DNA from: Escherichia coli
Lineage (GTDB): Bacteria; Pseudomonadota; Gammaproteobacteria; Enterobacterales; Enterobacteriaceae
Length of the DNA stretch: 64,000 nucleotides
Reading direction: 5' to 3' (one strand)
Assembly (NCBI RefSeq): GCF_044647545.1
Contig: NZ_CP172818.1
In this document: positions 1 through 64,000 of the stretch, in pieces
How the letters are laid out: every line of letters starts with the position of its first letter
Numbering within the stretch: position 1 is the first letter of the stretch
The notes under the pieces: generated by a model
What the model was told of the DNA's origin: nothing
Databases searched by the model: none
Seen by the model: only the letters and a program-made list of their open reading frames with translations
Made by a program: the position numbers and the translations under genes

Positions 1-522
1 GTGATGGCAGCCCAGGAGCAGGATCTCGACGCGATTGCCGCTGAAATTCTCGCGGCGTTGGATGGTACGCTGGACGACTTTATCATCGCACGTGAAACCG
101 AAGGTCAGGCGCTGAAAGCATTGATCGAGCAGCGTCTGGAAGTCGTCAGCGCCGAAGTGGTCAAAGTCCGCGCCCATATGCCGGAAATCCTGCAATGGCA
201 GCGTGAGCGTCTGGTCGCGAAGCTGGAAGATGCTCAGGTGCAACTGGAAAACAACCGTCTGGAGCAGGAGTTGGTTCTGCTGGCACAACGAATTGACGTT
301 GCCGAAGAACTTGACCGCCTCGAAGCGCATGTCAAAGAGACCTACAACATTCTGAAGAAAAAAGAAGCGGTTGGCCGTCGTCTGGACTTTATGATGCAGG
401 AGTTCAACCGCGAGTCGAACACTCTTGCTTCGAAGTCTATCAATGCCGAAGTGACAAACTCCGCGATTGAGCTGAAAGTGTTGATTGAGCAGATGCGCGA
501 GCAGATTCAGAACATTGAATAA
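1..522 (+). CDS. yicC: YicC-family stress-induced protein, C-terminal 173 codons (5' end lies before the window)
   Basis: Frame is open from base 1; translation matches the YicC C-terminal region; lies upstream of dinD as in E. coli K-12. Confidence 0.85.
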   Translation: MMAAQEQDLDAIAAEILAALDGTLDDFIIARETEGQALKALIEQRLEVVSAEVVKVRAHMPEILQWQRERLVAKLEDAQVQLENNRLEQELVLLAQRIDVAEELDRLEAHVKETYNILKKKEAVGRRLDFMMQEFNRESNTLASKSINAEVTNSAIELKVLIEQMREQIQNIE

Positions 523-681
523 CTCGTAACGCCAATTCTTACTTTTCAGCCTTCACAAATGCCGCCCACTCAAACAGAGCGGCATTTTTCTTCCCCGCAA
601 CTTCAATTCTGTTTTGCGTGCCTGCTCCAGATTTTGCGATGTTTTTTTGCCCAGCACACTGAGAACGTGAGATACTCACAA

Positions 682-697
682 CTGTATATAAACACAG
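682..697 (+). promoter_or_regulatory. LexA box (SOS operator) upstream of dinD
   Basis: CTGTATATAAACACAG fits the CTGT-N8-ACAG LexA consensus, about 45 bp upstream of the dinD start. Confidence 0.8.
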
Positions 698-742
698 TTA
701 CAGATTTACTTTCTTTGCAATCGATATCACATGGAGTGGGCA

Positions 743-1567
743 ATGAACGAACATCATCAACCTTTTGAAGAGATACGGCATTATGGCACTGAAGGGCAAG
801 AATTTTGGTCAGCGAGAGAATTGGCACCGTTACTGGATTATCGGGACTGGCGCAATTTTCAAAAGGTACTGGCCCGCGCGACTCAAGCGTGCGAAGCCAG
901 CAATCAAGCTGCATCTGACCATTTCGTTGAAACCACCAAAATGGTTGTATTAGGTTCAGGGGCTCAACGAGAACTTGAAGATGTTCATCTCTCCCGCTAT
1001 GCCTGTTACCTGGTAGTACAAAACGGCGACCCTGCGAAACCGGTTATTGCAGTAGGGCAAACTTATTTTGCTATCCAGACCCGACGGCAGGAGCTGGCTG
1101 ACGATGAAGCTTTCAGGCAACTTCGTGAAGACGAAAAGCGTCTTTTTCTGAGAAATGAGTTGAAAGAACATAACAAACAATTAGTTGAGGCAGCGCAGCA
1201 AGCTGGGGTAGCGACAGCTATCGATTTCGCCATATTTCAGAATCATGGTTACCGGGGACTGTATGGTGGATTAGATCAGAAAGCCATCCATCAGCGGAAG
1301 GGGCTGAAAAAGAGTCAGAAGATCCTGGATCATATGGGTTCAACAGAACTGGCGGCTAATCTCTTTCGAGCTACCCAAACAGAAGAAAAACTCAAGCGGG
1401 ATGGCGTGAATTCAAAACAGCAAGCTAACACCACACACTTTGACGTGGGTCGCAAGGTGAGGCAAACCATTCAGGAACTTGGCGGAACCATGCCTGAGGA
1501 GTTGCCGACCCCGCAGGTCAGCATCAAGCAGTTGGAAAACAGTGTAAAAATTACAGAGAAAAAATAG
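743..1567 (+). CDS. dinD: DNA-damage-inducible protein D
   Basis: 274-codon frame from ATG at 743 (track ORF 731-1567 has a 4-codon upstream extension); length and sequence as recalled for K-12 DinD; LexA box upstream. Confidence 0.9.
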   Translation: MNEHHQPFEEIRHYGTEGQEFWSARELAPLLDYRDWRNFQKVLARATQACEASNQAASDHFVETTKMVVLGSGAQRELEDVHLSRYACYLVVQNGDPAKPVIAVGQTYFAIQTRRQELADDEAFRQLREDEKRLFLRNELKEHNKQLVEAAQQAGVATAIDFAIFQNHGYRGLYGGLDQKAIHQRKGLKKSQKILDHMGSTELAANLFRATQTEEKLKRDGVNSKQQANTTHFDVGRKVRQTIQELGGTMPEELPTPQVSIKQLENSVKITEKK

Positions 1568-1857
1568 CAGAAACTAAAAACTCTTTTTGATGATTGAGAC
1601 ACCCGATGCGTAAGCCAAGGTCCAGGTGCAGTGAACACAATGGCTAACATTGCACCTTTCTTTTCCACCCCTCAGTTTTAACCTACTTTTTCTTATGCAT
1701 TTTCTCAGACAAGAAGTCAGAAGAATGCATCTACGCTACAGAAAACAACGATTTCACATAACTAAAAATTATCAATTTCCTCTCACCTTAAAAAATCTCA
1801 ATCGTGACAATGCGCACAAATCGCTACCCTGCCAGACAGATTTTTAGGGAGAGAGCC

Positions 1858-4246
<2,389 letters not shown>

Positions 4247-4270
4247 GAATCGTCTTTATTGCAGTGAATC

Positions 4271-5035
<765 letters not shown>

Positions 5036-5089
5036 ACCTGATTTCAGTATCATGCCCAGTCATTTCTTCACCTGTGGAGCTTTTTAAGT

Positions 5090-5365
5090 ATGGCACGCGT
5101 AACTGTTCAGGACGCTGTAGAGAAAATTGGTAACCGTTTTGACCTGGTACTGGTCGCCGCGCGTCGCGCTCGTCAGATGCAGGTAGGCGGAAAGGATCCG
5201 CTGGTACCGGAAGAAAACGATAAAACCACTGTAATCGCGCTGCGCGAAATCGAAGAAGGTCTGATCAACAACCAGATCCTCGACGTTCGCGAACGCCAGG
5301 AACAGCAAGAGCAGGAAGCCGCTGAATTACAAGCCGTTACCGCTATTGCTGAAGGTCGTCGTTAA
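5090..5365 (+). CDS. rpoZ: RNA polymerase omega subunit
   Basis: 91-codon [32 protein letters not shown]; immediately upstream of spoT. Confidence 0.95.
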
Positions 5366-5383
5366 TCACAAAGCGGGTCGCCC

Positions 5384-7492
5384 TTGTATCTGTTTGAAAG
5401 CCTGAATCAGCTGATTCAAAACTACCTGCCGGAAGACCAAATCAAGCGTCTGCGGCAGGCGTATCTCGTTGCACGTGATGCTCACGAGGGGCAAACACGT
5501 TCAAGCGGTGAACCCTATATCACGCACCCGGTGGCGGTTGCCTGCATTCTGGCCGAGATGAAACTCGACTATGAAACGCTGATGGCGGCGCTGCTGCATG
5601 ATGTGATTGAAGATACACCCGCCACCTACCAGGACATGGAACAGCTTTTTGGTAAAAGCGTCGCCGAGCTGGTAGAGGGGGTGTCGAAACTTGATAAGCT
5701 CAAGTTCCGCGATAAGAAAGAGGCGCAGGCCGAAAACTTTCGCAAGATGATTATGGCGATGGTGCAGGATATCCGCGTCATTCTCATCAAACTTGCCGAC
5801 CGTACCCACAACATGCGCACGCTGGGCTCACTTCGCCCGGACAAACGTCGCCGCATCGCCCGTGAAACCCTCGAAATTTACAGCCCGCTGGCACACCGTT
5901 TAGGTATCCACCACATTAAAACCGAACTCGAAGAGCTGGGTTTTGAGGCGCTGTATCCCAACCGTTATCGCGTAATCAAAGAAGTGGTGAAAGCCGCGCG
6001 CGGCAACCGTAAAGAGATGATCCAGAAGATTCTTTCTGAAATCGAAGGGCGTTTGCAGGAAGCGGGAATACCGTGCCGCGTCAGTGGTCGCGAGAAGCAT
6101 CTTTATTCGATTTACTGCAAAATGGTGCTCAAAGAGCAGCGTTTTCACTCAATCATGGACATCTACGCCTTCCGCGTGATCGTCAATGATTCCGACACCT
6201 GTTATCGCGTGCTCGGGCAAATGCATAGCCTGTACAAGCCGCGTCCGGGTCGCGTAAAAGATTACATCGCCATTCCAAAAGCGAACGGCTATCAGTCTTT
6301 GCACACCTCGATGATTGGCCCGCACGGCGTGCCGGTTGAGGTCCAGATCCGTACCGAAGATATGGATCAGATGGCAGAGATGGGTGTTGCCGCGCACTGG
6401 GCTTATAAAGAGCACGGCGAAACCAGTACTACCGCACAAATCCGCGCCCAGCGCTGGATGCAAAGCCTGCTGGAGCTGCAACAGAGCGCCGGTAGTTCGT
6501 TTGAATTTATCGAGAGCGTTAAATCCGATCTCTTCCCCGATGAGATTTACGTTTTCACACCGGAAGGGCGCATTGTAGAGCTGCCTGCCGGTGCAACGCC
6601 CGTCGACTTCGCTTATGCGGTGCATACCGATATCGGCCATGCCTGCGTGGGCGCGCGTGTCGACCGTCAGCCTTACCCGCTGTCGCAGCCGCTGACCAGC
6701 GGTCAAACCGTTGAAATCATTACCGCACCGGGCGCTCGCCCGAATGCCGCGTGGCTGAACTTTGTCGTCAGCTCGAAAGCGCGCGCCAAAATTCGTCAGT
6801 TGCTGAAAAACCTCAAGCGTGATGATTCTGTTAGTCTGGGCCGTCGTCTGCTCAACCATGCGTTGGGTGGCAGCCGCAAGCTCAATGAAATCCCGCAGGA
6901 AAATATTCAGCGCGAGCTGGACCGCATGAAGCTGGCAACGCTTGACGATCTGCTGGCTGAAATCGGCCTTGGTAACGCTATGAGCGTGGTGGTCGCGAAA
7001 AATCTGCAACATGGGGACGCCTCCATTCCACCGGCAACCCAAAGTCACGGACATCTGCCCATTAAAGGTGCCGATGGCGTGCTGATCACCTTTGCGAAAT
7101 GCTGCCGCCCTATTCCTGGCGACCCGATTATCGCCCACGTCAGCCCCGGTAAAGGTCTGGTGATCCACCATGAATCCTGCCGTAACATCCGTGGCTACCA
7201 GAAAGAGCCAGAGAAGTTTATGGCTGTGGAATGGGATAAAGAGACGGCGCAGGAGTTCATCACCGAAATCAAGGTGGAGATGTTCAATCATCAGGGCGCG
7301 CTGGCAAACCTGACAGCGGCAATTAACACCACCACCTCGAATATTCAAAGTTTGAATACGGAAGAGAAAGATGGTCGCGTCTACAGCGCCTTTATTCGTC
7401 TGACCGCCCGTGACCGTGTGCATCTGGCGAATATCATGCGCAAAATCCGCGTGATGCCAGACGTGATTAAAGTCACCCGAAACCGAAATTAA
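5384..7492 (+). CDS. spoT: Bifunctional (p)ppGpp synthetase / hydrolase SpoT
   Basis: 702-codon frame with HD, synthetase, TGS and ACT regions; first codon is TTG (non-ATG start). Confidence 0.95.
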   Translation: MYLFESLNQLIQNYLPEDQIKRLRQAYLVARDAHEGQTRSSGEPYITHPVAVACILAEMKLDYETLMAALLHDVIEDTPATYQDMEQLFGKSVAELVEGVSKLDKLKFRDKKEAQAENFRKMIMAMVQDIRVILIKLADRTHNMRTLGSLRPDKRRRIARETLEIYSPLAHRLGIHHIKTELEELGFEALYPNRYRVIKEVVKAARGNRKEMIQKILSEIEGRLQEAGIPCRVSGREKHLYSIYCKMVLKEQRFHSIMDIYAFRVIVNDSDTCYRVLGQMHSLYKPRPGRVKDYIAIPKANGYQSLHTSMIGPHGVPVEVQIRTEDMDQMAEMGVAAHWAYKEHGETSTTAQIRAQRWMQSLLELQQSAGSSFEFIESVKSDLFPDEIYVFTPEGRIVELPAGATPVDFAYAVHTDIGHACVGARVDRQPYPLSQPLTSGQTVEIITAPGARPNAAWLNFVVSSKARAKIRQLLKNLKRDDSVSLGRRLLNHALGGSRKLNEIPQENIQRELDRMKLATLDDLLAEIGLGNAMSVVVAKNLQHGDASIPPATQSHGHLPIKGADGVLITFAKCCRPIPGDPIIAHVSPGKGLVIHHESCRNIRGYQKEPEKFMAVEWDKETAQEFITEIKVEMFNHQGALANLTAAINTTTSNIQSLNTEEKDGRVYSAFIRLTARDRVHLANIMRKIRVMPDVIKVTRNRN

Positions 7493-7498
7493 TGTTTT

Positions 7499-8188
7499 AT
7501 GAACCCAACACGTTATGCACGTATCTGCGAAATGCTCGCCAGGCGGCAGCCTGATCTGACCGTCTGCATGGAGCAGGTCCACAAACCTCATAACGTTTCT
7601 GCGATTATTCGTACCGCAGATGCCGTTGGTGTACATGAAGTTCATGCTGTCTGGCCTGGCAGTCGGATGCGCACCATGGCTTCGGCAGCTGCGGGTAGTA
7701 ACAGCTGGGTACAGGTGAAAACGCACCGCACCATTGGCGATGCCGTCGCTCATCTGAAAGGCCAGGGCATGCAGATTCTGGCAACCCATCTTTCTGATAA
7801 CGCTGTCGATTTCCGCGAAATTGATTACACTCGCCCGACCTGTATTTTGATGGGACAGGAGAAAACAGGCATCACGCAGGAAGCGTTGGCCCTGGCGGAT
7901 CGGGACATCATCATTCCGATGATTGGCATGGTGCAATCGCTGAATGTTTCCGTTGCCTCAGCCCTCATTCTTTACGAAGCCCAGCGCCAGCGGCAAAATG
8001 CGGGCATGTACCTGCGTGAAAACAGCATGTTGCCGGAAGCAGAGCAACAACGCCTGTTGTTTGAAGGCGGCTATCCGGTGCTGGCGAAAGTCGCAAAACG
8101 CAAAGGCCTGCCTTACCCCCACGTCAATCAGCAGGGCGAAATTGAAGCTGATGCCGACTGGTGGGCTACCATGCAGGCTGCAGGATAA
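7499..8188 (+). CDS. trmH: tRNA (Gm18) 2'-O-methyltransferase
   Basis: 229-codon SpoU-family methyltransferase 6 bp downstream of spoT. Confidence 0.9.
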   Translation: MNPTRYARICEMLARRQPDLTVCMEQVHKPHNVSAIIRTADAVGVHEVHAVWPGSRMRTMASAAAGSNSWVQVKTHRTIGDAVAHLKGQGMQILATHLSDNAVDFREIDYTRPTCILMGQEKTGITQEALALADRDIIIPMIGMVQSLNVSVASALILYEAQRQRQNAGMYLRENSMLPEAEQQRLLFEGGYPVLAKVAKRKGLPYPHVNQQGEIEADADWWATMQAAG

Positions 8189-8193
8189 GTGCC

Positions 8194-10275
8194 ATGAAAG
8201 GTCGCCTGTTAGATGCTGTCCCGCTCAGTTCCCTAACGGGCGTTGGCGCAGCGCTTAGTAACAAGCTGGCGAAAATCAACCTGCATACCGTGCAGGATCT
8301 ACTCTTACACCTTCCCCTGCGCTACGAAGATCGCACCCATCTCTACCCCATCGGAGAACTACTACCGGGCGTTTATGCCACGGTGGAAGGCGAAGTGCTG
8401 AACTGCAATATCTCCTTCGGCGGTCGGCGGATGATGACCTGCCAGATCAGCGACGGTTCCGGCATTCTCACCATGCGCTTTTTCAACTTCAACGCGGCAA
8501 TGAAAAATAGCCTGGCGACGGGCCGCCGCGTGCTGGCCTATGGAGAAGCAAAGCGCGGTAAATATGGCGCGGAGATGATCCACCCGGAATACCGCGTGCA
8601 GGGCGATCTCAGTACGCCAGAGTTGCAGGAAACGCTTACGCCGGTTTATCCAACAACCGAAGGCGTAAAGCAGGCCACGCTGCGTAAATTAACCGACCAG
8701 GCGCTTGATCTGCTCGACACCTGCGCCATTGAAGAACTCCTGCCGCCGGAACTGTCACAAGGAATGATGACGCTACCGGAAGCGTTGCGCACTTTGCACC
8801 GCCCGCCGCCGACGCTACAGCTTAGCGATCTGGACACCGGCCAGCATCCGGCACAACGCCGTCTGATTCTGGAAGAACTGCTGGCGCACAACCTCAGCAT
8901 GTTAGCCTTACGTGCCGGAGCACAGCGTTTTCATGCCCAGCCACTGAGCGCCAATGACGCGCTGAAAAATAAACTCCTCGCCGCCTTACCGTTCAAGCCA
9001 ACGGGCGCACAGGCACGCGTAGCGGCGGAGATCGAGCGCGATATGGCGCTGGATGTGCCGATGATGCGCCTGGTACAGGGCGATGTAGGTTCCGGTAAAA
9101 CGCTGGTCGCCGCCCTCGCCGCGCTGCGTGCGATTGCCCACGGCAAACAGGTGGCATTGATGGCACCAACCGAATTACTCGCCGAACAGCACGCCAATAA
9201 CTTCCGTAACTGGTTTGCACCGCTCGGTATCGAAGTGGGCTGGCTCGCCGGTAGGCAGAAAGGTAAAGCGCGGCTGGCACAGCAGGAAGCCATCGCCAGC
9301 GGTCAGGTGCAGATGATTGTCGGAACACACGCCATCTTCCAGGAACAGGTGCAGTTTAACGGTCTGGCGCTGGTGATTATCGACGAACAGCATCGTTTTG
9401 GCGTGCATCAGCGTCTGGCGTTATGGGAGAAAGGCCAGCAGCAGGGCTTCCATCCGCATCAGTTGATCATGACCGCCACGCCCATCCCCCGCACGCTGGC
9501 GATGACTGCGTATGCTGATCTCGATACCTCGGTGATAGATGAGCTGCCGCCAGGCCGCACGCCAGTGACTACGGTCGCTATTCCTGATACCCGCCGTACC
9601 GACATTATTGACCGCGTGCGCCACGCCTGCATAACTGAAGGTCGTCAGGCATACTGGGTTTGTACGTTGATTGAAGAGTCGGAATTGCTGGAAGCGCAGG
9701 CGGCGGAAGCAACCTGGGAAGAGTTGAAACTGGCGTTGCCGGAACTGAACGTCGGCCTGGTACACGGGCGGATGAAACCTGCCGATAAACAGGCGGTGAT
9801 GGCGTCGTTTAAACAAGGTGAACTACACCTGCTGGTTGCCACTACCGTTATTGAAGTCGGTGTTGATGTGCCTAACGCCAGTCTGATGATTATCGAAAAC
9901 CCTGAGCGTCTGGGTCTGGCGCAGTTACACCAGCTTCGCGGGCGTGTAGGTCGTGGTGCGGTGGCTTCTCACTGCGTGCTGCTCTACAAAACGCCGCTCT
10001 CCAAAACCGCGCAAATTCGGCTGCAAGTGCTGCGCGACAGCAACGACGGTTTTGTGATTGCACAGAAAGACTTAGAGATTCGCGGCCCTGGCGAATTGTT
10101 AGGTACGCGTCAGACGGGTAATGCTGAATTTAAAGTGGCGGATTTACTGCGCGATCAGGCGATGATCCCGGAAGTTCAGCGCCTGGCGCGACATATTCAC
10201 GAACGTTACCCACAACAGGCAAAAGCCCTGATAGAACGCTGGATGCCGGAGACGGAACGTTACTCGAATGCGTAA
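8194..10275 (+). CDS. recG: ATP-dependent DNA helicase RecG
   Basis: 693 codons from ATG 8194 (MKGRLLDAVPL); Walker A GDVGSGKT, DEQH box and helicase C-terminal motifs. Confidence 0.95.
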   Translation: MKGRLLDAVPLSSLTGVGAALSNKLAKINLHTVQDLLLHLPLRYEDRTHLYPIGELLPGVYATVEGEVLNCNISFGGRRMMTCQISDGSGILTMRFFNFNAAMKNSLATGRRVLAYGEAKRGKYGAEMIHPEYRVQGDLSTPELQETLTPVYPTTEGVKQATLRKLTDQALDLLDTCAIEELLPPELSQGMMTLPEALRTLHRPPPTLQLSDLDTGQHPAQRRLILEELLAHNLSMLALRAGAQRFHAQPLSANDALKNKLLAALPFKPTGAQARVAAEIERDMALDVPMMRLVQGDVGSGKTLVAALAALRAIAHGKQVALMAPTELLAEQHANNFRNWFAPLGIEVGWLAGRQKGKARLAQQEAIASGQVQMIVGTHAIFQEQVQFNGLALVIIDEQHRFGVHQRLALWEKGQQQGFHPHQLIMTATPIPRTLAMTAYADLDTSVIDELPPGRTPVTTVAIPDTRRTDIIDRVRHACITEGRQAYWVCTLIEESELLEAQAAEATWEELKLALPELNVGLVHGRMKPADKQAVMASFKQGELHLLVATTVIEVGVDVPNASLMIIENPERLGLAQLHQLRGRVGRGAVASHCVLLYKTPLSKTAQIRLQVLRDSNDGFVIAQKDLEIRGPGELLGTRQTGNAEFKVADLLRDQAMIPEVQRLARHIHERYPQQAKALIERWMPETERYSNA

Positions 10276-10277
10276 AA

Positions 10278-10300
10278 GGCGGCGGTGAGAAGACCGCCGC
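10278..10300. terminator. Hairpin between convergent recG and gltS, probable bidirectional terminator
   Basis: GGCGGCGGT-loop-ACCGCCGC inverted repeat in the 33-bp gap between the two stop codons. Confidence 0.5.
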
Positions 10301-10308
10301 TTCATCGG

Positions 10309-11514
10309 TTAACCGGCAAAAATCGGCAACATCAAATACAGCTTAATCACCAGCGCATTGACGATATCGATAAAGAACGCACCGACCATCGGCACGACCA
10401 GGAACGCCATGTGCGACGGGCCAAAGCGTTCAGTGATCGCCTGCATGTTAGCGATTGCCGTTGGTGTCGCGCCAAGGCCAAAGCCACAGTGACCCGCAGC
10501 CAGCACTGCCGCATCGTAGTTTTTGCCCATCATGCGCCAGGTAACGAAGATGGCATACAACGCCATGAAGATGGTCTGTACCACCAGAATCGCCAGCATC
10601 GGCAGCGCCAGCGAAGCCAGCTCCCACAGTTTCAGCCCCATCAGCGCCATCGCCAGGAACAACGACAGGCTTACGTTACCCAGCACGGATACCGCTCGCT
10701 CAAAGACGCGGTAAAAGCCCATCATTGACAGACCGTTGCTCAGAATCACGCCAACAAATAGTACACAGACGAAGGTCGGTAGTTCAAAAGCAGTACCAGC
10801 CAAAAGTTGCGCAACAATTTTCCCCACCGTCAGGCAGATAGCAATCAGCGCGATAGTTTCAATCAGCACCAGCGAGGTGATCATGCGGCCCACATCCGGC
10901 TTTTCGAACGCAGTCGGAACTTCCTGGTCATCCGGAATACCGTTCGGTGTGGTGGAGTGTTTCACCAGATAGCGCGCCACCGGACCGCCAATCAAGCCGC
11001 CCAGCACCAAACCGAACGTTGCACAGGCCATCGCCACTTCTGTCGCATTGGTGAAGCCATAACGTTCAATGAACAATTTACTCCATGCAGCTCCCGTACC
11101 GTGACCGCCGGAAAGCGTAATAGAACCGGCCAACAGCCCCATCAGCGGATCAAGCCCTAACAGGCTAGCCATACCAATGCCAATGGCATTTTGCATCACC
11201 AACAGGCCAACAACCACAATCAAGAAGATGCCAACCACACGCCCACCGGCACGCAAACTGGCAATGTTGGCGTTCAGGCCAATGGTGGCGAAGAAAGCCA
11301 GCATCAACGGATCGCGCAGGGACATATCAAAGTTGACTTCCCAGCCCATGCTTTTTTTCAGTATCAGCAGCGCCAGCGCCACTAATAAACCACCCGCAAC
11401 AGGTTCCGGTATGGTGTATTTCTTCAAAAAGGAGACGGAATGGACCAACTTGCGCCCGAGCAGCAACGTCAGCGTTGCGGCAACAAGCGTTGCTAAAGTA
11501 TCGAGATGAAACAT
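10309..11514 (-). CDS. gltS: Sodium/glutamate symporter
   Basis: 401-codon polytopic membrane protein MFHLDTLATLVAATLTLLLG. Confidence 0.95.
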   Translation of the reverse strand: MFHLDTLATLVAATLTLLLGRKLVHSVSFLKKYTIPEPVAGGLLVALALLILKKSMGWEVNFDMSLRDPLMLAFFATIGLNANIASLRAGGRVVGIFLIVVVGLLVMQNAIGIGMASLLGLDPLMGLLAGSITLSGGHGTGAAWSKLFIERYGFTNATEVAMACATFGLVLGGLIGGPVARYLVKHSTTPNGIPDDQEVPTAFEKPDVGRMITSLVLIETIALIAICLTVGKIVAQLLAGTAFELPTFVCVLFVGVILSNGLSMMGFYRVFERAVSVLGNVSLSLFLAMALMGLKLWELASLALPMLAILVVQTIFMALYAIFVTWRMMGKNYDAAVLAAGHCGFGLGATPTAIANMQAITERFGPSHMAFLVVPMVGAFFIDIVNALVIKLYLMLPIFAG

Positions 11515-11793
11515 AGTTACTCCTTTGTGTCCGCATCACTCTTTCATACTCGTCATACTTCATCGCGCATTTGCAGTAAGGCGAAATATGACGAGTATCG
11601 AGTCATGCTTTCCTGGTTCGAATTCTTCGCTGAAAATAGAAAAATGGCATGGATTTTAAGCAGAAAACAACTAAAAGTTATATAAAAAAGTACATTTATC
11701 TCATTTAAATATTTAGATGAGGATGTGGCAAACGTTTGCTTTTCTCTTTCGGTCAGCTAAAATGCCCGCTTTGCTACCACGGGATTGTTTTCG

Positions 11794-13185
11794 ATGTCTG
11801 TTTCCACCCTCGAGTCAGAAAATGCGCAACCGGTTGCGCAGACTCAAAACAGCGAACTGATTTACCGTCTTGAAGATCGTCCGCCGCTTCCTCAAACCCT
11901 GTTTGCCGCCTGTCAGCATTTGCTGGCGATGTTCGTTGCGGTGATCACGCCAGCGCTATTAATCTGCCAGGCGCTGGGTTTACCGGCACAAGACACGCAA
12001 CACATTATTAGTATGTCGCTGTTTGCCTCCGGTGTGGCATCGATTATTCAAATTAAGGCCTGGGGTCCGGTTGGCTCCGGGTTGTTGTCTATTCAGGGCA
12101 CCAGCTTCAACTTTGTTGCTCCGCTGATTATGGGCGGCACAGCGCTGAAGACCGGTGGTGCTGATGTTCCTACCATGATGGCAGCTTTGTTCGGCACGTT
12201 GATGCTGGCAAGTTGTACCGAGATGGTGATCTCCCGCGTTCTGCATCTGGCGCGCCGCATTATTACGCCGCTGGTTTCTGGCGTTGTGGTGATGATTATC
12301 GGCCTGTCGCTAATTCAGGTTGGGCTGACCTCCATTGGCGGCGGTTACGCAGCCATGAGCGATAACACCTTCGGCGCACCGAAAAATCTGCTGCTGGCAG
12401 GCGTGGTCTTAGCCTTAATTATCCTGCTTAACCGTCAACGTAACCCTTACTTACGCGTGGCCTCACTGGTGATTGCGATGGCGGCCGGATATGCGCTGGC
12501 GTGGTTTATGGGCATGTTGCCAGAAAGCAACGAACCGATGACACAAGAACTGATTATGGTGCCAACGCCGCTCTATTACGGTCTTGGCATTGAATGGAGT
12601 CTGCTGCTGCCGCTGATGCTGGTCTTTATGATCACTTCGCTGGAAACCATTGGCGATATCACGGCGACCTCTGACGTTTCCGAACAGCCAGTGTCCGGTC
12701 CGCTGTACATGAAACGCCTGAAAGGCGGCGTACTGGCAAACGGCCTGAACTCGTTTGTCTCGGCGGTATTTAATACCTTCCCGAACTCCTGCTTCGGGCA
12801 GAACAACGGGGTGATCCAGTTAACCGGTGTTGCCAGCCGCTATGTCGGTTTTGTCGTCGCGCTGATGTTGATCGTGCTGGGTCTGTTCCCGGCAGTGAGC
12901 GGTTTTGTACAACACATTCCAGAACCGGTTCTGGGCGGCGCAACGCTTGTAATGTTTGGCACCATCGCCGCCTCCGGTGTGCGTATCGTTTCTCGTGAGC
13001 CGCTGAACCGCCGGGCGATTCTGATTATCGCGCTGTCGCTGGCGGTCGGTCTGGGCGTGTCTCAGCAGCCGCTGATTTTGCAGTTTGCCCCTGAATGGCT
13101 GAAAAACCTACTCTCCTCCGGGATTGCCGCGGGCGGTATTACTGCCATCGTGCTGAATCTGATTTTCCCACCAGAAAAACAGTAA
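11794..13185 (+). CDS. xanP: Xanthine permease (NCS2 family)
   Basis: 463 codons from ATG 11794; nucleobase:cation symporter-2 family membrane protein. Confidence 0.9.
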
Positions 13186-13281
13186 TTCACTGGCGGCGGT
13201 AAGATAATTACCGCCGCAGTCTCACCTCTTTCACCATTCCCGCCTTGAGGATTGCGCGTAAATCGTGCATAACTCCCTTAT

Positions 13282-15006
13282 GTGCATTTCACGGGATGGA
13301 AGACCATGAAATTTATTGGGAAGCTGCTTCTCTACATTTTCATCGCTCTGTTAGTGGTGATCGCTAGCCTCTATTTTCTTCTGCAAACCCGCTGGGGAGC
13401 AGAACATATCAGCGCATGGGTTTCCGAGAATAGCGACTATCATCTGGCCTTCGGTGCGATGGATCACCGTTTTTCCGCGCCATCTCATATCGTGCTGGAG
13501 AACGTCACGTTTGGCCGTGATGGCCAGCCCGCGACCCTGGTAGCAAAAAGTGTCGACATTGCGCTAAGCAGTCGGCAACTGACCGAACCACGCCATGTCG
13601 ATACCATCCTGCTGGAAAACGGGACGCTGAATCTCACCGACCAGACCGCGCCGCTACCGTTCAAAGCCGATCGTCTGCAACTGCGTGATATGGCGTTTAA
13701 TAGCCCGAATAGCGAATGGAAACTGAGCGCGCAGCGGGTAAATGGCGGCGTGGTTCCGTGGTCACCAGAAGCCGGTAAAGTGCTGGGTACGAAGGCGCAG
13801 ATTCAGTTTAGTGCCGGATCGCTTTCGCTCAATGATGTTCCTGCCACCAATGTACTGATTGAAGGCAGTATTGATAACGATCGCGTTACGCTGACTAACC
13901 TGGGTGCCGACATCGCCCGCGGGACATTAACCGGAAACGCGCAGCGTAACGCCGACGGCAGCTGGCAAGTGGAAAATCTGCGGCTGGCGGATATCCGTCT
14001 ACAAAGCGAAAAATCGCTAACCGACTTCTTTGCGCCATTACGCTCTGTCCCGTCGTTGCAGATTGGTCGCCTGGAAGTCATCGACGCTCGTTTGCAAGGT
14101 CCGGACTGGGCGGTGACCGACCTCGATCTCAGCTTGCGCAACATGACCTTCAGTAAAGATGACTGGCAGACACAGGAAGGTAAACTGTCGATGAACGCCA
14201 GCGAGTTTATTTATGGCTCGCTGCATTTATTTGATCCGATTATAAACGCGGAATTTTCCCCGCAGGGCGTAGCACTGCGCCAGTTCACCAGCCGCTGGGA
14301 AGGGGGCATGGTCAGAACGTCAGGGAACTGGTTGCGTGACGGGAAAATGTTGATCCTTGATGATGCGGCAATTGCCGGACTGGAATATACCTTGCCAAAA
14401 AACTGGCAACAGTTGTGGATGGAAACGACACCCGGTTGGTTAAACAACCTGCAACTGAAGAGATTTAGCGCCAGCCGCAATCTGATCATTGATATCGACC
14501 CTGACTTCCCGTGGCAGCTCACCGCGCTCGATGGTTACGGTGCCAACCTGACGCTGGTTACCGATCATAAATGGGGCGTCTGGAGTGGTTCGGCGAATCT
14601 GAATGCCGCCGCCGCAACGTTTAATCGTGTTGATGTCCGTCGTCCGTCGCTGGCGCTGACCGCCAACAGCAGCACGGTGAATATCAGCGAACTGAGTGCA
14701 TTTACTGAAAAAGGCATTCTGGAAGCCACCGCCAGTGTTTCACAAACGCCACAACGTCAGACCCATATCAGCCTGAATGGACGCGGTGTGCCGGTGAATA
14801 TTTTGCAACAGTGGGGATGGCCTGAATTACCGTTGACTGGCGACGGCAATATTCAGCTTACTGCCAGTGGCGATATTCAGGCCAATGTCCCGCTGAAACC
14901 TACGGTTAGCGGGCAATTGCATGCCGTGAACGCCGCAAAGCAGCAAGTGACTCAAACCATGAATGCGGGCGTAGTTTCCAGTGGTGAAGTTACGTCGACG
15001 GAGTAG
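13282..15006 (+). CDS. yicH: AsmA-family protein YicH
   Basis: About 570-codon ORF with an N-terminal signal-anchor; exact start (13282 or 13306) not resolved. Confidence 0.85.
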   Translation: MHFTGWKTMKFIGKLLLYIFIALLVVIASLYFLLQTRWGAEHISAWVSENSDYHLAFGAMDHRFSAPSHIVLENVTFGRDGQPATLVAKSVDIALSSRQLTEPRHVDTILLENGTLNLTDQTAPLPFKADRLQLRDMAFNSPNSEWKLSAQRVNGGVVPWSPEAGKVLGTKAQIQFSAGSLSLNDVPATNVLIEGSIDNDRVTLTNLGADIARGTLTGNAQRNADGSWQVENLRLADIRLQSEKSLTDFFAPLRSVPSLQIGRLEVIDARLQGPDWAVTDLDLSLRNMTFSKDDWQTQEGKLSMNASEFIYGSLHLFDPIINAEFSPQGVALRQFTSRWEGGMVRTSGNWLRDGKMLILDDAAIAGLEYTLPKNWQQLWMETTPGWLNNLQLKRFSASRNLIIDIDPDFPWQLTALDGYGANLTLVTDHKWGVWSGSANLNAAAATFNRVDVRRPSLALTANSSTVNISELSAFTEKGILEATASVSQTPQRQTHISLNGRGVPVNILQQWGWPELPLTGDGNIQLTASGDIQANVPLKPTVSGQLHAVNAAKQQVTQTMNAGVVSSGEVTSTE

Positions 15007-15577
15007 GTGCAGTAAACATCAATCTCTTCACATTCTGCTCCCAGCAAATGATCAAGATGCAGCAAATCAGCAATATTCTCCGCGCTTAACATCACACCCG
15101 CGCCAGCACGCTTCTCAACATTTATTCTCCATTGCCCCAGCCATTGCTCAAGTAAACGTAAATCACGTTGAATGGTTTTTTCCGAAACATTTAAATAGCC
15201 GCAATCGTAACAATAGTCGTATATTCCCTTCGAGGTAAAAGGAATCGTAATAATCTGTTTTGTCGCGAGGTAATCATTTGCATTTTTACCCTTATCACAG
15301 ATTAAGAAGCCCTATGAGGAAGAGCTTCAGTTGCCATCTCTGAGGGTAAATATAAAGCAGAATAATTTCACAACAATACTCAAAATATGTCCGTAACCCG
15401 GACAGTGATAAAACAAAGCAAGGCGGTTAAGGGATATTTTTCAGCACAGATCACATTTTCGTGATGAATAATCGTGATCATGCTCGCAAATACGATGGAA
15501 GAAATATTTATTACCAGATGTGAGATTATTTACCGGACACGACACAAAACCATTCGTATCCGGCATTCTTCAATAGA

Positions 15578-17896
15578 TTACAACGTAATTGTCAGCGCAT
15601 TCCCTTGAGGCGTCACCACCAGCCCCAGCTCACTTTCAGCCTGCGAACCGCCTTGCAGACCATTTACTTTCACAACATTGCGCAAGCACAGCGTCCAGTT
15701 CTTCGCCACGCCCGCACCATTCACAGTAATTGTGTTGCCAGTACGCGCCGCTTTCAGGGTGAAAAGAACGGAACCATCGGCAGCGGGCACTTCACAGATG
15801 GCTTCATGCCCGTCTTGCAGATTAAAGAGCTGGAATGCCGTGCCTTCGTGCCACGCGTAATCGGGACGTTGCTCGTTGTTGCCCAGCGCCAGTAGGGTGT
15901 TATCACGCACATAAACGGGTAGACTCAGGAAGCCGTGCTGCTGTTTATGCCAGCGACTACCATCGAGTTCATCGTTGTGCCACAGGTGTGTCCAGCGACC
16001 TTCCGGCAAGTAGAACTGCACATCGCCCGCTTCAGTGAACACCGGAGCAACCATCACGTTATCGCCTAACATGTATTGACGGTCAAGGTAATCACAAGCC
16101 GGATCGTCCGGGAACTCCATCATCATGGCCCGCATCATCGGCGTACCCCGGGCGTTTGCACGTGCAGCTTCACGATACAGATACGGCATCATGCGGCATT
16201 TCAGTTGCGTGAAGAAGCGCACCACATCACAGGACTCATCATCATAGGCCCACGGCACACGATAAGATTTGCTGCCGTGTAAACGGCTATGGCTGGAGAG
16301 CAAACCAAACGCGCACCAGCGTTTGTAAACGTGCGCCGGAGCGGTATTCTCAAAGCCGCCGATATCGTGGCTCCAGAAGCCAAAACCAGAAAGGCCAATA
16401 GACAAACCACCGCGCAGGCTTTCCGCCATTGATTCGTAGTTAGCGTAACAGTCGCCACCCCAATGTACCGGGAATTTCTGCGCACCGACGGAGGCCGAGC
16501 GGGCAAACAAGACGGCTTCTTCCTCGCCAACGGTTTCCTTGAGCACGTTCCACACCAGTTCGTTGTAGATGTACGCATAATGGTTATGCATTTTCTGCGG
16601 ATCGGAACCATCAAACCATTGAACATCGGTTGGAATACGTTCGCCAAAGTCGGTCTTAAAGCAATCAACGCCCATCGCGACCAGACCTTTCAGTTTGTCG
16701 GCGTACCATTTGCAGGCATCCGGATTGGTAAAGTCATAAATCGCCAGACCTGGCTGCCATTTATCCCACTGCCACAGCGAACCGTCCGGGCGTTTGAGTA
16801 AATAACCTTTCTCTTGTAACTCTTTAAAGACAGGGGATTTTTGCCCGATATAGGGGTTAATCCAGACGCAGATTTTTAGCCCTTTCGCTTTCAGGCGGCG
16901 GATCATCCCTTCCGGGTCCGGGAAAGTCAGCGGGTCCCACTCAAAATCGCACCACTGGAAGGCTTTCATCCAGAAACAGTCAAAGTGGAAAACATGCAGC
17001 GGCAGATTGCGTTCCGCCATACCATCGATAAAGCTGTTTACCGTCGCTTCGTCGTAGTTGGTGGTAAATGAAGTGGTTAGCCACAGGCCGAAGGACCACG
17101 CGGGCGGCAGCGCCGGACGACCAGTAAAACGGGTATAACTATCAAGTACCGCTTTCGGCGTCGGGCCGTCGATAACAAAGTATTCGAGATATTCACTCTC
17201 AACGCTGAACTGCACTTTGGAGACTTTCTCCGATCCCACTTCAAAAGAGACGCATTGAGGATGATTGACCAGTACCCCATAACCACGGTTAGTCATATAG
17301 AACGGAATATTTTTATACGCCTGTTCAGTACTTGTGCCGCCGTCCCGGTTCCAGGTCTCTACCGTCTGGCCATTGCGCACCAGGGCAGTAAAGCGCTCTC
17401 CCAGACCGTAAACTGTTTCGCCAACGCCAAGATCCAGCCGCTCAAACATATAATTTCGTTGATTATTCGTGTCCTGCACGTAGCCATTATTTTTCACCTG
17501 ACTACCGGTAATACGTTCGCCGTTGCGCAGAAAATCCAGTGACCAGAACTCACCTTTGCTGACACGCGCGCTTAAGTTGCCACTTTTAAACTCAGCGTAA
17601 CGTTCTGTGTTTTCGATTGTGACCTTCACGTCCTGCAAAATATTGAGCGGATAATGAGGACCGTTATTCAGCGCCCCCTGAAAATGCTCAATCCGTACAC
17701 CGACAATACCTTCCTGTGGGGAGAAAAAGCGCAGCGTAAATAAAGGCGTATCAAGCTGCCAGGTACGTTCACGCACATCACGAGGGGCAGCATAGACCAC
17801 CATTTCATTACCCTGCTCTTCAACCTCGAACACCTGAAGCGGGTGAATCAAATTGAGGCCAGGTTGAATCAACCAGTTTCCGTCGCTAATTTTCAT
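15578..17896 (-). CDS. yicI: Alpha-xylosidase (glycoside hydrolase family 31)
   Basis: 772-codon ORF with GH31 catalytic region (WIDMNE-like and KTDFGE motifs). Confidence 0.95.
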
Positions 17897-17905
17897 TGCC
17901 GTTCC

Positions 17906-19288
17906 TTAGTTCTGCACTTCTTGAGAGGTGAATTGTTGCTGGCAACGGCGTTTGCCCTGGGCCAGCTGTTCCATAACGGTTTTCAGATTGTGCGTCGTGA
18001 GCGAGTAGTAGCGTTTAGCGATAATCGCGCTCAGCAAGTAACAGATCGCCGGAACAATCGTGAATAGCGCAATAATGATGCTAATCGTGGCGCTGTTCTG
18101 CGCTTTTTCTGCCGCATCATATCCGCCATAAGCCAGCATCCAGCCGATAAGAGCGCCGCCGAAGGCCAACCCCAGTTTGAGCACAAACAGCGTGCCAGCA
18201 AAACTGATCCCGGTCAGGCGTTTACCATTGCACCACTCGCCGTAATCGACGGTATCGGACATCATTACCCACTGGATAGGTGTCACCAGTTGATGCAACA
18301 CACCAATCACGAAGATGAAGACAAACATGGTGATGCTGGCCTGCATAGGAACAAAGAACATCGCGAGGCTAATCACTGCCAGCAGGGCGTTCGTCCACCA
18401 GAAGATAGTGACTTTACATTTCCAGTCGGTCAGCGGTTTCGCCAGTGCGGAACCAATCAGGTTACCCACGCAATAAGTGGTAAGAAAAGCGACAAACACT
18501 TCCGGCGTACCCAAAATCCATGTGACGTAATACATCATCGCCCCGCCGCGTACGCATACCGCCAGAATATTGAAAATGGTTAGTAAACCGACAATACGCC
18601 ACTGGTCGTTTTGCCAGATATCACGTAAATCTTCCCTCATAGACGTCGTTGTAGGTGGTGCTTCAACGCGTTCTTTAGTGGTGAAGAAACAAAATGCCAG
18701 CATCATGAATGCCACCACGGAAAGGACCGCGATACCGCCCTGGAAACCGAGTGGTTTATTATCACCACCAATTAAATTAACCAGCGGCATCATCAGAACA
18801 GTAGAGAGCATGCCTCCCGCGGTCGCCAGCACAAAACGCCAGGATTGCAGCGAGATACGCTGAGTCGGGTCATTGGTGATTACACCACCCAATGCGCAGT
18901 AAGGGATATTGACGATGGTATAAAGTAAGGTAAGTAGGGTGTAAGTAATTGCTGCATAGATCATTTTGCCGTTCATACTGAGATCTGGCGTGCTATAGGC
19001 CAGTACACAGACGATCCCGAATGGCAGTGCGCCAAACAGTACCCACGGACGAAATTTACCCCAGCGAGAGCGCGTTCGATCGGCCAACAACCCCATGCAA
19101 GGATCGGAAATCGCATCCAGTGCACGAGCGACCAAAAACATGGTTCCGACAAATCCGGCAGGAATGCCAAAAATATCGGTATAAAAGAACATCATATATA
19201 ACATTACGTTATCGAAAATAATGTGGCTGGCGGCGTCTCCCATGCCATAACCAATTTTCTCTTTAACGGACAACACTTCACTCTTCAT
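17906..19288 (-). CDS. yicJ: GPH-family sugar:cation symporter
   Basis: 460 codons from the ATG at 19288 (MKSEVLSVKEK) inside track ORF 17906-19345; co-oriented with yicI. Confidence 0.9.
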   Translation of the reverse strand: MKSEVLSVKEKIGYGMGDAASHIIFDNVMLYMMFFYTDIFGIPAGFVGTMFLVARALDAISDPCMGLLADRTRSRWGKFRPWVLFGALPFGIVCVLAYSTPDLSMNGKMIYAAITYTLLTLLYTIVNIPYCALGGVITNDPTQRISLQSWRFVLATAGGMLSTVLMMPLVNLIGGDNKPLGFQGGIAVLSVVAFMMLAFCFFTTKERVEAPPTTTSMREDLRDIWQNDQWRIVGLLTIFNILAVCVRGGAMMYYVTWILGTPEVFVAFLTTYCVGNLIGSALAKPLTDWKCKVTIFWWTNALLAVISLAMFFVPMQASITMFVFIFVIGVLHQLVTPIQWVMMSDTVDYGEWCNGKRLTGISFAGTLFVLKLGLAFGGALIGWMLAYGGYDAAEKAQNSATISIIIALFTIVPAICYLLSAIIAKRYYSLTTHNLKTVMEQLAQGKRRCQQQFTSQEVQN

Positions 19289-19580
19289 CTGCTTTTCCTT
19301 GATGCTATAGGGGTGCTGAGACCGATAACGCATTTTGTAAACCATCCCTGCGAGAGCGAATATTCCGATATCTGGTTATTAATTTATGATTCTTGTTTTA
19401 TGTGATCGTGGTAGCGTAAATTACGCTCATATATCATTGTAAAATATGGGTTTTATATGAATTATAATGCTTTCGTGATAATACGCTGCGTGTATTAGGC
19501 GGAAAAAACTGATCTGGGGGATGTAGAAACTCAAGGAAGTAGCTATAATGCGCCCCGCCTCCATGTAGCAATCGAGGCGC

Positions 19581-19675
19581 GGAAGATCGTCGTCTCCGGT
19601 GAGGCGGCTGGACTTCAAATCCAGTTGGGGCCGCCAGCGGTCCCGGGCAGGTTCGACTCCTGTGATCTTCCGCCA
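19581..19675 (+). tRNA. selC: tRNA-Sec (selenocysteine tRNA)
   Basis: 95-nt sequence GGAAGATCGTCGTCTCCGGTGAGGCGGCTGGACTTCAAATCCAGTTGGGGCCGCCAGCGGTCCCGGGCAGGTTCGACTCCTGTGATCTTCCGCCA with long variable arm and anticodon-loop ACTTCAAAT (UCA anticodon). Confidence 0.97.
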
Positions 19676-20313
19676 ATTTGCCTCTTCTGACGTTCTCCAA
19701 CCCCTTGTAATACTGTCAATCCAGATATTTTCTACTGCTCAATATTCAATCGGCTTCAGGAATACCTGATCAAAAGTTTTGTGATGGACGATGAGCGACT
19801 GAAGAATCCGCCTGTCGGTTCTTCTGTCCTCGAACGCATCCGCGATATTCGCGCCAGCATGCGCCGTGTTTATTTGCAGGTGATTTGCCCCCCTGCTGAC
19901 TCTCAGCCAACTGTATCGCCATTAAGGTGAAGATGTTGTTTTACACGCCCCAGAACACCCTTTTTTTATACGACGATTCTATTCCTTTAACCGCTGGCGA
20001 AAAAAACTGACCTGTAAACTTCACCAATAATCAGACTGCCATCAAGATTAATTTGTTCATTTAATATATCAAATAAATTTGTTTTATTTTTACTATCAAA
20101 AATAGCTCATTGTCTTACTATAATTAATATATAAATTCGGTGATTAACTCTTAACATGCTTTTGCTAATAATCTCAATTGCTGGCCCTATAATATTGCGC
20201 TAGCATTGCTTTCTGGTTGTATCAGCGATACTCAAAAAATCTTAATACAATACTCATTCGACTGGTACTTATTTGTAACTCAGTTATATTTTGTCGCCCG
20301 GTGATTCAGAAGA

Positions 20314-21498
20314 ATGCAAAAAACGGCTACCACTCCATCAAAAATACTTGATCTCACTGCCGCGGCATTTTTACTTGTCGCCTTTCTGACGGGTATTGCG
20401 GGCGCTCTCCAGACTCCCACCCTAAGTATATTCCTCGCAGATGAACTGAAAGCCCGTCCTATAATGGTAGGTTTTTTCTTCACCGGTAGCGCTATTATGG
20501 GAATTCTGGTCAGTCAATTTCTGGCAAGGCACTCCGATAAACAAGGCGACCGTAAATTACTGATCCTGCTATGTTGCTTATTTGGAGTGTTGGCCTGCAC
20601 TCTTTTTGCGTGGAATCGCAACTACTTCATTCTCCTCTCTACGGGCGTACTTCTGAGTAGTTTTGCTTCCACTGCAAACCCGCAAATGTTCGCCCTCGCC
20701 CGTGAACACGCCGACAGAACAGGCCGTGAGACGGTCATGTTCAGTACATTTTTACGTGCTCAGATCTCGCTTGCCTGGGTTATCGGGCCACCGCTCGCTT
20801 ATGAGCTGGCAATGGGATTTAGTTTTAAAGTGATGTATCTCACCGCAGCCATCGCATTTGTTGTTTGCGGGCTGATAGTCTGGTTGTTTTTGCCATCAAT
20901 ACAAAGAAATATTCCTGTCGTTACCCAACCCGTAGAAATTTTACCCTCCATCCATAGAAAGCGGGATACACGGCTACTTTTTGTGGTCTGTTCAATGATG
21001 TGGGCGGCGAATAATCTCTACATGATAAATATGCCGCTATTTATTATTGATGAACTGCATCTAACCGATAAACTGGCTGGAGAAATGATTGGTATTGCTG
21101 CCGGTCTGGAAATTCCGATGATGTTAATCGCAGGCTATTACATGAAACGTATTGGCAAGCGACTATTAATGCTCATTGCTATCGTGAGTGGTATGTGTTT
21201 TTACGCCAGCGTACTCATGGCGACGACTCCGGCAATTGAGCTGGAATTGCAAATTCTAAATGCCATTTTCCTTGGTATTCTCTGTGGTATCGGCATGCTT
21301 TATTTTCAGGATCTGATGCCTGAAAAAATAGGCTCTGCGACAACGTTATATGCAAATACCTCACGCGTCGGCTGGATTATCGCCGGCTCTGTTGACGGAA
21401 TTATGGTTGAAATCTGGAGCTACCACGCGTTGTTCTGGCTGGCGATAGGGATGTTGGGTATTGCGATGATTTGCCTGCTGTTTATTAAAGATATTTAG
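20314..21498 (+). CDS. setC: MFS sugar efflux transporter
   Basis: 394-codon 12-TM MFS protein directly downstream of selC, as in K-12. Confidence 0.9.
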   Translation: MQKTATTPSKILDLTAAAFLLVAFLTGIAGALQTPTLSIFLADELKARPIMVGFFFTGSAIMGILVSQFLARHSDKQGDRKLLILLCCLFGVLACTLFAWNRNYFILLSTGVLLSSFASTANPQMFALAREHADRTGRETVMFSTFLRAQISLAWVIGPPLAYELAMGFSFKVMYLTAAIAFVVCGLIVWLFLPSIQRNIPVVTQPVEILPSIHRKRDTRLLFVVCSMMWAANNLYMINMPLFIIDELHLTDKLAGEMIGIAAGLEIPMMLIAGYYMKRIGKRLLMLIAIVSGMCFYASVLMATTPAIELELQILNAIFLGILCGIGMLYFQDLMPEKIGSATTLYANTSRVGWIIAGSVDGIMVEIWSYHALFWLAIGMLGIAMICLLFIKDI

Positions 21499-21608
21499 CT
21501 CACCAGTCTGGGCTAAGAAAAATCGGCGTGGCGCAAACAGAGCCATCCTCGCCATTTTTGCTATCATGCCTGCATACATAAACGACAAAACAGTATGCAG
21601 AGGGAAAA

Positions 21609-22532
21609 ATGGGTTCCACCAGAAAGGGGATGCTGAACGTTCTGATTGCCGCCGTGTTGTGGGGAAGTTCAGGGGTCTGCGCGCAATACATCATGGAGCA
21701 AAGCCAGATGTCGTCGCAGTTTTTGACTATGACGCGTTTGATATTCGCCGGTTTGATTCTGCTGACGCTGTCATTTGTTCATGGCGATAAAATCTTTTCT
21801 ATTATTAACAATCACAAAGATGCCATTAGTCTGCTGATTTTTTCCGTGGTTGGCGCGCTAACCGTACAGCTCACTTTTTTGCTAACCATCGAAAAATCGA
21901 ACGCAGCCACGGCAACGGTGCTGCAATTCCTCTCACCGACGATTATCGTCGCCTGGTTCTCACTGGTGCGTAAATCCCGCCCGGGCATTCTGGTTTTTTG
22001 CGCTATTTTGACATCGCTGGTCGGGACTTTTTTATTGGTGACACACGGTAATCCGACGTCATTATCGATCTCTCCTGCCGCGTTATTCTGGGGAATTGCC
22101 TCGGCATTTGCTGCGGCATTCTATACCACCTATCCCTCAACGCTGATTGCCCGCTATGGCACGTTACCGGTCGTCGGCTGGAGTATGCTCATTGGTGGTC
22201 TGATCCTGCTGCCATTTTATGCCAGACAAGGGACAAATTTTGTGGTTAATGGCAGTTTGATTCTGGCGTTTTTTTATTTGGTGGTCATTGGTACGTCCCT
22301 GACATTTAGTCTGTACCTGAAAGGAGCACAATTAATTGGCGGTCCAAAAGCCAGCATTTTAAGCTGTGCAGAACCATTAAGTAGCGCGCTGCTCTCTTTG
22401 CTGTTACTGGGGATCACATTCACATTACCGGACTGGCTGGGAACGCTGCTGATTCTGTCATCAGTGATTTTGATTTCAGTGGATTCCCGTCGCCGCGCCA
22501 GAAAAATAAATCGTCCGGCGCGGGATGAGTGA
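21609..22532 (+). CDS. yicL: EamA/DMT-family inner membrane transporter
   Basis: 307-codon membrane protein with duplicated EamA-type halves. Confidence 0.9.
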
Positions 22533-22535
22533 GAA

Positions 22536-23354
22536 TTACCAGCCAGGCACCGCGCCACCGTTAAAGATGGTTTCTGCCGCTTTAGCGACTTCGGATGATT
22601 GATAAGATTGCAGAAATTCCTTCACGTTTTCTGCATTCTTATTATCTTCCCGTGCTACCAGAATGTTCACATACGGCGAATTTTTATCTTCAATAAATAC
22701 GCTGTCGTGCACCGGAGAAAGTCCGGTCTGCTGAATGTAAGTGGTGCTGATAATCGCCACATCAACTTTGGGATCATCCAGTACGCGCGGGAGCTGCGCC
22801 CCCTCGAGTTCCATAATCTGCAAATGACGAGGATTATCGGTTATATCCAGCGCGGTAGGTAATAACCCTTTTCCCTCTTTCAGAATAATTAGCTTCTCTT
22901 TTTGCAACAGTAAAAGCGCGCGACCAAGGTTGGTCGGGTCGTTGGGGATCGCCACTGTCGCGCCTTCTTTTATTTGCGCCACGGTTTTGATTTTTTTGGA
23001 ATAACCCGCCATAGGGAAGACAAACGTATTTCCCACCGCTACCAGTTTATAACCATGCGCCTGATTATCTTGTTCAAGAAAGGGCCGATGCTGGAAGACA
23101 TTCGCATCAAGCTCGCCATGATTTGTCGCATCGTTCGGTAGCAACGAACCGCTAAATCCTACCAGTTCAACATCGAGGCCATATTTCTCTTTTGCCACCT
23201 TTTTAGCGACTTCCGCGACATCTTGTTCTGCGCCATTTATAACGCCAACTTTAATGTGTTTTGCATCGCTGCTACTCTGGTCGCAACCTGCCAGCAGAAT
23301 TCCTGCCAGCAATAATGCGGCCCCCGCCCGTAGATGATGTGTTGTCAGTTTCAT
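22536..23354 (-). CDS. nlpA: Lipoprotein 28 (methionine-binding NlpA/MetQ family)
   Basis: 272-codon ORF with lipobox LLAGC in the signal peptide. Confidence 0.92.
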   Translation of the reverse strand: MKLTTHHLRAGAALLLAGILLAGCDQSSSDAKHIKVGVINGAEQDVAEVAKKVAKEKYGLDVELVGFSGSLLPNDATNHGELDANVFQHRPFLEQDNQAHGYKLVAVGNTFVFPMAGYSKKIKTVAQIKEGATVAIPNDPTNLGRALLLLQKEKLIILKEGKGLLPTALDITDNPRHLQIMELEGAQLPRVLDDPKVDVAIISTTYIQQTGLSPVHDSVFIEDKNSPYVNILVAREDNKNAENVKEFLQSYQSSEVAKAAETIFNGGAVPGW

Positions 23355-23562
23355 TTTTTATCCTTTTTTTAATCATTAACTGACTATAATGGCAAGAACA
23401 CTACGATTTAAAAAACGAAAAGCTATCGAATAGAAGAAAAAGGTATAAAAAACTGGCACTTCTTACTGACCACGCAAACACCTTTCGTACAGCATGATGA
23501 GAGCGGTAAAAGCAAACTACACTTATGCTTCATTCGATGCACATTTGCAGAAGGTTGCCGCT

Positions 23563-23856
23563 ATGAAGCCAACGATGCTACTCATGATTACCGTATTCCT
23601 GACTTTTCCAGCCATTTCTCAGGCCGAGTCGCCATTCAGCTCGCTACAGTCGGCAAAAGAGAAAACCACGGTATTGCAAGATTTACGTAAAATTTGCACG
23701 CCACAGGCGTCATTATCAGACGAAGCGTGGGAAAAATTAATGTTGTCTGATGAGAGTAACAAACAACATATCCGCGAAGCTATTGTGGCGATGGAGCGTA
23801 ATAATCAGAATAACTACTGGGAAGCGCTGGGTAAGGTGGAATGCCCGGATATGTGA
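23563..23856 (+). CDS. yicS: Small secreted protein YicS
   Basis: 97 codons from ATG 23563 (MKPTMLLMITVFLTFPAISQA signal peptide) inside track ORF 23494-23856. Confidence 0.8.
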   Translation: MKPTMLLMITVFLTFPAISQAESPFSSLQSAKEKTTVLQDLRKICTPQASLSDEAWEKLMLSDESNKQHIREAIVAMERNNQNNYWEALGKVECPDM

Positions 23857-23894
23857 ACCGCTACAACTACTGACCAACGCTTCTTTACCTGATA

Positions 23895-25085
23895 TCAGGA
23901 TTTCTTCATTTTCACCTTTGCGGTGACCAATAACGCCGTCAGCAACATCAATGTGCCGGACAACATCAACGGCGAAGTCAGACCAATATTATCCAGCGCA
24001 TAACCGCCGATTGCCGCGCCACAGGTATTAGCAAGCTGAATAACCGCCACCTGAATAGACCCGGCTTTTTCTGCCTGATCGGCCAGTGAGCGGGTGATCC
24101 ACGTTGACCAGCCGACAGGAACCAATGCAAAAGTTAGCCCCCAGATAATCGCCACGCCGGTAGCAACGATTTTATCGCTTCCCCACAACGTCAGCACCAA
24201 CGCACTCACAGCCAGTATTAACGGCGCGCCTGCTAAGGCCAGTTTTACCGAACGTTTAAGAATGAACGACGAAAGCGACGTACCAATAAAGCTGGCGATA
24301 CCAAAACTCAACAGCACCAGCGTTAAGCCATCCACGCCGAATCCCGCCAGGTTCATATACACCGGGCGAATATACGTGAAGAAAGCAAACTGCCCGGCGA
24401 AAGACATGAAGATGGCGATCATCCCTGCCATCACACCCGGACGTTGTAATAAGCGGAAAGTATTTTGTTTCTGATGCGAGGGTTCGCCTGGCAGCGAAGG
24501 CAATGATTTGATAATCCAGAAAATACACAGCACGCCCATCACCGCCGCCGCATTAAAGACATTGCGCCAACCGATAAGCTCGCCTAAAAAACTGCCCAAC
24601 GGTGCGGCAATCACCAGCGCAATAGAAACCGCGCCGAAGATCACCGACAGCGCCTTCGGCACCGTACGCGGCGGTACCAGACGCATGGTCAGCGACGCCG
24701 ACATCGCCCAGAACCCACCCAGCGCCAGCCCCAGACAGGCACGACCGATTAAAAGCAAACTGAATGAGTTAGCAAAGGAAACCAGCAAGCAGGAGAGCGT
24801 CAGCAAAACGGCAAACAAAATAACAACATAGCGGCGGTCAGTGGCCTGAATGGTCTGGGTAATAAACAAACTGGCAAACATTGCCACAAAGGCGGTCACG
24901 GTCACCGATTGCCCGGCAACCCCTTCCGAAATGCCTAAATCCTGGGCCATTGGCGTCAACAAACTGACGGGCAAAAACTCAACGATAATCAGACAGGCGA
25001 CGCAAAACGCCACCGAGAAAACGGCTGACCAGTTCGGTCGGGTGATGGCATCCGCGCCGCGGTTTTCGGCAATAAATTCACTCAT
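23895..25085 (-). CDS. nepI: MFS purine ribonucleoside efflux pump
   Basis: 396 codons from the ATG at 25085 ([10 protein letters not shown]) inside track ORF 23895-25133. Confidence 0.9.
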
Positions 25086-25339
25086 GGTGTTACCCGTGGC
25101 ATGTTTCAGGGGAAAAGCCGACCACTTTAACATTGAAATGTGTGACGCATTTAACGTTTTTGCAACTTTTACGGTGTTGTGGGAAAAGTTCGAGGCTGCT
25201 CGAAGAAATAAAAATCATAGGGCAAGGTGATATGCATTTTCGCAATGGGGTTGGGAATAAGGGATAAAGTATTCATTGTGATATACTTTAATAACAGGAT
25301 CTCAACGATATACGCGTGTTTAAAACCAAATATTTTGCA

Positions 25340-25985
25340 AGGGAAGCCAGGTCTCAGCAAAAAAGAAAAAAAGTTGCCGGTTTAGAAACGGAACAAGGTA
25401 AAGCTGATGTACTTGGTGGTGGCGTTTTTAAAAAGCGCCTTCACCGAAATCGTGAGCGTGCAATTATTCTGCAAAAGGGGAAAAAAATTGTTTTTACACT
25501 TTTTTATATAAAAAAAAGGATATGTCAAAAATAAATAGCAAGAAACGGCTTGGTTTCCGTAAACTCCAAAACATTTTCCCCTCCCTACCAAAACCCAAAC
25601 AAAAAAAAAGATTAAAACAAAAAAACAAACAGAAATCCCCTAGACCCGAAAAAAAAAAATAAAAAACCCCCGCTTTTGGGCATTCCCAACCCCGCGGCCC
25701 GGGTTTCCCCCCCCCATGCTTTTTCTCCCCAAAAAAAACGTACTTTTACAAAACCCCCCCCACCAGCACGCAAAAACTACAACCCGGTGAAAAAAAAAAA
25801 ACACGGGAAAAAAAAAAAAGGAAGCCACCCCCCTTCGCCCCCATCCCAAAACCAGCGTTTCAACAGCACAAAAAAAGGAAAAGGGGCGCAAACCCCCCAG
25901 GGGTTCTTTAAAAATCCCCAGCATGGTGGAAAAAAAAGGGGGGGGGGGGGGGGAGTAAAAAAAAAAGAAAAAAGTCATACCAGCC
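25340..25985. other. Homopolymer-rich low-complexity block, non-coding; probable artefact or non-native insertion
   Basis: Composition degrades from ordinary sequence into long A, C and G runs (for example G16 at 25938-25953, A-runs of 10-14); no frame resembles a real protein; boundaries approximate. Confidence 0.7.
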
Positions 25986-25987
25986 CC

Positions 25988-26062
25988 AATACCGGATGCG
26001 GCGTGAACGCCTAATCCACCCTACAGGTCAGGCGCGGTCTGTAGGCTGATAAGACGAAGCGG
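25988..26062. repeat. REP (repetitive extragenic palindromic) element, partly degenerate
   Basis: CCGGATGCGGCGTGAACGCC ... GTAGGCTGATAAGACG closely resembles E. coli REP units, with several mismatches in the first unit. Confidence 0.7.
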
Positions 26063-26064
26063 TT

Positions 26065-26517
26065 TTAATGCAGCCAGTGAACGCCCTCGGCAGGCTGAAA
26101 GAACGCGTTATAGCGCATCTGAAAAGCATTAATATCCTGCATTTCAGGTTCGGTTTCGCGCAGAAAACCCAGCGCCAGCCTGACCTGAGCATCAGTAATC
26201 GGCGCGGCAAGGCGGGCTTTTTGTAAAATCCGATGCCATTGCAGCATGTTCTGTTCGCTACCATCGACAATGACAATTTGCCAGATGAGCAACACCTGCG
26301 CGGCGTTTTGCAGGTGCGACTCATCCGGGCGATGCAAATAACGTAAAAATTCGTCACCGGCTGACTTTCCCATTTGATCGACCATCGACTCCACGGGTAC
26401 GACATCGATGTTCAGCCGATCGCTGAGACGGCGAATCGCTTTTCTGGCCCCGGATGTCAGCACCCGAAAACCAATCACAAACACTACCGCCAGCGTGGCG
26501 AGCATTATCCAGATCAT
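26065..26517 (-). CDS. yicN: DUF1198-family protein YicN
   Basis: About 150 codons from the ATG at 26517 inside track ORF 26065-26544; N-terminal TM segment. Confidence 0.8.
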   Translation of the reverse strand: MIWIMLATLAVVFVIGFRVLTSGARKAIRRLSDRLNIDVVPVESMVDQMGKSAGDEFLRYLHRPDESHLQNAAQVLLIWQIVIVDGSEQNMLQWHRILQKARLAAPITDAQVRLALGFLRETEPEMQDINAFQMRYNAFFQPAEGVHWLH

Positions 26518-26569
26518 GAGTTCTCCTGCGTAATCAGAACTCATAATATCTGGAAACCCTCGCCAGTTA

Positions 26570-27904
26570 CTAATCCACCAGAATAATCTTCAGTGCAAAC
26601 AGAGCTGCGACCACCACCACACACAGGTTCAGATCGCGCCAGCGCCCGGTGCACACTTTCATGATGCAGTACGACATAAAGCCGAGTGCAATCCCTTCGG
26701 TGATCGAGAAAGTAAAGGGCATCATCACCGTGGTAATAAATGCGGGCACCGATTCGGTAAAATCATCCCAGTTAACGCGCGCCAGGCTCGAAGTCATCAG
26801 CACGCCAACAAAGATTAACGCTCCGGCGGTTGCGTAAGGAGGAACCATCGCCACCAGCGGTGAGAAGAACATAACCAACAGGAACATAACGCCGACCACA
26901 ACCGCAGTCAGCCCCGTGCGACCACCGACAGCCACACCTGAAGTACTTTCAATATAGGCGGTAACAGACGAGGTACCGATAAACGCACCCGCCACCGAAC
27001 TGACGCTATCAACATACAGCGCCTTATTCATATTGGGGAATTTACCGTTACTATCTATTAAGCCAGCTTTATCAGTTACACCAATTAATGTTCCTGATGA
27101 ATCAAATAAGTTGATCAGCATAAAGGAGAAAATGATACCGGCGAGTTCAAGTGATAACGCGCCGCTCAAATCCACTTCACCAATGACGCCGCTAATATCA
27201 GGCGGAATGGAATAGACGCCGCTAAAATGAACATCACCGAAAAATAATCCACAGCAAGACGTCACCACAATAGAAACAAGCACCGCGGCATGAAAATGAC
27301 GTGATGACAACACGGTTATAATAAAAAACCCTAAAATACCTAACAACACGCCGTGAGAACTTAAATCGCCAATCATCACCAGGGTGTCTTTATTGGCGAC
27401 AATAACGCCAGTATTTTTTAATCCCATTAAGGCGATAAATAATCCGATTCCGCTGGTGATACCAATACGTAAACTTAATGGAATGTTGGAGATCATCCAG
27501 TACCGGATACGAAACAGCGTGAGCAAAAATAGCCCAACTGCGCCCCAGAATATCGCGCCCATCCCGGTCTGCCAGGAGATACCCATCGCCCCCACGACCA
27601 CGAACGCAAAGAAGGCGTTCAGCCCCATTGCCGGAGCCAGCGCCACGGGTAAGTTAGCAAATATCCCCATCGCAATACTGCCGATACCGGCAATCAAACA
27701 GGTGGTAACAAACACCACTTTCGGGTCCATTTGTGCCGCGCCGAGGATTTGCGGGTTCACAAAAACGATGTACACCATGGTTAAAAAAGTGGTCATCCCC
27801 GCAATCAATTCTGTGCGGACGGTGGTCCCATGCTGAGGTAGTTTAAATAATCGCGAAAGCGTCCCTGATTCATTACTCACGTAATCGGTATTGTCATTAT
27901 TCAT
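26570..27904 (-). CDS. adeQ: Adenine permease (NCS2/AzgA family)
   Basis: 444 codons from the ATG at 27904 (MNNDNTDYV) inside track ORF 26570-27982; divergent from ade. Confidence 0.9.
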   Translation of the reverse strand: MNNDNTDYVSNESGTLSRLFKLPQHGTTVRTELIAGMTTFLTMVYIVFVNPQILGAAQMDPKVVFVTTCLIAGIGSIAMGIFANLPVALAPAMGLNAFFAFVVVGAMGISWQTGMGAIFWGAVGLFLLTLFRIRYWMISNIPLSLRIGITSGIGLFIALMGLKNTGVIVANKDTLVMIGDLSSHGVLLGILGFFIITVLSSRHFHAAVLVSIVVTSCCGLFFGDVHFSGVYSIPPDISGVIGEVDLSGALSLELAGIIFSFMLINLFDSSGTLIGVTDKAGLIDSNGKFPNMNKALYVDSVSSVAGAFIGTSSVTAYIESTSGVAVGGRTGLTAVVVGVMFLLVMFFSPLVAMVPPYATAGALIFVGVLMTSSLARVNWDDFTESVPAFITTVMMPFTFSITEGIALGFMSYCIMKVCTGRWRDLNLCVVVVAALFALKIILVD

Positions 27905-28078
27905 TTTTTTGTCCATTGGAGGAGATTTAATCCCTTGCTTTTGTAAAACAAATGACAACAACGGTTCAGTGATAATTATCACATTTCAATTGCACATTAA
28001 TGGATATTCTTTAATAATCTCGCGACGTTTCTTTATGATAAATAATAATCAAATTGATAAAATCAAAATGAGAAAAAT

Positions 28079-29845
28079 ATGAATAATTCTATTAACCATA
28101 AATTTCATCACATTAGCCGGGCTGAATACCAGGAATTGTTAGCCGTTTCCCGTGGAGACGCTGTTGCCGATTATATTATTGATAATGTCTCTATTCTCGA
28201 CCTGATCAATGGCGGAGAAATTTCCGGCCCAATTGTGATTAAAGGACGTTACATTGCCGGTGTTGGCGCAGAATACGCTGATGCTCCGGCGTTGCAGCGG
28301 ATTGATGCCCGCGGCGCAACGGCGGTGCCAGGGTTTATTGATGCTCACCTGCATATTGAATCCAGCATGATGACGCCGGTCACTTTTGAAACCGCGACCC
28401 TGCCGCGCGGCCTGACGACCGTTATTTGCGACCCTCATGAAATCGTCAACGTGATGGGCGAAGCCGGATTCGCCTGGTTTGCCCGCTGTGCCGAACAGGC
28501 AAGGCAAAACCAGTACTTACAGGTCAGCTCTTGCGTACCCGCTCTGGAAGGCTGCGATGTTAACGGTGCCAGTTTTACCCTTGAACAGATGCTCGCCTGG
28601 CGGGACCATCCGCAGGTTACCGGCCTTGCAGAAATGATGGACTACCCTGGCGTAATTAGCGGGCAGAATGCGCTGCTCGATAAACTGGATGCATTTCGCC
28701 ACCTGACGCTGGACGGTCACTGCCCGGGTTTGGGTGGTAAAGAACTTAACGCCTATATTGCTGCGGGTATTGAAAACTGCCACGAAAGTTATCAGCTGGA
28801 AGAAGGACGCCGGAAATTGCAACTCGGCATGTCGTTGATGATCCGTGAAGGGTCCGCAGCCCGCAATCTCAACGCGCTGGCACCGTTGATCAACGAATTT
28901 AACAGCCCGCAATGCATGCTCTGTACCGATGACCGTAACCCGTGGGAGATCGCCCATGAAGGACACATCGATGCCTTAATTCGCCGCCTGATCGAACAAC
29001 ACAATGTACCGCTGCATGTGGCATATCGCGTAGCCAGCTGGTCGACGGCGCGCCATTTTGGTCTGAATCACCTCGGCTTACTGGCACCCGGCAAGCAGGC
29101 CGATATCGTCCTGTTGAGCGATGCGCGTAAGGTCACGGTGCAGCAGGTACTGGTGAAAGGCGAGCCGATCGATGCGCAAACCTTACAGGCGAAAGAGTCG
29201 GCGAGACTGGCACAATCCGCTCCGCCGTATGGCAATACCATTGCCCGCCAGCCTGTTTCCGCCAGCGACTTTGCCCTGCAATTCACGCCCGGAAAACGCT
29301 ATCGGGTCATTGACGTCATCCATAACGAATTGATTACCCACTCCCGCTCCAGCGTCTACAGCGAAAACGGTTTTGATCGCGATGATGTGTGCTTTATTGC
29401 CGTTCTTGAGCGTTACGGACAACGACTGGCTCCGGCCTGTGGTTTACTCGGCGGCTTTGGCCTGAATGAAGGTGCGCTGGCGGCGACGGTCAGCCATGAC
29501 AGCCATAATATTGTGGTGATAGGTCGTAGCGCAGAAGAGATGGCGCTGGCGGTCAATCAGGTGATTCAGGATGGCGGCGGGCTGTGCGTGGTCCGTAACG
29601 GTCAGGTACAAAGTCATCTACCGTTGCCCATTGCCGGGCTAATGAGCACCGACACGGCGCAGTCACTGGCGGAGCAAATTGACGCCTTGAAAGCCGCCGC
29701 CCGTGAATGCGGTCCGTTACCCGATGAGCCGTTTATTCAGATGGCGTTTCTTTCCCTGCCAGTGATCCCCGCGCTGAAACTAACCAGTCAGGGGCTGTTT
29801 GATGGCGAGAAGTTTGCCTTCACTACGCTGGAATTCACGGAATAA
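28079..29845 (+). CDS. ade: Adenine deaminase
   Basis: 588-codon amidohydrolase with metal-binding HxH motif ([10 protein letters not shown]). Confidence 0.95.
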
Positions 29846-29854
29846 TAAAAAAAA

Positions 29855-29873
29855 GCCCGGCGTCATGCCGGGC
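29855..29873 (-). terminator. Rho-independent terminator shared by convergent ade and uhpT
   Basis: GCCCGGC-GTCAT-GCCGGGC hairpin flanked by an A8 run on the + strand (U-run for the minus-strand uhpT transcript). Confidence 0.75.
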
Positions 29874-29891
29874 AAAAGTCACCAGTTACGT

Positions 29892-31283
29892 TTATGCCAC
29901 TGTCAACTGCTGAATTTTTTTCTCGCGGCGGATTTTGCGTTCTTCCATCACCGCCACTATCGCCATCAGGCAGATACAACCAATCGCGGCGATATCCAGC
30001 GCGGCGAAGGTGCCTGCCCAGCCGGTAAGGCCAAATACCGGCGTCCCATCGGCAATCATTCCCAGACCTAACTTGGCAAAGCTGTCACCAATCAGGTAAG
30101 CGAAGGTGCCTTTAATACCATCGGCAGCGCCAATCGCTTTTTTAGGTACAAAGCCAACAGCAGCTACACCAATCAACAATTGCGGGCCAAAGACCAGGAA
30201 ACCCAACGCAAAGAGAGAAGCAAGGTAGATATATTCGTTGCTGGCGTGTTGATACACACCGAGCGTGGCGATAATCAGCGCCAGCGCGATACAGGCCACC
30301 AGGCCACGGCGACCGTTCGCCAGGTCAGAGAGCCAGCCCCACAGCAGCGTACCGACCAGCGCACCAGCTTCAAACAGCGTAAAGCCCTGAATCGCCACCG
30401 CTTTAGAGAGTTTCAGTTCCTGGAACGCATACACGGTTGACCACTGGTCGATACCAATACGCACCACATAGAGGAAAATGTTGGCAAAGCACAGCAGCCA
30501 GATCACTTTGTTTTTCAGCACATACTCAACAAAGATCTGCCACTTGGTCATATCGGTAGATTCTGTCTCTTTATCCTCTTCACTGATCTCCTCGCCAAAC
30601 AGCTCTTCAGCTTTGCCGAGGCCATAAGATTCCGGGGAGTCGCTGCCGTAACGCAGACCGATAAAACCAACAATCAGCGCGATAATCGACGGGAAAATAA
30701 ACATGCCGATGACATGACCATCGAACAGGTAATTTGCGCCGAACAGCGCCACACCTGCTGCGCCTGCACCACCAAGGTTGTGAGAAATGTTCCAGAAACC
30801 GAGGAATGTCCCGCGTTTACGACGCGGCGTCCATTTGGTGATGGTGGAGTAACTGCACGAACCGCCGGTACTCTGGAAAAAGCCGCTTAAGGCGTAGAAG
30901 GCAATCATCAGGAACAGGCTAACCGAGCCGCTGCCCATACTGGCGCTGAAGCCCAGCATACAAATGGCAGACAGGATCAGCATGAACGGCAGGAATTGTT
31001 TGGTGTTTTTGCCGTCGGCGTAGTAAGAAACCAGCGTTTTACCCACGCCATAAGTGATGGAGAAGCCCAGGCCGATCATCCCCAGCTGCGTCATGCTCAA
31101 CCCGTAGGTCGAGATCATGTCGTTCTGCGCGATGTTAAAGTTCTTGCGAATCAGGTACATCGTAAGGTAGCCGATAAAGACCACCAGGTAGGATTGCATG
31201 AACGGTTTGAACCACATTTTGCGCCGCACTTCGAGCGGAAGGTCCAGGGTCGGCTTGCGAACCTGGTTTAAGAAAGCCAGCAT
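29892..31283 (-). CDS. uhpT: Hexose-6-phosphate:phosphate antiporter
   Basis: 463-codon MFS organophosphate:Pi antiporter. Confidence 0.95.
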
Positions 31284-31359
31284 GGGTTACTCCTGAAATG
31301 AATACCTGCGTGAGGCATGCATTGTAAAAATCAGCAGCAAATCAGGCCTGAGATAGCGT

Positions 31360-31374
31360 CCAGGCAAAACCTGG
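31360..31374 (-). promoter_or_regulatory. Inverted repeat in the uhpT promoter region, candidate UhpA binding site
   Basis: CCAGGCAAAACCTGG palindrome about 80 bp upstream of the uhpT start. Confidence 0.4.
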
Positions 31375-31420
31375 AAAATTTCTTAGTTTTGCCGGATATG
31401 AAGTGAAAAGGTGAGATGCA

Positions 31421-32743
31421 TCACGCTTCTCGCGGTGTCTGGGCGTTCAAAAAGGGCAGTAATAGCAGTGCGGAAATCCCGGCGGCGATGGCGATAACCA
31501 CAAAAAATCCGCTCCAGTGCCAGGTATCGAGTACTTTCGCCAGCGGCCAACCAGCAAGCGACGCACCAAGATAAGCAAACAAGCCGACAAATCCCGTCGC
31601 CGCCCCTGCTGCCTCTTTGTGGGAACACTCTGCCGCCGCCATGCCGATTAACATCTGCGGGCCAAAGACAAAAAAACCAATGGTGAAGAAGCAGGTTGCC
31701 TGCATCACGTAGCTGGCAAATGGCATCAGCCACAGCGAGCCGACTGAAAGCAAAATTCCGGCAGCGAAAATCAAATTCATCGGCCCGCGGTTGCCGTTAA
31801 AGAGTTTGTCCGAGCCCCAACCCGCTACCAGCGCACCGATAAATCCGCCCAGTTCAAACATCGTCACAGCCGTATTCGCCGTGACCAGATCGACGCCCAG
31901 CGTCTCGGACATATACAAATTGCCCCAGTCGTTGATCGCCGCCCGAACCACATAGACCAGCACATAGCAAAACGAAAGTAGCCAGATATACGGATTCAGC
32001 AACACATACTTGGTGAGGATCTCTTTACGCGTCAGCCCTGCCCCTTCTTGTTGTTGAGCAATCTCCAGCGCGTCGTGCCGCCATTCACCAACCGCTGGTA
32101 AACCTAACGCCTGCGGGCGATCGCGCAGCCGCCAGCAGAGAAAAATCCCCACGACGATCGCCATACAACCAGCAATCATCATCCCGGCACGCCAGCCGTA
32201 ATGCAGCGCAGCTGCTGCCATCACAATGGGAATGAGCGCACCGCCAACGTTATGCGCCGTGTTCCATAATGCCCACCAACCGCCGCGCTCGGTACGAGAA
32301 TACCAGGCGGTTAACAGACGCGCACACACCGGTGAACCCCAGCCCTGGAAAAAGGCGTTCAACACCCAGAGCACGGCAAACGCCCATAGCGACGTCGAGA
32401 AGCCAAACAGAATGTTGATAATGCCCGTGGCGATAAGCCCTATCCCCATAAAATAACGGGCATTTGAGCGGTCGCTGACAATGCCGGAGACAAACTTCGA
32501 CACGCCGTAAGTAATGTAAAACAGGGTCGCTAACAGGCCGATATCGCTACGGCTGAGCACGCCGTTAGCAAGGATTTCTGGTACGGCGGCGTTAAAACTT
32601 TTACGCGTGAAGTAAAACAGCGCGTAACCCAGCCAGATGGTCAGCAGAATATGCCGACGCCAGTAGCGATAGCGGGCATCAATTTCATGTTTATCAGTCA
32701 TTAATGGCGCATCGGCAGGCGCTTTCAGAAACGGCAACATCAT
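31421..32743 (-). CDS. uhpC: Membrane sensor protein UhpC (UhpT paralogue)
   Basis: About 440-codon MFS protein paralogous to UhpT, upstream of uhpT and downstream of uhpB. Confidence 0.93.
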   Translation of the reverse strand: MMLPFLKAPADAPLMTDKHEIDARYRYWRRHILLTIWLGYALFYFTRKSFNAAVPEILANGVLSRSDIGLLATLFYITYGVSKFVSGIVSDRSNARYFMGIGLIATGIINILFGFSTSLWAFAVLWVLNAFFQGWGSPVCARLLTAWYSRTERGGWWALWNTAHNVGGALIPIVMAAAALHYGWRAGMMIAGCMAIVVGIFLCWRLRDRPQALGLPAVGEWRHDALEIAQQQEGAGLTRKEILTKYVLLNPYIWLLSFCYVLVYVVRAAINDWGNLYMSETLGVDLVTANTAVTMFELGGFIGALVAGWGSDKLFNGNRGPMNLIFAAGILLSVGSLWLMPFASYVMQATCFFTIGFFVFGPQMLIGMAAAECSHKEAAGAATGFVGLFAYLGASLAGWPLAKVLDTWHWSGFFVVIAIAAGISALLLLPFLNAQTPREA

Positions 32744-32749
32744 CGAACC

Positions 32750-34255
32750 TTAGACATAGCGTTGAGGTAGAGAAACGCTGACACGCGTGCCGTGCAAACA
32801 GGAGATGGTCAAGGTGCCGCCCAGCGCCGTTACGCGCTCGCGCATTCCGGTGAGGCCAAAACCTTGTTGCCCGGAACCCGGCGGCAAACCGCTGCCATCG
32901 TCTTCAATTACCAGCATCAACCGTTCATCCTGCTGCCAGCCTTGCAGGGTGACCGCGCTGGCATCGGCATGTTTCACAATGTTGTTCAACCCTTCCTGGC
33001 AGACGCGAAACAGCGTCACGCGCTGGTTTTCGCTTAACGCTGATTCATCGATTCGCCATTCGAGATGACTGACAATGCCGCGCCCTTCCAGCTCCATTTC
33101 CCGCATCAGTGAGCGGATGGCCTGCTCCAGGGTGAGATCATCCAGCTGGCGCGGACGTAACCGCCCTAACAAACGGCGCACCGCATCGTAAACACCCAGC
33201 GACAGTTGTTCGATGAGCTGCCCGCTCTGCTTCACGCTGGCGTTATCTGCCGCCAGCCGCTGAACAATACCTGCTTGAGTACGAATAGCAGTGATGGTCT
33301 GACCGATATCGTCGTGCAGCTCACGCGCCACATCACGGCGCACGCTCTCTTCAGTTTCTAACAAACGTTCAGCCAGATGCTGATTGCGCGCTAGTTCCTT
33401 TTGCAGCGACTGGTTAAGTTCACGCAACCGCTGGATGCCTGCGCCCAGTAACAACCCTGTCAGACTTTGCACCAGCAGCGAGAGCAATAAATCCACCGAA
33501 TGATCGCGCCAGGTTTGACTGGCGATCAGCGCGATGGCGTTCATCAACGTCGCAATCAGCGCCCCTTGCCAGCCGTAGTGCCAGGCCAGCGCGATAATCG
33601 GCAGCGCCAGGCAGAATGGCGTAAAGCGCGACAGTTCGTCCGGCAATCCCAACTGGAGCCAGAGACTGATAACAAACAGCAGCAAGTACCAGACCAGATG
33701 CCGCCCGCGCCAGTTGATCGGTTGAGAAACTAACGACGGCCCGAGCGGCAGCCAGATGTTATTGGCGAGATAGTGCCAGAACACCAGACATATCGGGGCC
33801 AGCGTCAGGCCGCCAGTTAAAGTCAGCAACAGCGCATTCCACGACTCTTTCCCGTGCCAAAGCCAGGGCAGCGACTGCAACAACGCCGCCGCCGTCAGCG
33901 CCGCACCCTGTAACAGCAAGGTGCGCCAGTCACGTTGATGGCGATAGCGCGAGATCAGCGCCACGGGCAATAACGTCAGTAAACTACCGATCATCAATAA
34001 GGAGAAATGGGTTAAACCGACCGCCTGCATTAGCCAGTAAATCAGCAGCCACTCCGCACCCAGTAGCACCGGCCAGTATCCGCGCGGGCATTGCAGCATT
34101 AGCCCTAGCCGCAGGCCAAACGGAAATAACAGCACCGCCATATCAGGGCGCTCAACAAGGTGCAGGCTGATACTCCACAGGCAAAACCATGCGGCAGAGA
34201 AGATAAAAAAGCAGGCAATAACGGTAATTAAGCGAGAGAAAAACGTCTTCATCAC
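32750..34255 (-). CDS. uhpB: Sensor histidine kinase UhpB
   Basis: About 500-codon protein with N-terminal multi-TM domain and C-terminal HisKA_3/HATPase region (HDDIGQ motif). Confidence 0.93.
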
Positions 34256-34842
34256 CAGCCATCAAACATGCGGCGCGCCAGTTCAACGTCGTTACTGACG
34301 CCCAGTTTTTCCATCAGGTTAGCGCGATGGACGTGTACCGTTTTCGGTGACAAGCCCAGTTCGGCGGCAATCTCTTTCACCGCCATTCCTTGCGCCAGTT
34401 TTTCCGCCACCTGGCGTTCGCGTTTGGTCAGCGGGTCCTGGCGACCGGATGCCAGTTTAATGGCAATATCCGGCGTCAGATAACAGCCGCCCGTGGCAAC
34501 CGTATGCACCGCAGCAATCAGTTCGTCAGGGCTACAACGCTTGGAGAGAAAGCCGCGCGCCCCCGCGTTAAGCGCCTGCTCAACCAGCGCCGGACTGTCA
34601 TGAACAGAGAGCATAATCGTCGCCATACCTTTCGGCAGCTGGCTTAGCAGCTCCAGACCGGAGATATCGGGCATGGAGATATCGCAAATACACACCTGCA
34701 CACCGCGCCCCGGCAGCCCCGCCAACGCCTCGCGCCCCGAACCAAACTCGGCAACTACCTGCAAATCAGGTTCCAGCCCCAGCAGCTGCGCAAAGCCGGA
34801 GCGGACGATGAGGTGATCGTCTATAAGTGCAACGGTGATCAT
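34252..34842 (-). CDS. uhpA: NarL/FixJ-family response regulator UhpA
   Basis: 196 codons from the ATG at 34842 ([10 protein letters not shown]); receiver domain plus LuxR-type HTH; overlaps uhpB by 4 bp. Confidence 0.93.
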
Positions 34843-35149
34843 GATTGGGTCCTGGCGGATAAAAAACGCGCATACCTTAACGATAAGCGCGATGTTGTTC
34901 AAGTTGGATATGGGGTATGTATTCTTAATGATGTTGTCTTATCTCAAAACTTACGAAAGTAACGTTGTAGTTTATTCGAAAAACGAATTATTTGTAGTTC
35001 GATTGCAATATTCCTGAAAAATTTCTCCTCCTTCGAAATCTTTTCAGTAACAAAGATCATCCAAAACCTATAATCTTCACGGAACCTCATTAAGAGATCA
35101 TCCACGAGTCGTTATGAATATAATCCTCACCGTATTCGATAAAAGAAAT

Positions 35150-36737
35150 AAAAAATAAAACTAACAATCTATTGTTTTAAAAAAAAAAGGTTGGGAAAGA
35201 AGGGAAAAACAAGAAAAAAAATTTTTTCCCAAGAAAAAAAAAAACCGGGTAACAACAAACCGGGAAAAAAAAAAAAGGTTCCTGATAAAATACCCCCTAT
35301 CAACCGACAGAAACCTTGAACAACATAATACATTACCTATTCCTGAAATACTGAACAAGAAATAATTTTCGTTTTTTCCAACAATTAAAAATTCCAAAAA
35401 ATAAATCAGCAAAAAAATTCAAAAAAAATTCGGAAATTTTTCCAACCACAAAAAACTTATCCCAAAATCAGATGGCATTAATTTTAACCAAAAAAAGAAA
35501 ATGACCCCCCAATTTCGCCAAAGAAAAAAGGAAAAACCCCAAAAAAAATTTTTAAAATTAAAAAAAAAAAGAAATAATTAAGAATAATGATTTCTATATA
35601 TTAATGGCAACAAACAAATATTAAATTACAACACAACACAAACAAACTTTAAGTAAATTACTATACAAATCAATAACAATAACACCTTAACACACAAAAC
35701 AACCTACATTTCACAGTCATAACGAAAAAAATCATAAAACCACTCAATAAATAAAACACCGAAACAAATATAAAAAACATAAAAAAAAAAAAAAAAAAAA
35801 AACAAGAAAAAAAAAAAAAATAAAATAAAAATAAAAAAAAAAACGAAACGAAAAAATAATAAACAATAAAAGACCCCCACAAACAAACAAATCAAAACTA
35901 CACTCACTCCCCCTGATTGATTAAAAAAACATCTCTCAGATATAAAATACATAAAACAAACAAAAAAATAAATGAAAAAAAACAACAAATAAATAATTTA
36001 ATAATAAAAATAAAAATATTACGCAACAACAACTATCAACAAAAAAAATAAAAAAAAAAAACAAAGATAAGAAACGTAAGAAAAAAAAAAAAAAAAAAAA
36101 AAAAGACGAAAAAAAAAAAAAACTATGAATCCGAACAAGTAAAAAAAAAAAAAAAGAACAAACAATAACCAATCAAAAAAAAAAAAATAAATAAAAAAAA
36201 AAAATTCATTTAAAAAATGAAAAAAACACAAAAAAATAGAAAACAAAAAAAATAAAACAAACGGAAAAAAAAAAAAAAAAAAAAGAAGACTGAAGAAAAA
36301 AAATACTAAAAAAATAATTAATATTAAACCAAAAATAAAAAAAAATAAAAAATAAAAAACTAAAAAAACACAAAAAATCAACAAAAAATAAAAAAAAATA
36401 AACAAACCAAAAAAAAAAAAAAAAAAAAACGAAAACATTAAAATATATAACAAAATAAAAACTAAAAAAACAAAAAACAAACAAAAAAAAAAAAGAAATA
36501 ACAATAAAAAAAAAATTATAAACAACCAAAACAAATATAAAAAAAAAAACGAAAACAAAAAAAAATTAAAAAAAAAAAGAAAAATATAAAAAAAAAGAAA
36601 AAAGAAGAAAAATACAAAAAACAAAAAAATAAAAAAAAAAAAAAACACAAAAAAAAAAAAGAAAAACGAAAACAAGAAAAAAAAGAAAAATGTAAAATCA
36701 GCAAAATTCAGAAAATTTGAAAGAGAAAAAACCAAAA
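35150..36737. other. About 1.6 kb A-rich low-complexity block between uhpA and ilvN, non-coding; probable artefact or non-native insertion
   Basis: Long poly-A runs (up to about 23 nt) with sparse C, G and T; minus-strand track ORFs are poly-Phe/Leu artefacts of the T-rich complement; ends exactly at the ilvN stop codon; start approximate. Confidence 0.75.
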
Positions 36738-37028
36738 TTACTGAAAAAACACCACGATCTTGTTAAACATCGTCGGATTAGACTGATTACGCTGCACTTT
36801 CACCACATCTTCCAGCTTATCGATTTGGCTTATCACCTACTCCAGACGCTGGTCATCCTTGACCAGTAGCCAGATATGGCTTTTGTCGCTGTCCTGAATC
36901 GGCAGGCAGAGAATGCCTTCAACGTTAAAAGCGCGACGGGCAAAAAGCCCACAAACGTGAGTCATTACGCCCGGATGGTTGCGAACGGTGAGTTCGAGAA
37001 TCACGTTGTCATGAGTTGTGTTTTGCAT
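36738..37028 (-). pseudogene. ilvN: Acetolactate synthase I small subunit, reading frame interrupted by an in-frame TAG at codon 64
   Basis: First 63 codons match IlvN; TAG at 36837-36839; the same frame continues [32 protein letters not shown] to the TAA at 36738-36740. Confidence 0.8.
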
Positions 37029-37031
37029 GGC

Positions 37032-38720
37032 TTATTCCCCCACCATTTCAGTATTCGCCGCACCTGGCGGCACCATCGGGTACACTTTTTCTTCGGCATC
37101 AATACGCACATGGATCAGCGCCGGGCCAGGGCGATTGATGATTTCCTGTAATGCAGCCTGCGGATCGGTTTCGTTATTCAAATCACAGGTTTCGAGGCCG
37201 AATCCGGCGGCAATCTGCATAAAGTTGATTTTTCCCGGATAGGTAGCGGCAAAAACGCCCTGCTTGTAGAACAGACTCTGTTGCTGATGTACCAGCCCCA
37301 GCGCTTCGTTGTTCATCAGAATGATTTTGACATCCAGCTGATTTTCACTGGCGGTCGCCATCTCCTGAATATTCATCATCAGGCTGCCGTCGCCGGAGAA
37401 ACACAACACTTTGCGATCCGGGTTCGCCAGCGCTGCGCCAATCGCCGCAGGCAGGCCAAAGCCCATCGTGCCCAGCCCGCCGGAGGTCAGCCACTGGCGC
37501 GGGCGATTGAGCGGATAAGCCTGCGCCGTCCACATCTGATGCTGACCCACGTCGGTGGTGATAATCGCGCTGTCATCGACACAGGCGGCAACAGCGTTGA
37601 TCAGGCCGTAATGCGTTAACGGATCGCACGCTTTCGGGATTGGACACGGGAATTCGCGCTGCAAATCCGCCACCAACTGGTGCCACTCTGCACGCGGTTG
37701 CGCTTCCACCAGCGGGATCAATTGCGCCAGCACGTCATCAACATCCGCCTGAATCGCTACGTGCGGTTGCTTGATTTTGCCCAGCTCTGCACGGTCGATA
37801 TCGACATGAATGATTTTCGCATTCGGGCAGAACTGCTCGGTTTTGCCAATCGCCCGGTCATCAAAACGCGCACCGAGCACAATCAGCAGATCCGCCTCCT
37901 GCAGTATATAGTTGGTGCTGCGCACGCCGTGCATCCCCAGCATACCCAGCGACAGCGGATTCGCTTTTGGCAGCATGCCCAGCGCCATTAAGGTCATGGT
38001 AGTTGGCAATTGCGCTTTCTCTGCCAGTTCACGCACCCGTGCGGGCGCATTGATCACACCGCCGCCCAGATAAAGCACCGGGCGTTTGGCGGCGTTAATC
38101 ATTGCCGCTGCGTCACGAATGCTTTCTTCGCTAAAGGCGGGTGCGGCGGCTTTTTCTGCCATAGCTGGCTGTGCTTCAATCTCAAAAACCGCCGTTTGCA
38201 CATCTTTAGGAATGTCTATCCACACCGGGCCAGGGCGGCCTGATTGCGCAATGCGGAAGGCATCGCTCATGACCTGCGGGAGTTCTTCGATATGTCTGAC
38301 CAGATAGTTGTGTTTGGTGATGGGGATAGAGATGCCGTAGGTGTCCACTTCCTGGAAGGCGTCGGTGCCGATCATCGAGGCAGGAACCTGACCGGTGATG
38401 CAAATCAGCGGGATGGAATCCAGCCGCGCATCGGCAATGGCGGTCACCAGGTTAGTCGCACCCGGTCCGCTACAGGCCATACAGACCGCCGGTTTACCGT
38501 CGGTGCGCGCCATTCCCTGAGCGATAAACCCCGCGCCCTGTTCATGGCGAGCCAGAATATGGCGGATTTGCGTGCTTTGGCTTAAGGCATCGTAAACAGG
38601 CAGGATAGAACCGCCCGGAATGCCCGTCACAATCTTAATGCCCTGCTGTTCCAGGAAATGAACGATAAATTCTGCGCCGGTAAAGCGCTTACGCGTCGAT
38701 GTTGTGCCCGAACTTGCCAT
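37032..38720 (-). CDS. ilvB: Acetolactate synthase I large subunit
   Basis: 562-codon ThDP-dependent enzyme MASSGTTSTRKRFTGAEFIVHFLEQQGIKIV. Confidence 0.95.
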   Translation of the reverse strand: MASSGTTSTRKRFTGAEFIVHFLEQQGIKIVTGIPGGSILPVYDALSQSTQIRHILARHEQGAGFIAQGMARTDGKPAVCMACSGPGATNLVTAIADARLDSIPLICITGQVPASMIGTDAFQEVDTYGISIPITKHNYLVRHIEELPQVMSDAFRIAQSGRPGPVWIDIPKDVQTAVFEIEAQPAMAEKAAAPAFSEESIRDAAAMINAAKRPVLYLGGGVINAPARVRELAEKAQLPTTMTLMALGMLPKANPLSLGMLGMHGVRSTNYILQEADLLIVLGARFDDRAIGKTEQFCPNAKIIHVDIDRAELGKIKQPHVAIQADVDDVLAQLIPLVEAQPRAEWHQLVADLQREFPCPIPKACDPLTHYGLINAVAACVDDSAIITTDVGQHQMWTAQAYPLNRPRQWLTSGGLGTMGFGLPAAIGAALANPDRKVLCFSGDGSLMMNIQEMATASENQLDVKIILMNNEALGLVHQQQSLFYKQGVFAATYPGKINFMQIAAGFGLETCDLNNETDPQAALQEIINRPGPALIHVRIDAEEKVYPMVPPGAANTEMVGE

Positions 38721-38768
38721 GCTCCAGTCCTTTTCTTCTGGGCCGACTTTCCGGGAGGTGCTTAAACG

Positions 38769-38798
38769 AAAAACCCCGCCCGGTTTGCGCCGGCGGGG
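38769..38798 (-). terminator. ilvB attenuator terminator
   Basis: On the minus strand a CCCCGCC ... GGCGGGG hairpin followed by a U-run, between ivbL and ilvB. Confidence 0.75.
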
Positions 38799-38825
38799 TT
38801 TTGGAATCGTGTGTTGTTCCAGTCC

Positions 38826-38924
38826 CTACGGCGCATTGCCGACGACGACCACCACACGCACGACGACCACTGCGGCGGATGGCGCAGTTGGTAGTAGTTT
38901 TGCGTTGAGCATGGAAGTAGTCAT
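38826..38924 (-). CDS. ivbL: ilvB operon leader peptide
   Basis: 32-codon ORF MTTSMLNAKLLPTAPSAAVVVVRVVVVVGNAP rich in Val and Leu, upstream of the attenuator. Confidence 0.9.
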   Translation of the reverse strand: MTTSMLNAKLLPTAPSAAVVVVRVVVVVGNAP

Positions 38925-39049
38925 TGGGGACCTTGTTGGTTTTGTGTTTAACAATATTTATACAAGCACAGCTTTACAGGGGAGACAATGGAAAATTTTT
39001 CAGCAAGGGAAAATTGAGGGGTTGATCACGTTTTGTACTGAATTGCGGG

Positions 39050-39190
39050 TAACAAAAAACCCCGCCGGAGCGAGGTTTCGTCAGTCGCCTGCGGCTGGTA
39101 ACCGCAAAGCACACTGTATTATGTCAACACTGAAAGTATACGTGTTCCGCGCAGAACGCGCAATTTCGGCACGAATTTTGACGTATTTAG
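39050..39190 (-). ncRNA. istR: IstR small RNA region (IstR-1/IstR-2), antitoxin of tisB
   Basis: Minus-strand hairpin plus U-run terminator near 39054-39080; the segment near 39108-39128 is complementary to the tisAB leader near 39370-39390; transcript ends approximate. Confidence 0.55.
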
Positions 39191-39236
39191 TACATAGTTG
39201 AGTATCGTTCACAGTTTTCGTTTTGTCCAAATATTA

Positions 39237-39252
39237 CTGTTTATTTATACAG
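39237..39252. promoter_or_regulatory. LexA box between divergent istR-2 and tisAB
   Basis: CTGTTTATTTATACAG, a CTGT-N8-ACAG palindrome. Confidence 0.8.
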
Positions 39253-39488
39253 TAAACTTCTATAATATCACTGTACGCAATGTGTTATGCGGGGGCCGCA
39301 TCGTTACCCGGCGCACTAAGTCCTGGCTGAAACGGGTGGTGCCGTCAGCGCCTTAACCCCGCGTGAGCACACTGTGTTATGTCAACAAGCACAACGTTTC
39401 TCCTTGAGATACCGCGTGCACAACAGCTGGCAACAGGCAGCGGAAAGGTACGTCAGCTGGCAGTGCTCCTGAACCACAGGAGACGCGT

Positions 39489-39578
39489 ATGAGCCTGGTG
39501 GATATCGCCATTCTTATCCTCAAACTCATTGTTGCAGCACTGCAACTGCTTGATACTGTTCTGAAATACCTGAAGTAA
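39489..39578 (+). CDS. tisB: Type I toxin TisB (SOS-induced membrane peptide)
   Basis: 29-codon ORF MSLVDIAILILKLIVAALQLLDTVLKYLK. Confidence 0.9.
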   Translation: MSLVDIAILILKLIVAALQLLDTVLKYLK

Positions 39579-39857
39579 TTCAGATTCAAGTCGCACCAAA
39601 GGGGAGCGGGTAACCGCTCCCCTTTCATATTTAGCGTGCGGGTTGGTGTCGGATGCAATGCTGATGCATCTTATCCGCCCTACCATCCCTCCCGGCAACA
39701 TTTATTGCCGCTTTTGTTTACATATTCTGCCGCTAAACAATTCCCCATTCCTGGCGTATATCTGGCTAACATTTATCAATGTGATAGATTCCTCTCCCGC
39801 ATTTATGGGAATGCGTAGTGACTTATTCTAATTATTTTTATAAAAGCATCCGTGATA

Positions 39858-41042
39858 ATGAAAAGGCATAGAAACGTCAATTTGTTATTGATGTTGGTAT
39901 TACTCGTGGCCGTCGGTCAGATGGCGCAAACCATATATATTCCAGCTATTGCCGATATGGCGCGCGATCTCAACGTCCGTGAAGGGGCGGTGCAGAGCGT
40001 AATGGGCGCTTATCTGCTGACTTACGGTGTCTCACAGCTGTTTTATGGCCCGATTTCCGACCGTGTGGGTCGCCGACCGGTGATCCTCGTCGGAATGTCC
40101 ATTTTTATGCTGGCAACGCTGGTCGCGGTCACGACCTCCAGTTTGACAGTATTGATTGCCGCCAGCGCGATGCAGGGGATGGGCACCGGCGTTGGCGGCG
40201 TAATGGCGCGTACTTTGCCGCGTGATTTATATGAACGGACACAGTTGCGCCATGCTAATAGCCTGTTAAACATGGGAATTCTTGTCAGTCCGTTGCTCGC
40301 ACCGCTAATCGGCGGTCTGCTGGATACGATGTGGAACTGGCGCGCCTGTTATCTCTTTTTGTTGGTACTTTGTGCCGGTGTGACCTTCAGTATGGCCCGC
40401 TGGATGCCGGAAACGCGTCCGGTCGACGCACCGCGCACGCGCCTGCTTACCAGTTATAAAACGCTTTTCGGTAACAGCGGTTTTAACTGTTATTTGCTGA
40501 TGCTGATTGGCGGTCTGGCCGGGATTGCCGCCTTTGAAGCCTGCTCCGGCGTGCTGATGGGCGCGGTGTTAGGGTTGAGCAGTATGACGGTCAGTATTTT
40601 GTTTATTCTGCCGATTCCGGCGGCATTTTTTGGGGCATGGTTTGCCGGACGTCCTAATAAACGCTTCTCAACGTTGATGTGGCAGTCGGTTATCTGCTGC
40701 CTGCTGGCTGGCTTACTGATGTGGATCCCCGACTGGTTTGGCGTGATGAATGTCTGGACGCTGCTCGTTCCCGCCGCGCTGTTCTTTTTCGGTGCCGGGA
40801 TGCTGTTTCCGCTGGCGACCAGCGGCGCGATGGAGCCGTTCCCTTTCCTGGCGGGCACGGCTGGCGCGCTGGTCGGCGGTCTACAAAACATTGGTTCCGG
40901 CGTGCTGGCGTCGCTCTCTGCGATGTTGCCGCAAACCGGTCAGGGCAGCCTGGGGTTGTTGATGACCTTAATGGGATTGTTGATCGTGCTGTGCTGGCTA
41001 CCGCTGGCGACGCGGATGTCGCATCAGGGGCAGCCTGTTTAA
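39858..41042 (+). CDS. emrD: MFS multidrug efflux transporter EmrD
   Basis: 394 codons from ATG 39858 (MKRHRNVNLLLMLVLLVAVGQ); 12-TM MFS. Confidence 0.93.
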   Translation: MKRHRNVNLLLMLVLLVAVGQMAQTIYIPAIADMARDLNVREGAVQSVMGAYLLTYGVSQLFYGPISDRVGRRPVILVGMSIFMLATLVAVTTSSLTVLIAASAMQGMGTGVGGVMARTLPRDLYERTQLRHANSLLNMGILVSPLLAPLIGGLLDTMWNWRACYLFLLVLCAGVTFSMARWMPETRPVDAPRTRLLTSYKTLFGNSGFNCYLLMLIGGLAGIAAFEACSGVLMGAVLGLSSMTVSILFILPIPAAFFGAWFAGRPNKRFSTLMWQSVICCLLAGLLMWIPDWFGVMNVWTLLVPAALFFFGAGMLFPLATSGAMEPFPFLAGTAGALVGGLQNIGSGVLASLSAMLPQTGQGSLGLLMTLMGLLIVLCWLPLATRMSHQGQPV

Positions 41043-41049
41043 GCTCACG

Positions 41050-41547
41050 TCACCGCAGCATCGTCATCAGCTCCATGGGAGAACGATGCTGCTTTATCAG
41101 ATCACGCATCACCCGCATATGCGGCGCGGAGTAAGAATAAAACGCCTGATAGCCCGCACAAAGCACGTTGTCTGGCGTCTCCTCCCGAGCGTGCGGGCAC
41201 AGGCGATGCCAGTCGCACGCCTGGCAGCCACGACGCGGTTGCGGGTTTTCGCTGCCACACCATTTTTGTAGGGTGGCGTCAAAAAGCTCAATCGAAATAC
41301 GACTGATATCTGCCCGTACCCAACACTCGAACAGGGCAATTAAAAATTTCCCCCACAGCTCTGCTGTCACCGAAGCGGCCGTCAGATCGCCCCGGTCATC
41401 AAATTCAAGATGGGGAATAAGCTGTACGGAGCGGATACCCCGTTGTTTGAAATTGTGATAAAAATCGGCAGGTTGCAGAGCATCCTTGTACTCTACAACC
41501 AGTTTATGCCTGTCCTCTTCAGCATCAATGACCTGACTTCCTGTCAT
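41050..41547 (-). CDS. yidF: Truncated anaerobic-sulfatase-maturase-like protein (Cys-rich C-terminal domain only)
   Basis: 165-codon ORF with clustered Cys (CGSENPQPRRGCQACDWHRLC) but no radical-SAM CxxxCxxC core. Confidence 0.8.
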   Translation of the reverse strand: MTGSQVIDAEEDRHKLVVEYKDALQPADFYHNFKQRGIRSVQLIPHLEFDDRGDLTAASVTAELWGKFLIALFECWVRADISRISIELFDATLQKWCGSENPQPRRGCQACDWHRLCPHAREETPDNVLCAGYQAFYSYSAPHMRVMRDLIKQHRSPMELMTMLR

Positions 41548-41906
41548 GCGACTCTCTCAATAAATACGATAAGTTGATGTATATGCGTTACAGCAAACAG
41601 TATTGCGAGAGATAACACCGCGAGGGAGATCAAAAATTTGTCACGGACTACGTGAAATTGGGAAAAATCGCTATTCGTGACATCCATTAAATTGCGATTA
41701 CGGGTGTAGTGCCAGAGGATCAGCGCCACAATGGCGAGAATGCCAATCGAAATCCAGAATAACATGCCCGCCTGGTGCCAGTTGTGTTTGATAGCCAACG
41801 CCATCAACGCGCCGTAGCCCAGCATGGTACGAAACCACGCCAGTGATGTACGCTCCGGCTGCAGCCCTGGGTCGGCAATGCGTCTGGCTTTGCGGCTATC
41901 CGGCAT
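41544..41906 (-). CDS. yidG: Small inner membrane protein YidG
   Basis: 120-codon ORF with three predicted TM helices; overlaps yidF and yidH. Confidence 0.8.
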   Translation of the reverse strand: MPDSRKARRIADPGLQPERTSLAWFRTMLGYGALMALAIKHNWHQAGMLFWISIGILAIVALILWHYTRNRNLMDVTNSDFSQFHVVRDKFLISLAVLSLAILFAVTHIHQLIVFIERVA

Positions 41907-42243
41907 ACAACACCAGTCCCATAACGATCACCGCCACGACCATCAATATTAAGCTGATGATTAATAAGCTGTTGGTGTAGGGCAGGTCCTCTTTCAGACG
42001 CATCGCTTTTTCATTGCGTAACCAGCGCAGGTAGCCATACATCGCTAACCCGCCGGAAAACAGACACAACAACAACGCCAGCAGTTCGCGAATGACGGGC
42101 GTGGCGAAATCTGGCGCAAGTTGATCAAGCCCAACCCCCGCCGCCAGAAAGCCTAGTGCGGTACGGATCCACGCCAGAAAAGTACGCTCATTAGCCAGCG
42201 AGAAGCGATAATCAGGTGCTTCTCCGAGGCGGGAAATTTTCAT
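41896..42243 (-). CDS. yidH: Small inner membrane protein YidH (DUF202)
   Basis: 115-codon hydrophobic ORF. Confidence 0.8.
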   Translation of the reverse strand: MKISRLGEAPDYRFSLANERTFLAWIRTALGFLAAGVGLDQLAPDFATPVIRELLALLLCLFSGGLAMYGYLRWLRNEKAMRLKEDLPYTNSLLIISLILMVVAVIVMGLVLYAG

Positions 42244-42302
42244 TGTTGCTCCTTAACTGTTCCTCGCCGAAAAAAGTAGGCCAGGAAAACAGCAATAATG
42301 CA

Positions 42303-43796
42303 TCAGAACTTCTGTTTTTTCTCTTCCACCTTCACCCCTTGTGTCGGTAGGCCGGTGTCATAGTCGCGTACCACTGGCGAATAGCCATCTTGTGGGCGTG
42401 GACGAAACGCCCCCATCCAGCGCGGTCGTGCATCTTTACGCCACGGACGCAGACTCCATTGGTAACTGCGGAACGGATCGCGAATTTTGTCCATGTAATC
42501 CAATAAGGCGTCATGCATTTTGCGGCGAACGTCGGCAAAACGGATATCATCGATCAGATTATGCATTTCATTTGAATCATTACGGCGATCGTAAAGTTCA
42601 TCACTGGTGAAGAGGTTGAGTACCAGTTTAAAGTCATCCGTCACCCAGCAACGCACCGGAATAAAACCGCCAAAGCTGTCATGCTCAATCTCGTAGCGGT
42701 TAAATTCCACCATTACACCGCGTGGCTCTTTCACGGCAAGGATATTTTCCCCCGGCAGAATCTCTGGTTTTTCAATATCTGCCAGCGCCATCATTGTCGG
42801 CAGTAAATCGATATGACTGACTGGCGTATCGACCTGTCGCCGCTCCCCTTGCGGCGAACGGATGATCAGCGGAATGCGGGTGATGTCGTCATACATCGCC
42901 GCCCCTTTACTGATCAGCTTATGTGCGCCCATCATTTCGCCGTGATCGGAGGTATAAATAACCCACGTATTTTCACGTTGCTCTGGCGTTAAGGCATTGA
43001 TGACCCGTCCGATTTGGTCATCAACAAAGTCATTGCAGGCAAAATAGAGCGGATGGTGATAAAGCCCGTCATCACCGACTGGCGATGGCATCGCCTGCGC
43101 CCATAAGCGGTGATGTTCCGGTTTGTTCGCCAGGTCATCCTGTGATTTCTCGCCAAGTTCGTAGTAAAAATCAGCGTATTTCTCTAAATACTCCACCGGA
43201 CAGGTGAACGGGTGATGCGGCTCATCATACGAAACCACCATCAGGAAGGGTTCCTCGGCGCGCGCGGGCTGTTGCAGAAAATCTACCGCCCGATTGCTGA
43301 TGCGGTGCGCCCAGGTGAAGGTTTCGTCGATATGGTTCGCCTGTAAATCCTCAACGCTGTTTAGGCCATTGCGCCACAGGCTGATCTCTTTTTCCGTCAG
43401 TTCGCTAAGGTAGTTCGCCCCATCGAACCAGTAATCAGCGTCCCACTCCGGCGGACACTCGCCAGTGCCGAAATAGTCATGACCGTCGAGATGCCATTTG
43501 CCGATGTAACAGGTGTGATAGCCCGCATCCTTAAAGTAGCGTCCCATAGTGGAGATGTTTTTGCCCGGCGCGACGTTGTTGGTCCACGGGCCGGACTGGT
43601 TAGCGTAGATACCGGTAAACAGCCCGGCGCGCGCTGGTGTACAAACCGGTGAACAGGTGTAGGCGGAATTAAAGCGAATACTTTCCGCCGCCAGACTATC
43701 AATATTTTGCGTATTCAGCGGCTTACCGCTATAGCAACCGACCATATTGGTGGCCTGGGTATCGGTCATGATGAACAGAAAATTGGGGCGTTTCAT
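42303..43796 (-). CDS. yidJ: Cys-type sulfatase
   Basis: 497-codon ORF with sulfatase signature CTPARAGLFTG (C-x-P-x-R formylglycine motif). Confidence 0.9.
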   Translation of the reverse strand: MKRPNFLFIMTDTQATNMVGCYSGKPLNTQNIDSLAAESIRFNSAYTCSPVCTPARAGLFTGIYANQSGPWTNNVAPGKNISTMGRYFKDAGYHTCYIGKWHLDGHDYFGTGECPPEWDADYWFDGANYLSELTEKEISLWRNGLNSVEDLQANHIDETFTWAHRISNRAVDFLQQPARAEEPFLMVVSYDEPHHPFTCPVEYLEKYADFYYELGEKSQDDLANKPEHHRLWAQAMPSPVGDDGLYHHPLYFACNDFVDDQIGRVINALTPEQRENTWVIYTSDHGEMMGAHKLISKGAAMYDDITRIPLIIRSPQGERRQVDTPVSHIDLLPTMMALADIEKPEILPGENILAVKEPRGVMVEFNRYEIEHDSFGGFIPVRCWVTDDFKLVLNLFTSDELYDRRNDSNEMHNLIDDIRFADVRRKMHDALLDYMDKIRDPFRSYQWSLRPWRKDARPRWMGAFRPRPQDGYSPVVRDYDTGLPTQGVKVEEKKQKF

Positions 43797-45508
43797 AGGC
43801 TATCCTTCGCGTCGGGAGTAAAGGTTACGGCTGGGTCGTGACGATGCCGCCAGCTGTCAAAAATCAGGTAGACAATCACTACGGCAGCGATGAAATAACT
43901 GATCATCGCTAACCAGCGCGTACCGTAGCCGCCGAATTCAGCCAGCCCGGCATAGACGCCAATCATAGCGAACAGGATGCCAATTGACGCGATCTTGACG
44001 TTTTTCCACGGTTTCATGTCCACCGCAAACGCATCTTTGAAGGTGAACGGCGTGGCGCGCGGTTTGATAAAACCGATCACCAGCATCACGACCACGTTGA
44101 TGCAGAACGTACAGGCCAGCACATAGAGGAAATGGAAGTCGAACTTCACCAGATAGTTGATGGTGATGTAGCTGATTATGCCAATCCCCATCGCCACTTT
44201 TGCCGCCAGCGCTGGAATGCGCGGGAAGAAAAAGCCCATAATGATGATGGTAACCAGCGGCACGTTGTAAATACCGTTGAGCTGTTTCATCCAGCTATAC
44301 AGCCCCTGCGGCGCGTTGGCGATCCACGGCGCGACCAGCACCGAAACGATAGCGATAAAGAAACCAAATTTGCGCCCGACGGTGACCAGCTGCTGCGGCT
44401 CGGCATTCTGGTTAATGATGCGACGGTAAATACCCATACTGAATAACGTACTGGCGCTATTCAGAAAGCCGTTGAAGGTACTGATCACCGCACCAAATAA
44501 CACCGCGCCGAAGAAACCCACCAGTGGCACTGGCAGAACGTTATTGACCAGCGTCGGGTAGGCCATGTCGGCTTTCGGTAGATCCTGATACAGATGAAAC
44601 GCAATCAACCCTGGCAGCACCAGTACCAGCGGGTCGAGCATTTTCAGCACCGCCGTTAACAGCGCCCCCTTTTGCCCTTCCGCCAGGCTTTTTGACGCCA
44701 GCGTGCGTTGCACGATGCCCTGATTTGTACACCAGTAAAAGGTGTTCACCAGAATCAAACCGGTAAATGCCGCGCCAATCGGCAAGGGATCGGTCGGGCC
44801 ACCGACTGAGTTTAATTTCTCGGCGTGAACGGTGGTGAGTTGCTCAATGCCCTGCATAAAGCTGCCCTTGCCCATCGCGATCAGGCCAAATATCGGCACC
44901 ATCAACCCGCCAATAACCAGCCCAATACCGTTGATGGAGTCCGCCACTGCCATTGCGCGCAGTCCGCCGATCACCGCATACAAAATTCCCGCCAGACCAA
45001 GCAAAATTACCAATAGCCAGATAGCCGCACCGTGAGAAATCTGTAGCGATTCCCCGACGTGAAACAGGCTGTTGAGCGCCAACGCGCCGGAGTAGAGAAC
45101 AATCGGCAGAAAGCAGACGCCGGTGGCAATGAGGAAGCAGAAGTCGATGATAATACGCGTCGTTTTATCATAACGTTCCTCCAGAAAATCGGGGATGGTG
45201 GCAATGCCGCGCTTCAGATAGCGTGGTAAAAAGATTAGCGCGAGGAAGATCAGCGTCACCGCTGAAGTCACTTCCCAGCCCATCACCGACATGCCGCTTT
45301 TGTAGGCCTGCCCGGAAAGACCAACCAGTTGTTCCGTGGAAAGGTTGGTTAACATTAACGAAGCGGCAATAACCGGCGCTTTTAGTGAACGTCCGGCAAG
45401 AAAATAGCCTTGTTGCGATCCGGTATCTGTTTTGCGAACCTTCCACCAGGTGATGATCGCCACCAGCAGCGTAAAACCGACAAAACTCAAGATTTGTAAC
45501 GAATTCAT
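43793..45508 (-). CDS. yidK: Sodium:solute symporter (SSS) family transporter
   Basis: 571-codon polytopic membrane protein; start overlaps the yidJ stop. Confidence 0.9.
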   Translation of the reverse strand: MNSLQILSFVGFTLLVAIITWWKVRKTDTGSQQGYFLAGRSLKAPVIAASLMLTNLSTEQLVGLSGQAYKSGMSVMGWEVTSAVTLIFLALIFLPRYLKRGIATIPDFLEERYDKTTRIIIDFCFLIATGVCFLPIVLYSGALALNSLFHVGESLQISHGAAIWLLVILLGLAGILYAVIGGLRAMAVADSINGIGLVIGGLMVPIFGLIAMGKGSFMQGIEQLTTVHAEKLNSVGGPTDPLPIGAAFTGLILVNTFYWCTNQGIVQRTLASKSLAEGQKGALLTAVLKMLDPLVLVLPGLIAFHLYQDLPKADMAYPTLVNNVLPVPLVGFFGAVLFGAVISTFNGFLNSASTLFSMGIYRRIINQNAEPQQLVTVGRKFGFFIAIVSVLVAPWIANAPQGLYSWMKQLNGIYNVPLVTIIIMGFFFPRIPALAAKVAMGIGIISYITINYLVKFDFHFLYVLACTFCINVVVMLVIGFIKPRATPFTFKDAFAVDMKPWKNVKIASIGILFAMIGVYAGLAEFGGYGTRWLAMISYFIAAVVIVYLIFDSWRHRHDPAVTFTPDAKDSL

Positions 45509-45674
45509 CTCATAGCCCTTATTTATGTTTATGTCCCGGACGCATGAATATAGGGAGAGGTAAAATGCGTCGGGTCAGGCAGTCAGATTCTTAAAATACA
45601 AACATCGTATCCCTGAACGGATTGTTTTCTGTTAAGTTCAGGTTGTGAGCATAATTCGCCGGAGGGATATTAAA

Positions 45675-49021
<3,347 letters not shown>

Positions 49022-49316
49022 TTCCACATCCTCTTTTCTCAATTCTGTAAGTAGGAAGCCTGATTGGTTATGCGGCAGGCCTGGAGCGAGGATAGGAAGA
49101 TGCGATCGGCAGAACATGACGACCCAATGGGATTCGTGATCGCTTTCATGCTTTTCGTTGGGCGGTAGAGATCTACGTTTTCGCAAAAAAGTAGACATCT
49201 GTGAGCACTGGTACACAGCAACGAACACATCTTTAAAAAAAAGATGTTTTTTCAATCGATTAAGCAGAACTTGTGGGCGCATTACCCGGGCTTGCAGGCA
49301 AAAAAGAGATCTAGAG

Positions 49317-50033
49317 ATGATCTACAAAAGCATTGCGGAGCGGTTAAGAATTCGACTTAATTCCGCAGATTTCACGCTAAACAGCCTTCTTCCCGGTGAA
49401 AAAAAGCTGGCGGAAGAGTTTGCGGTATCGCGGATGACCATCCGTAAAGCCATTGATCTGCTGGTAGCGTGGGGGCTGGTGGTCCGCCGCCACGGTAGCG
49501 GTACTTACCTGGTGCGCAAAGATGTATTGCATCAAACCGCCAGCCTGACCGGGCTGGTGGAGGTGTTAAAACGCCAGGGAAAAACTGTCACCAGCCAGGT
49601 GCTGATTTTTGAAATCATGCCTGCGCCTCCGGCCATTGCCAGCCAGTTACGGATTCAAATCAACGAGCAGATCTACTTCTCCCGTCGCGTTCGTTTTGTG
49701 GAAGGGAAACCGCTGATGCTGGAAGACAGCTATATGCCGGTAAAACTGTTCCGCAACCTATCGCTGCAACATCTTGAAGGGTCGAAGTTTGAATATATTG
49801 AACAAGAGTGCGGGATTCTGATTGGCGGTAATTATGAAAGCCTGACGCCGGTGCTCGCCGATAGACTACTGGCGCGGCAAATGAAGGTAGCGGAACACAC
49901 GCCACTGCTGCGGATCACCTCGTTGTCATATAGCGAGAGCGGGGAGTTTTTGAATTATTCAGTAATGTTCAGAAATGCCAGTGAATACCAGGTGGAGTAC
50001 CATTTACGGCGACTCCACCCGGAAAAGAGTTAA
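49317..50033 (+). CDS. yidP: GntR/HutC-family transcriptional regulator
   Basis: 238 codons from ATG 49317 ([10 protein letters not shown]); N-terminal GntR HTH, C-terminal UTRA-like domain. Confidence 0.85.
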
Positions 50034-51691
50034 CCGATACTCCAAAAGAGCACCGCCAGTAATTGTGGGGTGATAATGCGCAGGAACATCACCAACGGAT
50101 AGACAGTGGCATAAGAGAGTGCCGCCGCACCGCTGGTTGGATGAAGATTATTAGCAAATGCCAGCGCCGGAGGATCGGTCATGGAGCCAGCCAGCATCCC
50201 GCACATGGTCAGGTAATTCATTTTGGCTAACATCCGCGCCAGAATGCCGACCGTAATCAGCGGAACGGCGGTGATCAGCGCACCATAACCAATCCAGCTT
50301 AGCCCTTCGCCATTGACCAGGGTATTCACAAAATCCCCACCAGATTTCAGACCAACGACCGAGAGGAACAGCACGATCCCCAGCTCCCGCAGCGCGAGGT
50401 TGGCACTTGGCGGCATAAACCAGTACAGCTTGCCGATACTGCCGATACGCCCGAGGATCAACGCCATAATCAGCGGACCGCCCGCCAGCCCCAGTTTCAA
50501 CGCGGCCGGGAATCCCGGCACAAAGACGGGAATAGAACCTAACAATACGCCAAGCCCGATACCAATAAACACCGGCAGCATCTGAACCTGTTGCAGTTTT
50601 TGCTGCGCATTCCCCAGCACATTGGCAACGGCATCAATTGCGGACGGACGCCCCACCAGGTTGAGGATATCGCCGAACTGCAGGCTGATATCGCCACTGG
50701 CGACCAGTTCGACCCCGGCACGGTTCAGGCGCGAGATAACAACGTCATAGCGTTCTTTAAAGTGCAGGTCGCGAATACGTTTACCGAGCACGTTTTCATT
50801 GGTGACCACCACACGCTCGACGCGTAAATCAGTGCCTTTCGTGGACAGCGAGGTATCGACCTCCTGACCAATCACCAGTTGCGCATTATGTAAATCCGCT
50901 GGCTGCCCCACCAGATGCAGCAAATCGCCCAGTTGGATAATGGTATCTGGCGAAGGTACTTTTAGGGTTTCTTCTCGTTTCAGACGCGAGCAGATAATTT
51001 TGTCGCCGTTGAGAATCGGTACATCTTTAATGGCTAAATCATGCAGGTTAGGGTTCTCAACGCGAATATTGATAGTCCTGATCAGCGCGCCGCCATTGGT
51101 GCGAGAAGACTCGTGCTGCTGGGCTTCTGTCTCGACATTGACGCGGAAAATAACCCGCAACATCCACATGGTGAACAAAATCCCGCAAATACCGAATGGA
51201 TACGCCATCGCGTAACTCATCCCCATCTGATCGACCATTTCCATTGGTGTACCCAGGTCGCGCAAGATCTGCTGCCCTGCCCCCAGCGCTGGCGTATTGG
51301 TTACCGCACCGGAGAAAATCCCCAGCACTACCGGCAGTGGAATATCAAACAGTTTATGCAGGATGGCGGTAACCAGACCCCCGATGATGACAATCAGAAC
51401 AGCAAACAGGTTGAGGCGTAATCCGGAGACGCGCAATGAGGCAAAGAAGCCCGGCCCTACCTGAATCCCGATGGTATAAACGAACAGGATCAGGCCAAAT
51501 TCCTGAATAACATGCAGCATATCGCTACTTAATGTCATCCCCGCCTGAGAAACAAAATGGCCGACGATGATCCCACCAAACAGCACGCCGCCAATACCTA
51601 ATCCTATGCCGCGAAATTTGACGTTGCCGATAAACAAACCGACGACTGCCACCAAAGCCAGAATACTGACCGTTAATGCTATATCACTCAT
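50030..51691 (-). CDS. yidE: Putative transporter of the AAE (aspartate:alanine exchanger) family
   Basis: 553 codons from the ATG at 51691; two membrane domains separated by paired TrkA_C-like soluble domains. Confidence 0.88.
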
Positions 51692-51843
51692 CGTCCATTT
51701 CTCTTGAGATAACATTTTAATTGCTACGGATTATGGCTGAATCGGTGAAGCAGATTTGCCTTATAGCGCACATTATCACGGGAAAGAACGTGCCGAAATA
51801 TCTTAAACAGGCGAAATTTAACGCATTGTTGAAGAAGAAAGAC

Positions 51844-51871
51844 AAAAAAAGCCCCACCAGAATGGCGGGGC
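51844..51871 (-). terminator. Rho-independent terminator of the ibpAB operon
   Basis: Minus-strand GCCCCGCC-ATTCTGG-TGGGGC hairpin followed by a U7 run, 16 bp past the ibpB stop. Confidence 0.8.
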
Positions 51872-51886
51872 AAAGAGAATAGCTAG

Positions 51887-52315
51887 TTAGCTATTTAACG
51901 CGGGACGTTCGCTGATAGCGATACGCTGCGCTGCGATGGGTTCAGGCTCATTACGAATTAAATCAATATGCAGTAAACCGTTTACGAAGGTTGCACCAGA
52001 GACTTCCATATTTTCAGCCAGCGTAAAGCTCAGGCTAAATGGCTGATTCATAAGCCCTTGATGCAGCCATTTTTTCTCTTCTTTTGGCTGCTCCGGCGTG
52101 CCTTTTACGCTCAGGCGCGTACCTTCCAGTTGAATCTCTAAATCTTCCTGACGAAAACCTGCCAGCGCAAGGGTAATGCGGTAGTGGTTATCGTCGCTTT
52201 TTTCAATGTTGTACGGCGGGAAGCTCTGGCTTTCACCGGCGTTTTGCAGTGCGTTGGCCAGTTTGTCAAAACCGATCCATTGACGCATCAGTGGGGATAA
52301 ATCGAAGTTACGCAT
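51887..52315 (-). CDS. ibpB: Small heat shock protein IbpB
   Basis: 142 codons from the ATG at 52315 ([12 protein letters not shown]); alpha-crystallin domain. Confidence 0.93.
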
Positions 52316-52426
52316 AGTCATTTCTCCTTCTAAGAAGCGAGTAAGTACCTGCAAATCCGAAGATTCGCATATGCTCCCTGACGGCGAGCATGGAGATGTC
52401 AGGCCGCGCCAGGCGGCCTTAGGGAA

Positions 52427-52840
52427 TTAGTTGATTTCGATACGGCGCGGTTTTTTCGCTTCCGGAATCACGCGTTCAAGATCGATATACAGCAGACCAT
52501 TCACCAGGTTAGCACCACGAACATGAATGTTCTCAGCTAACTGGAATTTGCGTTCAAAGTTGCGTTCAGCGATGCCCTGGTACAGATAGGTGCGCTCTTT
52601 TTGTTCGTCGGCGTGAGCACCTTTCACCACCAGCAGATTATCCTGGGCGGTAATTTCCAGTTCGCTCTCAGCAAAACCAGCCACAGCGATAGCAATGCGG
52701 TAATGGTTTTCGTCTACCAGTTCAACGTTATACGGAGGGTAGCCGCCATTACTCTGGCTCTGGTTGTTTTCTAAGTGGTTAAACAAACGGTCAAATCCAA
52801 TAGCAGAACGGTAAAGCGGGGATAAATCAAAGTTACGCAT
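52427..52840 (-). CDS. ibpA: Small heat shock protein IbpA
   Basis: 137 codons from the ATG at 52840 ([12 protein letters not shown]); alpha-crystallin domain. Confidence 0.93.
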
Positions 52841-52930
52841 AATCAATAGCTCCTGAAATCAGCGAGAATGTAAGACCTTCCACAATGGACAGGTCAGGTA
52901 GCCAGAACACCCATCAGGCGCGTCCTCATC

Positions 52931-52960
52931 GGCTACGATGTAAAAATGGGTCTGGAAATG
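52931..52960 (-). promoter_or_regulatory. Sigma-32 heat-shock promoter of ibpA
   Basis: Minus strand reads CTTGAAA-N14-CCCATTTTT, matching the sigma-32 consensus, about 90 bp upstream of ibpA. Confidence 0.7.
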
Positions 52961-53145
52961 AACTTTTCAAGCCTTATCAGCGGACTTTTTTTTGCAGTTT
53001 ATGGTCTATTGCATAGACTGAGGGGGCAGCACGAAACGTTAAAGTGCGATAGCCGCCACAGTGCGACGTAATGATGATGTTATTTTCAGCAAGGGATCGC
53101 TATAACTCATCAGGCCAACACCCACGATCAACAGATGAATTTATT

Positions 53146-53478
53146 ATGATAAGAAATGTGTTGTTAGCGTTCATGATATGCAGCGGAATGACATTACTCG
53201 GAGGATGCTCCAGCGTGATGTCCCATACCGGGGGGAAAGAAGGAACGTATCCCGGCACCCGCGCCAGCGCCACCATGATTGGCGACGATGAAACCAACTG
53301 GGGCACTAAGTCGCTGGCGATTCTCGATATGCCGTTTACCGCTGTGATGGACACGCTTTTACTGCCGTGGGATGTGTTCCGCAAAGACAGCTCGGTGCGC
53401 TCACGCGTTGAAAAAAGCGAAGCCAACGCGCAAGCCACCAATGCGGTTATTCCACCGGCCAGAATGCCTGATAACTGA
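53146..53478 (+). CDS. yidQ: Small lipoprotein YidQ
   Basis: 110 codons from ATG 53146; lipobox LLGGC. Confidence 0.8.
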   Translation: MIRNVLLAFMICSGMTLLGGCSSVMSHTGGKEGTYPGTRASATMIGDDETNWGTKSLAILDMPFTAVMDTLLLPWDVFRKDSSVRSRVEKSEANAQATNAVIPPARMPDN

Positions 53479-53479
53479 T

Positions 53480-54727
53480 TTAGCGATCAGTTTCGGTGAT
53501 CCACAGCTGGCCGCCTTCCATCCACGCCAGCCATTGACCATCCGGCGAGAAGACCACGGCGTCCGCAGAAGGTGGATTGGCGTGGTTTTCGGTTAAATAC
53601 TCAACCTCGCCGCTTTGCGCATGGGCGCAAGCAATTCGATTATCCAGCACAAAGCCCAACCATTCTCCTGACGGATGCCAGTTAAATGCAGACTGAATAT
53701 CCGTTTTGTTATGGGTTAACTGGCGCGGCTCGCCGCCCTGTGGCGAGATAAGCCACAGTTGCACAATGCCGTTATCATCACGCATTAAAAACGCGATTTG
53801 CGTACCCTGCGGATTACAGCGCACCCAGTGGCGCGGGACGTTGACTAACCCCGGATAAGCCCGATGGTGGGTAAAGGTTAAACGTCGCTGCACGACGCCG
53901 CGCGGTGGCGCAGGCAGGGTTGTTTCCGTTCCACTTAACGGCGCATCACCTGCCGCTTTCCAGCCAGCTTCATCTTGCGGTAACTCAACGATAAATAGCT
54001 CCGGCACTTTCTCGCCCTTTGCCGAAAGTGTGTCGCCAATAAACGCCAGTGCGTGATTTCCTACCCATCCTTCTTCATAAGCACGATTGATTTCATCACT
54101 GCCTGGCTGTGGCGTGGGCGTGGTTTTACTTACCAGCACGCACCAGTGGCTACCGCTGTATTCACGCGGATGCTGCTTTTGTACGTTGACCGGGCCAAAC
54201 GGTGCAGCAACACCGACGTTTCGCAAATCCAGCACCGGATCGAGTTCATGCATTACATGGTCATTATAGGTAAAGCTCACCCTTTCACCGTTTGGGCTAA
54301 AAACATGTACATGACTGCCGCCGCGCAGCGCTCCTGGCGTATATGGCGCGGTAATATCCATTGCATCGAGATTGCTCACCTTGCCGCCTTCAACAATCAC
54401 TCCACGCCGATGATGGAAGTCGTAATACCATGTTTCATCAGGATTTTCCGGGCCGTGGATGAAAACATATTTCTCTGATTTCGGATGAACGGTCACCACG
54501 CCGACGTACGCGCCCTGTGACGCGCGATAGATAACCTCGACCTCGCCGGTATGGATATTCACACGCTCAATGGTCTCGCCGGTAAACGACGCGCCAGAAG
54601 GACGCACGTCAAATACCAGCCACTGGCTGTCGGGCGTCCAGGTATTGGTATTGGTGAGCAGGTGATTACGGGGAGCAAAGGTTATCTGTTTCATGGCGCG
54701 GTCCTGATACAAAACGGGTCCCGCCAT
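53480..54727 (-). CDS. yidR: Beta-propeller (DUF3748) protein YidR
   Basis: About 415-codon ORF; start is 54727 or 54730. Confidence 0.85.
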   Translation of the reverse strand: MAGPVLYQDRAMKQITFAPRNHLLTNTNTWTPDSQWLVFDVRPSGASFTGETIERVNIHTGEVEVIYRASQGAYVGVVTVHPKSEKYVFIHGPENPDETWYYDFHHRRGVIVEGGKVSNLDAMDITAPYTPGALRGGSHVHVFSPNGERVSFTYNDHVMHELDPVLDLRNVGVAAPFGPVNVQKQHPREYSGSHWCVLVSKTTPTPQPGSDEINRAYEEGWVGNHALAFIGDTLSAKGEKVPELFIVELPQDEAGWKAAGDAPLSGTETTLPAPPRGVVQRRLTFTHHRAYPGLVNVPRHWVRCNPQGTQIAFLMRDDNGIVQLWLISPQGGEPRQLTHNKTDIQSAFNWHPSGEWLGFVLDNRIACAHAQSGEVEYLTENHANPPSADAVVFSPDGQWLAWMEGGQLWITETDR

Positions 54728-54794
54728 CATACTTCACAAGGACTTCACTTTCAGACAATAGTCTTTCGCCATCGTGATGAATGTGAGTGAAAAG

Positions 54795-55859
54795 ATGGAA
54801 CATTTCGACGTGGCGATTATTGGCCTCGGCCCGGCAGGGTCGGCGTTGGCACGAAAGTTAGCAGGCAAAATGCAGGTGATCGCGCTGGATAAAAAGCACC
54901 AGTGTGGTACTGAAGGTTTCAGCAAACCCTGCGGCGGTCTGCTGGCACCGGACGCGCAGCGATCTTTTATTCGCGATGGACTGACGCTTCCTGTCGATGT
55001 GATCGCCAATCCACAGATTTTCAGCGTCAAAACTGTCGACGTCGCCGCATCGCTCACGCGTAACTACCAGCGAAGCTATATCAATATTAATCGCCATGCT
55101 TTCGACTTGTGGATGAAATCGCTGATCCCCGCCAGCGTTGAGGTTTACCACGACAGCCTGTGTCGAAAAATCTGGCGTGAGGATGATAAATGGCATGTCA
55201 TTTTTCGTGCAGACGGTTGGGAGCAGCATATTTCTGCCCGCTATCTGGTCGGTGCCGATGGTGCCAACTCGATGGTGCGGCGACATCTCTACCCGGATCA
55301 TCAAATTCGTAAATATGTCGCTATCCAGCAGTGGTTCGCAGAGAAACATCCGGTGCCGTTCTACTCCTGCATCTTTGATAATGCGATAACTGACTGTTAC
55401 TCATGGAGTATCAGCAAAGACGGTTATTTTATCTTTGGCGGTGCCTATCCCATGAAAGACGGTCAGACGCGTTTCACGACGCTGAAAGAGAAAATGAACG
55501 CCTTTCAGTTCCAGTTTGGCAAAGCGGTGAAAAGTGAGAAATGTACCGTGTTGTTTCCCTCACGCTGGCAGGATTTTGTCTGCGGTAAGGACAATGCCTT
55601 TCTGATTGGTGAAGCGGCGGGATTTATCAGCGCCAGCTCGCTGGAGGGGATTAGCTATGCGCTGGATAGCGCAGAGATTCTGCGTTCGGTGTTACTGAAG
55701 CAGCCGGAGAAGATCAACGCCGCCTACTGGCGCGCCACCCGCAAACTGCGTTTAAAGCTCTATGGCAAGATAGTCAAAAGCCGATGCCTGACCGCACCGG
55801 CTTTAAGAAAGTGGATTATGCGCAGTGGTGTGGCGCATATTCCACAGTTGAAAGATTAG
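54795..55859 (+). CDS. cbrA: FAD-dependent oxidoreductase (colicin M resistance protein CbrA)
   Basis: 354 codons from ATG 54795; N-terminal FAD-binding GxGxxG ([11 protein letters not shown]). Confidence 0.88.
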
Positions 55860-57148
55860 CCAACGCGCTTCACATCGCCCACCAGCAGGATGTAAGAGAG
55901 CGCGCCAATCAACGCAACGGCGGAGATATAAACCAGTGCAGGCGCGAAACCGTAACCCTGCGCCAGGTACCCCACCACCAGAGGAACGGTGATGCCGCCC
56001 AGACCACCGACAAAGTTAAACACGCCGCCGGTTAAACCAATCAGGCGCATCGGTGCCAGAGAAGAGACCAGCGACCAGGTAATCGAAGCAAAACCGTTGC
56101 CGAAGAATGCCAGCGCCATCAGGCACATAATCATCATCGGATCGTTAGTGTAGTTAGCGCCCATAATGCAGGTGGAGATCAGCAAGCCGCAGATAATCGG
56201 CGTTTTACGCGCAAAGCCCAGTGAAAAGCCCTTACGTACCAGCAGATCCGCGACCCAGCCAGAGAGCAGGACGCCGACAAACGCCGCGAGGAACGGTACC
56301 GTGGTCATAAAGCCTGCTTTCAGCGCCGTGATTCCTTTTTCCTGGGTTAAATAGTTCGGGAACCAGGTTAAAAAAAACCACAGTGTAGAAGCCACCGCAA
56401 ATTGCCCAAGATAGACACCGATCAGTTTACGATGGAACACCAGTTTCCAGTCTTTGGCTGTTAACGGCTGACGCGCCTCTTTTTTCACCGGCGCATCACC
56501 ATCCACCAGACCGCCGCCATCACGAATGTAATCCAGTTCAGCTTTGCTGATGCCTTTAGTCAGGCGCGGCGGCTGATAAACCTTAAACCAAATCAGCGAC
56601 CAGATAATGCCGATACCACCGGTGACAATGAACACCCAGTGCCAGCTCAACATTTCCTGAATCCAGATCAGCAGCGGAGTCAGAAACGCCAGACCGACAA
56701 ACTGACCAGACGTATAAAAACCAACGGCAGAAGCGCGTTCATGTTCCGGGAACCAGCTGGTCACCATCCGGTTATTGGTCGGGAAAGCGGGCGCTTCGAA
56801 AATACCGGTTATCGCGCGCAGACCAATTAATGACATTAATCCCGTGGCAAAGCCCTGGAATAACGTCGCCACTGACCAGCCAAATATCGCAATAAAATAA
56901 GTCACGCGTGAACCTACGCGATCTAAAAACCAACCGCCGGGGATCTGACATAGCGTATAAAGCCAGGCGAAGGCCGAAAATACATAGCCCATTTCCGCTT
57001 TCGTAATACCGAACTCTTCCTGAATATGGGCGGAAGCCACGGCCAGGTTAGCGCGGTCAACATAACAAATGACCACCGTAATAAAGATCATCACCAGCGT
57101 CAGATAACGCCGACGCCCCGGCTTTGCTGCATTAACGGGAATATCCAT
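55856..57148 (-). CDS. dgoT: D-galactonate:H+ symporter (MFS)
   Basis: 430 codons from the ATG at 57148 ([15 protein letters not shown]). Confidence 0.93.
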
Positions 57149-57267
57149 AGCGAGCTTTCTCCAGATTTTGGGCATAGCGAAGCCGCTCACCATGCCCTGT
57201 AATTTACAGAGGGTTATATTTTTGTATTGCTGTTTTAGTGCCCGATGAGGGGCTTACGTGGCAGGAA

Positions 57268-58416
57268 TTACCACTCTGCTACGCTGTTATCTTCATGACG
57301 CCAGAGCGGATTACGCCAGTCCGGGGCATTTTTACTGAACTCAATAACTTTAGCTTCGTCGATTTCCACGCCTAAGCCCGGTTTCGTTAGCGGTTTAAAG
57401 AAGCCGCCAACCATGCTGAAGTCTTCTTTGTTTTTCACAAAGTCGAGTAACTCCGCGCCTTTGTTGTAATGAATTCCCATACTTTGTTCCTGAAGTACGG
57501 CGTTATAGGAAACAAAGTCGATATGCAGACAAGCTGCCAGTGCAATCGGTCCGAGCGGACAGTGCGGCGCAAGGGTCACGTCATAGGCTTCTGCCATTCC
57601 GGCAATTTTGTAGCATTCGGTAATACCGCCTGCATGAGAGAGATCTGGTTGCAGAATCGAAATACCGCCCGCCTCCAGCACGCGTTTAAAATCGAAACGT
57701 GAGAACATGCGTTCACCCGCCGCCAGAGGAATATGCGTTTGTGCCGCCAGTTTCGGGTAGTATTCGGCCTGTTCCGCCAGCACCGGCTCTTCAATAAACA
57801 GCGGGCGATACGGTTCCAGTTCTTTAATCAGTACTTTCGCCATCGGCGCGCTGACGCGACCGTGGAAATCAAGACCAAACTCAATCTGATTGCCAAAAGC
57901 TTCACGAATTTGTGCCACGGTGTTGACTGCCGCATCTACCGCGCGGGAGTTATCAATTAGCCCCAGTTCTTCACAACCGTTCAGTTTGAAGGTATCGAAG
58001 CCGATTTCGCGCAGGGTTTTAATGCCGTCGATAACATTCGCCGGACGATCGCCGCCGACCCAACTGTAGGCTTTAATTTTGTCACGAACCAGGCCACCCA
58101 TCAGTTGCCAGACCGGCGCATTCAGCACTTTACCTTTGATATCCCATAACGCCTGGTCGATCCCGGCGATGGCGCTCATCAGGATCGGACCGCCACGATA
58201 AAATCCGGCGCGATACATCACTTGCCATAAGTCATTGATGCGCGATGGATCCTGACCAATCAAATAGTCACTCAGCTCGTGAACTGCCGCTTCCACCGTA
58301 CGAGCGCGGCCTTCGATCACGGGCTCGCCCCAACCGACCACGCCTTCATCGGTTTCAATTTTCAGGAACATCCAGCGGGGAGGTAAACGATACGTAGTAA
58401 TTTTGGTGATTTTCAT
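57268..58416 (-). CDS. dgoD: D-galactonate dehydratase (enolase superfamily)
   Basis: 382-codon [35 protein letters not shown]. Confidence 0.95.
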
Positions 58417-59030
58417 TGCACTGCCTCTCGATACGCCTTAACAAATGCTGCTGCCTGCTGCGCGGTGCGTTCTACGGATTGCCCGGCGCGATAGAGATCG
58501 CTGCCTAAGCCCGCCCCTGCACAACCTGCGTCTATCCACTGCGCCAGGTTTTCTGGCGTCACACCGCCAACGGCAAAGACTGCGATGTCCTGCGGTAATA
58601 CCGCTTTTAACGCTTTGATGTATTGCGGACCAAAAGCCGATGACGGGAATATTTTCAGCGCCTGCGCGCCCGCGTCGATCGCGGTAAAGGCTTCAGTCGC
58701 CGTCGCGCAGCCGGGGCAAACGGTCATGCCATAGCCCACCGCGCGGCGGATCACTTCACTATGGATATTGGGCGTAACGATGAGCTGGCAGCCCATCCTG
58801 GCGAGCGTATCGACCTGTTCAGGTTTCAGTACCGTACCTGCGCCAATCAACGCCTTATCGCCGTACGCATCAACGATGGCGGGAATGCTTTTCTCCCATT
58901 GAGGGGAATTCAGCGGGATTTCAACCGCGTCGAACCCGGCGTCAATCACCGCGCCAACATGCGCCAGCGCCTCGTCGGGCGTAATACCGCGCAAAATGGC
59001 GATCAGCGGGAGTTTAGTTTGCCACTGCAT
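58413..59030 (-). CDS. dgoA: 2-dehydro-3-deoxy-6-phosphogalactonate aldolase
   Basis: 205-codon KDPG-aldolase-family ORF; overlaps dgoD and dgoK. Confidence 0.93.
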
Positions 59031-59892
59031 GAGCGATGCTCCTTATACCAGCCTGAAATGCCTTGTCGCCCGCTACCACCGCCACGTCGCAACCCATCGC
59101 CTGAAAGGCTTGCTGGTAGCGCGCGGTCAGCGATGTTCCGGCGACAAGGGTGATGGCGTGTTGATGGGTCACATAGTCGCGCATACTGGCAACCTCTGCG
59201 CCAATCAACAAACCAGAGAGAAATTCGCTGACCTGTTCACGGGGAAGCGTTCCCAGCACATGCGATGCGCGAACTTCAAAAAGCTGCGGCAATATGGCGG
59301 GCGCATTAAGGCCACGCTCAAGGCCAGCCGCGAAGGCATCGGCAGAGTTTTCCTGCGGCGGCAAACCTGCGCCAATCAATGAGTGATTTAACAGTAAATG
59401 ATGTAATTCACCGGTCATTACGGTGCGAAAATCGTTGATTTGCTGGCTATCGGCCTGCACCCATTTGCAATGCGTACCGGGCATGACATAAAGAGAGGAA
59501 GGAGCCAAAGCACGCGCGCCGATCAATTGTGTTTCTTCGCCGCGCATCACATTGTGGTTATCGTCATGAGAAACGCATAATCCGGGAATAATCCAGATAT
59601 TGTCGCCAACAGACGTTAATTGTTCGCCAATAGATGAAAAACGGGCAGGAACAGATAAATACGGTGCAACTTTCCAGCCGACATTGCTGCCGACCATTCC
59701 TGCCATCACCACTGGCGTATTCTCTTCACGCCAGTCGGCCGTGACTTCTGCTAACACCGCAGCCGGAGATTTTCCGTTCAGGCGCGTGACGCCTGCTTCT
59801 GATTGCCTGCTCTCCAGGCAGTGGTCGCCCTGATAAAGCCAGGCGCGCAGATTGGTCGATCCCCAGTCAATTGCGATGTAGCGAGCTGTCAT
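59014..59892 (-). CDS. dgoK: 2-dehydro-3-deoxygalactonokinase
   Basis: 292-codon ORF MTARYIAIDWGSTNLRAWL. Confidence 0.93.
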   Translation of the reverse strand: MTARYIAIDWGSTNLRAWLYQGDHCLESRQSEAGVTRLNGKSPAAVLAEVTADWREENTPVVMAGMVGSNVGWKVAPYLSVPARFSSIGEQLTSVGDNIWIIPGLCVSHDDNHNVMRGEETQLIGARALAPSSLYVMPGTHCKWVQADSQQINDFRTVMTGELHHLLLNHSLIGAGLPPQENSADAFAAGLERGLNAPAILPQLFEVRASHVLGTLPREQVSEFLSGLLIGAEVASMRDYVTHQHAITLVAGTSLTARYQQAFQAMGCDVAVVAGDKAFQAGIRSIAHAVAN

Positions 59893-60578
59893 GTGATTTC
59901 CTTTAACCTTCGTGTCGAGCTGGCGATCATGGTAAGCGCCGCCTGCTCTGCCGCATCGCCGTCCTGATGCCGTATCGCATCAAACAGCGCCTTATGTTCC
60001 TGGAGCGTTTGCGGCATGTTGGCCTCATCACCCATCCAGGTTCGTTCAAATACCGCCCGCTGCAGCGAACTGATCGCAATGCTAAGTTGCTGTAACACCG
60101 GGTTATGCACCGACTGCAGCACCGCCTCGTGGTAGCGAATATCCGCTTCGTTAAACGCTTCGCGGTCCTGATTGTTGGCAATCATCTCGTTCAGCGCTGA
60201 TTCAATCTGCGCCAGATCGCTGGAAGTCGCGCGCTCTGCCGCCCAACGGGCAATCGCCGGTTCCACCAGATTTCGCACTTCGCTCATTGCACTGATAAGC
60301 CGTGGGTCGTAGTCGTTTTCCAGCACCCATTGCAGTACGTCAGTATCGAGGTAATTCCACTGATTACGCGGTGCCACAAACGCCCCGCGATAACGTTTCA
60401 TTTCAATCAGCCGCTTCGCCATCAGCGAACGGAACACCTCACGGATGATGTTGCGCGAGGTTGCAAACTCCTCACAGAGCTCCGCCTCAGCCGGAAGCGG
60501 CGAGCCTGGTACGTATTTGCCGTGAACGATCTGTTTACCCAGCGTAATGACGATGCGATCGGTTTTATTGAGAGTCAT
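59889..60578 (-). CDS. dgoR: GntR/FadR-family repressor of the galactonate operon
   Basis: 229-codon ORF with N-terminal GntR HTH and FCD domain; first gene of the dgo operon. Confidence 0.92.
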   Translation of the reverse strand: MTLNKTDRIVITLGKQIVHGKYVPGSPLPAEAELCEEFATSRNIIREVFRSLMAKRLIEMKRYRGAFVAPRNQWNYLDTDVLQWVLENDYDPRLISAMSEVRNLVEPAIARWAAERATSSDLAQIESALNEMIANNQDREAFNEADIRYHEAVLQSVHNPVLQQLSIAISSLQRAVFERTWMGDEANMPQTLQEHKALFDAIRHQDGDAAEQAALTMIASSTRRLKEIT

Positions 60579-60644
60579 GGAGAGTCCTTGTGCTCTGTAT
60601 GTTCTTCTCTACTTTACCCCGATCGATGCATAACGCGGCAACTT

Positions 60645-60717
60645 TGTAGTACCAGCGTGATGACGTTCGCGTTTTCCGTGTGCGTAATGTAGTACAAGCT
60701 TATATTACTGTACTACA
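60645..60717 (-). promoter_or_regulatory. dgo promoter region with repeated GTAGTACA-type operator half-sites
   Basis: TGTAGTAC at 60645, TGTAGTACA at 60688 and the inverted copy TGTACTACA at 60709, upstream of dgoR. Confidence 0.65.
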
Positions 60718-60855
60718 ATTTAGATCACAAAAAGAACAATGCATAAAAAAATGACATGCGTCGGGCAGAAATCTGAAAAGGGATAACAGGCGCTAAACAG
60801 GAGGGAAAGAAGAGTATGCTTTCAACGACTTAGCTACTCGTTTAAAGGATTAATC

Positions 60856-61512
60856 ATGAAGTTGAATTTTAAGGGATTTTTTAAGGCTGCCGGTTTGTGT
60901 TCTTTGGCATTTGCGTTGACCGGATGTATCACCTGGGGATTGGTTTCCAATACTGCAAGCCGTCCACATGCCGAGCAATGGCGGTCAGACACGATTAAGG
61001 GTTTATCGCTGGCAGAAGATAGTAACGGTACGAAAGGCTATGTTTTTGTTGGTGAATCATTGGACTATCTGTTGACCACCGGCGGCGATGAGGTAGTTAA
61101 AATGCTGAACGATCCGGCAATCCATGGTGAAAGAATCACCGTTTCTGATAACGCGAAATTTATTTTAAGCAGCAGTGATACTAATTTTTCTGGTTCAATA
61201 ACGCTCTATTACGACTGGGATAATGAGGAAGATAAAGCACTGGCGACACAATATGGTTTTATTTGTAATACCCAGCGTTGTACCTGGGCACTTGACGGCC
61301 TGAAAGGCTCTATCCACCAGAAAAATAAAAAAGCGGATTACTCAAACGTGATGGTTTTCCATCAACCCTTTACGGTGGGATTTTATAAGTACAAAGCAAC
61401 TGATGGCGTTCCGCGCGGCCTCGCTAATGCGCTGCTACCAGTCACTCTTACGCTGGATATAGTAACGTCACCACTCCAGTTCCTGATTTTATGCACGACC
61501 AGAAATTGTTAA
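60856..61512 (+). CDS. yidX: Lipoprotein YidX
   Basis: 218-codon ORF with lipobox LTGC. Confidence 0.85.
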
Positions 61513-61555
61513 TCGCTGCGGGCAAACGCATTTATGCAGTTTGCCCGCCCACTGA

Positions 61556-62368
61556 TTAATTCAGCACATACTTCTCAATAGCAAACGCCACGCCATCTTC
61601 CAGGTTGGATTTGGTGACAAAGTTCGCCACTTCTTTCACCGAAGGAATAGCGTTATCCATTGCCACACCAACACCTGCGTATTCAATCATTGCGATGTCG
61701 TTTTCCTGATCGCCAATCGCCATGATTTCTTCCGGTTTAATACCTAACACGTCGGCCAGTGATTTCACACCCGTACCTTTGTTAACGCGTTTATCGAGGA
61801 TTTCGAGGAAGTACGGCGCACTTTTCAGCACGGTGTATTTTTCTTTCACTTCCTGCGGAATACGCGCAATGGCCTGGTCGAGGATGGCGGGTTCATCAAT
61901 CATCATCACTTTCAGGAACTGGGTATTGGGGTCCATTTTCTCCGCTTCGCAGAACACCAGTGGAATGGTGGCAACGAAAGATTCATGCACCGTGTAGTAG
62001 CTGATATCTCGGTTGGCGGTGTACAGCGTGGTGCGGTCCAGGGCGTGGAAATGAGAACCGACTTCGCGAGAGAGTTTTTCCAGGAAACGGTAGTCGTCAT
62101 AGCTGAGAGCGGTTTGCGCCACGGTGCTACCATCAGCGGCCTTCTGTACCAGCGCGCCGTTATAAGTAATGCAGTAGTCGCCCGGCTGTTCCATATGCAG
62201 CTCTTTCAGGTAATTGTGAACACCTGCATAAGGGCGACCCGTCGTCAGCACGACATTCACGCCACGGGCGCGAGCTGCGGCAATCGCATTTTTAACGGCG
62301 GGTGAAATGGTGTGATCGGGCAGCAGAAGGGTGCCATCCATATCGATAGCAATGAGTTTGATAGCCAT
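61556..62368 (-). CDS. yidA: HAD-family (Cof-type) sugar phosphatase
   Basis: 270-codon ORF with HAD motif I DMDGTLL. Confidence 0.93.
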   Translation of the reverse strand: MAIKLIAIDMDGTLLLPDHTISPAVKNAIAAARARGVNVVLTTGRPYAGVHNYLKELHMEQPGDYCITYNGALVQKAADGSTVAQTALSYDDYRFLEKLSREVGSHFHALDRTTLYTANRDISYYTVHESFVATIPLVFCEAEKMDPNTQFLKVMMIDEPAILDQAIARIPQEVKEKYTVLKSAPYFLEILDKRVNKGTGVKSLADVLGIKPEEIMAIGDQENDIAMIEYAGVGVAMDNAIPSVKEVANFVTKSNLEDGVAFAIEKYVLN

Positions 62369-62482
62369 GAGTTCCCCAGGTAGATTGGTTCCTGACCCAT
62401 GCTAACGCGATTCCGCTCAAAAATCAGTACAACACCCGAGGGAAAAGGGGGATGCAATGCGGGTTGCATGCTCCCCATTTGC

Positions 62483-62881
62483 TTAGCGGAAGAGTTTCCC
62501 TTTCAGCAGTTCCATGCCTGCGGAAAGCAGATCGTTATTGGCTTGTGCTGACACTTCACCTTGCGGTGAGAGTGCATCAATAATCTTCGGCAATTGTTCT
62601 GCCAGTAAACTGGAAGCTGTACTGGTATCCACGCCCAGTTTTTGCCCGAGATCGGACACCGCATTTGTGCCGAGCGCTGATTCCAGTTGCTCGCCGCTAA
62701 CTGGTTGGTTGCCCTGTTGATTACTCAGCCAGGTTGAGAGAATGGCACCTAAACCGCCACTTTGCAGTTTTTCCAGCAGCACCTGAATGCCGCCCTGCTC
62801 CTCAACCCAGCTCAAAATCGCCTGATATTTCCCCGCATCGCCTTTCAGAAAGGCACCGACAACGTCATCAAAAAGCCCCAT
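62483..62881 (-). CDS. yidB: UPF0213/DUF937-family protein YidB
   Basis: 132 codons from the ATG at 62881 (MGLFDDVVGAF). Confidence 0.85.
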   Translation of the reverse strand: MGLFDDVVGAFLKGDAGKYQAILSWVEEQGGIQVLLEKLQSGGLGAILSTWLSNQQGNQPVSGEQLESALGTNAVSDLGQKLGVDTSTASSLLAEQLPKIIDALSPQGEVSAQANNDLLSAGMELLKGKLFR

Positions 62882-63015
62882 GATAATCACCTGTAAAGCG
62901 TTACGTGTTGACCCAAAAAGTATAGATCTGCGGGATGATAATTGCGGATTGCAGAAATAAAAAGGGCGGAGATGATCTCCCGCGACTAAGTCATTTTATC
63001 AGCAACAAAAAGCCA

Positions 63016-64000
<985 letters not shown>

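Follow-up and report, generated by a model that had tools for sequence, protein, structure and literature searches.

The window analysed here is a stretch of 64,000 nucleotides of Escherichia coli DNA, and the feature under study is the junction in it between rpoZ, which encodes the omega subunit of RNA polymerase, and spoT, whose product breaks down the starvation alarmone ppGpp. The two genes lie on the same strand in the gene order gmk, rpoZ, spoT, trmH, recG, as in the record of strain FDAARGOS_497, and the Shine-Dalgarno (SD) element of spoT falls inside the short gap between them (Table 1). An 801-base query was found with at least 95% identity in 5424 of 5426 complete genomes and with 100% identity in FDAARGOS_497; the region is chromosomal. 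The locus matches that of E. coli K-12 in gene (spoT, b3650), in operon order (gmk-rpoZ-spoT-trmH-recG) and in TTG position, i.e., the start site is identical.

Read in codons, the rpoZ-spoT junction runs ...GGT CGT CGT TAA TCA CAA AGC GGG TCG CCC TTG TAT CTG TTT GAA AGC CTG..., where TTG TAT CTG (fMet-Tyr-Leu, 5384-5392) opens the spoT frame and the N-terminus of the 702 aa product is MYLFESLNQL. The nearest in-frame stop on the 5' side is the TAA of rpoZ itself (5363-5365), at -21. The in-frame codons that follow it up to the TTG (TCA CAA AGC GGG TCG CCC) contain no canonical start, which excludes an upstream start serving the conserved N-terminus. The TTG at 5384 is the only ATG, GTG or TTG of the frame between the rpoZ TAA and codon 50, and the spoT CDS in the RefSeq record of FDAARGOS_497 begins at the matching base. 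That spoT opens with TTG, as an earlier note on this DNA had claimed, is thus borne out by the frame scan, the RefSeq annotation and the cross-species alignment (see below); it was also right that the frame has no ATG close to the SpoT N-terminus, the first one being codon 59. The 16 bp that it gave between the rpoZ stop and the TTG needed correction, since the last base of the TAA is 5365 and the first of the TTG 5384, leaving a spacer of 18 nt.

Two downstream codons of the same frame were considered as starts and rejected. GTG50 is not kept across species, and a protein beginning there would lack His48, with an HD_4 match 24 residues shorter at its N-terminal end. A start at ATG59 would delete residues 1-58, including the beginning of the HD domain (PF01966). 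No SD was found ahead of ATG59, which has GCCGAG directly on its 5' side and appears in the cross-species alignment as a conserved internal Met.

The identity of the gene as spoT, also given in the earlier note, was confirmed by the RefSeq annotation and by a full-length match to the NCBIfam SpoT equivalog NF008303 (1542.7 bits, residues 1-702 of 702, cut-off 947); with the RelA equivalog model the protein scored 444.5, under the cut-off of 728. The domains follow the order expected for SpoT as a long RSH protein, a bifunctional (p)ppGpp synthetase/hydrolase: HD hydrolase, RelA_SpoT synthetase, TGS, AH/RIS and ACT. From the translation and the alignment to Rel structures, the HD-motif residues are intact, His48 in the ITHP motif and His72-Asp73 in LHDVIEDT; we take these to be metal ligands, on the basis of the RelSeq structure. 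Solved Rel/SpoT structures align with SpoT from residue 6-11 onward. At codon 13 (5420-5422) the window has Asn where P0001, a cluster representative with 99% identity, has Thr; no other residue of the N-terminal helix varies as much across Enterobacterales (N, T, H, S, Q, K, R).

Table 1 Features of the rpoZ-spoT junction and domains of SpoT. Positions are those of the window unless residues are given.
Feature	Position	Strand	Description	Basis
rpoZ	5090..5365	+	RNA polymerase omega, 91 aa, upstream cistron; stop TAA 5363-5365	ORF list, annotation
rpoZ-spoT spacer	5366..5383	+	18 nt; weak Shine-Dalgarno element and C-rich stretch	
Weak Shine-Dalgarno-like AGCGGGU	5372..5378	+	5 nt between its 3' U and TTG	
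spoT initiation codon	5384..5386	+	TTG (UUG)	sole canonical start, RefSeq CDS, conservation
spoT CDS	5384..7492	+	702 codons plus stop	ORF list, NF008303, Pfam
GTG codon 50	5531..5533	+	first downstream in-frame canonical start (rejected alternative)	frame scan
ATG codon 59	5558..5560	+	first in-frame ATG (rejected alternative)	frame scan
HD_4	SpoT residues 26-175			Pfam
HD (PF01966)	SpoT residues 45-144			Pfam
RelA_SpoT	SpoT residues 235-345			Pfam
TGS	SpoT residues 388-447			Pfam
RelA_AH_RIS	SpoT residues 459-541			Pfam
ACT_4	SpoT residues 622-699			Pfam

Conservation of the spoT start codon

A scan of a species-level genome collection gave 80 loci from other species of Enterobacterales and Vibrionaceae, 81 with E. 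coli; the sampled genera were Escherichia, Citrobacter, Klebsiella, Yersinia, Serratia, Erwinia, Proteus, Photorhabdus, Photobacterium and Vibrio. The alignment of SpoT N-termini across species, which the earlier note had suggested as a check on its start codon, agreed with it: at the place of the E. coli start codon, 79 of the 80 other species have TTG, one has GTG and none has ATG. The sole departure, the GTG, is at 1501-1503 of the locus of Ca. Steffania adelgidicola. This AT-rich insect endosymbiont has a 30-nt rpoZ-spoT gap and no detectable SD (duplex +2.7 kcal/mol). Because only about 3% of E. coli genes start with UUG (bioRxiv 10.1101/063800), the retention of TTG in 79 of 80 species exceeds chance. 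Most species have an in-frame stop 6-30 nt 5' of the start, only 6 nt away in eight of them, so that an upstream start is impossible there.

Parsimony changes were counted per alignment column on a neighbour-joining tree that covered 79 taxa. None was found at any base of the TTG; the median at third codon positions was 15, and of 149 such positions only 5 had one change or fewer. All 15 conserved Leu codons among the first 150 codons drift synonymously (2-22 changes at the first position, 3-26 at the third). The absence of changes at the TTG against this drift identifies it as a constrained start codon, and the possibility that it is an internal Leu codon was rejected on the same comparison. 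Column statistics also place the beginning of coding periodicity at codon 2: over codons 2-30 the mean entropy was 0.45 bits at the first codon position, 0.29 at the second and 1.10 at the third, compared with 1.47 bits in the 30 nt upstream of the start.

More distant SpoT orthologues were collected by a HMMER search of 50%-identity cluster representatives. Many of their N-termini are co-linear with E. coli residue 1 and have the pattern M-x-x-F-x-x-L. The eight orthologues whose DNA we compared, with at most 67% identity, all start in the same register, six of them with ATG and two with GTG, and every one has a stop in frame 6-45 nt before the start. This shared register independently fixes the position of the spoT start. 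In these loci rpoZ either was missing or preceded spoT by 8-235 nt, and in six of them spoT came directly after it. The comparison shows the TTG start as what appears to be a trait of Enterobacterales and Vibrionaceae and not of SpoT generally; ATG suffices in distant orthologues, so SpoT does not need a weak start as a rule.

The rpoZ-spoT spacer and the relation of spoT to rpoZ

The strength of the SD was estimated from the most favourable duplex between the 3' end of 16S rRNA and the 20 nt before the start. The duplex was -5.4 kcal/mol in E. coli, with a median of -3.8 over the 81 loci. A conserved core, (A/G)GGU, ends 5 nt before the TTG, and G occupies positions -7, -8 and -9 in 82%, 76% and 56% of the species. 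The SD of the window is thus at a normal distance from the spoT start (GGGU, 5 nt before the TTG) and its duplex is weak; we infer from the sequence which of its bases would pair with 16S rRNA. Between the core and the start, C is found at -1, -2 and -3 in 79%, 89% and 57% of the species. The spacer bases 5375-5383 (-9 to -1 of the start) are conserved as GGGUCGCCC or AGGUCUGCC in loci L002-L073 of the scan. A spacer so rich in C is unusual for a ribosome-binding site, and it is absent in Vibrionaceae; it could serve either to weaken initiation or as a determinant of decay. No structure beyond controls was predicted at the junction, where the segment 5340-5430 had a minimum free energy of -16 kcal/mol and shuffled sequences averaged -17.5 (z = +0.51), and Rfam gave no RNA family in or near it.

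The rpoZ-spoT gap was 17-25 nt in 78 of the 81 loci, and the rpoZ stop was TAA in every one of them. This short and conserved spacing makes translational coupling of spoT to rpoZ plausible. A limited literature search returned nothing relevant on rpoZ-spoT coupling. Like operon pairs coupled by termination and re-initiation, the two genes share strand and mRNA and have a short gap with the SD within it; they differ from such pairs in that no masking hairpin is predicted at their junction and in that the two cistrons are unequally expressed, tight coupling usually going with a roughly 1:1 output of both. With no sequestering structure predicted around the downstream start, coupling of the unmasking type finds no support, and any coupling would have to be by re-initiation. 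For the rpoZ segment of the mRNA, stabilisation relative to the spoT segment has been reported, and the authors of that work saw in it a way to meet a greater need for omega than for SpoT (PMC5927463).

In E. coli the spoT frame is the same as that of rpoZ, from which just the TAA and six sense codons separate it (5363-5386). Over the 81 loci the gap modulo 3 was 0 in 36, 1 in 29 and 2 in 16. With the frames of the two genes related so variably, their agreement in E. coli looks accidental.

Readings of the weak start

The original sequence paper on spoT, by Sarubbi et al. in J Biol Chem in 1989, reportedly assigned the UUG start. Papers on the polyamine modulon list spoT as a gene with an "inefficient initiation codon UUG", polyamine-responsive synthesis and a normally placed SD (PMC4405209, PMC7177335, PMC4191411), PMC7177335 classing it under 'normal position of the SD', and PMC7593582 explicitly mentions the native spoT ribosome-binding site with its TTG start codon. 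Terui et al. 2012, cited in PMC4405209, PMC7177335 and PMC4191411, reportedly found that SpoT synthesis in K-12 is stimulated by polyamines and that the stimulation is lost when UUG is changed to AUG. The same replacement in gshA raised basal synthesis 3.0-fold (PMC4405209, PMC7177335), and GUG and UUG starts yield 10-100% of the output of AUG (bioRxiv 10.1101/063800). The link that the earlier note drew between the TTG and low expression of SpoT is therefore well supported by the literature (PMC4405209, PMC7177335) and by the weak SD. The TTG start, the missing nearby ATG and the link to weak expression are already known and published.

Class 2 of the polyamine modulon (cya, cra, frr, gshA, uvrY and spoT itself) combines an inefficient UUG or GUG start with a normal SD. 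The window presents the same arrangement, with a UUG, an SD-like GGGU 5 nt upstream of it and no alternative canonical start for the conserved N-terminus, and in these sequence features we saw no difference from the class. The spoT start can also be compared with that of infC: both are conserved sub-optimal starts on low-abundance regulators of translation or growth physiology. They differ in the codon, the non-canonical AUU of infC versus UUG in spoT, and in regulation; feedback through IF3 discrimination is demonstrated for the AUU of infC, with IF3 regulating its own synthesis, and none is known for the spoT UUG.

We consider it very probable that the TTG at 5384 is the true and sole start of spoT and that the UUG, the weak SD and the C-rich spacer together hold SpoT below omega, a reading to which we add, more tentatively, coupling to rpoZ and selection for weakness. 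The UUG would be read as fMet by the initiator tRNA, and this near-cognate codon, with the weak SD (GGGU) and the C-rich spacer, would make a poor initiation site. Much less SpoT would then be made than omega, whose gene ends 18 nt before spoT on the same transcript. Ribosomes terminating at the rpoZ TAA may re-initiate 18 nt downstream and so provide part of spoT initiation, and selection may keep the codon weak if an excess of SpoT or a wrong SpoT to omega ratio is harmful. Differential mRNA decay (PMC5927463) would add to the excess of omega over SpoT.

Three other readings of the junction were weighed. If translation began at GTG50 or ATG59, a shorter SpoT would be made and the TTG would be a Leu codon in an untranslated or spuriously extended frame. 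ATG59 is indeed the first in-frame ATG and is conserved in other species, but codons 2-58 are strongly conserved at the protein level with third-position wobble, and both the SpoT equivalog model and the solved Rel/SpoT structures cover this region. The HD matches begin at residues 26 and 45, so that His48 of the ITHP motif would be lost; moreover, GTG50 is not conserved, ATG59 has no SD and, as true Leu codons drift, the TTG has not changed once. A downstream start is accordingly very improbable and can be taken as effectively refuted. The shared frame of rpoZ (from 5090) and spoT (from 5384), in which the TAA at 5363-5365 is the sole intervening stop, would permit readthrough into an omega-SpoT fusion. 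The variable gap modulo 3 in the 81 loci speaks against this, as do the extra in-frame stops 6-18 nt before the TTG in many species and the fact that TAA is the most efficient terminator, and we consider a functional fusion very unlikely.

A different kind of alternative accepts the TTG as the start and supposes that it is kept by phylogenetic inertia or by a constraint on the tight junction, such as a processing or decay site or a context for ribosome release. Positions -1 to -3 are likewise conserved as C-rich across Enterobacterales, the unequal decay of the rpoZ and spoT segments of the mRNA implies a determinant near the junction (PMC5927463), and distant SpoT orthologues use ATG or GTG with no apparent problem. 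Inertia is hard to reconcile with nearby silent sites that changed a median of 15 times when the first T of the start codon changed in none of 79 taxa and once in the endosymbiont, and a junction constraint with the lack of a predicted stable structure there; the reported experimental dependence of SpoT synthesis on the UUG (PMC4405209, PMC7177335) also counts against this alternative. We regard inertia or junction constraint as unlikely, though not negligibly so, and favour a start held weak by selection: the TTG is frozen amid saturated silent sites and distant orthologues have ATG or GTG, which argues that the weakness of the spoT start is selected rather than accidental.

A more far-reaching idea, which we put forward as doubtful but with some chance of being right, is that the TTG, the weak SD and the fixed distance of ~18 nt from the TAA together make up a unit under selection, found in Enterobacterales and Vibrionaceae alone, which besides keeping SpoT low would tie its synthesis to the translation of rpoZ and to the state of initiation fidelity (IF3, polyamines and possibly ppGpp acting on IF2). 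If so, the state of translation would act back on how much ppGpp hydrolase is made, and distant lineages with ATG or GTG and variable spacing would be without such feedback.

SpoT sets the basal level of ppGpp, and relA+ cells cannot do without its hydrolase; how its amount is fixed in relation to omega and RelA is thus of consequence for growth-rate control and for persistence. To what is published our comparison makes one modest addition, the apparent fixation of the TTG across Enterobacterales and Vibrionaceae as against ATG or GTG in distant orthologues. Gene callers and expression constructs should retain the spoT TTG.

Other features of the operon and the window

Beyond spoT the operon is packed as tightly as at the rpoZ-spoT junction (7490-7501, 8186-8196): a 6-nt gap separates the spoT stop, with its last base at 7492, from the trmH ATG at 7499, and the trmH stop ends at 8188, 5 nt before the annotated recG start at 8194. 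Mechanically called ORFs departed from the annotation for three genes, with gmk starting at GTG 4355 (RefSeq start 4412), recG at GTG 8161 (RefSeq start 8194) and ligB ending at 4160 (annotation 4154). As the ORFs of gmk, recG and ligB overshoot the RefSeq starts, the rule of taking the first start fits spoT only through its close upstream stop.

Elsewhere in the window Rfam matches were obtained for tRNA-Sec (selC, 19581-19671, + strand), the Hfq-binding antitoxin RNA istR (39054-39183, - strand) and a ROSE_2 RNA thermometer (52834-52906, - strand). In FDAARGOS_497 selC is ~6.7 kb further from spoT than in the window, and the yicH-yicI interval of that strain lists PTS-fructose, aldolase, ROK-kinase and lyxose-isomerase genes. 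Judging from the selC distance, the strain of the window probably lacks this yicH-yicI segment.

Follow-up and report, generated by a model that had tools for sequence, protein, structure and literature searches.

We find that the interval between yicH and yicI in the analysed window, a 64,000-nucleotide stretch of an Escherichia coli genome, very probably (about 0.9) holds a non-functional 5' remnant of frzR, with the rest of the frz operon deleted at this site. The first-pass annotation had noticed here a minus-strand frame without a start codon and had taken it for a decayed sugar-operon repressor of the DeoR type, or else a chance match, and not a live gene. A dead remnant of a sugar-operon regulator is indeed what the site contains; the earlier call is corrected in that the gene is the PRD-type regulator FrzR and not a DeoR repressor. 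Homology, synteny, deletion end points, frameshift and domain type of the remnant were each observed directly.

The frzR 5' stump occupies 267 nt of the minus strand (15017..15283; alignment and translation) and comprises codons 1-89 plus 1 nt, minus one base, so that about 17%, the first sixth, of the gene remains. Over the 604 nt from 15017 to 15620, the window shares 99.5% identity with the 5' region of frzR in E. coli FDAARGOS_497, and once the missing base is restored, residues 1-89 match WP_022646284.1, a BglG-family/PRD regulator of 517 aa, at 89/89 positions. The stump lies where frzR does, between yicH and yicI and transcribed in the same direction as yicI. The window has neither a complete 517-codon frzR frame nor, behind it, the PTS and catabolic genes of frz, which marks the copy as a pseudogene remnant. 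The true frzR ATG survives at 15283-15281, with an AAGGG ribosome-binding site upstream. Alignment and comparison with FrzR locate a 1-nt deletion on the minus strand in codon 28 (15200..15201), where GCCGGC has become GCGGC; this frameshift separates the ATG from the helix-turn-helix (HTH) motif, and translation from the true start ends after 30 codons at a TAA (MQMITSRQNRLLRFLLPRREYTTIVTIAAI; 15191..15283, minus strand).

The frame first noticed is thereby accounted for. On the minus strand of window positions 14952-15311 it translates as ...YDYCYDCGYLNVSEKTIQRDLRLLEQWLGQWRINVEKRAGAGVMLSAEN..., exactly as quoted in the first-pass annotation, and runs from a TAG at 15314-15312 to a TGA at 14954-14952. 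That it is open with no start codon upstream of the motif is confirmed by its translation and by the ORF list: the first in-frame ATG, GTG or TTG is a GTG at 15095, past the motif, and the only ORF listed for this frame is one of 47 aa at 14952-15095. The description of the frame as start-less thus stands for the frame itself, which has no start because one base is missing in codon 28, but not for the gene, whose ATG persists in another frame, split off by that base. FrzR residues 29-89 appear verbatim as residues 38-98 of the frame. Its read-through tail (14952..15016, minus strand; VYCTYSVDVTSPLETTPAFMV and then the stop), delimited by translation and comparison with FrzR, overlaps the 3' end of yicH in antisense, past the yicH stop codon at 15004-15006, and is meaningless, being antisense to that end plus a 10-nt spacer.

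The full-length orthologue whose presence at the syntenic position the first-pass annotation had suggested looking for is widespread. With 80% or more of the 7.28-kb islet taken as frz-positive, frz is present between yicH and yicI in about 30% of complete E. coli genomes (1602 of 5426), and the order yicJ-yicI-frzR...cupin-yicH-xanP recurs in Citrobacter spp., Phytobacter, Superficieibacter and Escherichia sp. MOD1-EC7003, a member of a cryptic lineage. FDAARGOS_497 is annotated, in order, with yicH, 7 frz genes, a BglG-family regulator and yicI. The first gene of frz is frzR; the others encode the IIA, IIB and IIC components of a fructose-type PTS, two class II ketose-bisphosphate aldolases, a ROK kinase and a cupin sugar isomerase. 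In strain BEN2908, too, the literature has frz between yicH and yicI, and GR27 (yicH..yicI) is listed as the frz operon (PMC12928451). The operon is a known sugar-uptake operon of E. coli, and the stump is an ordinary dead gene fragment.

Both neighbours of the stump are intact in the window. On the left, yicH (AsmA-family protein; 13306..15006, plus strand, by the ORF list) ends in a TAG stop and is 100% identical to yicH of FDAARGOS_497 (L001 3572-5272, where L001 denotes coordinates in the FDAARGOS_497 reference segment). On the right, yicI (alpha-xylosidase; 15578..17896, minus strand) is placed by the ORF list and the FDAARGOS_497 annotation. The last 10 native nucleotides downstream of yicH, as aligned to FDAARGOS_497, are 15007..15016, and the deletion junction falls between 15016 and 15017: window positions 13000-15016 align to L001 3266-5282 and positions 15017-18000 to L001 12001-14985, leaving 6718 bp (L001 5283-12000) missing relative to FDAARGOS_497. 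The missing DNA encodes the cupin/lyxose isomerase, the ROK kinase, two class II aldolases, PTS IIC/IIB/IIA and frzR codons 90-517. A deletion of 6.7 kb would thus have taken out all DNA between the tenth nucleotide after the yicH stop and frzR codon 90. Positions 1-15016 of the window are 100% identical to FDAARGOS_497; positions 15017-23857 differ from it by 0 substitutions and 3 single-base indels, all within 15200-15381.

Two routes to this structure were considered and set aside. We found no microhomology between the two deletion ends in FDAARGOS_497; a microhomology-mediated deletion in an FDAARGOS_497-like genome was rejected, as the ends share no repeat and the junction 10-mer occurs once in the islet. 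Homologous recombination is unlikely to have brought in a K-12-type allele, for up to the junction the window has the yicH allele of frz-positive genomes (TAG stop, GGAGTAGG), where all 4 of the 4 frz-negative genomes inspected have GGAGCCGG.

That the deletion happened in a living cell is less certain than the frzR homology, which holds whether or not the truncation is an artefact. The truncation and frameshift could have been produced by mis-assembly, by a poor consensus or by synthetic or edited sequence, the real locus being either an intact frz or a K-12-type empty site; we consider this unlikely, though it is the most serious of the competing explanations. The junction of GTAAA with CATCAATCTC is unique to the window among all sequences searched: it occurs in none of the 5426 complete E. 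coli genomes, the junction query GTAAAMATCAATCTCTTCACATTCTG found no match in JGI metagenome contigs, and neither the junction-spanning ORFs (47 aa and 85 aa) nor the 30-aa peptide of the ATG frame is present in a collection of 15 billion proteins. The three nearby 1-nt indels of the window were likewise absent from every other sequence searched. Within the first 24 kb, every difference from FDAARGOS_497 sits in the 561 nt of stump plus upstream region, a clustering with a chance of about 1.3e-5 for 3 random events, and the differences are three indels with no substitutions. The junction 10-mer also follows yicH in frz-negative genomes while occurring once in the islet, as in a false join at a shared 10-mer. 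Elsewhere in the window, other accessory-DNA sites are garbled to homopolymer or poly-A (25500-26000, 35000-36750 and 46783-46802), no complete E. coli genome exceeds 81.5% identity over the interval 25150-26060, which holds the first of these patches, and several aligned blocks begin anew exactly at CDS boundaries. Against an artefact, the composition of the stump is normal, the dgo region is an ordinary recombination tract with 45 SNPs and no indels, as in a real strain, and loss or frameshift of dispensable operons is common in nature.

The K-12-type empty site shares with the window the end of yicH through GTAAA and then CATCAATCTC (or AATCAATCTC), as well as the hairpin adjoining yicI; the hairpin lies just past the yicI stop at 15533..15563 of the window and is homologous to the one that fills the K-12-type yicH-yicI spacer. 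What K-12-type genomes lack is about 505 nt (window 15027-15531) holding the stump and the frz upstream region. Because several enterobacterial genera have frz at this very position, K-12-like E. coli would have lost the operon and not have failed to gain it. It is conceivable, though we regard it as improbable, that the window is a real evolutionary intermediate, with frz ancestral, the K-12-type site formed by two successive deletions and the window having undergone the first only. The 10 nt CATCAATCTC after yicH in some 3400 frz-negative genomes would then be a relic of frzR codons 86-89. If so, most E. coli would have lost an ancestral operon that has passed for an ExPEC-specific islet, and the deletion path would be readable nucleotide by nucleotide.

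The frz upstream region, the 294-nt yicI-frzR intergenic interval with its AAGGG site (15284..15577, minus strand; alignment), is retained in the window with two private 1-nt indels: an A lost from the run at 15284-15287, in the spacer between Shine-Dalgarno (SD) sequence and ATG, and a base gained at 15381. The gained base falls in the tail of a terminator-like hairpin with T-run that a terminator scan places upstream of frzR (15388..15404, minus strand). The frz promoter would be expected here because the region precedes the operon's first gene; a scan of 14850-15700 found no consensus sigma-70 promoter, a result that is uninformative for an activator-dependent promoter. With the ribosome-binding site and upstream region still present, no terminator-like site between the stump and yicH, and the operon gone together with its terminator, one may ask whether the stump keeps a function through the 30-aa peptide, a 47-aa product begun at the GTG (15095-14952) or a transcript that enters the yicH 3' end in antisense. 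We hold this to be very improbable: there is no promoter consensus, the activator is destroyed, the SD-ATG spacer is one base short, the truncated state is conserved in no other genome, and an Rfam search of the gap at E<=1 yielded nothing beyond noise (a 15.6-bit match to a Burkholderia sRNA whose gathering score is 70). On our reading of a non-functional remnant, the loss of 1 nt in codon 28 has shifted what survives of the HTH-coding sequence away from the reading frame of the ATG, and no useful product would be expected, since the ATG frame yields at most a 30-aa peptide without the recognition helix and the other frame has no start. The controlling PRD and EIIB-like domains and the target PTS/catabolic operon are all gone as well.

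The protein family of the remnant is equally well defined. The motif noted in the first pass is the recognition helix of a winged-helix HTH domain (Pfam HTH_11; repaired residues 7-64; 15093..15265, minus strand) that is split by the frameshift. In the raw frame HTH_11 scores 23.4 bits, and HTH_DeoR (PF08220), the profile proposed for checking the DeoR call, falls below its gathering cut-off of 21 bits (14.6 bits, E 0.029). For the repaired stump, Pfam gives HTH_11 (38.7 bits, E 8.9e-10), Mga (23.7), HTH_Mga (23.1) and, just at the cut-off, HTH_DeoR (21.0). Pfam matches of the full-length 517-aa orthologue are HTH_11, Mga, two PRDs (105 bits, two stretches) and PTS_IIB (24.4); among them there is neither the DeoR C-terminal sugar-phosphate sensor domain nor a CAT RNA-binding domain. 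In the PDB, the relatives are the LicT PRD, AtxA and AcpB, the best NCBIfam match is a partial one to the AcpB/EbpR/MafR subfamily, and LicT, GlcT and BglG are matched by the PRD part only. Neither the Pfam scores nor the domains found in the full-length orthologue allow membership in DeoR/GlpR. That the frame is what remains of a sugar-operon repressor of this family is accordingly all but excluded: the weak HTH_DeoR scores, faint NCBIfam matches to SrlR and FucR, and a VSxxTIxRDL motif common to DeoR-type and related winged-helix families speak for it, but HTH_11 and Mga-type models outscore HTH_DeoR on every version of the sequence, and the PRD and PTS_IIB-like domains and the PDB relatives point elsewhere. 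The word repressor also does not fit, as the Mga/AtxA/MtlR-like architecture is that of activators, and FrzR is reportedly an Mga-family PTS transcriptional activator. We give no weight to the idea that frame and motif arose by chance, without gene ancestry, for although the frame has no start codon and overlaps the end of yicH, the match is to an annotated gene at the same position, with 99.5% nucleotide identity over 604 nt and identity at all 89 residues.

The effect of these results is small, an annotation-level correction only. The window is genotypically frz-negative at a locus that serves as a marker of fitness and virulence in ExPEC/APEC, and a cell carrying such a locus would be phenotypically frz-negative. 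The published frz typing primers (PMC6238794) map to L001 11021-11863, in the stretch of frzR that is deleted here, and the window contains none of them, so that this locus would score negative in the published frz PCR. The degenerate patches call for caution over any "private" feature of the window.

Among known systems, the closest is frzR of the ExPEC BEN2908 frz operon (Rouquet et al. 2009, J Bacteriol 191:4427, as cited in PMC12928451), with which the window shares the yicH-yicI site, orientation and upstream region, and the FDAARGOS_497 orthologue is identical to the repaired stump over residues 1-89. The window copy differs from a BEN2908-type frzR in retaining 17% only, in its codon 28 frameshift and in the seven missing downstream operon genes. 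More broadly, the full-length orthologue has the HTH_11/Mga/PRD/EIIB-like set of the PRD DNA-binding regulators (the Mga/AtxA/AcpB 'PCVR' and the MtlR/LicR-type activators) and adjoins a PTS presumably under its control; of this set the stump keeps the first winged-helix domain and has lost the second HTH, the two PRDs and the EIIB-like domain. Regulators of this class would be expected to switch on the neighbouring operon under the control of PTS-dependent phosphorylation of their PRD histidines. PGAP labels the full-length orthologue a 'BglG family transcription antiterminator', a label that is nominal only, since the protein lacks the CAT domain of BglG/SacY-type RNA-binding antiterminators. 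With DeoR/GlpR-family repressors the remnant shares the VSxxTIxRDL motif and a weak HTH_DeoR score; it differs from them in that its best HTH match is HTH_11 and that its full-length counterpart has another architecture, without their C-terminal sensor.

The frame singled out in the first-pass annotation (minus strand, 15311-14952) is open from a TAG (15314-15312) to a TGA (14954-14952) and translates to GFLICDKGKNANDYLATKQIITIPFTSKGIYDYCYDCGYLNVSEKTIQRDLRLLEQWLGQWRINVEKRAGAGVMLSAENIADLLHLDHLLGAECEEIDVYCTYSVDVTSPLETTPAFMV, followed by the stop. The convergent neighbours yicH (plus strand, end at 15006) and yicI (minus strand, end at 15578) leave a gap in which the frame lies; it overlaps the final yicH codons in antisense. 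Translation and the ORF list confirm the description of a frame that runs into the yicH 3' end and has no start codon before its helix-turn-helix (HTH) motif; the earliest is a GTG at 15095, past the motif. The missing start is real for this frame itself but is secondary and explained by a frameshift: an ATG survives at 15283-15281 in the neighbouring frame, with AAGGG upstream, and is cut off from the motif. The ATG frame encodes MQMITSRQNRLLRFLLPRREYTTIVTIAAI and a stop, a peptide resembling the opening helix of a winged-helix regulator, and it ends exactly where the other frame turns meaningful (...GYLNVSEKTIQRDL...). One domain is thus split in halves over two frames, which points to a frameshift.

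We compared window 14900-15620 with 5426 complete E. coli genomes by megablast and find two yicH/yicI locus types. About 1600 genomes match 15017-15620 beside yicI, inside a gene annotated "BglG family transcription antiterminator", and most others match the yicH and yicI ends only. The top match, E. coli FDAARGOS_497 (NZ_CP033850.1), has eight genes in the yicH-yicI gap, all on the yicI strand: a 517-aa regulator (frzR), fructose-type PTS IIA, IIB and IIC, two class II ketose/fructose-bisphosphate aldolases, a ROK-family protein and a D-lyxose/D-mannose-type (cupin) isomerase. This cluster is the frz operon, a carbohydrate operon tied to fitness and virulence in ExPEC/APEC (PMC8777976; PMC3325963; PMC6238794), which in BEN2908 lies in the 7227-bp genomic region "GR27 yicH..yicI" (PMC12928451, citing Rouquet et al. 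2009). With one base restored at codon 28, the first 89 residues are 89/89 identical to FrzR and are followed by an antisense-yicH tail. Because of this match, the open frame can be divided into three parts: residues 1-37 are out-of-frame 5' sequence plus codons 1-28, the next 61 are genuine FrzR 29-89, and the final 21 are read-through nonsense from antisense yicH. The frame is therefore a piece of a gene already known, in an operon already known and at its established position, which makes it an ordinary finding, and the suggestion of a chance match falls away.

The stump of frzR (15017-15283, minus strand) borders a large deletion. Window 1-15016 is 100.000% identical to FDAARGOS_497 and resumes after 15016 at position 12001 of the FDAARGOS_497 locus (L001), so a clean 6718-bp block (L001 5283-12000) is missing, from 10 nt past the yicH stop to just beyond frzR codon 89. 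The two deletion ends have no repeat in common in FDAARGOS_497. Over 15017-23857 the differences come down to three single-base indels, with no substitution, and all three lie within 15200-15381: a G is lost from GCCGGC at frzR codon 28, one A is lost from the run that separates the ribosome-binding site from the ATG, and one base is gained in a terminator-like hairpin's tail, 98 nt ahead of the ATG. Three random differences would all land in the 561 nt of stump and upstream region with a chance of about 1e-5, so the indels are either tied to the deletion event or made by the same process as the degenerate patches described below.

Given that the ATG frame stops after 30 codons, ahead of the recognition helix, that the helix-bearing frame has no start codon, and that the window lacks the second HTH, both PRDs, the EIIB-like domain and the operon that would be regulated, we infer that the frzR fragment is dead. 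The first-pass interpretation is partly right: what survives is a dead piece of a regulator gene from a sugar operon, as the FrzR identity at yicH/yicI, the deletion and the frameshift indicate. The published frz typing primers (PMC6238794) map to L001 11021-11863, a part of frzR lost in the deletion, and do not occur in the window; a strain of this kind would therefore be typed as frz-negative. Rfam returned no RNA family at the locus and a consensus scan no sigma-70 promoter; a residual antisense transcript into yicH is possible but unsupported.

A rival explanation, which we regard as possible but less likely, is that the truncation and the three indels are an artefact and not a cellular event. 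The junction, the indels and the junction-spanning ORFs are private to the window, with no second occurrence among the 5426 genomes, JGI metagenome contigs or a 15-billion-protein collection. In addition, all other inspected accessory-DNA sites where FDAARGOS_497 differs from K-12-like genomes are abnormal, which lowers confidence in the truncation and indels. Between yicS and nepI (23858-23900) the window lacks the 18-kb ETT2-remnant/eilA/iatC island of FDAARGOS_497, and the aligned blocks on either side stop at the CDS ends of yicS and nepI. The spacer in its place, 43 nt long, is private to the window and resembles that of island-less genomes without an exact match (at best 97.8% across a 601-nt query); the hairpin of the best-matching of these, AHM8C212RI, is broken in the spacer. 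Between nepI and yicN (25273-25985), homopolymer-rich sequence (runs of A, C and G) with no intact ORF stands in place of a RelE/ParE toxin-HTH antitoxin module; a 25150-26060 query reaches at most 81.5% identity to any of the 5426 genomes, while both flanks equal FDAARGOS_497. At window 34923-36737, the 3.4-kb uhpA-ilvN accessory stretch begins as a copy of the FDAARGOS_497 region with G and T bases dropped and passes into about 1.5 kb of poly-A-rich, low-complexity sequence (up to 78% A, 53% of bases in runs of at least 6); perfect identity returns precisely at the boundary of the ilvN CDS. Such DNA does not look natural for E. coli. Lastly, a 506-bp segment of the 6-phospho-alpha-glucosidase gene of FDAARGOS_497 is absent at 46780-46802, as in K-12-like genomes, and the gap is bridged by a private poly-A filler of 23-24 nt, CCCACAAAAAACAAAAAAAAAAAG. 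These degenerate patches may reflect a poor assembly, or sequence that was edited or made synthetically. Against an artefact, the dgo operon (dgoT/D/A/K/R, 56010-60828) looks normal, with 45 substitutions and no indels relative to FDAARGOS_497 in identical surroundings, a pattern that reads as the ordinary signature of import by homologous recombination. Indel clusters relative to FDAARGOS_497 also occur near 42254-42287 (6 gapped positions) and at 62978-62982 (a 9-nt difference).

The junction itself can be read in two ways. In frz-negative genomes yicH runs on as GTAAA[C/A]ATCAATCTC and then directly into the hairpin beside yicI, and 3434 genomes align through these bases. The window reads GTAAA, then CATCAATCTC, then TTCACATTC..., where CATCAATCTC (15017-15026) is the antisense of frzR codons 86-89, present once in the whole islet and exactly at the deletion end. 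Four K-12-type loci (L004-L007) have CATCAATCTC or AATCAATCTC right after yicH, the same 10-mer as at the window junction. This 10-mer of K-12-type genomes may be a frzR relic or a chance match; the chance of its arising anywhere in the islet is about 0.014. One of the two readings is that the junction was made by a jump at a 10-mer which both locus types happen to share. The other, that K-12-type sites derive from a window-like intermediate once a further deletion had removed about 505 nt (window 15027-15531), fits poorly, because the window flanks are identical to a frz-positive strain and the frz-positive yicH allele is retained right up to the junction. yicH here stops at a TAG (15004-15006), three codons sooner than in K-12-type genomes (ending TSTE versus TSTEPVR), and, among the genomes inspected (the window, FDAARGOS_497 and four frz-negative genomes), the short allele accompanies the frz-positive locus type.

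Full-length homologues of frzR do occur at the syntenic position in E. coli and other genera. The 7.28-kb islet is covered to at least 80% in 1602 of the 5426 complete E. coli genomes and matched partially in only about four. When each species was represented by a single genome, full-length orthologues of FrzR at 70-79% identity, with the same operon behind them, turned up in Citrobacter (ten species), Phytobacter, Kosakonia, Superficieibacter and Buttiauxella; the orthologue of Escherichia sp. MOD1-EC7003 reaches 96%. The order yicJ-yicI-frzR...cupin-yicH-xanP is as in E. coli in the Citrobacter, Phytobacter ursingii, Superficieibacter and Escherichia loci. This shared synteny implies that the locus is old at yicH/yicI and that frz-negative E. 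coli represent the derived state. The operon, usually termed an ExPEC-associated islet, sits at yicI/yicH in many Citrobacter species, in Phytobacter, in Superficieibacter and in a cryptic Escherichia lineage (loci L010-L030). Several Citrobacter and Superficieibacter loci gave no match to the ROK kinase in the space from the second aldolase to the cupin gene.

The fragment had been assigned to the DeoR type, and this assignment falls because the Pfam HTH_DeoR match of the raw frame is not significant (14.6 bits, cut-off 21, E 0.029); HTH_11 reaches 23.4 bits (cut-off 25). The repaired stump scores 38.7 bits for HTH_11, 23.7 for Mga, 23.1 for HTH_Mga and 21.0 for HTH_DeoR. In the full-length orthologue, Pfam detects HTH_11 (53 bits), a Mga-type second HTH (50), two PRD stretches (105) and a C-terminal PTS_IIB-like domain (24), with neither a DeoR C-terminal domain nor a CAT RNA-binding domain. 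This architecture places FrzR among the PRD-containing DNA-binding regulators. Such regulators (Mga, AtxA, MtlR, LicR) are activators, controlled through PTS phosphorylation of their PRDs, and the proposed role as a repressor does not hold. FrzR itself is reportedly classed in the abstract of Rouquet 2009 as a Mga-family PTS transcriptional activator. Among solved structures, the relatives of the full-length orthologue are the LicT PRD module, AtxA and AcpB, and its top NCBIfam match, below cut-off, is the AcpB/EbpR/MafR subfamily. The likeness to the DeoR signature is real solely at the winged-helix recognition helix, which both share.

Follow-up and report, generated by a model that had tools for sequence, protein, structure and literature searches.

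An unoccupied tRNA-Sec attachment site followed by a RhuM-family gene remnant and setC in an Escherichia coli chromosome

The window, that is, the whole stretch of 64,000 nucleotides of Escherichia coli DNA that was analysed (contig NZ_CP172818.1, assembly GCF_044647545.1), contains one tRNA gene according to ARAGORN, the tRNA-SeC gene selC with the anticodon TCA. The Rfam model RF01852 recognises it with 83.8 bits (gathering score 47), and its sequence is base for base the same as that of selC in K-12 and in strain SCEC020022. The search for other RNA genes between positions 19000 and 21000 with Rfam, at E-values of up to 1, returned tRNA-Sec alone. The gene is followed by a spacer of 638 bp (19676–20313) and by setC, so that the original prediction, in which selC was followed directly by about 640 bp of intergenic DNA and setC, was exact in its coordinates. 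The product of setC matches the Pfam family MFS_1 (E = 1.5e-40), and PGAP gives the gene this name in the matching genomes; setC is missing from ST131, and its last ~175 bp are left in EPEC E2348/69. The features of the locus are collected in Table 1.

Table 1. Features recognised at the selC locus, with positions counted from the first nucleotide of the window.
Feature	Position	Strand	Basis
selC, tRNA-Sec (anticodon UCA), intact	19581–19675	+	ARAGORN, Rfam RF01852, identity to known selC
Attachment-site core TTCGACTCCTGTGATCTTCCGCCA, 24 nt, 3' end of selC	19652–19675	+	Single copy in the window
Conserved flank directly 3' of selC	19676–19726	+	Beside attR in SCEC020022, beside selC in O157:H7 TR01
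Variable segment with the rhuM fossil and setC, 43.6% GC	19691–21579	.	Identity break with ST131
RhuM-family pseudogene fragment, yicT of K-12, ~19% of the gene	19754–19915	+	Pfam PF13310, PGAP, tblastn
AT-rich region before setC, presumed setC promoter region	20000–20313	.	29.6% GC
setC, MFS sugar efflux transporter, accessory, 394 aa	20314–21498	+	Pfam MFS_1, PGAP 'setC'

The spacer had been described as AT-rich, and this is true of it as a whole (38.4% GC) and of the part nearest to setC (29.6% GC over 20000–20313), where it does not hold is a block of 51.9% GC at 19754–19915. In 100-bp windows, the GC content of the spacer falls as low as 17%. The very AT-rich ~300 bp upstream of setC form the putative promoter region of this gene and, judging by their composition, may also be a likely target of silencing by nucleoid proteins. 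When the spacer was scanned for promoters and terminators, the counts were no higher than those in shuffled sequences, and the two weak sigma-70-like matches found in 20000–20313 did not exceed the number expected from shuffles. The same AT-rich DNA carries an IS1 element in strain 142, the nearest relative, at the place that corresponds to window positions 20058–20066; the 9-bp overlap fits a target duplication, and the window itself has no insertion sequence there.

The GC-richer block of the spacer encodes, in frame 1, the peptide LQEYLIKSFVMDDERLKNPPVGSSVLERIRDIRASMRRVYLQV, which matches the Pfam family PF13310 (Virulence_RhuM) (E = 6.8e-12; 45.7 bits, cut-off 33.7) and covers profile positions 50–98 of 252. 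PGAP calls the same interval 'rhuM: RhuM family protein, incomplete' at the N- and C-terminus in all annotated genomes that were inspected, and in the annotation of MG1655 it is the pseudogene yicT (b4653). A counterpart of the fragment is found in the ST131 strain 4224, where an intact RhuM gene of 345 aa starts 53 bp after selC. When this protein was compared with the spacer by tblastn, its residues 121–194 were aligned with 56% identity (E = 7e-22); the alignment is interrupted by gaps of 8 and 3 codons and by a stop, and the similarity is no longer convincing beyond about residue 185. There is no full-length RhuM reading frame at the locus, as the fragment has no start codon context and carries two in-frame deletions and the stop. 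Because only about 60 of 345 codons are left, with these deletions and the stop, the fragment is probably non-functional. The search of NCBIfam with the fossil peptide gave no match, and a Pfam 'Exc' excisionase-like match on the same peptide was dismissed (E = 0.072; 13.5 bits, with a cut-off of 23). A literature search for yicT returned unrelated matches only.

These results bear on the statement that no foreign genes follow selC, which has to be withdrawn. The spacer contains no intact ORF of at least 60 aa and its setC-side half is, as given above, 29.6% GC, both of which would fit a simple AT-rich intergenic region free of foreign DNA. Against such a reading stand the RhuM match in the 52% GC block, which exceeds the gathering score of Pfam, and the pseudogene annotation of this block in K-12 and by PGAP; together, the Pfam match, the yicT annotation and the tblastn alignment to the ST131 RhuM protein refute it, and we give it almost no credence.

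At the DNA level, the fossil is 76.6% identical to rhuM of ST131, a value well under that of the flanks, and it is thus not derived from the ST131 allele. At least 80% of a query spanning the fossil (19676–20020) is present in 3621 genomes, while in 843 genomes the best match to this query lies in the 60–80% identity band, and the examples listed among the latter are intact RhuM-family genes. The gene rhuM itself is known from SPI-3, a Salmonella pathogenicity island at selC (PMC9251186; PMC3680342). The fossil would be the trace of a RhuM gene that this lineage once had immediately downstream of selC, where ST131 and, within SPI-3, Salmonella still have one.

The analysis of gene order showed that the locus is collinear with an unoccupied reference. 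Positions 19501–21700 align with MG1655 in a single uninterrupted piece at 97.8% identity, the longer interval 18859–25179 is also aligned as one piece, and the order selC-setC-yicL-nlpA-yicS-nepI is that of K-12. The description of the site as being in the unoccupied, K-12-like state is therefore borne out by the gene order from selC to nepI, which is the same as in MG1655. The strain is nevertheless not K-12 but belongs to another lineage, together with FDAARGOS_497 and strain 142, which are its nearest complete genomes and 100% identical here: positions 19501–21700 agree fully with strain 142 apart from the IS1 of that strain, and the start of the spacer (19676–20020) agrees fully with FDAARGOS_497. 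The selC site is empty in both.

In the original prediction, an integrase and a duplicated tRNA 3' end had also been ruled out, and both parts stand. The 394-aa tyrosine recombinase that lies next to selC in SCEC020022 found nothing better than E = 3.5 when it was compared by tblastn with the 64-kb window. Pattern searches for a duplicate of the selC 3' end over the whole 64 kb matched selC alone, whether a 26-mer and a 19-mer were used with up to 3 mismatches or a 15-mer with up to 2. To look for a degenerate att repeat, the terminal 45 nt of selC together with 25 nt of flank were aligned locally to the downstream DNA, and no score rose above the best of 100 shuffles. What the search for an attR-like repeat or an integrase remnant downstream did bring to light, in place of either, was the remnant of a cargo gene of the island type. 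One direct repeat of 19 nt (19498–19516 and 19996–20014, 17 of 19 positions identical) brackets selC and the fossil; it was rejected as a chance occurrence, since K-12 does not conserve its second copy, and ST131 and E2348/69 lack it.

The locus thus combines an intact tRNA-Sec gene, a single selC 3' end and collinearity with the unoccupied reference into setC, and what an integrase-borne island would bring, namely a P4-type tyrosine integrase at most a few hundred bp from selC, a direct repeat at the far boundary and kilobases of non-backbone genes before setC/yicL, was not found; the gap between selC and setC is 638 bp. The missing integrase and repeat are insufficient as proof in themselves because selC of EPEC E2348/69 is occupied and has neither, and given this exception it is the collinearity with reference genomes that is decisive. 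We conclude, with a probability of roughly 90%, that the locus is an unoccupied attachment site of the K-12 type at tRNA-Sec, followed by an old, decayed RhuM-family remnant and the accessory gene setC. An empty site and one from which an island was precisely excised cannot be told apart.

Tyrosine integrases that target tRNA genes recombine the island's copy of the tRNA 3' end with the chromosomal copy, by which the tRNA is regenerated and a repeat is left. The occupied loci used for comparison are very unlike the window. In SCEC020022, which served as the positive control, the tyrosine recombinase begins 300 bp past selC and is followed by the rest of a 38.5-kb island with a 24-nt attR; its cargo includes IS elements, an Ag43 adhesin and CbtA/YeeU toxin-antitoxin genes, among others. 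This genome has two copies of TTCGACTCCTGTGATCTTCCGCCA. One forms the 3' end of selC; the other lies 38.5 kb further on, immediately ahead of the rhuM fossil, and runs into the sequence that adjoins selC in the window. In the O157:H7 strain TR01, the integrase begins 196 bp after selC and island DNA starts past window position 19726. In E2348/69, the LEE lies at selC with an IS3 remnant only, and it has taken the place of the fossil and of setC up to the short remnant mentioned above. The stretch after selC that is shared with ST131 ends earlier than the flank shared with TR01, at position 19690.

According to established knowledge and the present comparison, the ~24 nt that close selC are where integrase-borne islands recombine; integration regenerates the tRNA and places another copy of the 24 nt at the distal boundary of the island. 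The rhuM fossil is situated beyond this crossover, and in occupied genomes it is thus displaced from selC along with setC. Indeed, present-day integrase-borne islands are inserted between selC and the fossil, and the fossil and setC stay on the far side. As the attachment core is single here, no integrase-borne selC island of this type is present, and as it is both single and intact, the site should still be able to receive one. For this strain, it means that selC carries no LEE-, PAI-I-, SHI-2- or CP4-like island and should remain available for integration.

The frequency of this arrangement was estimated from 5426 complete E. coli genomes. The interval 19400–20500 of the window was found in one place, with selC and setC contiguous, in 2467 of them (~45%), which makes the empty K-12-type arrangement the commonest single state and the locus an ordinary one. 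In the remaining genomes, the match to this interval is split or ends early. Where it is split, the match on the setC side begins at query positions 253–255, corresponding to window positions 19652–19654, at the first base of the 24-nt repeat; where it ends early, it stops at query position 291, i.e., 15 nt beyond selC.

A separate question is whether an island present in the real genome could have been dropped from the assembly. Accessory DNA is garbled elsewhere in the window (about 25350–25990 and 34904–36737), and the eip island and a PTS cluster are missing in comparison with relatives whose backbone is 100% identical, so assembly quality is a general concern for the window. The selC stretch itself, though, matches independent genomes perfectly: the selC sites of FDAARGOS_497 and strain 142 are likewise empty, and the full identity of 19501–21700 with strain 142 is not interrupted by any low-complexity patch. 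The loss of an island in assembly is consequently very improbable at this locus.

The two patches themselves are degenerate, rich in homopolymers and resemble garbled versions of real accessory genes. The first, between nepI and yicN, corresponds to a RelE/ParE toxin and HTH antitoxin pair that is absent from K-12; it contains homopolymer runs of A and C as well as G16 and is 56–80% identical to the toxin-antitoxin genes of ST131 and WB61 until the identity abruptly returns to 100% at position 26021. The second is a 1834-bp insert between uhpA (34252–34902) and ilvN (36738–37028). Its first ~470 bp are a gapped, 75–81% identical copy of a two-gene AT-rich islet, and its later part decays to 75–81% A, the whole being about half of the true length. 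In its normal form of 3.4–3.5 kb, this islet is found at the same site in about 1105 of the 5426 E. coli genomes (3.4 kb in WB61), and its hypothetical proteins of 489 and 160 aa gave no match in Pfam or PADLOC. Relatives with a 100% identical backbone have normal sequence at both patches, which are probably artefacts of sequence quality or assembly, and findings made within them warrant suspicion. Codon 64 of ilvN (36837–36839, minus strand) is an in-frame TAG in place of the CAG of other E. coli and would shorten the small subunit of acetolactate synthase to 63 of 96 aa; as this stop lies 100 bp from the second patch, it may be an error.

Two further sites in the window differ from those of the relatives. 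The region has a second island site, selC-B, at the yicS-nepI junction (23857–23895); in EAEC 042 it is the eip locus. Like K-12, the window has no island there, and the same junction holds an eip/eilA/iatC island in strain 142, FDAARGOS_497 and WB61, whose flanks are 100% identical. In FDAARGOS_497, the eip island is ~18 kb long and encodes homologues of type III translocators and an inverse autotransporter. Upstream of selC, a BglG-family antiterminator gene is left with its first 89 codons at 15017–15284, between yicH (13282–15006) and yicI (15578–17896), where 6.7 kb of a sugar-isomerase/aldolase/PTS-fructose cluster beside yicI has been deleted, with a 3-bp microhomology at 15017–15019. 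The cluster is present in E2348/69 and, for the parts compared, in ST131, strain 142 and FDAARGOS_497. Genomes of K-12 and of the O157 type do not have even the BglG-family remnant.

The comparison with ST131 revealed that the fossil and setC lie within one variable segment. The window and ST131 are 98–99% identical as far as position 19690; the same level of identity resumes at 21580, with 29 bp left to yicL. Between these points, the window has 1889 bp, while ST131 has 2290 bp with the intact rhuM and a gene for a hypothetical protein of 165 aa. The part of the two segments that can be aligned is rhuM only, at the 76.6% already mentioned; outside it, no homology of the spacer to the ST131 segment was found. 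The 165-aa gene of strain 4224 has a GC content of 34%, lies between the intact rhuM and yicL in the place of setC, and its product gave no match in Pfam or PADLOC. The segment is therefore accessory and is replaced in ST131 by a different segment that also bears rhuM.

Two origins of this segment may be considered. According to the first, a rival to the reading given above, the site would not be truly empty, the segment being the decayed rest of an ancient selC island whose integrase and far-end repeat were later lost. The segment is accessory, has a GC content of 43.6% against 50.6% for the window, starts 15 nt past the tRNA and is exchanged in ST131 for another segment with rhuM, a cargo gene of the selC-located SPI-3 of Salmonella, all of which agrees with such an origin. 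It contains no integrase fragment, though, and no degenerate repeat at its right boundary; modern islands insert between selC and the segment and so treat it as backbone, and setC, yicL and nlpA are termed 'backbone genes' in PMC7058095. We regard descent from an ancient island as possible but doubtful.

The second origin, which we put forward with still more reserve as a rather unlikely one, is that the DNA just after selC could be a small, integrase-independent swap site, at which alternative cassettes are exchanged around a RhuM (PDC-S05-like) gene. The cassettes may be the intact rhuM with the 165-aa gene in ST131, and the fossil with setC in most other lineages. What the comparison shows is two alternative segments, whose rhuM parts are 76.6% identical. 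If such a swap site were real, the fossil would be a sign that the lineage of the window has lost an anti-phage gene. The intact RhuM protein of ST131, WP_001280586.1, matches PDC-S05, a candidate phage-defence family of PADLOC, with E = 2.8e-173. One RhuM-domain gene of this family is reported to have reduced the plating of T7 and T5 about 1000-fold, the gene assayed being a different member from both the E. coli and the Salmonella rhuM (preprint 10.1101/2024.09.26.614923).

The unoccupied locus can be set beside five known systems. One is selC-yicT-setC of K-12 MG1655 (b3658, b4653, b3659), with which it shares order, spacing, selC and the RhuM fragment, with 23 differences over selC and the spacer; in K-12, PGAP notes a stop inside the fossil. 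The selC region of EAEC 042 and ST69 consists of selC, the selC-A site, setC-yicL-nlpA, the selC-B (eip) site and nepI (PMC7058095). The backbone of the window is the same, but both of its sites are empty: there is no selC 3' repeat, and yicS abuts nepI as in K-12, whereas its closest relatives carry selC-B. As yicT, the rhuM pseudogene of PGAP and the selC-A/selC-B layout have all been annotated or published before, none of these elements is new.

With the integrase-borne selC islands (the CP4-like island of SCEC020022, the O157:H7 element and the LEE of E2348/69), the window has the same tRNA gene and downstream flank in common, and it differs from them in having no integrase, no 24-nt attR and no island genes. 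Salmonella SPI-3, in which sugR is followed by rhuM and further genes (PMC9251186), among them rmbA and misL, also has a RhuM-family gene downstream of tRNA-Sec, as does the window. In relation to PDC-S05, a family defined by a single RhuM-domain gene, the homologue of ST131 is intact after selC, whereas the surviving ~19% of the gene in the window is a dead fragment unable to encode the protein. A spacer that looks empty may therefore still hold a recognisable gene fossil, and through yicT/rhuM the selC locus of E. coli is tied to SPI-3 and to a candidate defence family.

Follow-up and report, generated by a model that had tools for sequence, protein, structure and literature searches.

In the Escherichia coli genomes that match the locus studied here, the spacer between nepI and yicN is annotated with a "RelE/ParE family toxin" gene and then an overlapping helix-turn-helix gene. 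Homopolymer tracts are known from the phase-variable loci of other bacteria, and pileup or reference-guided consensus calling stacks inserted read bases without realigning them to one another. Collapse into homopolymers ("low-complexity collapse") is also documented in sequence generation by Evo 2, where it extends over multiple kilobases and sets in after about 300 to 400 kb of decoding, with no recovery described (bioRxiv 10.64898/2026.01.17.700093). The locus compared with these systems below is a block of dense homopolymers at 25340-25985 of the window, by which we mean the whole 64,000-nt stretch of E. coli DNA that was analyzed (GCF_044647545.1, NZ_CP172818.1).

A direct count found 15 homopolymers of at least 7 nt within 25340-25985, as compared with 0.7 on average and 4 at most in 2,000 composition-preserving shuffles, which confirms the description of the block as homopolymer rich in the initial annotation. 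The longest run is 16 nt (shuffle mean, 6.8 nt), and runs of at least 7 nt occur at about 21 per kb in the block versus 0.29 per kb elsewhere in the window, this background being the window minus its three junk patches. The same annotation had placed a G16 run at 25938-25953 (plus strand), which is exactly there, and had noted C runs of 7 to 9 nt, of which those of 8 and 9 nt are present, but its A14 was slightly too high: the longest A runs measure 12, 12, 11, and 10 nt. Its two open reading frames, 25640-25978 on the minus strand and 25676-26014 on the plus strand, also exist, each specifying 112 amino acids of Phe-, Gly-, Pro-, and Lys-rich nonsense.

To place the block, positions 24300-27000 were compared by megablast with 5,426 complete E. 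coli genomes. The flanks (nepI, yicN, and adeQ) were matched in 5,403 of these, and 1,714 gave a full-length match, all at about 93.6% identity and with a clean module between nepI and yicN. In the reference, the antitoxin gene overlaps the toxin gene by 17 nt. The true 92-amino-acid toxin product matches the Pfam RelE model (PF06296, E = 4.5e-28), and the true 107-amino-acid antitoxin (WP_000125643.1) matches HTH_3 (E = 1.2e-7); the same antitoxin also matches MqsA_antitoxin (E = 1e-5), with NadS-like models below the cutoff and the similarity falling in the C-terminal part of MqsA/NadS-type models. The underlying locus is an ordinary type II toxin-antitoxin module, and there is no biological novelty in it, since this pair is common and already annotated.

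In the window, blastn against K-12 stops at 25179 and restarts at 25990, so that 25180-25989 (plus strand) has no K-12 counterpart. This accessory insert is 810 nt long, versus 839 nt in ST648-type genomes (NZ_CP033850.1, 1380372-1381210), and the two are collinear. What remains of the RelE-family toxin gene (PF06296) lies at 25361-25658 on the plus strand, where it shares 74.7% identity with the true gene and its frame is destroyed; the true start codon maps to 25361. The remnant of the helix-turn-helix antitoxin gene follows at 25642-25958 (plus strand), 68.2% identical to the true gene and with no frame left. A search for a toxin reading frame with a PF06296 domain in 25361-25658 found none, the start codon and an intact frame both being missing, and there is no antitoxin reading frame in 25642-25958, where the three frames read as low-complexity nonsense.

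Synteny and orthology place the block nonetheless, as it aligns collinearly and at full length with the module carried by 1,714 genomes. It occupies the same site as the E. coli nepI-yicN RelE/HTH module (e.g., NZ_CP033850.1, 1380556-1381170), with flanks that are 100% identical, but it differs from that module in lacking either reading frame, in its overwritten start codon, and in a text smoothed into homopolymers. The reference alignment across nepI-yicN that had been proposed as a check yields identical flanks around a degraded copy of a toxin-antitoxin module, and it goes beyond the initial annotation in that the block is a degraded real module rather than meaningless filler. The block derives from a toxin-antitoxin module but, as written, encodes none; it misrepresents the nepI-yicN module and is not a variant of it. 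The strain itself almost certainly carries the ordinary nepI-[toxin/antitoxin]-REP-yicN layout, as does about a third of E. coli. An insert of foreign or synthetic origin, with no relation to E. coli, was also considered; it is rejected by the alignment of the block with the native module over its whole length.

The sequence on both sides is intact. To the left, nepI (23895-25085, minus strand), annotated in matching genomes as a purine ribonucleoside efflux pump, lies in a region with 0 differences from ST648 over 23905-25250. To the right, yicN (26065-26517, minus strand), a DUF1198 gene by the annotation of relatives, lies in one with 0 differences over 26000-34922. The right edge of the block is marked by a REP-like core, GGATGCGGCGTGAACGCC (25994-26011, plus strand), K-12 homology being back from 25990 and identity to the true sequence standing at 100% from 25986; the abrupt return of normal sequence that the initial annotation had placed at a REP element is borne out. 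This core is identical in ST648 and present in K-12, and an imperfect 10-nt inverted repeat lies beside it at 26017-26048. GGATGCGGCGTGAACGCC resembles the E. coli REP consensus and is a candidate REP element.

Outside the junk, comparison of the window with NZ_CP033850.1 (ST648) gives 1 difference over 15 kb and no mismatch over 8.8 kb. Among the discriminating sites that follow the two long blocks, the ST648 allele is retained at 132 of 134 and 266 of 286. As judged by this identity, the window outside the junk is ST648-lineage chromosome. K-12 reference bias in the backbone was considered and is out, given the ST648 alleles that the window keeps at those sites.

Global alignment against the true sequence shows that the corruption spans 25273-25985 (plus strand), in which 145 bases are substituted, 32 are dropped, and 3 are added, i.e., deletions over insertions at 32:3. 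The limits first given for the block were thus right at the end, where the last error is at 25985, but too late at the start, since errors begin at 25273. In 50-nt steps, identity stays at 1.0 as far as 25250, is about 0.9 as far as 25536 and 0.60 to 0.78 as far as 25973, and stands at 1.0 from 25986, a fall that agrees with the progressive degradation noted from the sequence at the outset; by quarter of the block it is 0.92, 0.86, 0.68, and 0.68 before the return to 1.0. Within 700 nt, divergence comes to about 20%, with 100% identity on either side. A first burst of errors, GCAAAAAAGAAAAAAAG (25351-25372, plus strand), replaces the start codon of the toxin gene, after which about 100 bases are correct. 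Beneath the block, runs in the true sequence reach 5 nt at most, versus 16 nt in the block as written.

The errors are far from random with respect to the sequence they replace. Among the 145 wrong bases, 125 (86%) copy the adjacent true base at -1 or +1, whereas the permutation null is 68.8 ± 5.7 (47%) and 0 of 2,000 permutations reach 125; within ±2 positions, the wrong base equals a true base in 141 of 145 cases. The errors are a local blur of real sequence, as where the true GGGCTGGAGGTGCTGCTG is replaced by the G16 run. They are also directional, as 121 of the 145 substitutions run down the order A<C<G<T. The substituted bases are A in 70 cases, C in 46, G in 18, and T in 11; a true A is almost never miscalled, while in some subintervals substitution affects as many as 61% of G and 52% of T. 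This strand asymmetry is not compositional: the true insert beneath the second damaged block of the window is T rich on the written strand (1,150 T versus 1,044 A), and the output there is 67% A. A bias that follows the alphabet and is tied to the written strand is indicative of software and not of chemistry or biology.

Several simple error processes were tried and rejected. Bit-level errors in a 2-bit code are out, since G-to-C (17) and T-to-G (11) changes are frequent. Run-length-only errors are likewise out, a third of the runs being lost rather than resized. The order of fragility, with G first, then T and C, and then A, agrees with the logic of two-color chemistry, in which G is dark and A gives signal in both channels; that chemistry cannot yield deletions or blocks of 0.7 to 1.8 kb.

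The text of the block is not known from elsewhere. Its best match among the 5,426 complete E. coli genomes is 93.6% identical, and none of the 5,426 carries its homopolymer tracts; conservation in other isolates, which would have spoken for real sequence, was accordingly not found, 0 of the 5,426 exceeding 93.6% identity. Neither the 100,044 species-representative genomes nor the 241 million metagenome records searched contain the exact junk string, and the junk reading frames are not in the gene-position index. A literature search for a named tool artifact of this shape returned nothing specific.

The same kind of damage recurs elsewhere in the window. A second patch (34904-36737, plus strand) occupies the uhpA/ilvN accessory insert and consists of a G dropout, then blur to about 35550, then A-rich filler; it measures 1.83 kb in the window versus 3.4 kb (two hypothetical genes) in ST648. 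In its opening of about 230 nt, 41 to 44% of G is missing, 0 of 74 A are affected, and there are no substitutions. Blur follows, with one burst (35150-35300) and then a clean chunk at 35310, and from about 650 nt in there is about 1.1 kb of A-rich filler, in which no collinearity with the true insert was found past about 35550-35700, alignment scores there equaling those of a reversed-sequence control. The likeness to a block at 35150-36737 that had been noticed from the sequence alone therefore holds, since both blocks lose G and T, gain A, have far more deletions than insertions, and decay from left to right. The common artifactual or synthetic origin that had been suggested for them gains support from this shared error signature and from the absence of any other record with the block. 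In both long blocks the recovery on the right is abrupt.

Smaller lesions are found at other places. A third patch of A-rich junk, ATTTCCCACAAAAAACAAAAAAAAAA (46780-46805, plus strand), puts 26 nt in place of 505 bp that in ST648 genomes belong to an intact 6-phospho-alpha-glucosidase gene, and it sits exactly at the K-12-type glvG deletion junction, between GACCACC and AGTGGTTC. Single-base indels at 15200, 15282, and 15381 fall within a 528-nt remnant that is missing from K-12. In the yidH-yidJ spacer (42254-42287), where K-12 has yidI, GTA is dropped and then A and AA are added, and in the yidB-gyrB spacer (62980-62982), a K-12/ST648 indel site, 9 nt are dropped where K-12 homology breaks. 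Length compression is unequal, at 4% in the first block, about 50% in the second, and 95% at 46780.

All of this damage falls in one class of sequence. Error clusters lie in segments without a K-12 counterpart in 7 of 7 cases, and those segments make up about 5% of the window; in this count the second block, with errors over 34923-36737, enters twice (onset and body), the others being 15200-15381, 25273-25985, 42254-42287, 46780-46805, and 62980. The K-12-homologous backbone, by comparison, has 0 to 1 differences from ST648 over tens of kilobases, two natural-looking tracts of single-nucleotide polymorphisms (SNPs) aside. This confinement, which the initial annotation had not recognized, points to how the damage may have arisen.

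We are close to certain that the block is an artifact of some kind and not real DNA. The observations that any account has to accommodate are its collinearity with the true module, the copying of neighboring bases, the directional and base-biased errors, the confinement to template-less segments, and the absence from other records. From the product alone, we infer a template-guided consensus of reads as the cause, a reading that is on balance probable. The record would have been written by a process leaning on a template of K-12-like layout, whether a reference, a draft genome, or an equivalent. Positions with a counterpart in the template would be anchored and called correctly, strain-specific SNPs included, whereas extra sequence would be represented by read segments hanging off an anchored flank and combined without proper mutual alignment. 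Register would then be lost progressively with distance from the left anchor, each call becoming a vote over neighboring true bases. Such mixing would smooth the sequence into homopolymers, with ambiguous columns dropped and ties or defaults going to A and then to C, until the next anchored position at the right edge restored perfect sequence.

What would be expected of such a process was largely found. Damage is limited to segments without a template counterpart in all seven clusters, 125 of the 145 wrong bases show the position-locked copying of a neighbor, and error grows from the anchored flank and ceases at the next anchor, the bursts being a partial exception. The larger insert at yicH-yicI, recovered only in its rightmost 528 nt of about 7.2 kb, also counts in favor of a template. 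The block shares with pileup consensus artifacts at insertions the damage where the template is missing, the decay with distance from the flank, the abrupt recovery, the neighbor-copying errors, the net loss of bases, and the truncation of large inserts. K-12 itself was considered as the template and is out, because the yicS-nepI spacer differs from it and the window lacks yidI.

A simulation gave similar numbers. Noisy copies of the true 839-nt insert were left justified, left unaligned, and reduced to a column vote with ties going to the first letter. With 5 to 40 copies and 0.5 to 1% indels, this yielded 100 to 220 substitutions, a neighbor-copy fraction of 0.75 to 0.93, a down-alphabet fraction of 0.6 to 0.85, longest runs of 12 to 19 nt, and a similar decay of identity; the observed values are 145 substitutions, 0.86, 0.83, and a longest run of 16 nt. 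Because the simulation reproduces the main statistics, a column vote is a sufficient mechanism for them. The simple vote model fails, however, on the G-only dropout, on the burst with its recovery, on the unequal compression, and on the unrelated A-rich filler, and in the comparison with pileup artifacts, too, a plain vote leaves the G dropout, the recovering bursts, and the kilobase of A-rich filler without an account. These four misfits look like the work of a stateful decoder, such as neural consensus calling or basecalling, losing and regaining lock.

Because the simple vote fails on those four points, a neural or generative origin is kept as the main rival, as a possible but distinctly less probable account. 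Here a learned model, either a genomic language model or a prior-driven neural basecaller or polisher, would have emitted the stretch; core E. coli sequence would be well known to it and a common accessory module only half remembered, with homopolymer collapse where memory fails. The damage does occur only in sequence absent from the best-known E. coli layout, and the course of the damage, in which a burst and a recovery give way to progressive loss and finally to A-rich filler that bears no relation to the true sequence, would suit such a model. So would output lengths that follow no rule with respect to the true insert (810 nt for 839 nt, about 1.8 kb for 3.4 kb, and 26 nt for 505 nt) and an A bias that is strand asymmetric and text-like. 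The homopolymer-rich text that worsens with distance, as expected of a language model, was found, but surroundings unlike any natural lineage were not, given 0 to 1 differences from ST648 over the 15-kb and 8.8-kb stretches. A free-running generator cannot produce 0 to 1 differences from one natural lineage over tens of kilobases, nor can it keep lineage alleles to the extent seen here (132 of 134 and 266 of 286 sites) or return in register to strain-specific sequence.

Position speaks against such a generator as well. Even deep in the first block the output follows the truth position by position, with G16 over a G-rich 18-mer and A10 over an A-rich stretch, and tracking of this kind requires that evidence from the real sequence be available. 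The falling quality, the A-dominated homopolymers, and the occurrence in rarer sequence are common to the block and to the Evo 2 collapse (bioRxiv 10.64898/2026.01.17.700093), but the runs in the block are at most 16 nt and are position locked to a gene pair, and perfect lineage sequence resumes after them. The documented collapse is also far longer and comes much later in decoding. If the model were a read-driven neural consensus caller, this account would overlap the template-guided consensus that we prefer.

Corruption of the assembled text, whether a synthetic perturbation of accessory segments (deliberate or accidental) or a lossy re-encoding of them, is a rather improbable alternative. 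The alphabet-ordered bias and the strand asymmetry do suggest software over chemistry, and the text is in no public collection that was searched. Deterministic text filters of the local minimum, maximum, majority (with tie-breaks), asymmetric, and bitwise types were tried, and none fits; they account for at most 70% of columns, versus 72% for plain identity. Within this set, "minimum" rules fit far better than "maximum" rules. Moreover, such corruption offers no obvious reason to pick exactly the template-less segments or to decay from one edge.

It is very unlikely that the block is the untrimmed low-quality tail of a single read, from Sanger sequencing or from sequencing by synthesis with dephasing, that bridges two contigs. 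The one-directional decay of quality, the wrong calls that copy neighbors as overlapping peaks or signals would, and the abrupt return of good sequence where a next contig would begin are all in keeping with such a tail. In general, untrimmed read tails share with the block this decay and these smeared calls but differ from it in length, in placement relative to structural junctions, in the polarity common to both blocks, and in the absence of N. A tail-compatible length and a placement unrelated to genome structure were looked for and not found, the second block being about 1.8 kb and all damaged places lying at junctions of structural difference. At that length, and preceded by perfect sequence, the second block is too long for a tail, and read ends would not be expected at segments without a K-12 counterpart in 7 of 7 cases. 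The identical polarity of both blocks, a burst followed by 100 perfect bases, the pure G dropout in perfect register, and the replacement of 505 bp by 26 nt with no N calls also speak against it.

Real DNA, in which the toxin-antitoxin locus was hypermutated in vivo into a homopolymer mosaic such as an extreme contingency locus, is hardly credible and effectively excluded, since it has in its favor only the existence of the text and the homopolymer tracts of phase-variable loci elsewhere, and against it the 1,714 genomes with a clean module at the site versus 0 of 5,426 with anything similar, about 20% divergence in 700 nt between identical flanks, neighbor-copying and alphabet-ordered errors that leave no reading frame, the same damage at two unrelated loci and at small indel junctions, tracts that are absent from relatives, where those of a contingency locus would be present and vary in length (0 of 5,426 genomes, with true runs of at most 5 nt), and the lack of any known mutational process that smooths toward the local majority base on one strand. 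That the record is a true chromosome in which an in vivo process rewrote accessory DNA into strand-biased homopolymer mosaics and left the core untouched is scarcely conceivable, and it is just as far-fetched that the DNA so rewritten comprised the toxin-antitoxin module, an AT-rich island, and part of glvA. If true, such rewriting would amount to targeted hypermutation or scrambling of horizontally acquired sequence.

The implications of a template-guided consensus, or of any other artifact, lie in quality control. The record misrepresents the accessory genome, with at least three garbled stretches and several damaged indel junctions, and up to three islands may be lost from it. The record would give wrong gene calls, wrong numbers of pseudogenes, wrong presence/absence calls for the pan-genome, and wrong statistics on homopolymers or repeats. 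Other records could be screened for the same combination of collinear blur, neighbor-copy errors, alphabet-ordered bias, and confinement to template-less segments.

Two ST648 islands are missing from the window. One is a 6.7-kb island with PTS, lyxose, and BglG-antiterminator genes. At the yicH-yicI junction (15017-15554), only the rightmost 528 nt are kept of about 7.2 kb that is present in ST648 and absent from K-12; the left breakpoint is the K-12-type boundary, and the indels at 15200, 15282, and 15381 lie 174 to 355 nt from the right anchor. This junction was found in 0 of the 5,426 complete genomes, and it represents a deletion private to this strain or else a reconstruction that was cut short. 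The other is an 18-kb ETT2-linked island between yicS and nepI, with type III secretion eip genes, eilA, and the inverse autotransporter gene iatC. The yicS-nepI junction (23858-23900) is of the common island-less type, with a best full-length match in the collection of 96.5%, and its 43-nt spacer differs from that of K-12 by 2 mismatches and a 2-nt indel. The missing islands could be genuinely absent from the strain.

Two SNP tracts set the window apart from ST648, one at 56010-60828 (dgoT-dgoR) with 45 sites and one at 36754-36960 (the 3' end of ilvN) with 10 sites. Both are transition rich (36:9) and show no alphabet bias, and about half of their alleles are those of K-12, the other half being in neither genome (third lineage). 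For the dgo tract, no complete genome is more than 99.1% identical. These tracts look like natural recombination in a real strain, and they show that this strain is absent from the RefSeq complete set.

Finally, the toxin gene is annotated as frameshifted even in the clean genome NZ_CP033850.1 (1380556-1380863), and its product there begins to match the Pfam RelE model only at position 19. In clean genomes of this lineage, a decaying toxin and an intact antitoxin may already make up the native module.

Follow-up and report, generated by a model that had tools for sequence, protein, structure and literature searches.

Probably natural wear of a REP pair at the yicN 3′ end of Escherichia coli, beside an accessory segment with signs of technical degradation

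Introduction

BIMEs are bound by IHF, DNA gyrase or Pol I and are subject to cleavage by TnpA-REP. Each REP consists of a GTAG head and an imperfect palindrome, and a BIME joins a REP to an inverted REP through a linker (PMC8266576). One preprint describes REPs in 3′ UTRs as partial terminators and stabilisers of mRNA, and reports that the presence of REPs between convergent genes correlates with higher expression of both genes (bioRxiv 10.64898/2026.03.23.713779).

In this study we examine a REP-like unit at 25988-26062 of a 64,000-nucleotide stretch of the E. coli chromosome that runs from rpoZ/spoT to gyrB (hereafter the window). The unit adjoins a homopolymer-rich block, and the original prediction took its departures from the canonical palindrome for errors at the tail of a quality gradient that spreads from that block. 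By comparing the unit and its surroundings with complete E. coli genomes, we arrive at another explanation, which we hold with high confidence as a whole: the unit is a natural, worn REP pair that may have a weak 3′-UTR role, and the adjoining block is the product of technical degradation, for which a K-12-like guide or model is the likeliest cause.

Throughout the text positions are counted from the first base of the window. The nearest complete genome is that of E. coli FDAARGOS_497 (NZ_CP033850.1), and the first 4.5 kb of the window were compared with K-12 only. The canonical y-type REP that serves as yardstick is the reverse complement of the consensus given in the original prediction. The features discussed, including the two long degraded stretches that we call block 1 and block 2, are collected in Table 1.

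Table 1. Coordinates of the REP pair, its neighbors and the degraded segments of the window.
Feature	Position	Strand	Remarks
Indel segment 1	15027-15554		Three single-base indels in 528 bp that are kept
Accessory segment without K-12 counterpart, with block 1 (indel segment 2)	25180-25989	+	RelE-family toxin and HTH_3/MqsA-like antitoxin cassette, corrupted
REP1, y-type REP	25991-26024	-	GTAG head intact; 30/34 identity to consensus
Linker AGGTCAGGCGCGGTCT	26025-26041	.	~16-17 nt; separates two head-to-head GTAG motifs
REP2, degenerate, presumably z-type inverted REP	26042-26077	+	GTAGGC-TGATAAGACG...; 0 differences to FDAARGOS_497
yicN	26065-26517	-	DUF1198 protein, intact; stop codon 26065-26067
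Block 2 (indel segment 3)	34904-36737	+	AT-rich uhpA-ilvN accessory island, corrupted
ilvN allele	36738-37028	-	N57K and stop at codon 64; 63-aa product
Indel segment 4	42254-42303		yidI indel site; GTA lost, one and two extra A
Indel segment 5, 25-nt A-rich patch ATTTCCCACAAAAAACAAAAAAAAA	46780-46804	+	Replaces 506 bp of 6-phospho-alpha-glucosidase gene
Indel segment 6	62980-63012		Between yidB and gyrB; 9-bp loss breaks a perfect terminator-like hairpin

Layout of the REP pair

The minus-strand sequence of REP1, GTAGGGTGGATTAGGCGTTCACGCCGCATCCGGT, aligns to the canonical y-type REP without gaps and with 4 mismatches over 34 nt, and a search that allowed at most 3 mismatches to the same yardstick gave no match at this place. 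By our own estimate a 34-mer with at most 4 mismatches is expected by chance about 1e-9 times per 128 kb, so the likeness of REP1 to the consensus is not a chance one. The conserved GTAG that precedes the palindrome is present (26024-26021 on the minus strand). At the foot of the stem three base pairs are lost (GCC to GGT), the bulge reads TA/GC as against AA/GC in the canonical REP, and the stem-loop that is left, GGAU..GGCG-UGAA-CGCC..AUCC, folds at -11.3 kcal/mol (z = -2.8), compared with -21.3 kcal/mol (z = -4.9) for the canonical REP. A degenerate REP-like unit with a weakened stem next to yicN is what the original prediction had described, and on both points our comparison bears it out. 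An Rfam scan at the REP returned no match.

The REP1 site is extragenic, with the end of the antitoxin gene on one side and the yicN stop codon on the other. REP2 is more degenerate than REP1, and its distal arm is made of the final yicN codons and the stop codon; we take it to be of the z-type from a by-eye comparison with the consensus. The CTAC at 26021-26024 and the GTAG at 26042-26045 face each other across AGGTCAGGCGCGGTCT, which gives the BIME layout of opposed REPs with a short linker, and the linker together with the GTAG heads is able to form a stem of ~10 bp in the plus-strand fold. With this layout, within and just beyond the 3′ end of yicN, the pair belongs to a familiar and unremarkable kind of element. 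A worn REP or BIME there is routine in E. coli genomes and carries little biological weight.

Comparison with other E. coli genomes

Going right from the block, the last base at which the window and FDAARGOS_497 disagree is 25985; after it the count of differences is 0, from 25986 to past 27400. Matches to a 116-nt query laid across the block edge were found in 5367 of the 5426 complete genomes, 111 records reaching at least 99% identity; the best of these alignments set in at base 25986 of the window. The departures from the consensus can be followed one by one in the same way: ATCCACCC ('ac') is common to the window and K-12, and the 'ta' departure of REP1 is part of the 100%-identical match to FDAARGOS_497. 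The K-12 copy of REP1 has 5 mismatches to the consensus, with GTCG replacing GTAG, so the window copy with its 4 is the closer to the consensus; over the REP region the window and K-12 differ at 5 of 83 positions. These comparisons argue for 25988-26062 as a genuine, naturally degenerate BIME-like REP pair, whose departures from the consensus are very probably inherited polymorphisms of the locus rather than sequencing errors.

Where cassette-bearing and cassette-less genomes are aligned, homology picks up again precisely with the first base of REP1, at 25990 (TACCGGATG...), so that the REP forms the right-hand joint of the accessory segment. The REP at this point may have been a target of recombination or insertion.

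Possible role of the REP pair

The neighbors of the pair are yicN and a convergent antitoxin gene in this lineage, and yicN and nepI in K-12. By analogy with known REPs, our best guess is that the pair acts as a weak terminator or mRNA stabiliser: as a weak 3′-UTR hairpin it would shield the yicN mRNA against 3′ exonucleases and be a partial barrier to transcription, which would be heading toward the convergent antitoxin gene in this lineage and toward nepI in K-12. Ribosome stalling has been reported for REPs that lie very near a stop codon.

Any structural role of the pair would be a weak one, since the 87-nt region folds no better than its shuffles (z = 0.09 on the yicN-mRNA strand and -0.94 on the plus strand), and this makes a functionless relic a serious alternative, that is, a decaying BIME which persists through its overlap with the yicN stop codon and the shortness of the intergenic spacer. 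A relic would also account for the lost basal stem, for the 5-10% by which the locus differs among strains and for the K-12 copy, which is even without the GTAG head reported as essential for TnpA-REP recognition (PMC8266576). It accords less well with the fact that 5367 of 5426 genomes keep the pair in this position, with the survival of the ~10 bp central stem, and with the correlation between convergent-gene REPs and higher expression of both genes (bioRxiv 10.64898/2026.03.23.713779). On balance we lean away from a relic, though with little firmness, and keep the weak 3′-UTR role as our reading of the pair.

Block 2 and the ilvN 3′ end

In block 2, G dropouts begin at ~34920, ~17 nt after the end of K-12 homology. 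Before 35160, 26 of the 39 events are single G deletions, with T losses and changes to A coming next. Collinearity with the FDAARGOS_497 island fades by ~35380-35420, and what remains is A-rich junk (up to 80% A), ~1590 nt of it in place of 3085 bp, which reaches to the very edge of the ilvN stop codon. Of 35290-35960, a distant BLAST could place the first 88 nt and no more, and the right end of the block, when aligned to the FDAARGOS_497 island, the K-12 spacer and the DeoR/ribokinase island, scored no better than shuffles.

The ilvN 3′ end on the far side of this edge had been thought to be error-dense as well. Mismatches are indeed more frequent there, with 10 substitutions relative to FDAARGOS_497 within 36754-36960 and essentially none over the next 9.8 kb, but all 10 are natural allele states, found in contigs that encode the 63-aa product or in the ilvN′ fragment of FORC_031; among them are two synonymous changes that seemed unique at first sight. 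A random error would agree with a natural state at ~4% per ilvN site, by our own estimate. The exact 63-aa IlvN occurs in public assemblies, with index entries in 64 blocks of the collection and at least 23 contigs that encode it, and related ilvN alleles adjoin the DeoR/ribokinase island in ~1600 complete genomes. The idea that the stop codon and the amino-acid changes are errors was accordingly dropped: with all ten bases natural and the 63-aa protein public, these are natural variants and not base-calling noise.

The combination of these variants is a different matter. The exact nucleotide haplotype is absent from 5421 genomes (best match 97.0%), and a 131-nt piece of it gave no match in the JGI metagenomes. 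It is a fine-scale mosaic, in which FDAARGOS_497-type and ilvN′-type alleles are interleaved every few bases in a manner that fails a simple tree, and it begins exactly at the block edge. Such a pattern could have come from the same corruption process as the blocks, whether through a collapsed two-copy consensus or through a model that inserted population alleles. We consider this origin rather unlikely, though not far-fetched, given that all 10 changes are natural states, that the protein is matched exactly in public contigs, that gene conversion and recombination beside islands are common and that 0 of the 10 changes is an indel or a run into a long homopolymer, unlike the errors in the blocks. 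The haplotype itself may stem from real recombination or from the collapse of two copies into one consensus.

Block 1 and its right edge

The homopolymer block to the left of the REP spans about 25273-25985. In around 1700 E. coli genomes nepI and the REP are separated by genes for a RelE/ParE-family toxin and an HTH antitoxin, and K-12 has 41 unrelated bp at this site. The cassette of FDAARGOS_497, in which the two genes overlap, gives Pfam matches to RelE (PF06296, 4e-28) and HTH_3 (7e-8) and a weak MqsA-like match. Block 1 is collinear with this cassette at 74% identity (646 nt against 672 bp, with 501 matching bases), from which it departs by 142 substitutions, 29 deletions and 3 insertions. 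The substitutions are of a peculiar kind, in that 127 of the 142 copy a neighboring base; replacement is most often by A (69), followed by C (46), G (18) and T (9), and it yields runs such as G16 and A12, as against runs that never exceed 5 in the template. Block 1 hence combines a natural collinear template with an error spectrum that is non-biological, and the collinearity and the neighbor-copying together mark it as something other than an insertion or natural DNA. That the blocks arose by corruption and not by biological insertion had been proposed in the original prediction, and this part of it is upheld, in block 1 by the collinear cassette and the neighbor copies and in block 2 by the passage from G deletions to ~80% A.

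The errors are unevenly spread along the block. They start at 25273, ~94 nt past the end of K-12 homology at 25179, and after a burst at 25357-25385 and a clean stretch at 25386-25470 the error rate climbs to 30-50% and persists up to 25985; it is highest in 25950-25974, with 13 errors per 25 bp (~10-35 bp short of the edge), and the sequence is perfect from 25986. Block 1 would seem to be a left-to-right degradation, on the plus strand, of the RelE/HTH cassette; its end at 25985 lies five bases short of the point where K-12 homology and the REP set in. The decay of block 1 and block 2 alike is one-sided, with errors that accumulate from the left within accessory DNA and break off sharply at the right edge (25985/25986 and 36737/36738). 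A gradient toward both blocks, as had been proposed, is therefore real on the left (5′, plus-strand) side, inside DNA that K-12 lacks, but not on the right, where the edges are sharp.

To the right of block 1 the differences to FDAARGOS_497 in successive 200-bp windows are 0,0,0,0,0,0,0,0 and those to K-12 are 7,7,2,3,7,5,2,5, a flat profile of natural divergence. Mismatch density is thus uniformly low right up to a sharp boundary, and the sequence is clean from 25986, the outcome that the original prediction had named as speaking against itself; the REP unit, which it had described as error-dense, is free of differences to the nearest genome. It is highly improbable that the departures of the REP are base-calling or corruption errors at the tail of a quality gradient: the unit does lie 1-5 bp from the junk edge, and it is 4 positions off the canonical REP and 5 of 83 off K-12, but a natural genome matches it with zero differences over 25986-27400, 111 records reach at least 99%, the 'ac' change recurs in K-12 and the density of mismatches to K-12 is flat over 1.6 kb. 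Being identical to natural genomes and lying at a sharp right edge, the REP is not evidence of sequencing decay. Ordinary strain variation was taken for error, and the yardstick for such judgements should be the nearest relative and not K-12.

Distribution and cause of the degradation

All indels relative to FDAARGOS_497 sit in six segments that have no counterpart in K-12 and range from 25 nt to 1.8 kb, whereas the ~56 kb of K-12-homologous sequence show no indel relative to FDAARGOS_497 and 56 natural-looking substitutions. Of the 1595 sites that vary in a three-way comparison of the window, FDAARGOS_497 and K-12, 1539 carry the FDAARGOS_497 base in the window. The accessory segments share G/T dropouts with A/C homopolymer fill, and their junk breaks off 0-5 bp short of the return of K-12 homology (25990, 36738 and 46805). 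The 46780-46804 patch falls precisely on the point where glvG of K-12 has been cleanly deleted between AGTGGTTC direct repeats.

Clean K-12-homologous DNA next to badly rendered accessory DNA suggests a step that relied either on a guide resembling K-12 or on a model whose training covered the core genome, and the agreement at 1539 of 1595 sites implies that a real strain sequence was available to the process behind the text of the window. The cause would lie in reference-guided consensus, gap filling, or deliberate or computational corruption, and not in a property of the DNA. For a corruption that was systematic and guide-dependent, such that segments without a K-12 counterpart were hit and K-12-homologous DNA was spared, we see about an even chance. 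We know of no nameable standard pipeline that gives exactly this error pattern. Two more specific candidates were set aside: a left-justified, out-of-register majority vote of noisy reads, which would act as a low-pass filter, does not fit an underlying island that is richest in T on the plus strand (33.8% T, 30.5% A) and junk with up to 80% A, and free generation by a sequence language model is contradicted by the agreement with FDAARGOS_497 at 1539 of 1595 sites.

An 83-mer over the edge between the junk and the REP had no match in GTDB representative genomes or JGI metagenomes, and the junk of the blocks is absent from 5426 genomes. The notion that the homopolymer and A-rich blocks are real DNA, either low-complexity insertions or accessory genes hypermutated in vivo, draws on their coincidence with horizontally acquired, AT-rich DNA, but we give it next to no credence in view of the intact natural cassette with which block 1 is collinear, the neighbor-copied errors and G16 and A12 runs, the absence of the junk from these genome and metagenome collections, the same error mode in segments of 25-50 bp (the broken terminator hairpin included) and block ends no more than 5 bp from resumed K-12 homology.

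Several other features of the arrangement deserve mention. At 15016/15017, 10 nt past the yicH stop codon, the window jumps into the interior of a BglG-family antiterminator gene and omits a 6.7 kb PTS/aldolase island that is present in FDAARGOS_497; this junction occurs in no complete E. coli genome and has no match in GTDB representatives. At 23857-23901 the window lacks the 18-kb yicS-nepI island of FDAARGOS_497, which carries type III secretion remnants, eilA and iatC, and the junction is formed by a K-12-like 40-bp spacer with variants of its own (best natural match 98.5%), between flanks otherwise identical to FDAARGOS_497. The 56010-60828 tract (cbrA-dgoTDAKR) has 45 substitutions relative to FDAARGOS_497, mostly transitions and about half of them matching K-12, with no indels, and looks like a natural recombination tract. 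Three Rfam elements are intact and expected at their loci, namely tRNA-Sec (selC) at 19581-19671, the istR antitoxin sRNA beside tisB at 39054-39183 and a ROSE_2 thermometer upstream of ibpA at 52834-52906. The overall arrangement of the window is reproduced by no complete genome, and natural differences and artefacts in it are not fully separable at every site.

The practical consequences are plain. The corruption wipes out accessory genes (the RelE/HTH cassette, the uhpA-ilvN island and part of glvA), and any 'novel' low-complexity features or missing genes called in the corrupted stretches would be spurious. If a real pipeline lies behind it, such as K-12-guided consensus or gap filling or a model-based 'polisher' that breaks down on accessory sequence, this would be a recognisable class of artefact that selectively destroys accessory genes in records, and one that can be screened for.

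Comparison with known systems

Low-confidence read tails, gap-fill and consensus artefacts of deposited assemblies are the nearest match for the blocks, with which they share directional decay, homopolymer smearing, single-base losses and an abrupt return to perfect sequence. They differ in that the errors here are limited to sequence that K-12 lacks, segments as short as 25-50 bp included, in that the junk lengths of 25, 646 and 1590 nt are out of proportion to the true 506, 672 and 3085 bp, and in that the A-fill is not the local majority base.

The FDAARGOS_497 homologue of the cassette, which is uncorrupted, resembles a RelE/ParE toxin with an HTH (Xre/MqsA-like) antitoxin in the toxin-first layout of higBA. 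The window cassette departs from such a system in being unreadable, with 74% identity and no ORFs kept; the toxin is frameshifted in FDAARGOS_497 too. At ilvN the product of the window is identical to that of the known truncated alleles, annotated as a 63-aa 'ACT domain-containing protein', whereas its nucleotide haplotype is a mosaic that matches none in the 5421 genomes or the JGI metagenomes.

The REP pair itself is set apart from the canonical REP by its missing basal stem and about half the folding energy, and from other REPs and BIMEs of E. coli by a second, heavily worn REP that runs into the yicN stop codon and by a region that as a whole folds no better than shuffled sequence. What it has in common with them is the GTAG head, the ~34 nt imperfect palindrome at 30/34 to the y consensus, the inverse pairing of two REPs across a short linker and the position at the 3′ end of a gene.

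Follow-up and report, generated by a model that had tools for sequence, protein, structure and literature searches.

The stretch of DNA between uhpA and ilvN raises a simple question in the 64-kb segment of Escherichia coli sequence analysed here (the window): is the long, adenine-dominated block that separates the two genes a part of the chromosome, and if it is not, what does it replace and how could such a text have been written? That the block is present, and that it lies far beyond what chance would give, is plain from its composition. Across 34904-36737, the base fractions are 0.623 for A, 0.135 for C, 0.070 for G and 0.172 for T, compared with 0.253 for A in the remaining window, and over the final 1.2 kb of the block (35541-36737) A reaches 0.717 while G stands at 0.044. 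Runs of at least 8 A's number 45 in the window, and 33 of these fall in the block. An earlier note on this DNA had put the longest poly-A runs at about 23 nt; such long runs do occur, the four longest measuring 24, 22, 21 and 20 nt, which moves the maximum to 24 nt. The increasing repetitiveness that the same note described is borne out by a sliding profile of three-mer entropy (200-nt windows), which drops from about 4.8 to 2.9 bits across the block against a window median of 5.63, and the gradient is monotonic along the plus strand, with a Spearman correlation with position of -0.89 for entropy and +0.90 for the A fraction.

The spacer from the uhpA start (34842) to the ilvN stop (36738) amounts to 1,895 bp in the window, and to 72 bp in E. 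coli genomes that carry no island at this locus, such as NZ_AP025214.2. The window departs from these island-less genomes at 34904, the damage proper begins at 34924, and an error tail of 10 substitutions extends from the block into ilvN, up to 36960. Thus, the limits of 35150 and 36737 that had been proposed for the block need to be replaced by 34924-36737 plus the substitution tail to 36960.

None of the familiar kinds of genetic element fits the block. Its open reading frames on the minus strand (36019-36735 and others) are strings of Phe and Leu that match no NCBIfam or PHROG family, in agreement with the initial view that there is no coding capacity here. The block resembles an insertion sequence or other mobile element in being extra intergenic-spacer DNA relative to K-12, but it differs from one in having neither terminal inverted repeats nor a transposase or other recognisable open reading frame nor a target-site duplication; in fact, no pairs of inverted repeats of at least 14 nt were found in 34700-36900, and no target-site duplication was seen at the junctions, where the block takes the place of 10 bp of the island-less spacer. 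That it is not a mobile element had likewise been concluded from the letters. A search of 34500-37100 with Rfam at the gathering threshold gave no matches. Tandem Repeats Finder returned many overlapping periods, from 1 to 139 nt, and its long rows over approximately 35940-36690 have 64-71% matches and consensus units made of A only, so the repeats are low complexity with no consistent unit and not an array. In the absence of a period, an Rfam match, inverted repeats or family hits, we dropped the tandem-repeat, RNA, mobile-element and coding readings of the block.

The relatives of the sequenced strain show what belongs at this locus. A distant search with the block against 5,426 complete E. 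coli genomes found that around 1,100 of them, or about a fifth, match the start of an island located between uhpA and ilvN. In the island-bearing genomes that we examined (MS1050 and CFSAN061771), this island is AT-rich and 3.4-3.5 kb long; in CFSAN061771, where it is present, 3,425 bp separate ilvN from uhpA. Its GC content is about 36% in MS1050, and it has no A bias of its own (A 0.30, T 0.34). Over most of its length, the window matches ST405-like genomes at 99.8-100%, such as CFSAN061771 (NZ_CP042896.1), FDAARGOS_497, Ecol_881 and MS6198; against NZ_CP042896.1, there are 3 differences in the first 15,016 nt (1-15016) and 1 in 25986-34923. Because these near-identical ST405-like genomes carry the island, the true sequence of the uhpA-ilvN locus can, judging by this comparison, be taken as known for practical purposes. 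The earlier view, in which extra sequence had entered a short spacer like that of K-12, with nothing homologous at the locus, is wrong: the block stands in place of the 3.4-kb island of the strain's relatives. A homologous element at the same locus in related genomes had been named as something that would speak for real sequence, and one was found, namely the island; the A-rich text was not. Nothing close to that text occurs in any of the 5,426 complete E. coli genomes, and the collections of species-representative genomes and metagenomes lack the exact strings that were taken from the block's G-depleted head and its A-rich body.

The idea that the whole window is about 3% diverged from every E. 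coli, and hence entirely model-generated, was considered and rejected in view of the 99.8-100% matches of the ST405-like genomes. The impression of divergence had come from a best flank identity of 97%, changes that were mostly synonymous and three "premature stops"; the 97% value arose because the initial ranking favoured island-less genomes. Two of these stops, in cbrA and yicH, appear only against the annotation of MS1050, and CFSAN061771 annotates a shorter cbrA and a shorter yicH; in the stretch of yicH that was checked, the window is identical to CFSAN061771. Judging by these annotations and that stretch, both are most likely natural alleles.

With CFSAN061771 as the reference, the locus can be laid out part by part as follows.

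34252-34842, minus strand: uhpA, intact, the left flank, taken from the list of open reading frames, with 0 differences from CFSAN061771.
34843-34903, no strand: genuine upstream spacer of uhpA, common to island-less and island-bearing E. coli and equal to the start of the CFSAN061771 spacer; homology to NZ_AP025214.2 ends at 34903.
34904-34923, no strand: the first 20 nt of the real island, an exact copy according to k-mers that match spacer/island positions 62-81; divergence from CFSAN061771 begins at 34924.
34924-35149, minus strand: copy of the island with base drop-out, showing 33 deletions and 1 substitution against CFSAN061771, in which the frame of the 479/489-aa orphan gene (3′ end from about 34988) is destroyed.
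35150-35540, minus strand: weakening trace of the island, which becomes less faithful and richer in A as it proceeds, colinear with island positions of about 330-900.
35541-36737, no strand: free-running, A-rich, low-complexity text, unrelated to the approximately 2,500 bp of island whose place it takes.
36738-36960, minus strand: 3′ part of ilvN with the error tail, comprising 10 substitutions, 0 indels and a premature TAG at 36837-36839.
36961-37028, minus strand: the remaining 5′ part of ilvN, faithful, the right flank, from the list of open reading frames and the comparison with CFSAN061771.

The block is thus like the uhpA-ilvN island in its locus, its left junction and its first 20 nt, and from 34924 to about 35540 it is colinear with island positions of about 82-900. 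The stretch 34843-34923 is identical to the spacer and island start of both CFSAN061771 and MS1050. Immediately thereafter, in 34924-35149, bases are lost one or two at a time, the 33 deleted bases being 25 G, 5 T and 3 C. Exact colinear matches to the island extend to 35366, and the best-matching island positions of successive sliding chunks advance steadily (331, 391, 451, 521, 581, 661, 731 and 801) up to the chunk that starts at 35493, after which the order is lost. Colinearity ends at about 35540, or island position of about 900; all later chunks prefer the most A-rich spot of the island, and neither exact k-mer matches nor the sliding best-match search gave any ordered island signal beyond that point. 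A longest-common-subsequence test, which included a projection onto A and C only and used block-shuffled sequences as controls, gave an excess (z = 10.6) that stems only from the stretch up to about 35540, and we therefore rejected the possibility that the block is a G- and T-depleted colinear read of the whole island. The differences from the island are equally clear: the block has 1,834 nt against about 3,360 nt for the island proper, only around a quarter of it is traceable, and both island genes are destroyed or absent. In a BLAST search with the 489-aa gene, only its nucleotides 1292-1470 matched, with 17 gaps, the C-terminal coding part corresponding to 34988-35149; the 160-aa island gene had no BLAST match in the window, and the list of open reading frames holds no intact island gene there, only the poly-Phe artefacts. 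The 3′ end of the block, just before 36738, is dissimilar to the true end of the island, and homology returns exactly at the ilvN stop codon (36738), which is also the junction in island-less genomes.

Over the 223 nt of the error tail in ilvN (36738-36960), 8 of the 10 substitutions are private to the window and the other 2 are K-12 alleles. One of the changes, G to A at 36839, creates the premature TAG on the minus strand and leaves a truncated 63-aa open reading frame at 36837-37028. The stretch 36961-42254 differs from CFSAN061771 only once. The apparent ilvN pseudogene in the window is not to be trusted.

The problem is not a local one: four other segments of the window are similarly damaged. 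A second low-complexity zone at 25274-25985 is a blurred copy, in register, of a RelE/ParE-HTH toxin-antitoxin islet. It contains 132 substitutions and 43 indel bases; A (65) and C (43) predominate among the new bases, as do G (47) and T (47) among those lost, and the new base equals its left neighbour in 73% of cases. The damaged copy keeps its register throughout the 810 nt of this islet (islet 1, 25180-25989). Alignment to K-12 MG1655, a check that the earlier note had called for, places both low-complexity zones inside islets that are absent from K-12 (25180-25989 and 34904-36737), and each zone stops 0-4 nt from the right edge of its islet. Damage was also found in the 528-nt remnant of a BglG/PTS island, with 3 single-base indels, and at a yidI-less junction, with a 3-nt deletion and three inserted A's. 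When errors against CFSAN061771 were counted over window positions 10849-55000, with classes set by the MG1655 alignment, the two classes compared as follows.

Shared with K-12: 40,907 positions, 40,599 of them alignable to CFSAN061771, in which 18 substitutions were counted, 10 belonging to the ilvN tail, together with a single indel base.
Absent from K-12 (five segments): 3,245 positions, 1,634 of them alignable to CFSAN061771, with 133 substitutions and 85 indel bases.

The corresponding odds ratio for damage is 285 (p of about 2e-275), and five of the five absent segments are damaged. AT-richness as the trigger can be rejected, as equally AT-rich core segments have at most one substitution: there are 0 differences in 19801-20450 (minimum GC 0.29), and for 27701-28300 (minimum GC 0.31) there is one, at 28392.

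Several junctions in the window are also peculiar. At 15016/15017, the ST405-type yicH runs to GCAGTAAA, and it is followed by the 10-mer CATCAATCTC, the continuation seen in island-less (K-12-type) sequence; from there, the window resumes at the sole copy of that 10-mer, 6.7 kb into a 7,280-bp BglG/PTS island, in which the 10-mer would be expected 0.007 times by chance. This junction occurs in 0 of the 5,426 complete E. coli genomes. Another A-rich filler, of 25 nt, occupies 46780-46804, precisely where K-12 has the junction of its 506-bp glvG deletion, and is flanked by sequence of the ST405 type; glvG is intact in ST405-like genomes, and the filler contiguous with its flanks was found in no genome. 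At yicS-nepI (23858-23900), the junction lacks the island and resembles that of K-12, again between ST405-type flanks, and its best full-length match is 97.2%; its 43-nt filler differs from MG1655 at 2 positions. These 2 differences led us to reject MG1655 itself as a consensus backbone, which could at most have had a K-12-like structure. The selC junction, by contrast, is natural, with a 100% match in relatives. In all, two or three junctions of the window are chimeras that occur in none of the complete genomes. Such jumps require knowledge of alternative alleles, and read noise has none.

Taken as a whole, the block is most likely not a real biological feature. We consider it highly probable that it is an in-silico or instrument-software artefact, a garbled rendering of the real 3,425-bp uhpA-ilvN island and not the organism's DNA. 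Low-quality or in-silico sequence had already been suspected from the composition, and the comparison with the island, together with the rule that damage follows absence from K-12, makes this the best reading. The text would come from a procedure that copies the conserved E. coli backbone almost without error but breaks down where the strain has insertions of its own. The copy of the island starts exactly and then loses the locally rarest base (G, with some T and C), follows the island with less and less precision over about 700 nt, loses the template altogether and runs on for about 1.2 kb in self-reinforcing, A-rich homopolymer text; it re-anchors exactly at the boundary between island and core, that is, at the ilvN stop codon, and trails substitutions for about 220 nt before returning to perfect copying. 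Jumps at short shared words also belong to this signature, which is the kind that neural or autoregressive sequence decoders produce. We infer that it has a prior for the island-less, K-12-like structure.

Regarding what such a procedure might be, two candidates are the likeliest: an autoregressive genome language model or other neural sequence decoder, and a reference-guided neural consensus or polishing step run on an insertion-less backbone. A neural consensus of the latter kind would account for the window's combination of a real strain's single-base haplotype with a K-12-like gross structure. Its fidelity at the level of the strain, and the way in which islet 1 is blurred yet stays in register, favour a process with access to the real strain's data. 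The 1.2 kb of free-running text and the allele jumps favour a generative component. We know of no standard polisher that yields an A-rich collapse. The behaviour of language models offers a partial parallel. Their collapses share with the block a one-directional loss of complexity to homopolymer-dominated text after plausible output, as well as the best fidelity on common backbone, failure on rare accessory sequence and jumps between alleles. Multi-kilobase homopolymer "low-complexity collapse" has been documented for long generations by Evo 2, in which one base is repeated for 5-10 kb or longer once 300-400 kb have been decoded (bioRxiv 10.64898/2026.01.17.700093). The block differs from the Evo 2 collapses in being 1.2 kb long, in being interrupted by other bases and in recovering. 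Moreover, the window keeps a specific minority haplotype at approximately 100% identity, which is not expected of free generation: a free language model trained on species representatives should not have held the ST405-like haplotype at 99.98% for tens of kb. The in-register copy of islet 1 likewise looks more like the blurred reading of a template than free generation.

An artefact need not involve any prior, and the text could be wet-lab junk, such as the low-quality tail of a long read from a stalled nanopore or a dying polymerase that was assembled at a thinly covered spot. There are precedents for this. For instance, NZ_CP095532.1, deposited as "plasmid unnamed1" of E. coli GN06156, contains about 2 kb of poly-A/CA junk (1.9 kb of which we read) within a 2.4-kb CDS annotated as a hypothetical protein, and this junk is 69% identical to the block over 1.1 kb. 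Junk does occur in public "complete" assemblies, and the statement that E. coli has no comparable sequence class is not quite true of the databases. The two cases have in common kb-scale, A/C-rich, low-complexity text that is called as long fake open reading frames, but NZ_CP095532.1 is a separate linear contig of small size whose junk is surrounded by frameshifted genes, whereas the block lies inside a stretch of chromosome that is otherwise free of errors, takes the place of a known island and rejoins the core exactly. The loss of G and T with a gain of A and C is strand-asymmetric, as would be expected if a signal channel had failed, and the copy of islet 1, being in register, is like a blurred read. 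Nevertheless, the 40.9 kb shared with K-12 contains 1 indel base and essentially no read-type errors; the damage is confined to the five segments that K-12 lacks, and read noise is blind to accessory status; recovery is exact at the junctions between island and core; and the chimeric junctions use the island-less allele. We thus regard sequencer junk, although it is the main rival reading, as unlikely.

Human hands could also have been at work, with a synthetic low-complexity text pasted, deliberately or by accident, into a real record, for instance to serve as a decoy or placeholder. The window does consist mostly of real genome, and the block is absent from every collection searched. A pasted block would be sharp-edged, however, and this one has a graded onset, with G drop-out and loose tracking over 700 nt, and a graded exit, with 10 in-register substitutions inside ilvN; there is, in addition, similar graded damage at four other places. 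Manual editing is accordingly very improbable to us. We give even less weight to the possibility that the text is real DNA in which an A-rich tract took the place of most of the island, whether by template-independent or slippage synthesis or as the remnant of a poly-A-tailed retroelement. Nothing positive speaks for it. No bacterial process is known that would leave one strand 72% A over 1.2 kb while entropy declines smoothly along it; neither a reverse transcriptase nor repeats nor a period were found; and ilvN would have acquired a nonsense codon and 8 private substitutions in the space of 220 nt and then none for 5 kb. Similar damage in four unrelated accessory segments also stands against it, as does the lack of any related sequence in the 5,426 complete E. 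coli genomes and of the exact strings in the species-representative and metagenome collections. In its most specific form, in which the A-rich tract belongs to the chromosome of a living ST405-like E. coli whose island (about 2.5 kb of it) was overwritten by untemplated or slippage-driven A-rich synthesis, with ilvN mutated collaterally, we find the proposal scarcely credible; were it true, the overwriting of an island by A-rich synthesis would be a mutational process undescribed in bacteria.

If the block is an artefact, as we believe, it has no biological importance, and its value is that of a flag for data integrity. The window is not a faithful genome sequence: in otherwise real ST405-like sequence, wherever K-12-like genomes lack a segment, the window has it garbled, cut short or left out. 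Findings that fall in 15017-15554, 23858-23900, 25180-25989, 34904-36960, 42255-42302 or 46780-46804, or in similar segments from the same source, should be distrusted. The matter also extends to protein collections, as a gene caller would make long poly-Phe "hypothetical proteins" from the block, and this is a route by which junk enters protein databases, of which NZ_CP095532.1 is an example from RefSeq.

If anything at this locus merits study, it is the island itself, taken from intact genomes. It carries two orphan genes, both annotated as hypothetical, that encode proteins of 479/489 aa (WP_001361939.1/WP_139156651.1) and 160 aa (WP_059337323.1/WP_038428612.1). We found no match for these proteins in Pfam, NCBIfam or PADLOC, and no literature on the uhpA-ilvN island. 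What has been overwritten in the window is an uncharacterised, fast-diverging gene pair found only in Escherichia. The family that the island encodes consists of Escherichia-restricted orphans, with alleles that are 40-100% identical, and the 160-aa protein is a distant paralogue of the C-terminal part of the large one (E = 9e-7).

The A-rich block between uhpA and ilvN is not the only damaged place in the window, and a second corrupted zone was found within a toxin-antitoxin islet that K-12 does not have. This zone, together with two shorter features and the loci from other genomes, is listed below.

Features discussed in the text (window coordinates unless a locus is named)
25180-25989: RelE/ParE toxin and HTH antitoxin islet, absent from K-12, damaged at 25274-25985
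36837-36839, minus strand: premature TAG in ilvN (CAG>TAG through G>A at 36839)
46780-46804: A-rich filler of 25 nt, TTTCCCACAAAAAACAAAAAAAAAA, replacing a 506-bp stretch of the gene for 6-phospho-alpha-glucosidase (glvA/glvG)
L002 (locus from NZ_CP097726.1) 6125-8352 and L006 (locus from CFSAN061771, NZ_CP042896.1) 30955-33155: real uhpA-ilvN island genes, products of 479/489 aa and 160 aa
L003 (locus from E. coli GN06156 "plasmid unnamed1", NZ_CP095532.1) 2475-4877: CDS with poly-A and CA-rich junk inside it, about 2 kb (2470-4300 read)

The islet copy is blurred by homopolymers (runs include G16, C9, and A12) yet remains in register. Most of its 132 substitutions introduce A or C, indels account for another 43 bases, and the copy is clean again 4 nt short of the islet's right edge. 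In ilvN, nine substitutions accompany the G>A change at 36839 within 36754-36960, and eight of the ten are private to the window. Rather than marking a real ilvN pseudogene, these substitutions, with the TAG, are the error tail of the A-rich block. The glvA/glvG filler lies, between ST405-type flanks, exactly at the junction of the deletion that K-12 has in glvG (repeat GTGGTTC), and none of the 5,426 complete genomes carries it contiguously.

Two further features are island junctions. At the chimeric junction 15016/15017, an ST405-type yicH end passes through the island-less 10-mer CATCAATCTC into the tail of a BglG/PTS island, entered at the only island copy of that 10-mer, so that 6.7 kb are skipped and only the final 538 nt (15017-15554) of the 7.3-kb island remain, with three single-base indels (15201, 15283, and 15381); this junction was found in 0 of 5,426 complete genomes. 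The yicS-nepI junction (23858-23900, 43 nt) is K-12-like and island-less between flanks that are ST405-type on both sides, and its top full-length match in complete genomes reaches only 97.2%. In contrast to the window, MS1050 and CFSAN061771, the sole ST405-like relative looked at here, carry an 18-kb T3SS/inverse-autotransporter island at this site.

In intact genomes, the two uhpA-ilvN island proteins are uncharacterised, restricted to Escherichia, and without matches in Pfam, NCBIfam, or PADLOC. Identity between alleles of the 479/489-aa protein ranges from 40 to 100%, and the 160-aa protein is a distant paralogue of its C-terminal part (E = 9e-7). As a pair of orphans that diverge quickly and occupy one fixed site in the chromosome, the two may merit a study of their own in such genomes. 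The junk in the RefSeq record NZ_CP095532.1 sits within a 2,403-nt CDS annotated "hypothetical protein" (WP_268101233.1), adjoined by frameshifted genes, and exemplifies a route by which low-complexity sequencer output reaches protein databases.

Smaller differences occur elsewhere. The yidH-yidJ junction (42255-42287) lacks yidI (593 bp), which is present in K-12, and carries small errors: against CFSAN061771, 3 nt (GTA) are missing and three A's have been inserted. In the gyrB-yidB spacer, the window lacks 9 nt that its best match, RS571, has; this deletion falls at 62981-62983, directly past a short G+C-rich inverted repeat, and could be natural variation or one more small skip. Finally, dgoT-yidX (56010-60828) shows 43 differences, chiefly transitions, from RS571 (best of 5,426 genomes, 99.6% overall), a pattern suggestive of natural polymorphism acquired from a recombination donor outside the sampled genomes.

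Follow-up and report, generated by a model that had tools for sequence, protein, structure and literature searches.

An amber-containing ilvN gene in an Escherichia coli chromosome record as a probable mosaic of a native and a paralogous copy

The ilvN locus and its degraded neighbour

The ilvN gene of the Escherichia coli contig NZ_CP172818.1 was analysed within a window of 64,000 nucleotides, the whole stretch of DNA under study (Table 1). The gene lies directly downstream of ilvB, which ends 3 nt upstream of it, in the context of the ivbL-ilvB-ilvN operon, and this ilvB-ilvN synteny is the same in strains RS571 and WB61 and in K-12. Translation of the minus strand gives 63 IlvN codons, a TAG, 32 further residues and a TAA, confirming the preliminary description, which had reported an in-frame stop followed by IlvN-like sequence. 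Compared with normal IlvN (WP_001181706, a protein identical to PDB 2LVW and 6LPI), the differences are N57K, Q64*, M65V, D84N, and A92V, and nothing else differs; the five residues listed in that description were thus exact, and alignment of the gene to the reference established that normal IlvN carries Q64, with no stop there.

Like native E. coli IlvN (PDB 2LVW, 5YPP, 6LPI), the window copy occupies the place after ilvB, is identical over the first 56 residues and shares the backbone bases of the ST648-like allele; unlike it, the window copy has the in-frame TAG64 and four substitutions. The Pfam domain ACT_AHAS_ss (PF22629) spans IlvN residues 11-77, and the reading frame across it is broken by the TAG at codon 64. 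A product stopping at residue 63 would lose the last 14 ACT-domain positions together with the C-terminal tail. No amber-suppressor tRNA gene was found in the window, whose sole tRNA gene is selC. This tRNA-Sec gene (19581-19675) is a classic site of island integration.

Table 1. Features at and around ilvN in the window.
Feature	Coordinates	Strand
uhpA, intact, left neighbour of the degraded insert	34252..34842	minus
Degraded copy (about 1.8 kb) of the natural 3.4-kb uhpA-ilvN insert	34923..36737	
ilvN (AHAS I small subunit), 96 codons, native/remnant mosaic with in-frame TAG	36738..37028	minus
Ten remnant-type bases amid ten native-type bases at other discriminating sites	36754..36960	
Amber codon, ilvN codon 64 (CAG>TAG; plus-strand G>A at 36839)	36837..36839	minus
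ilvB, intact, 100% identical to RS571	37032..38720	minus

A few patches aside, the window matches an ST648-like E. coli chromosome read in reverse complement. The nearest relatives compared were RS571 (NZ_CP034389.1) and WB61 (NZ_CP020025.1), the latter being as close as RS571 around ilvN. Substitutions relative to RS571 number 0 over 25986-34922, 0 over 36961-56009 and 1 over 3851-15019; the two zero counts apply to WB61 as well. Between 36738 and 46779 there are 10 nucleotide differences from RS571, all 10 of them inside ilvN (36754-36960); the chance of such clustering is about 1e-21, and the local excess of changes is therefore real. The gene aligns without gaps, its changes being substitutions only, with neither indels nor homopolymers; half of the ten are non-synonymous, the stop included, and five are G>A on the plus strand. 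The preliminary description had placed the substitutions most densely where ilvN abuts the adjoining A-rich block. The local excess stands, but the changes extend over the gene's 3' 223 nt, which correspond to the region of homology with a paralogous remnant described below, and show no decay gradient like that of the block.

In LR-28, RS571, and WB61, a natural 3.4-kb insert lies between uhpA and ilvN and contains two hypothetical genes. In LR-28 (L001) these lie at 1726-3165 and 3443-3925 and encode hypothetical proteins of 479 and 160 aa; RS571 and WB61 have a frameshift in the larger gene, and neither protein gave a match in PADLOC or NCBIfam. The degraded block of the window is demonstrably colinear with the LR-28 insert only over its left ~500 nt. 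From 34923 to about 35140 it consists of the reference sequence minus bases, nearly all of them G; further right, T and C dropouts and changes to A appear, identity falling to 76% by 35286-35378, and the right part is about 90% A+T, dominated by A, with A runs of 20 or more. When the full block was aligned globally to the LR-28 insert, the result was set aside, since past about 35450 it is uninformative, A-rich sequence aligning to any A's. The last base of the block immediately adjoins the ilvN stop codon, at the point where homology to K-12 resumes, and the first ilvN change is 17 nt away. Its signature of dropouts, changes to A and homopolymer runs is not seen in ilvN. The sequence of the block is non-biological, so the record is locally defective.

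Two further patches of this kind occur in the window. The second (25273-25985) shows G dropouts and changes to A, followed by A10, C8, and G16 runs; it worsens from left to right, stops abruptly and covers a relE/HTH toxin-antitoxin pair that lies between yicN and nepI in RS571 and is absent from K-12. In the third (46779-46803), about 505 nt of RS571 (22247-22753) have shrunk to an A-rich 23-mer. This RS571 segment lies inside a 6-phospho-alpha-glucosidase gene and is missing in K-12, whose glvG is a pseudogene. All three degraded patches thus fall in DNA without a K-12 counterpart, and each breaks off abruptly where K-12 homology returns. At the other two re-anchoring points, 25986 and 46804, there is no mosaic, and neither has a paralogue. 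It is thus non-core DNA that is mangled in the record.

A paralogous ilvN remnant and the mosaic

Many E. coli strains have a second ilvN-like locus, a pseudogenised remnant of about 240 nt, homologous to native ilvN over cds 50-291. Its neighbours are a DeoR regulator, a PfkB/ribokinase-like kinase and a FucP/MFS permease; the neighbourhood is a deoQ/deoK/deoP-like deoxyribose island, present in at least 1,568 of 5,426 complete genomes, WB61 included, and occurring in both pathogenic and commensal E. coli. The deoK operon is reported to be island-borne and thought to come from Salmonella (PMC5382810). The remnant's own changes are K57, TAG64, V65, N84, and V92, and also Y74, and in PGAP annotation it appears either as an "acetolactate synthase small subunit" pseudogene or as an "ACT domain-containing protein". 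The remnant allele that supplies the TAG is a common one, already annotated as a pseudogene. In WB61 the native ilvN (L015) is intact and the deoK-island remnant (L009) is also present. The remnant bases used here were taken from WB61, which is of the same lineage; for RS571, the comparison is limited to the count of places matching ilvN, which is two.

All ten ilvN differences in the window equal the base of the WB61 remnant, an agreement with a chance of about 2.5e-16 for random substitutions. The remnant-type bases stand at 36754, 36771, 36779, 36836, 36839, 36855, 36858, 36876, 36948, and 36960, and the TAG64 base is present in the WB61 remnant and also in contigs L002 and L004-L006. With the remnant the window copy shares K57, TAG64, V65, N84, and V92, and the synonymous bases at cds 69, 81, 153, 174, and 258. 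Unlike the remnant, it has native bases at cds 73, 100, 113, 139, 207, 220 (the remnant's Y74), 237, 249, and 273, and it sits in the ivbL-ilvB-ilvN context with no DeoR regulator beside it: downstream of remnant loci the order is DeoR-PfkB-MFS, whereas directly after the stop codon of the window copy lies the degraded uhpA-ilvN insert instead of a DeoR-family regulator.

At the 20 sites (cds 50-291) that separate the remnant from the native allele the window reads NPNPNNNPPPPPNNNNPPNP, with 10 remnant-type and 10 native-type bases in 10 runs. Random mixing would give 11 +/- 2.2 runs, and the probability of three runs or fewer is 1e-4. The type switches between the adjacent bases cds 249/250, and also at 273/275. 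Donor bases do not form one or a few contiguous tracts, as a conversion tract would, but at least five patches within 207 nt. The even split in 10 runs fits site-by-site 50:50 mixing and not a conversion tract.

This combination of bases was searched for elsewhere. Among the 5,426 complete genomes there was no exact match to window cds 139-215 (best 98.7%) or to cds 195-291 (best 96.9%, the native allele). No gene on record has the window-type open reading frame after the TAG; the remnant-type frame after the TAG has been recorded in 5,242 blocks. When the 63-aa product was looked up by exact match in public assemblies, 64 blocks were returned, 55 of them on contigs shorter than 2 kb and none on contigs longer than 1 Mb, so that the product is confined to fragmentary or metagenomic contigs. 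Contigs L004-L006 are native up to a single switch point between cds 139 and 153, are remnant-type beyond it and continue into deoQ; L003 (3415-3620) has an N-gap, or scaffold gap, directly after the TAG, at the join; and L002 (6001-6291), a metagenome scaffold with a remnant-type, TAG-containing 3' end in native context, found no match among complete genomes (best 98.1%). These contigs, L002-L006, look like repeat-induced chimeras. The contig types that carry the 63-aa product, the gap in L003 and the unmatched sequence of L002 thus demonstrate that the paralogue repeat yields assembly chimeras.

Like the window, contigs L002-L007 have native ilvB and a native ilvN 5' end, followed by remnant-type bases that include the TAG; they differ in making one clean switch (cds 139-153 or 153-171), whereas the window makes nine. 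Nine switches are as expected of per-site majority calls and not of a path switch in an assembly graph. In metagenome and Logan contigs that join native ilvB to a remnant-type ilvN 3' end, the product is recorded as a 63-aa ACT-domain protein.

Origin of the amber-containing copy

The ilvN of the window is probably a consensus artefact of two collapsed paralogues, a chimera of native ilvN and the deoK-island remnant. A second copy present in the same lineage accounts for each departure from the nearest genome, the two types are mixed site by site at about 1:1 with many switches and no contiguous tract, and the resulting base combination is absent from finished genomes. Two sources would have been available in one lineage, an intact native ilvN and a pseudogenised remnant elsewhere on the chromosome. 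DNA outside the conserved core would not have been reconstructed, leaving the degraded blocks 25273-25985, 34923-36737, and 46779-46803, and on re-anchoring at ilvN both copies would have been blended base by base at about 1:1. The pattern of the window is what would result if two single-copy paralogues were piled up 1:1 and each site were called by majority. The source of each variant base, the 50:50 pattern, its uniqueness and the position of the site beside the degraded block can be read directly from the sequences compared; the mixing itself may have taken place during read mapping, consensus calling, polishing or another reconstruction step. The error signatures of the block and of the ilvN mosaic differ, so the two need not share one mechanism. 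Since TAG64 is native to the remnant and the copies appear blended, the amber codon would belong to the remnant, and the AHAS I regulatory subunit of the strain is most likely intact.

Ectopic gene conversion from the deoK-island remnant into native ilvN, with patchy mismatch repair and an amber that truly truncates and inactivates IlvN, is an unlikely alternative. Donor and recipient do coexist in the lineage, every change is donor-derived and the changes are restricted to the region of homology (cds 50-291); heteroduplex repair could in principle leave patchy real conversions. However, at least five donor patches in 207 nt, switches between adjacent bases and a run count equal to the random-mixing expectation are hard to reconcile with such an event; no conversion of this kind was seen in the 5,426 complete genomes, and the mosaic abuts a non-biological block in a record that holds two more such patches. 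If the conversion were real, a dead fragment hitch-hiking on an acquired island would have poisoned its living paralogue in an ST648-like E. coli, implanting an amber codon and disabling the valine-sensing regulatory subunit of AHAS I.

Still less probable is a natural, early-branching TAG-type ilvN allele brought into the native locus from another lineage by homologous recombination. Eight of the changes are common to L002 and L004-L006 and could be read as shared derived characters; but at cds 69 and 81 the window agrees with the IS-truncated remnant rather than with L002-L006, and the allele is missing from the complete genomes and from the gene index, where the remnant-type frame fills 5,242 blocks. 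Moreover, the 100% identity of ilvB to RS571 extends to the very edge of ilvN.

A nonsense mutation arising de novo, with selection on the ilvN 3' end relaxed thereafter, would accommodate the five non-synonymous changes among ten, the stop among them, but the identical five amino-acid changes already exist in the remnant. This course of events is very improbable also from the surroundings, which show 0 substitutions from the relatives and thus leave no time for ten local mutations. Random corruption spilling from the A-rich block into ilvN, to which adjacency (17 nt) and the five plus-strand G>A changes might point, is scarcely credible in a gene without deletions or homopolymers in which ten of ten changes are the base of a real allele. 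The ten remnant bases of ten (about 2.5e-16) therefore rule out both block-type corruption and a de novo nonsense mutation with local decay. Nor can the ilvN changes be put down to an A-bias: of the 11 sites at which one allele has A on the plus strand, no more than 7 show A in the window. The suggestion, made from the sequence at first reading, that ilvN suffered the same corruption as the block was thus right in suspecting an artefact and wrong as to its mechanism, the changes being remnant bases throughout and free of indels. The companion suggestion, that AHAS I might genuinely have a truncated regulatory subunit, did not survive: the changes are the remnant's own, they are interleaved with native bases and the pattern is in no finished genome. 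As a biological feature, the truncated ilvN is most likely not real.

The case is a minor one biologically, and a real loss of IlvN would be mild and private to the strain. E. coli strains other than K-12 have other AHAS isozymes, and it is for this reason that the loss would be mild. The greater weight falls on quality control, the window containing at least three non-biological degraded patches, all in non-core DNA; apparent pseudogenes that adjoin such patches are not to be trusted. In public short-read and metagenome assemblies, chimeric "truncated IlvN" calls arise repeatedly from the pair formed by ilvN and its deoK-island remnant.

Other departures from the nearest genomes

Two general origins for the irregularities of the record were considered, neither of them favoured. 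Reconstruction on a K-12 template would agree with the position of the patches at breaks in K-12 homology, but the region 56010-60828 is not K-12-like (124 mismatches), and no template bases are retained. An autoregressive generative origin, to which the decay from left to right and the abrupt return to normal sequence at a gene boundary might point, is opposed by stretches of 9-19 kb with zero substitutions, which argue for copied real data.

Among the smaller departures, a clean junction at 15017 (15017-15555) skips 6.7 kb of RS571 (80832 to 74116, a PTS-fructose/aldolase island), and the approximately 530 nt of non-K-12 DNA retained nearby have single-base indels at 15201, 15287, and 15381. 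At 23857-23904, the ~18-kb RS571 island with iatC, eilA, and type III secretion genes (47391-65275) is missing, and a K-12-like empty site of 46 nt with 2 mismatches to K-12 is found. Small indels occur at 42254-42289, where GTA is lost and A's are gained, and at 62980-62982, a 9-nt deletion; both are junctions where K-12 carries extra DNA (yidI, and 137 nt near yidB/gyrB, respectively) that is lacking in the lineage of the window. At 42254, WB61 differs from the window just as RS571 does. Finally, 56010-60828 (the dgo/yidA region) carries 43 substitutions relative to RS571, mostly transitions and with no indels, and looks like ordinary natural divergence or a recombination tract.

Follow-up and report, generated by a model that had tools for sequence, protein, structure and literature searches.

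The tisB/istR-1 toxin-antitoxin locus of an Escherichia coli chromosome, an intact copy with one rare amino-acid change in TisB

Genes, RNAs and control elements of the locus

Between 39054 and 39631 of the window, by which is meant the whole 64-kb stretch of Escherichia coli DNA analysed here, lies what is almost certainly an intact copy of the chromosomal tisB/istR-1 type I toxin-antitoxin locus. The two transcription units are divergent and do not overlap: istR is on the minus strand and ends at 39193, and tisAB is read on the plus strand from about 39273. The neighbours are ivbL-ilvBN (minus strand; ilvB 37032-38720) on one side and ysdE-emrD (emrD 39852-41042) on the other, and the K-12 MG1655 locus (b4618/b4616) occupies the same genomic site, between ivbL and emrD. 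Three independent scans (Rfam, NCBIfam and genome identity) agree on a tisB/istR-1 module at 39000-39650, and no sequence feature contradicting this explanation was found at the locus. Complete E. coli genomes that carry a RefSeq tisB annotation are 100% identical to the locus over 651 bp, and also over 2101 bp, with the annotated gene coinciding exactly with the open reading frame at 39489-39578. Pairwise alignment with K-12 MG1655 gives 98% identity, with 10 differences in 611 aligned positions. The IstR-1 RNA, the LexA box, all promoter hexamers, the whole tisAB leader, the Shine-Dalgarno sequence and the terminator stems are identical to their K-12 counterparts. The first-pass annotation, made from the sequence alone, had named the locus tisB/istR-1, and Rfam, NCBIfam, the RefSeq-annotated identical genomes and the K-12 alignment all bear this out.

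The toxin gene, tisB (39489-39578, plus strand), encodes a 29-aa membrane toxin that reads MSLVDIAILILKLIVAALQLLDTVLKYLK. The 29-codon frame had been recognized as TisB in the first-pass annotation, and residues 1-29 exceed the cut-offs of both NCBIfam TisB equivalogs (NF011340, 67.6 bits against a cut-off of 53; TIGR04459, 58.6 bits against 38). Relative to K-12, the peptide carries two substitutions, N2S and A23T, the latter arising from a change in codon 23 at 39555. S2 is the common form of TisB: 85% of E. coli have it, and its toxicity has been demonstrated (PMC11264685). The exact nucleotide allele (S2 plus T23) is present in 82 of 5426 complete E. coli genomes, and its carriers include several ST648-type isolates as well as bird, dog and human isolates. 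Sequencing error was considered as the source of A23T and ruled out, since the same 651 bp recur unchanged in many complete genomes.

The antitoxin RNA was located by an Rfam scan of the entire window with gathering thresholds applied. The istR family (RF01400) matches at 39054-39183 on the minus strand over model positions 1-130 of 130, with an E-value of 3.7e-31; the score of 150.1 bits stands well above the gathering score of 45 and answers the covariance-model check that had been proposed for istR. In the MG1655 annotation, IstR-1 (73 nt) lies at 3853118-3853190 and shares its 3′ end with IstR-2 (140 nt). Transfer of these coordinates places IstR-1, the antitoxin, at 39054-39126 on the minus strand, in a stretch that is identical to K-12 and falls inside the Rfam match; for a 75-nt RNA, the 5′ end could instead lie at 39128. 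The longer, SOS-induced IstR-2 is placed in the same way at 39054-39193, of which the Rfam match covers 39054-39183, and it differs from K-12 by one base, at its position +2 (39192). Both RNAs end in an intrinsic terminator hairpin (39055-39080, minus strand) followed by a U-run to 39054, as indicated by the Rfam structure line (model positions 103-129) and by an RNAfold hairpin. A terminator scan found a terminator-like hairpin with a U-run at 39071-39059 on the minus strand. Together with the full-length RF01400 match, this upholds the first-pass description of a divergent small-RNA region with a terminator.

Upstream of IstR-1, a candidate promoter at 39135-39163 (minus strand), identified by reading the sequence, consists of a -35 element TTGCGC (39163-39158), a 17-nt spacer and a -10 element TATACT (39140-39135); the -10 hexamer is invariant in all 23 species compared. 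A promoter scan placed the putative IstR-2 promoter at 39201-39229 (minus strand), with TGGACA and GATACT separated by 17 nt. On the opposite strand, the sequence TATAAT at 39261-39266 corresponds to the element named as the tisAB -10 in PMC11264685, and from its spacing the tisAB transcription start probably falls at about 39273-39275. The hexamers tabulated for MG1655 (Table 1 of PMC11264685) are equal to those found here, namely TTGCGC/TATACT, TGGACA/GATACT and TATAAT. As judged from the sequence, IstR-1 is thus predicted to have a sigma-70 promoter of its own, with separate, putatively LexA-controlled promoters for tisAB and IstR-2 at the expected positions.

The element common to the divergent tisAB and istR-2 promoters is a LexA (SOS) box, TACTGTTTATTTATACAGTA, at 39235-39254. 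It sits 5 nt upstream of the istR-2 -35 element and overlaps the expected position of the tisAB -35. The CTGT-N8-ACAG motif reported upstream of tisB in the first-pass annotation is present at 39237-39252, and the full 20-mer agrees with the consensus TACTG(TA)5CAGTA at 18 of 20 positions. The CTGT...ACAG portion is kept in all 23 species. By itself, the bare 16-nt CTGT-N8-ACAG pattern is weak evidence for a LexA site, given two matches in the window against 0.56 expected and at least two in 12 of 100 shuffles. The other match, AACTGTATATAAACACAGTT at 680-699, has counterparts in complete genomes whose surrounding genes are annotated yicC, dinD and yicG, and is presumably the known dinD SOS box.

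Between the tisAB start and tisB lies a 5′ leader of about 215 nt (39273-39488, plus strand), which aligns with K-12 over its whole length and was folded in its +1, +42 and +106 forms, the +42 and +106 ends having been set from spacing and K-12 coordinates. The tisB Shine-Dalgarno sequence, AGGAGA (39478-39483, plus strand), is given as the ribosome-binding site (RBS) in PMC11264685. An additional frame in the leader, tisA (39379-39492, plus strand), appears in the list of open reading frames with 37 codons, and its stop codon overlaps the tisB start codon (ATGA). Downstream of tisB, the intrinsic terminator of tisAB (39598-39631, plus strand) was recovered both as an inverted repeat (I1) and as a hairpin in every tisAB fold; it has a perfect 12-bp stem (39598-39609 with 39614-39625), a 4-nt loop and a T-rich tail. 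The locus end of 39578 given in the first-pass annotation therefore takes in the tisB frame and leaves out the terminator at 39598-39625 together with its T-run. The gene for a 25-codon small protein, ysdE (39702-39776, minus strand), lies just downstream of this terminator on the opposite strand.

Pairing between IstR-1 and the tisAB leader

A 22-nt segment at 39108-39129, read on the minus strand as the 5′-end antisense segment of IstR-1, is repeated at 39366-39387, read on the plus strand as its target in the tisAB leader. Both assignments draw on the repeat, the duplex energy and cross-species pair counts, and the role of the target as a ribosome standby site is taken from PMC6690012. A repeat finder (family D2) reports the two copies as a direct repeat on the plus strand with 21 of 22 positions equal. 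Because istR and tisAB are transcribed divergently, a direct repeat in the DNA yields complementary RNAs. The repeated segment that had been noticed in the first-pass annotation is therefore real, while its description as inverted is incorrect, and the second copy, which had been placed at 39370-39390, begins 4 nt further to the left. A fuzzy search of both strands of the 64-kb window, allowing up to four mismatches, found no further copy of the 22-mer.

The sole mismatch between the copies, A39118 against G39376, corresponds to a U·G wobble when the two RNAs pair. Complementarity, which was to be checked by proper alignment, accordingly amounts to 22 continuous pairs including that one U·G, with a predicted energy of -37.0 kcal/mol. 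A duplex fold of full-length IstR-1 with the leader gave -73.5 kcal/mol (shuffle mean -52) and was set aside, as it ignores intramolecular structure. A distance of 91 nt separates the end of the target from the tisB Shine-Dalgarno sequence downstream, which matches the published site about 100 nt from the RBS (PMC6690012).

Comparison across species indicates that this pairing has been maintained. Across 22 sequences, 96.5% of duplex cells are paired, as against 19-50% when the partner is slid by one to three columns, a count to be read in light of the sequences being few and related (9 distinct) and of shuffle controls that kinship can beat without structure. Two pairs show compensatory double changes, from A-U to G-C at 39122/39380 and from U-A to C-G at 39113/39371, and two further pairs show a one-sided change to G·U. 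Three Citrobacter species (loci L012, L017 and L028) have an A·C mismatch at 39122/39380. The terminal pairs of the duplex vary, which leaves a conserved core of 20 bp (39109-39128 with 39367-39386). This cross-genus covariation supports selection on the pairing between IstR-1 and the leader, and, the sample being small and related, it is to be taken as support rather than proof. The IstR-1 pairing site that the first-pass annotation had assigned to the tisAB leader thus corresponds to a 22-nt duplex kept across genera with compensatory changes.

Predicted structures of the leader are in qualitative agreement with the published mRNA forms. The tisB RBS is predicted to be sequestered in the +1, +42 and +106 forms alike (mean unpaired probability 0.17). 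Opening of the target region is modest, its unpaired probability rising from 0.36 in the +1 form to 0.48 in the +42 form, and in the +1 form the first 20 nt are predicted to pair with the left half of the target.

Distribution, related systems and other observations in the window

Of 5426 complete E. coli genomes, 4358 have tisB and 5420 have the flanks. Where the module is missing (about 20%), ivbL and ysdE-emrD are kept and roughly 160 bp of unrelated sequence stands in place of ~39003-39697. As a whole, the tis/istR module behaves as a presence/absence cassette. These counts agree with a published survey of E. coli, in which the locus was full in 82%, interrupted in 3% and absent in 15% (PMC11264685).

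Beyond E. coli, a search for TisB yielded 23 species, which belong to Citrobacter, Leclercia, Escherichia and Salmonella (Salmonella enterica subsp. diarizonae). The search compared a back-translated TisB core motif with genome contigs and accepted only the exact ILKLIVAALQLLD core, so the true taxonomic range is at least this wide. Each tisB, as far as the sequence extends, has ilvB or emrD, and usually both, as flanking genes. The Rfam istR model was found in all 12 loci scanned outside the window, at 105-150 bits. Outside Escherichia, identity to the window is 64-92% in the leader and 73-82% in the istR region.

Among related type I systems, dinQ/agrB is likewise LexA-controlled. Together with shoB/ohsC and zorO/orzO, it shares with tisB/istR-1 a small hydrophobic toxin and a divergent small RNA that pairs far from the RBS in a long 5′ UTR (PMC4147584). 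The toxins and RNAs of these three systems are nevertheless unrelated in sequence to those of tisB/istR-1, and the whole-window Rfam scan at gathering thresholds gave no match to any of their RNA families. The hok/sok system shares other features, namely a membrane toxin, activating mRNA processing and cleavage of the duplex by RNase III (PMC4147584). It differs in its antitoxin, Sok, which has a cis overlap with the target and blocks mok, a leader ORF that is translated. In tisB/istR-1 the antitoxin gene is separate from the target, the pairing spans only about 21 nt, and the antitoxin acts in competition with ribosomes at the standby site. A conserved translated upstream ORF of the hok/sok type was not found among the 23 species, 9 of which have lost the tisA ATG, the length and sequence of the frame being unconserved.

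The first-pass annotation had described tisB/istR-1 as the window's sole bona fide toxin-antitoxin system. It is the only intact one, and the whole-window Rfam scan found no other antitoxin RNA; a second locus derived from a toxin-antitoxin system lies at about 25.3-26.0 kb. This region is homologous to a pair that the closest complete genome carries between nepI and yicN, comprising a RelE/ParE-family toxin gene (annotated as frameshifted) and an HTH antitoxin-like gene. From about 25400 the window sequence turns into homopolymer-like runs in which no ORF is recognisable. The affected segment, 25400-25990, with runs such as GGGGGGGGGGGGGGGG and AAAAAAAAAAAA, aligns base for base with the RelE/ParE-HTH pair (nepI-yicN) of about 1715 complete E. 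coli genomes, and no complete genome is more than 88.6% identical to it. The segment has the look of a base-calling or assembly artefact of the source record.

A larger corrupted stretch occupies ~34925-36750, where G drops out from about 34925 and near-pure A-runs then continue to the 3′ end of ilvN. The counterpart of this stretch in FDAARGOS_497 contains two hypothetical genes. No intact 96-aa ORF for ilvN, expected at 36738-37028 on the minus strand, is present in the window; the gene is about 97% identical to that of FDAARGOS_497, though the adjacent 2.1 kb are 100% identical. The otherwise identical FDAARGOS_497 genome has an extra 18-kb island between yicS and nepI that is absent from the window (19581-19671 to ~25133) and holds type III secretion translocon genes, eilA and the 10.5-kb adhesin gene iatC. 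FDAARGOS_497 was rejected as an annotation for the whole window on account of this missing type III secretion island. The tRNA-Sec gene selC lies at 19581-19671, 19.8 kb upstream of tisB. Elsewhere in the window, a ROSE_2 RNA thermometer (52834-52906, minus strand; 100.4 bits) resides in the ibpA leader.

Proposed mechanism and alternative readings

Since IstR-1 and the tisAB leader match K-12 base for base, the published mechanism carries over, and the locus is expected to work as in K-12 MG1655. The sequence elements, their arrangement, the pairing and its evolutionary maintenance come from the present analysis; SOS induction, mRNA processing, ribosome standby, cleavage by RNase III, the toxicity of TisB, its relief by IstR-1 and persistence come from the literature on K-12 (PMC6690012; PMC4147584; PMC2826370; PMC11264685). 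In unstressed cells, LexA bound at 39235-39254 would repress both the tisAB and the divergent istR-2 promoters, and IstR-1 would be made constitutively from its own sigma-70 promoter. Upon DNA damage, LexA would be cleaved and tisAB transcribed from about 39273. The +1 primary mRNA would be inert, with the tisB RBS buried and the standby region sequestered by the 5′ end, and loss of the first 41 nt would produce the active +42 mRNA. In this form, 30S subunits could bind the single-stranded segment 39366-39387 via protein S1 and from there slide about 100 nt downstream to the tisB RBS. Pairing of the IstR-1 5′ tail with the same segment would block standby binding and direct cleavage by RNase III, giving the inert +106 form. 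Once tisAB mRNA exceeds the pool of IstR-1, TisB would be made and inserted in the inner membrane, where it would collapse the proton motive force and the ATP level and give rise to dormant, antibiotic-tolerant cells.

The position of tisA invites another reading of the leader, in which tisA is truly translated, with coupling to tisB of the kind that links mok to hok, and in which the tisA start codon, not a standby site, is what IstR-1 blocks. The tisA ATG (39379-39381) does sit within the IstR-1 target, the tisA stop overlaps the tisB ATG, and over 99% of E. coli loci preserve the 37-codon ORF (PMC11264685). However, the covarying base 39380 is the middle of this start codon, which reads ACG in 9 of the 23 species (loci L008, L009, L012, L013, L016, L017, L018, L026 and L028). 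Six of the nine bear the compensating base in IstR and so keep the pairing while losing the codon; the three Citrobacter species with the A·C mismatch do not. In addition, the frame measures 19, 27, 31, 37, 46 or 66 aa depending on the species, its sequences are unrelated, and a family scan returned no protein family match for the peptide. The ACG starts with compensation in IstR and the variable frame point to selection on RNA pairing and not on a TisA protein. No evidence of tisA translation is reported in the literature (PMC11264685), which does contain direct evidence for the standby mechanism (PMC6690012). A translated and coupled tisA is accordingly very improbable, and tisA is most likely not a real coding gene. 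Even further from plausibility is the suggestion that the 22-nt repeat and the LexA-like palindrome arose by chance and have no regulatory role. Its one point of support is that CTGT-N8-ACAG patterns are not rare, as the shuffled sequences indicate. Against it, the repeat is unique in 64 kb and is kept with compensatory changes in four genera whose surrounding sequence is only 64-80% identical, the LexA box is kept in every species compared, and IstR-1, the LexA box and the leader are identical to those of the experimentally dissected K-12 locus.

A further reading accepts the module as normally regulated and places the difference in the toxin, which would be weakened or altered in this lineage and have little, or a different, role in depolarisation and persistence. 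A23T does strike an otherwise invariant residue, one that adjoins D22 of the membrane helix: alanine is found there in K-12 and in all 23 other species compared, T23 in none of them, and the exact allele is confined to the 82 complete genomes counted above. The absence of the whole module from about 20% of E. coli also indicates that it is dispensable. On the other hand, the replacement of alanine by threonine is conservative and fits a transmembrane helix, and the peptide scores well above both equivalog cut-offs. The persistence of the allele in many independent human, bird and dog isolates, with the regulatory elements intact, argues for continued function. A weakened or functionally altered toxin is thus distinctly improbable.

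The tisB/istR-1 module in the window is therefore complete, and it is ordinary save for one rare amino-acid change in TisB. The system is a textbook one, already characterised; an intact copy says only that the strain has the standard module. Its wider interest is as the reference example of SOS-induced persister formation and of antisense control by competition with standby ribosomes. Conceivably, though this is unlikely, the S2/T23 combination could alter the assembly of TisB in the membrane and hence the threshold or depth of SOS-induced dormancy in this lineage.
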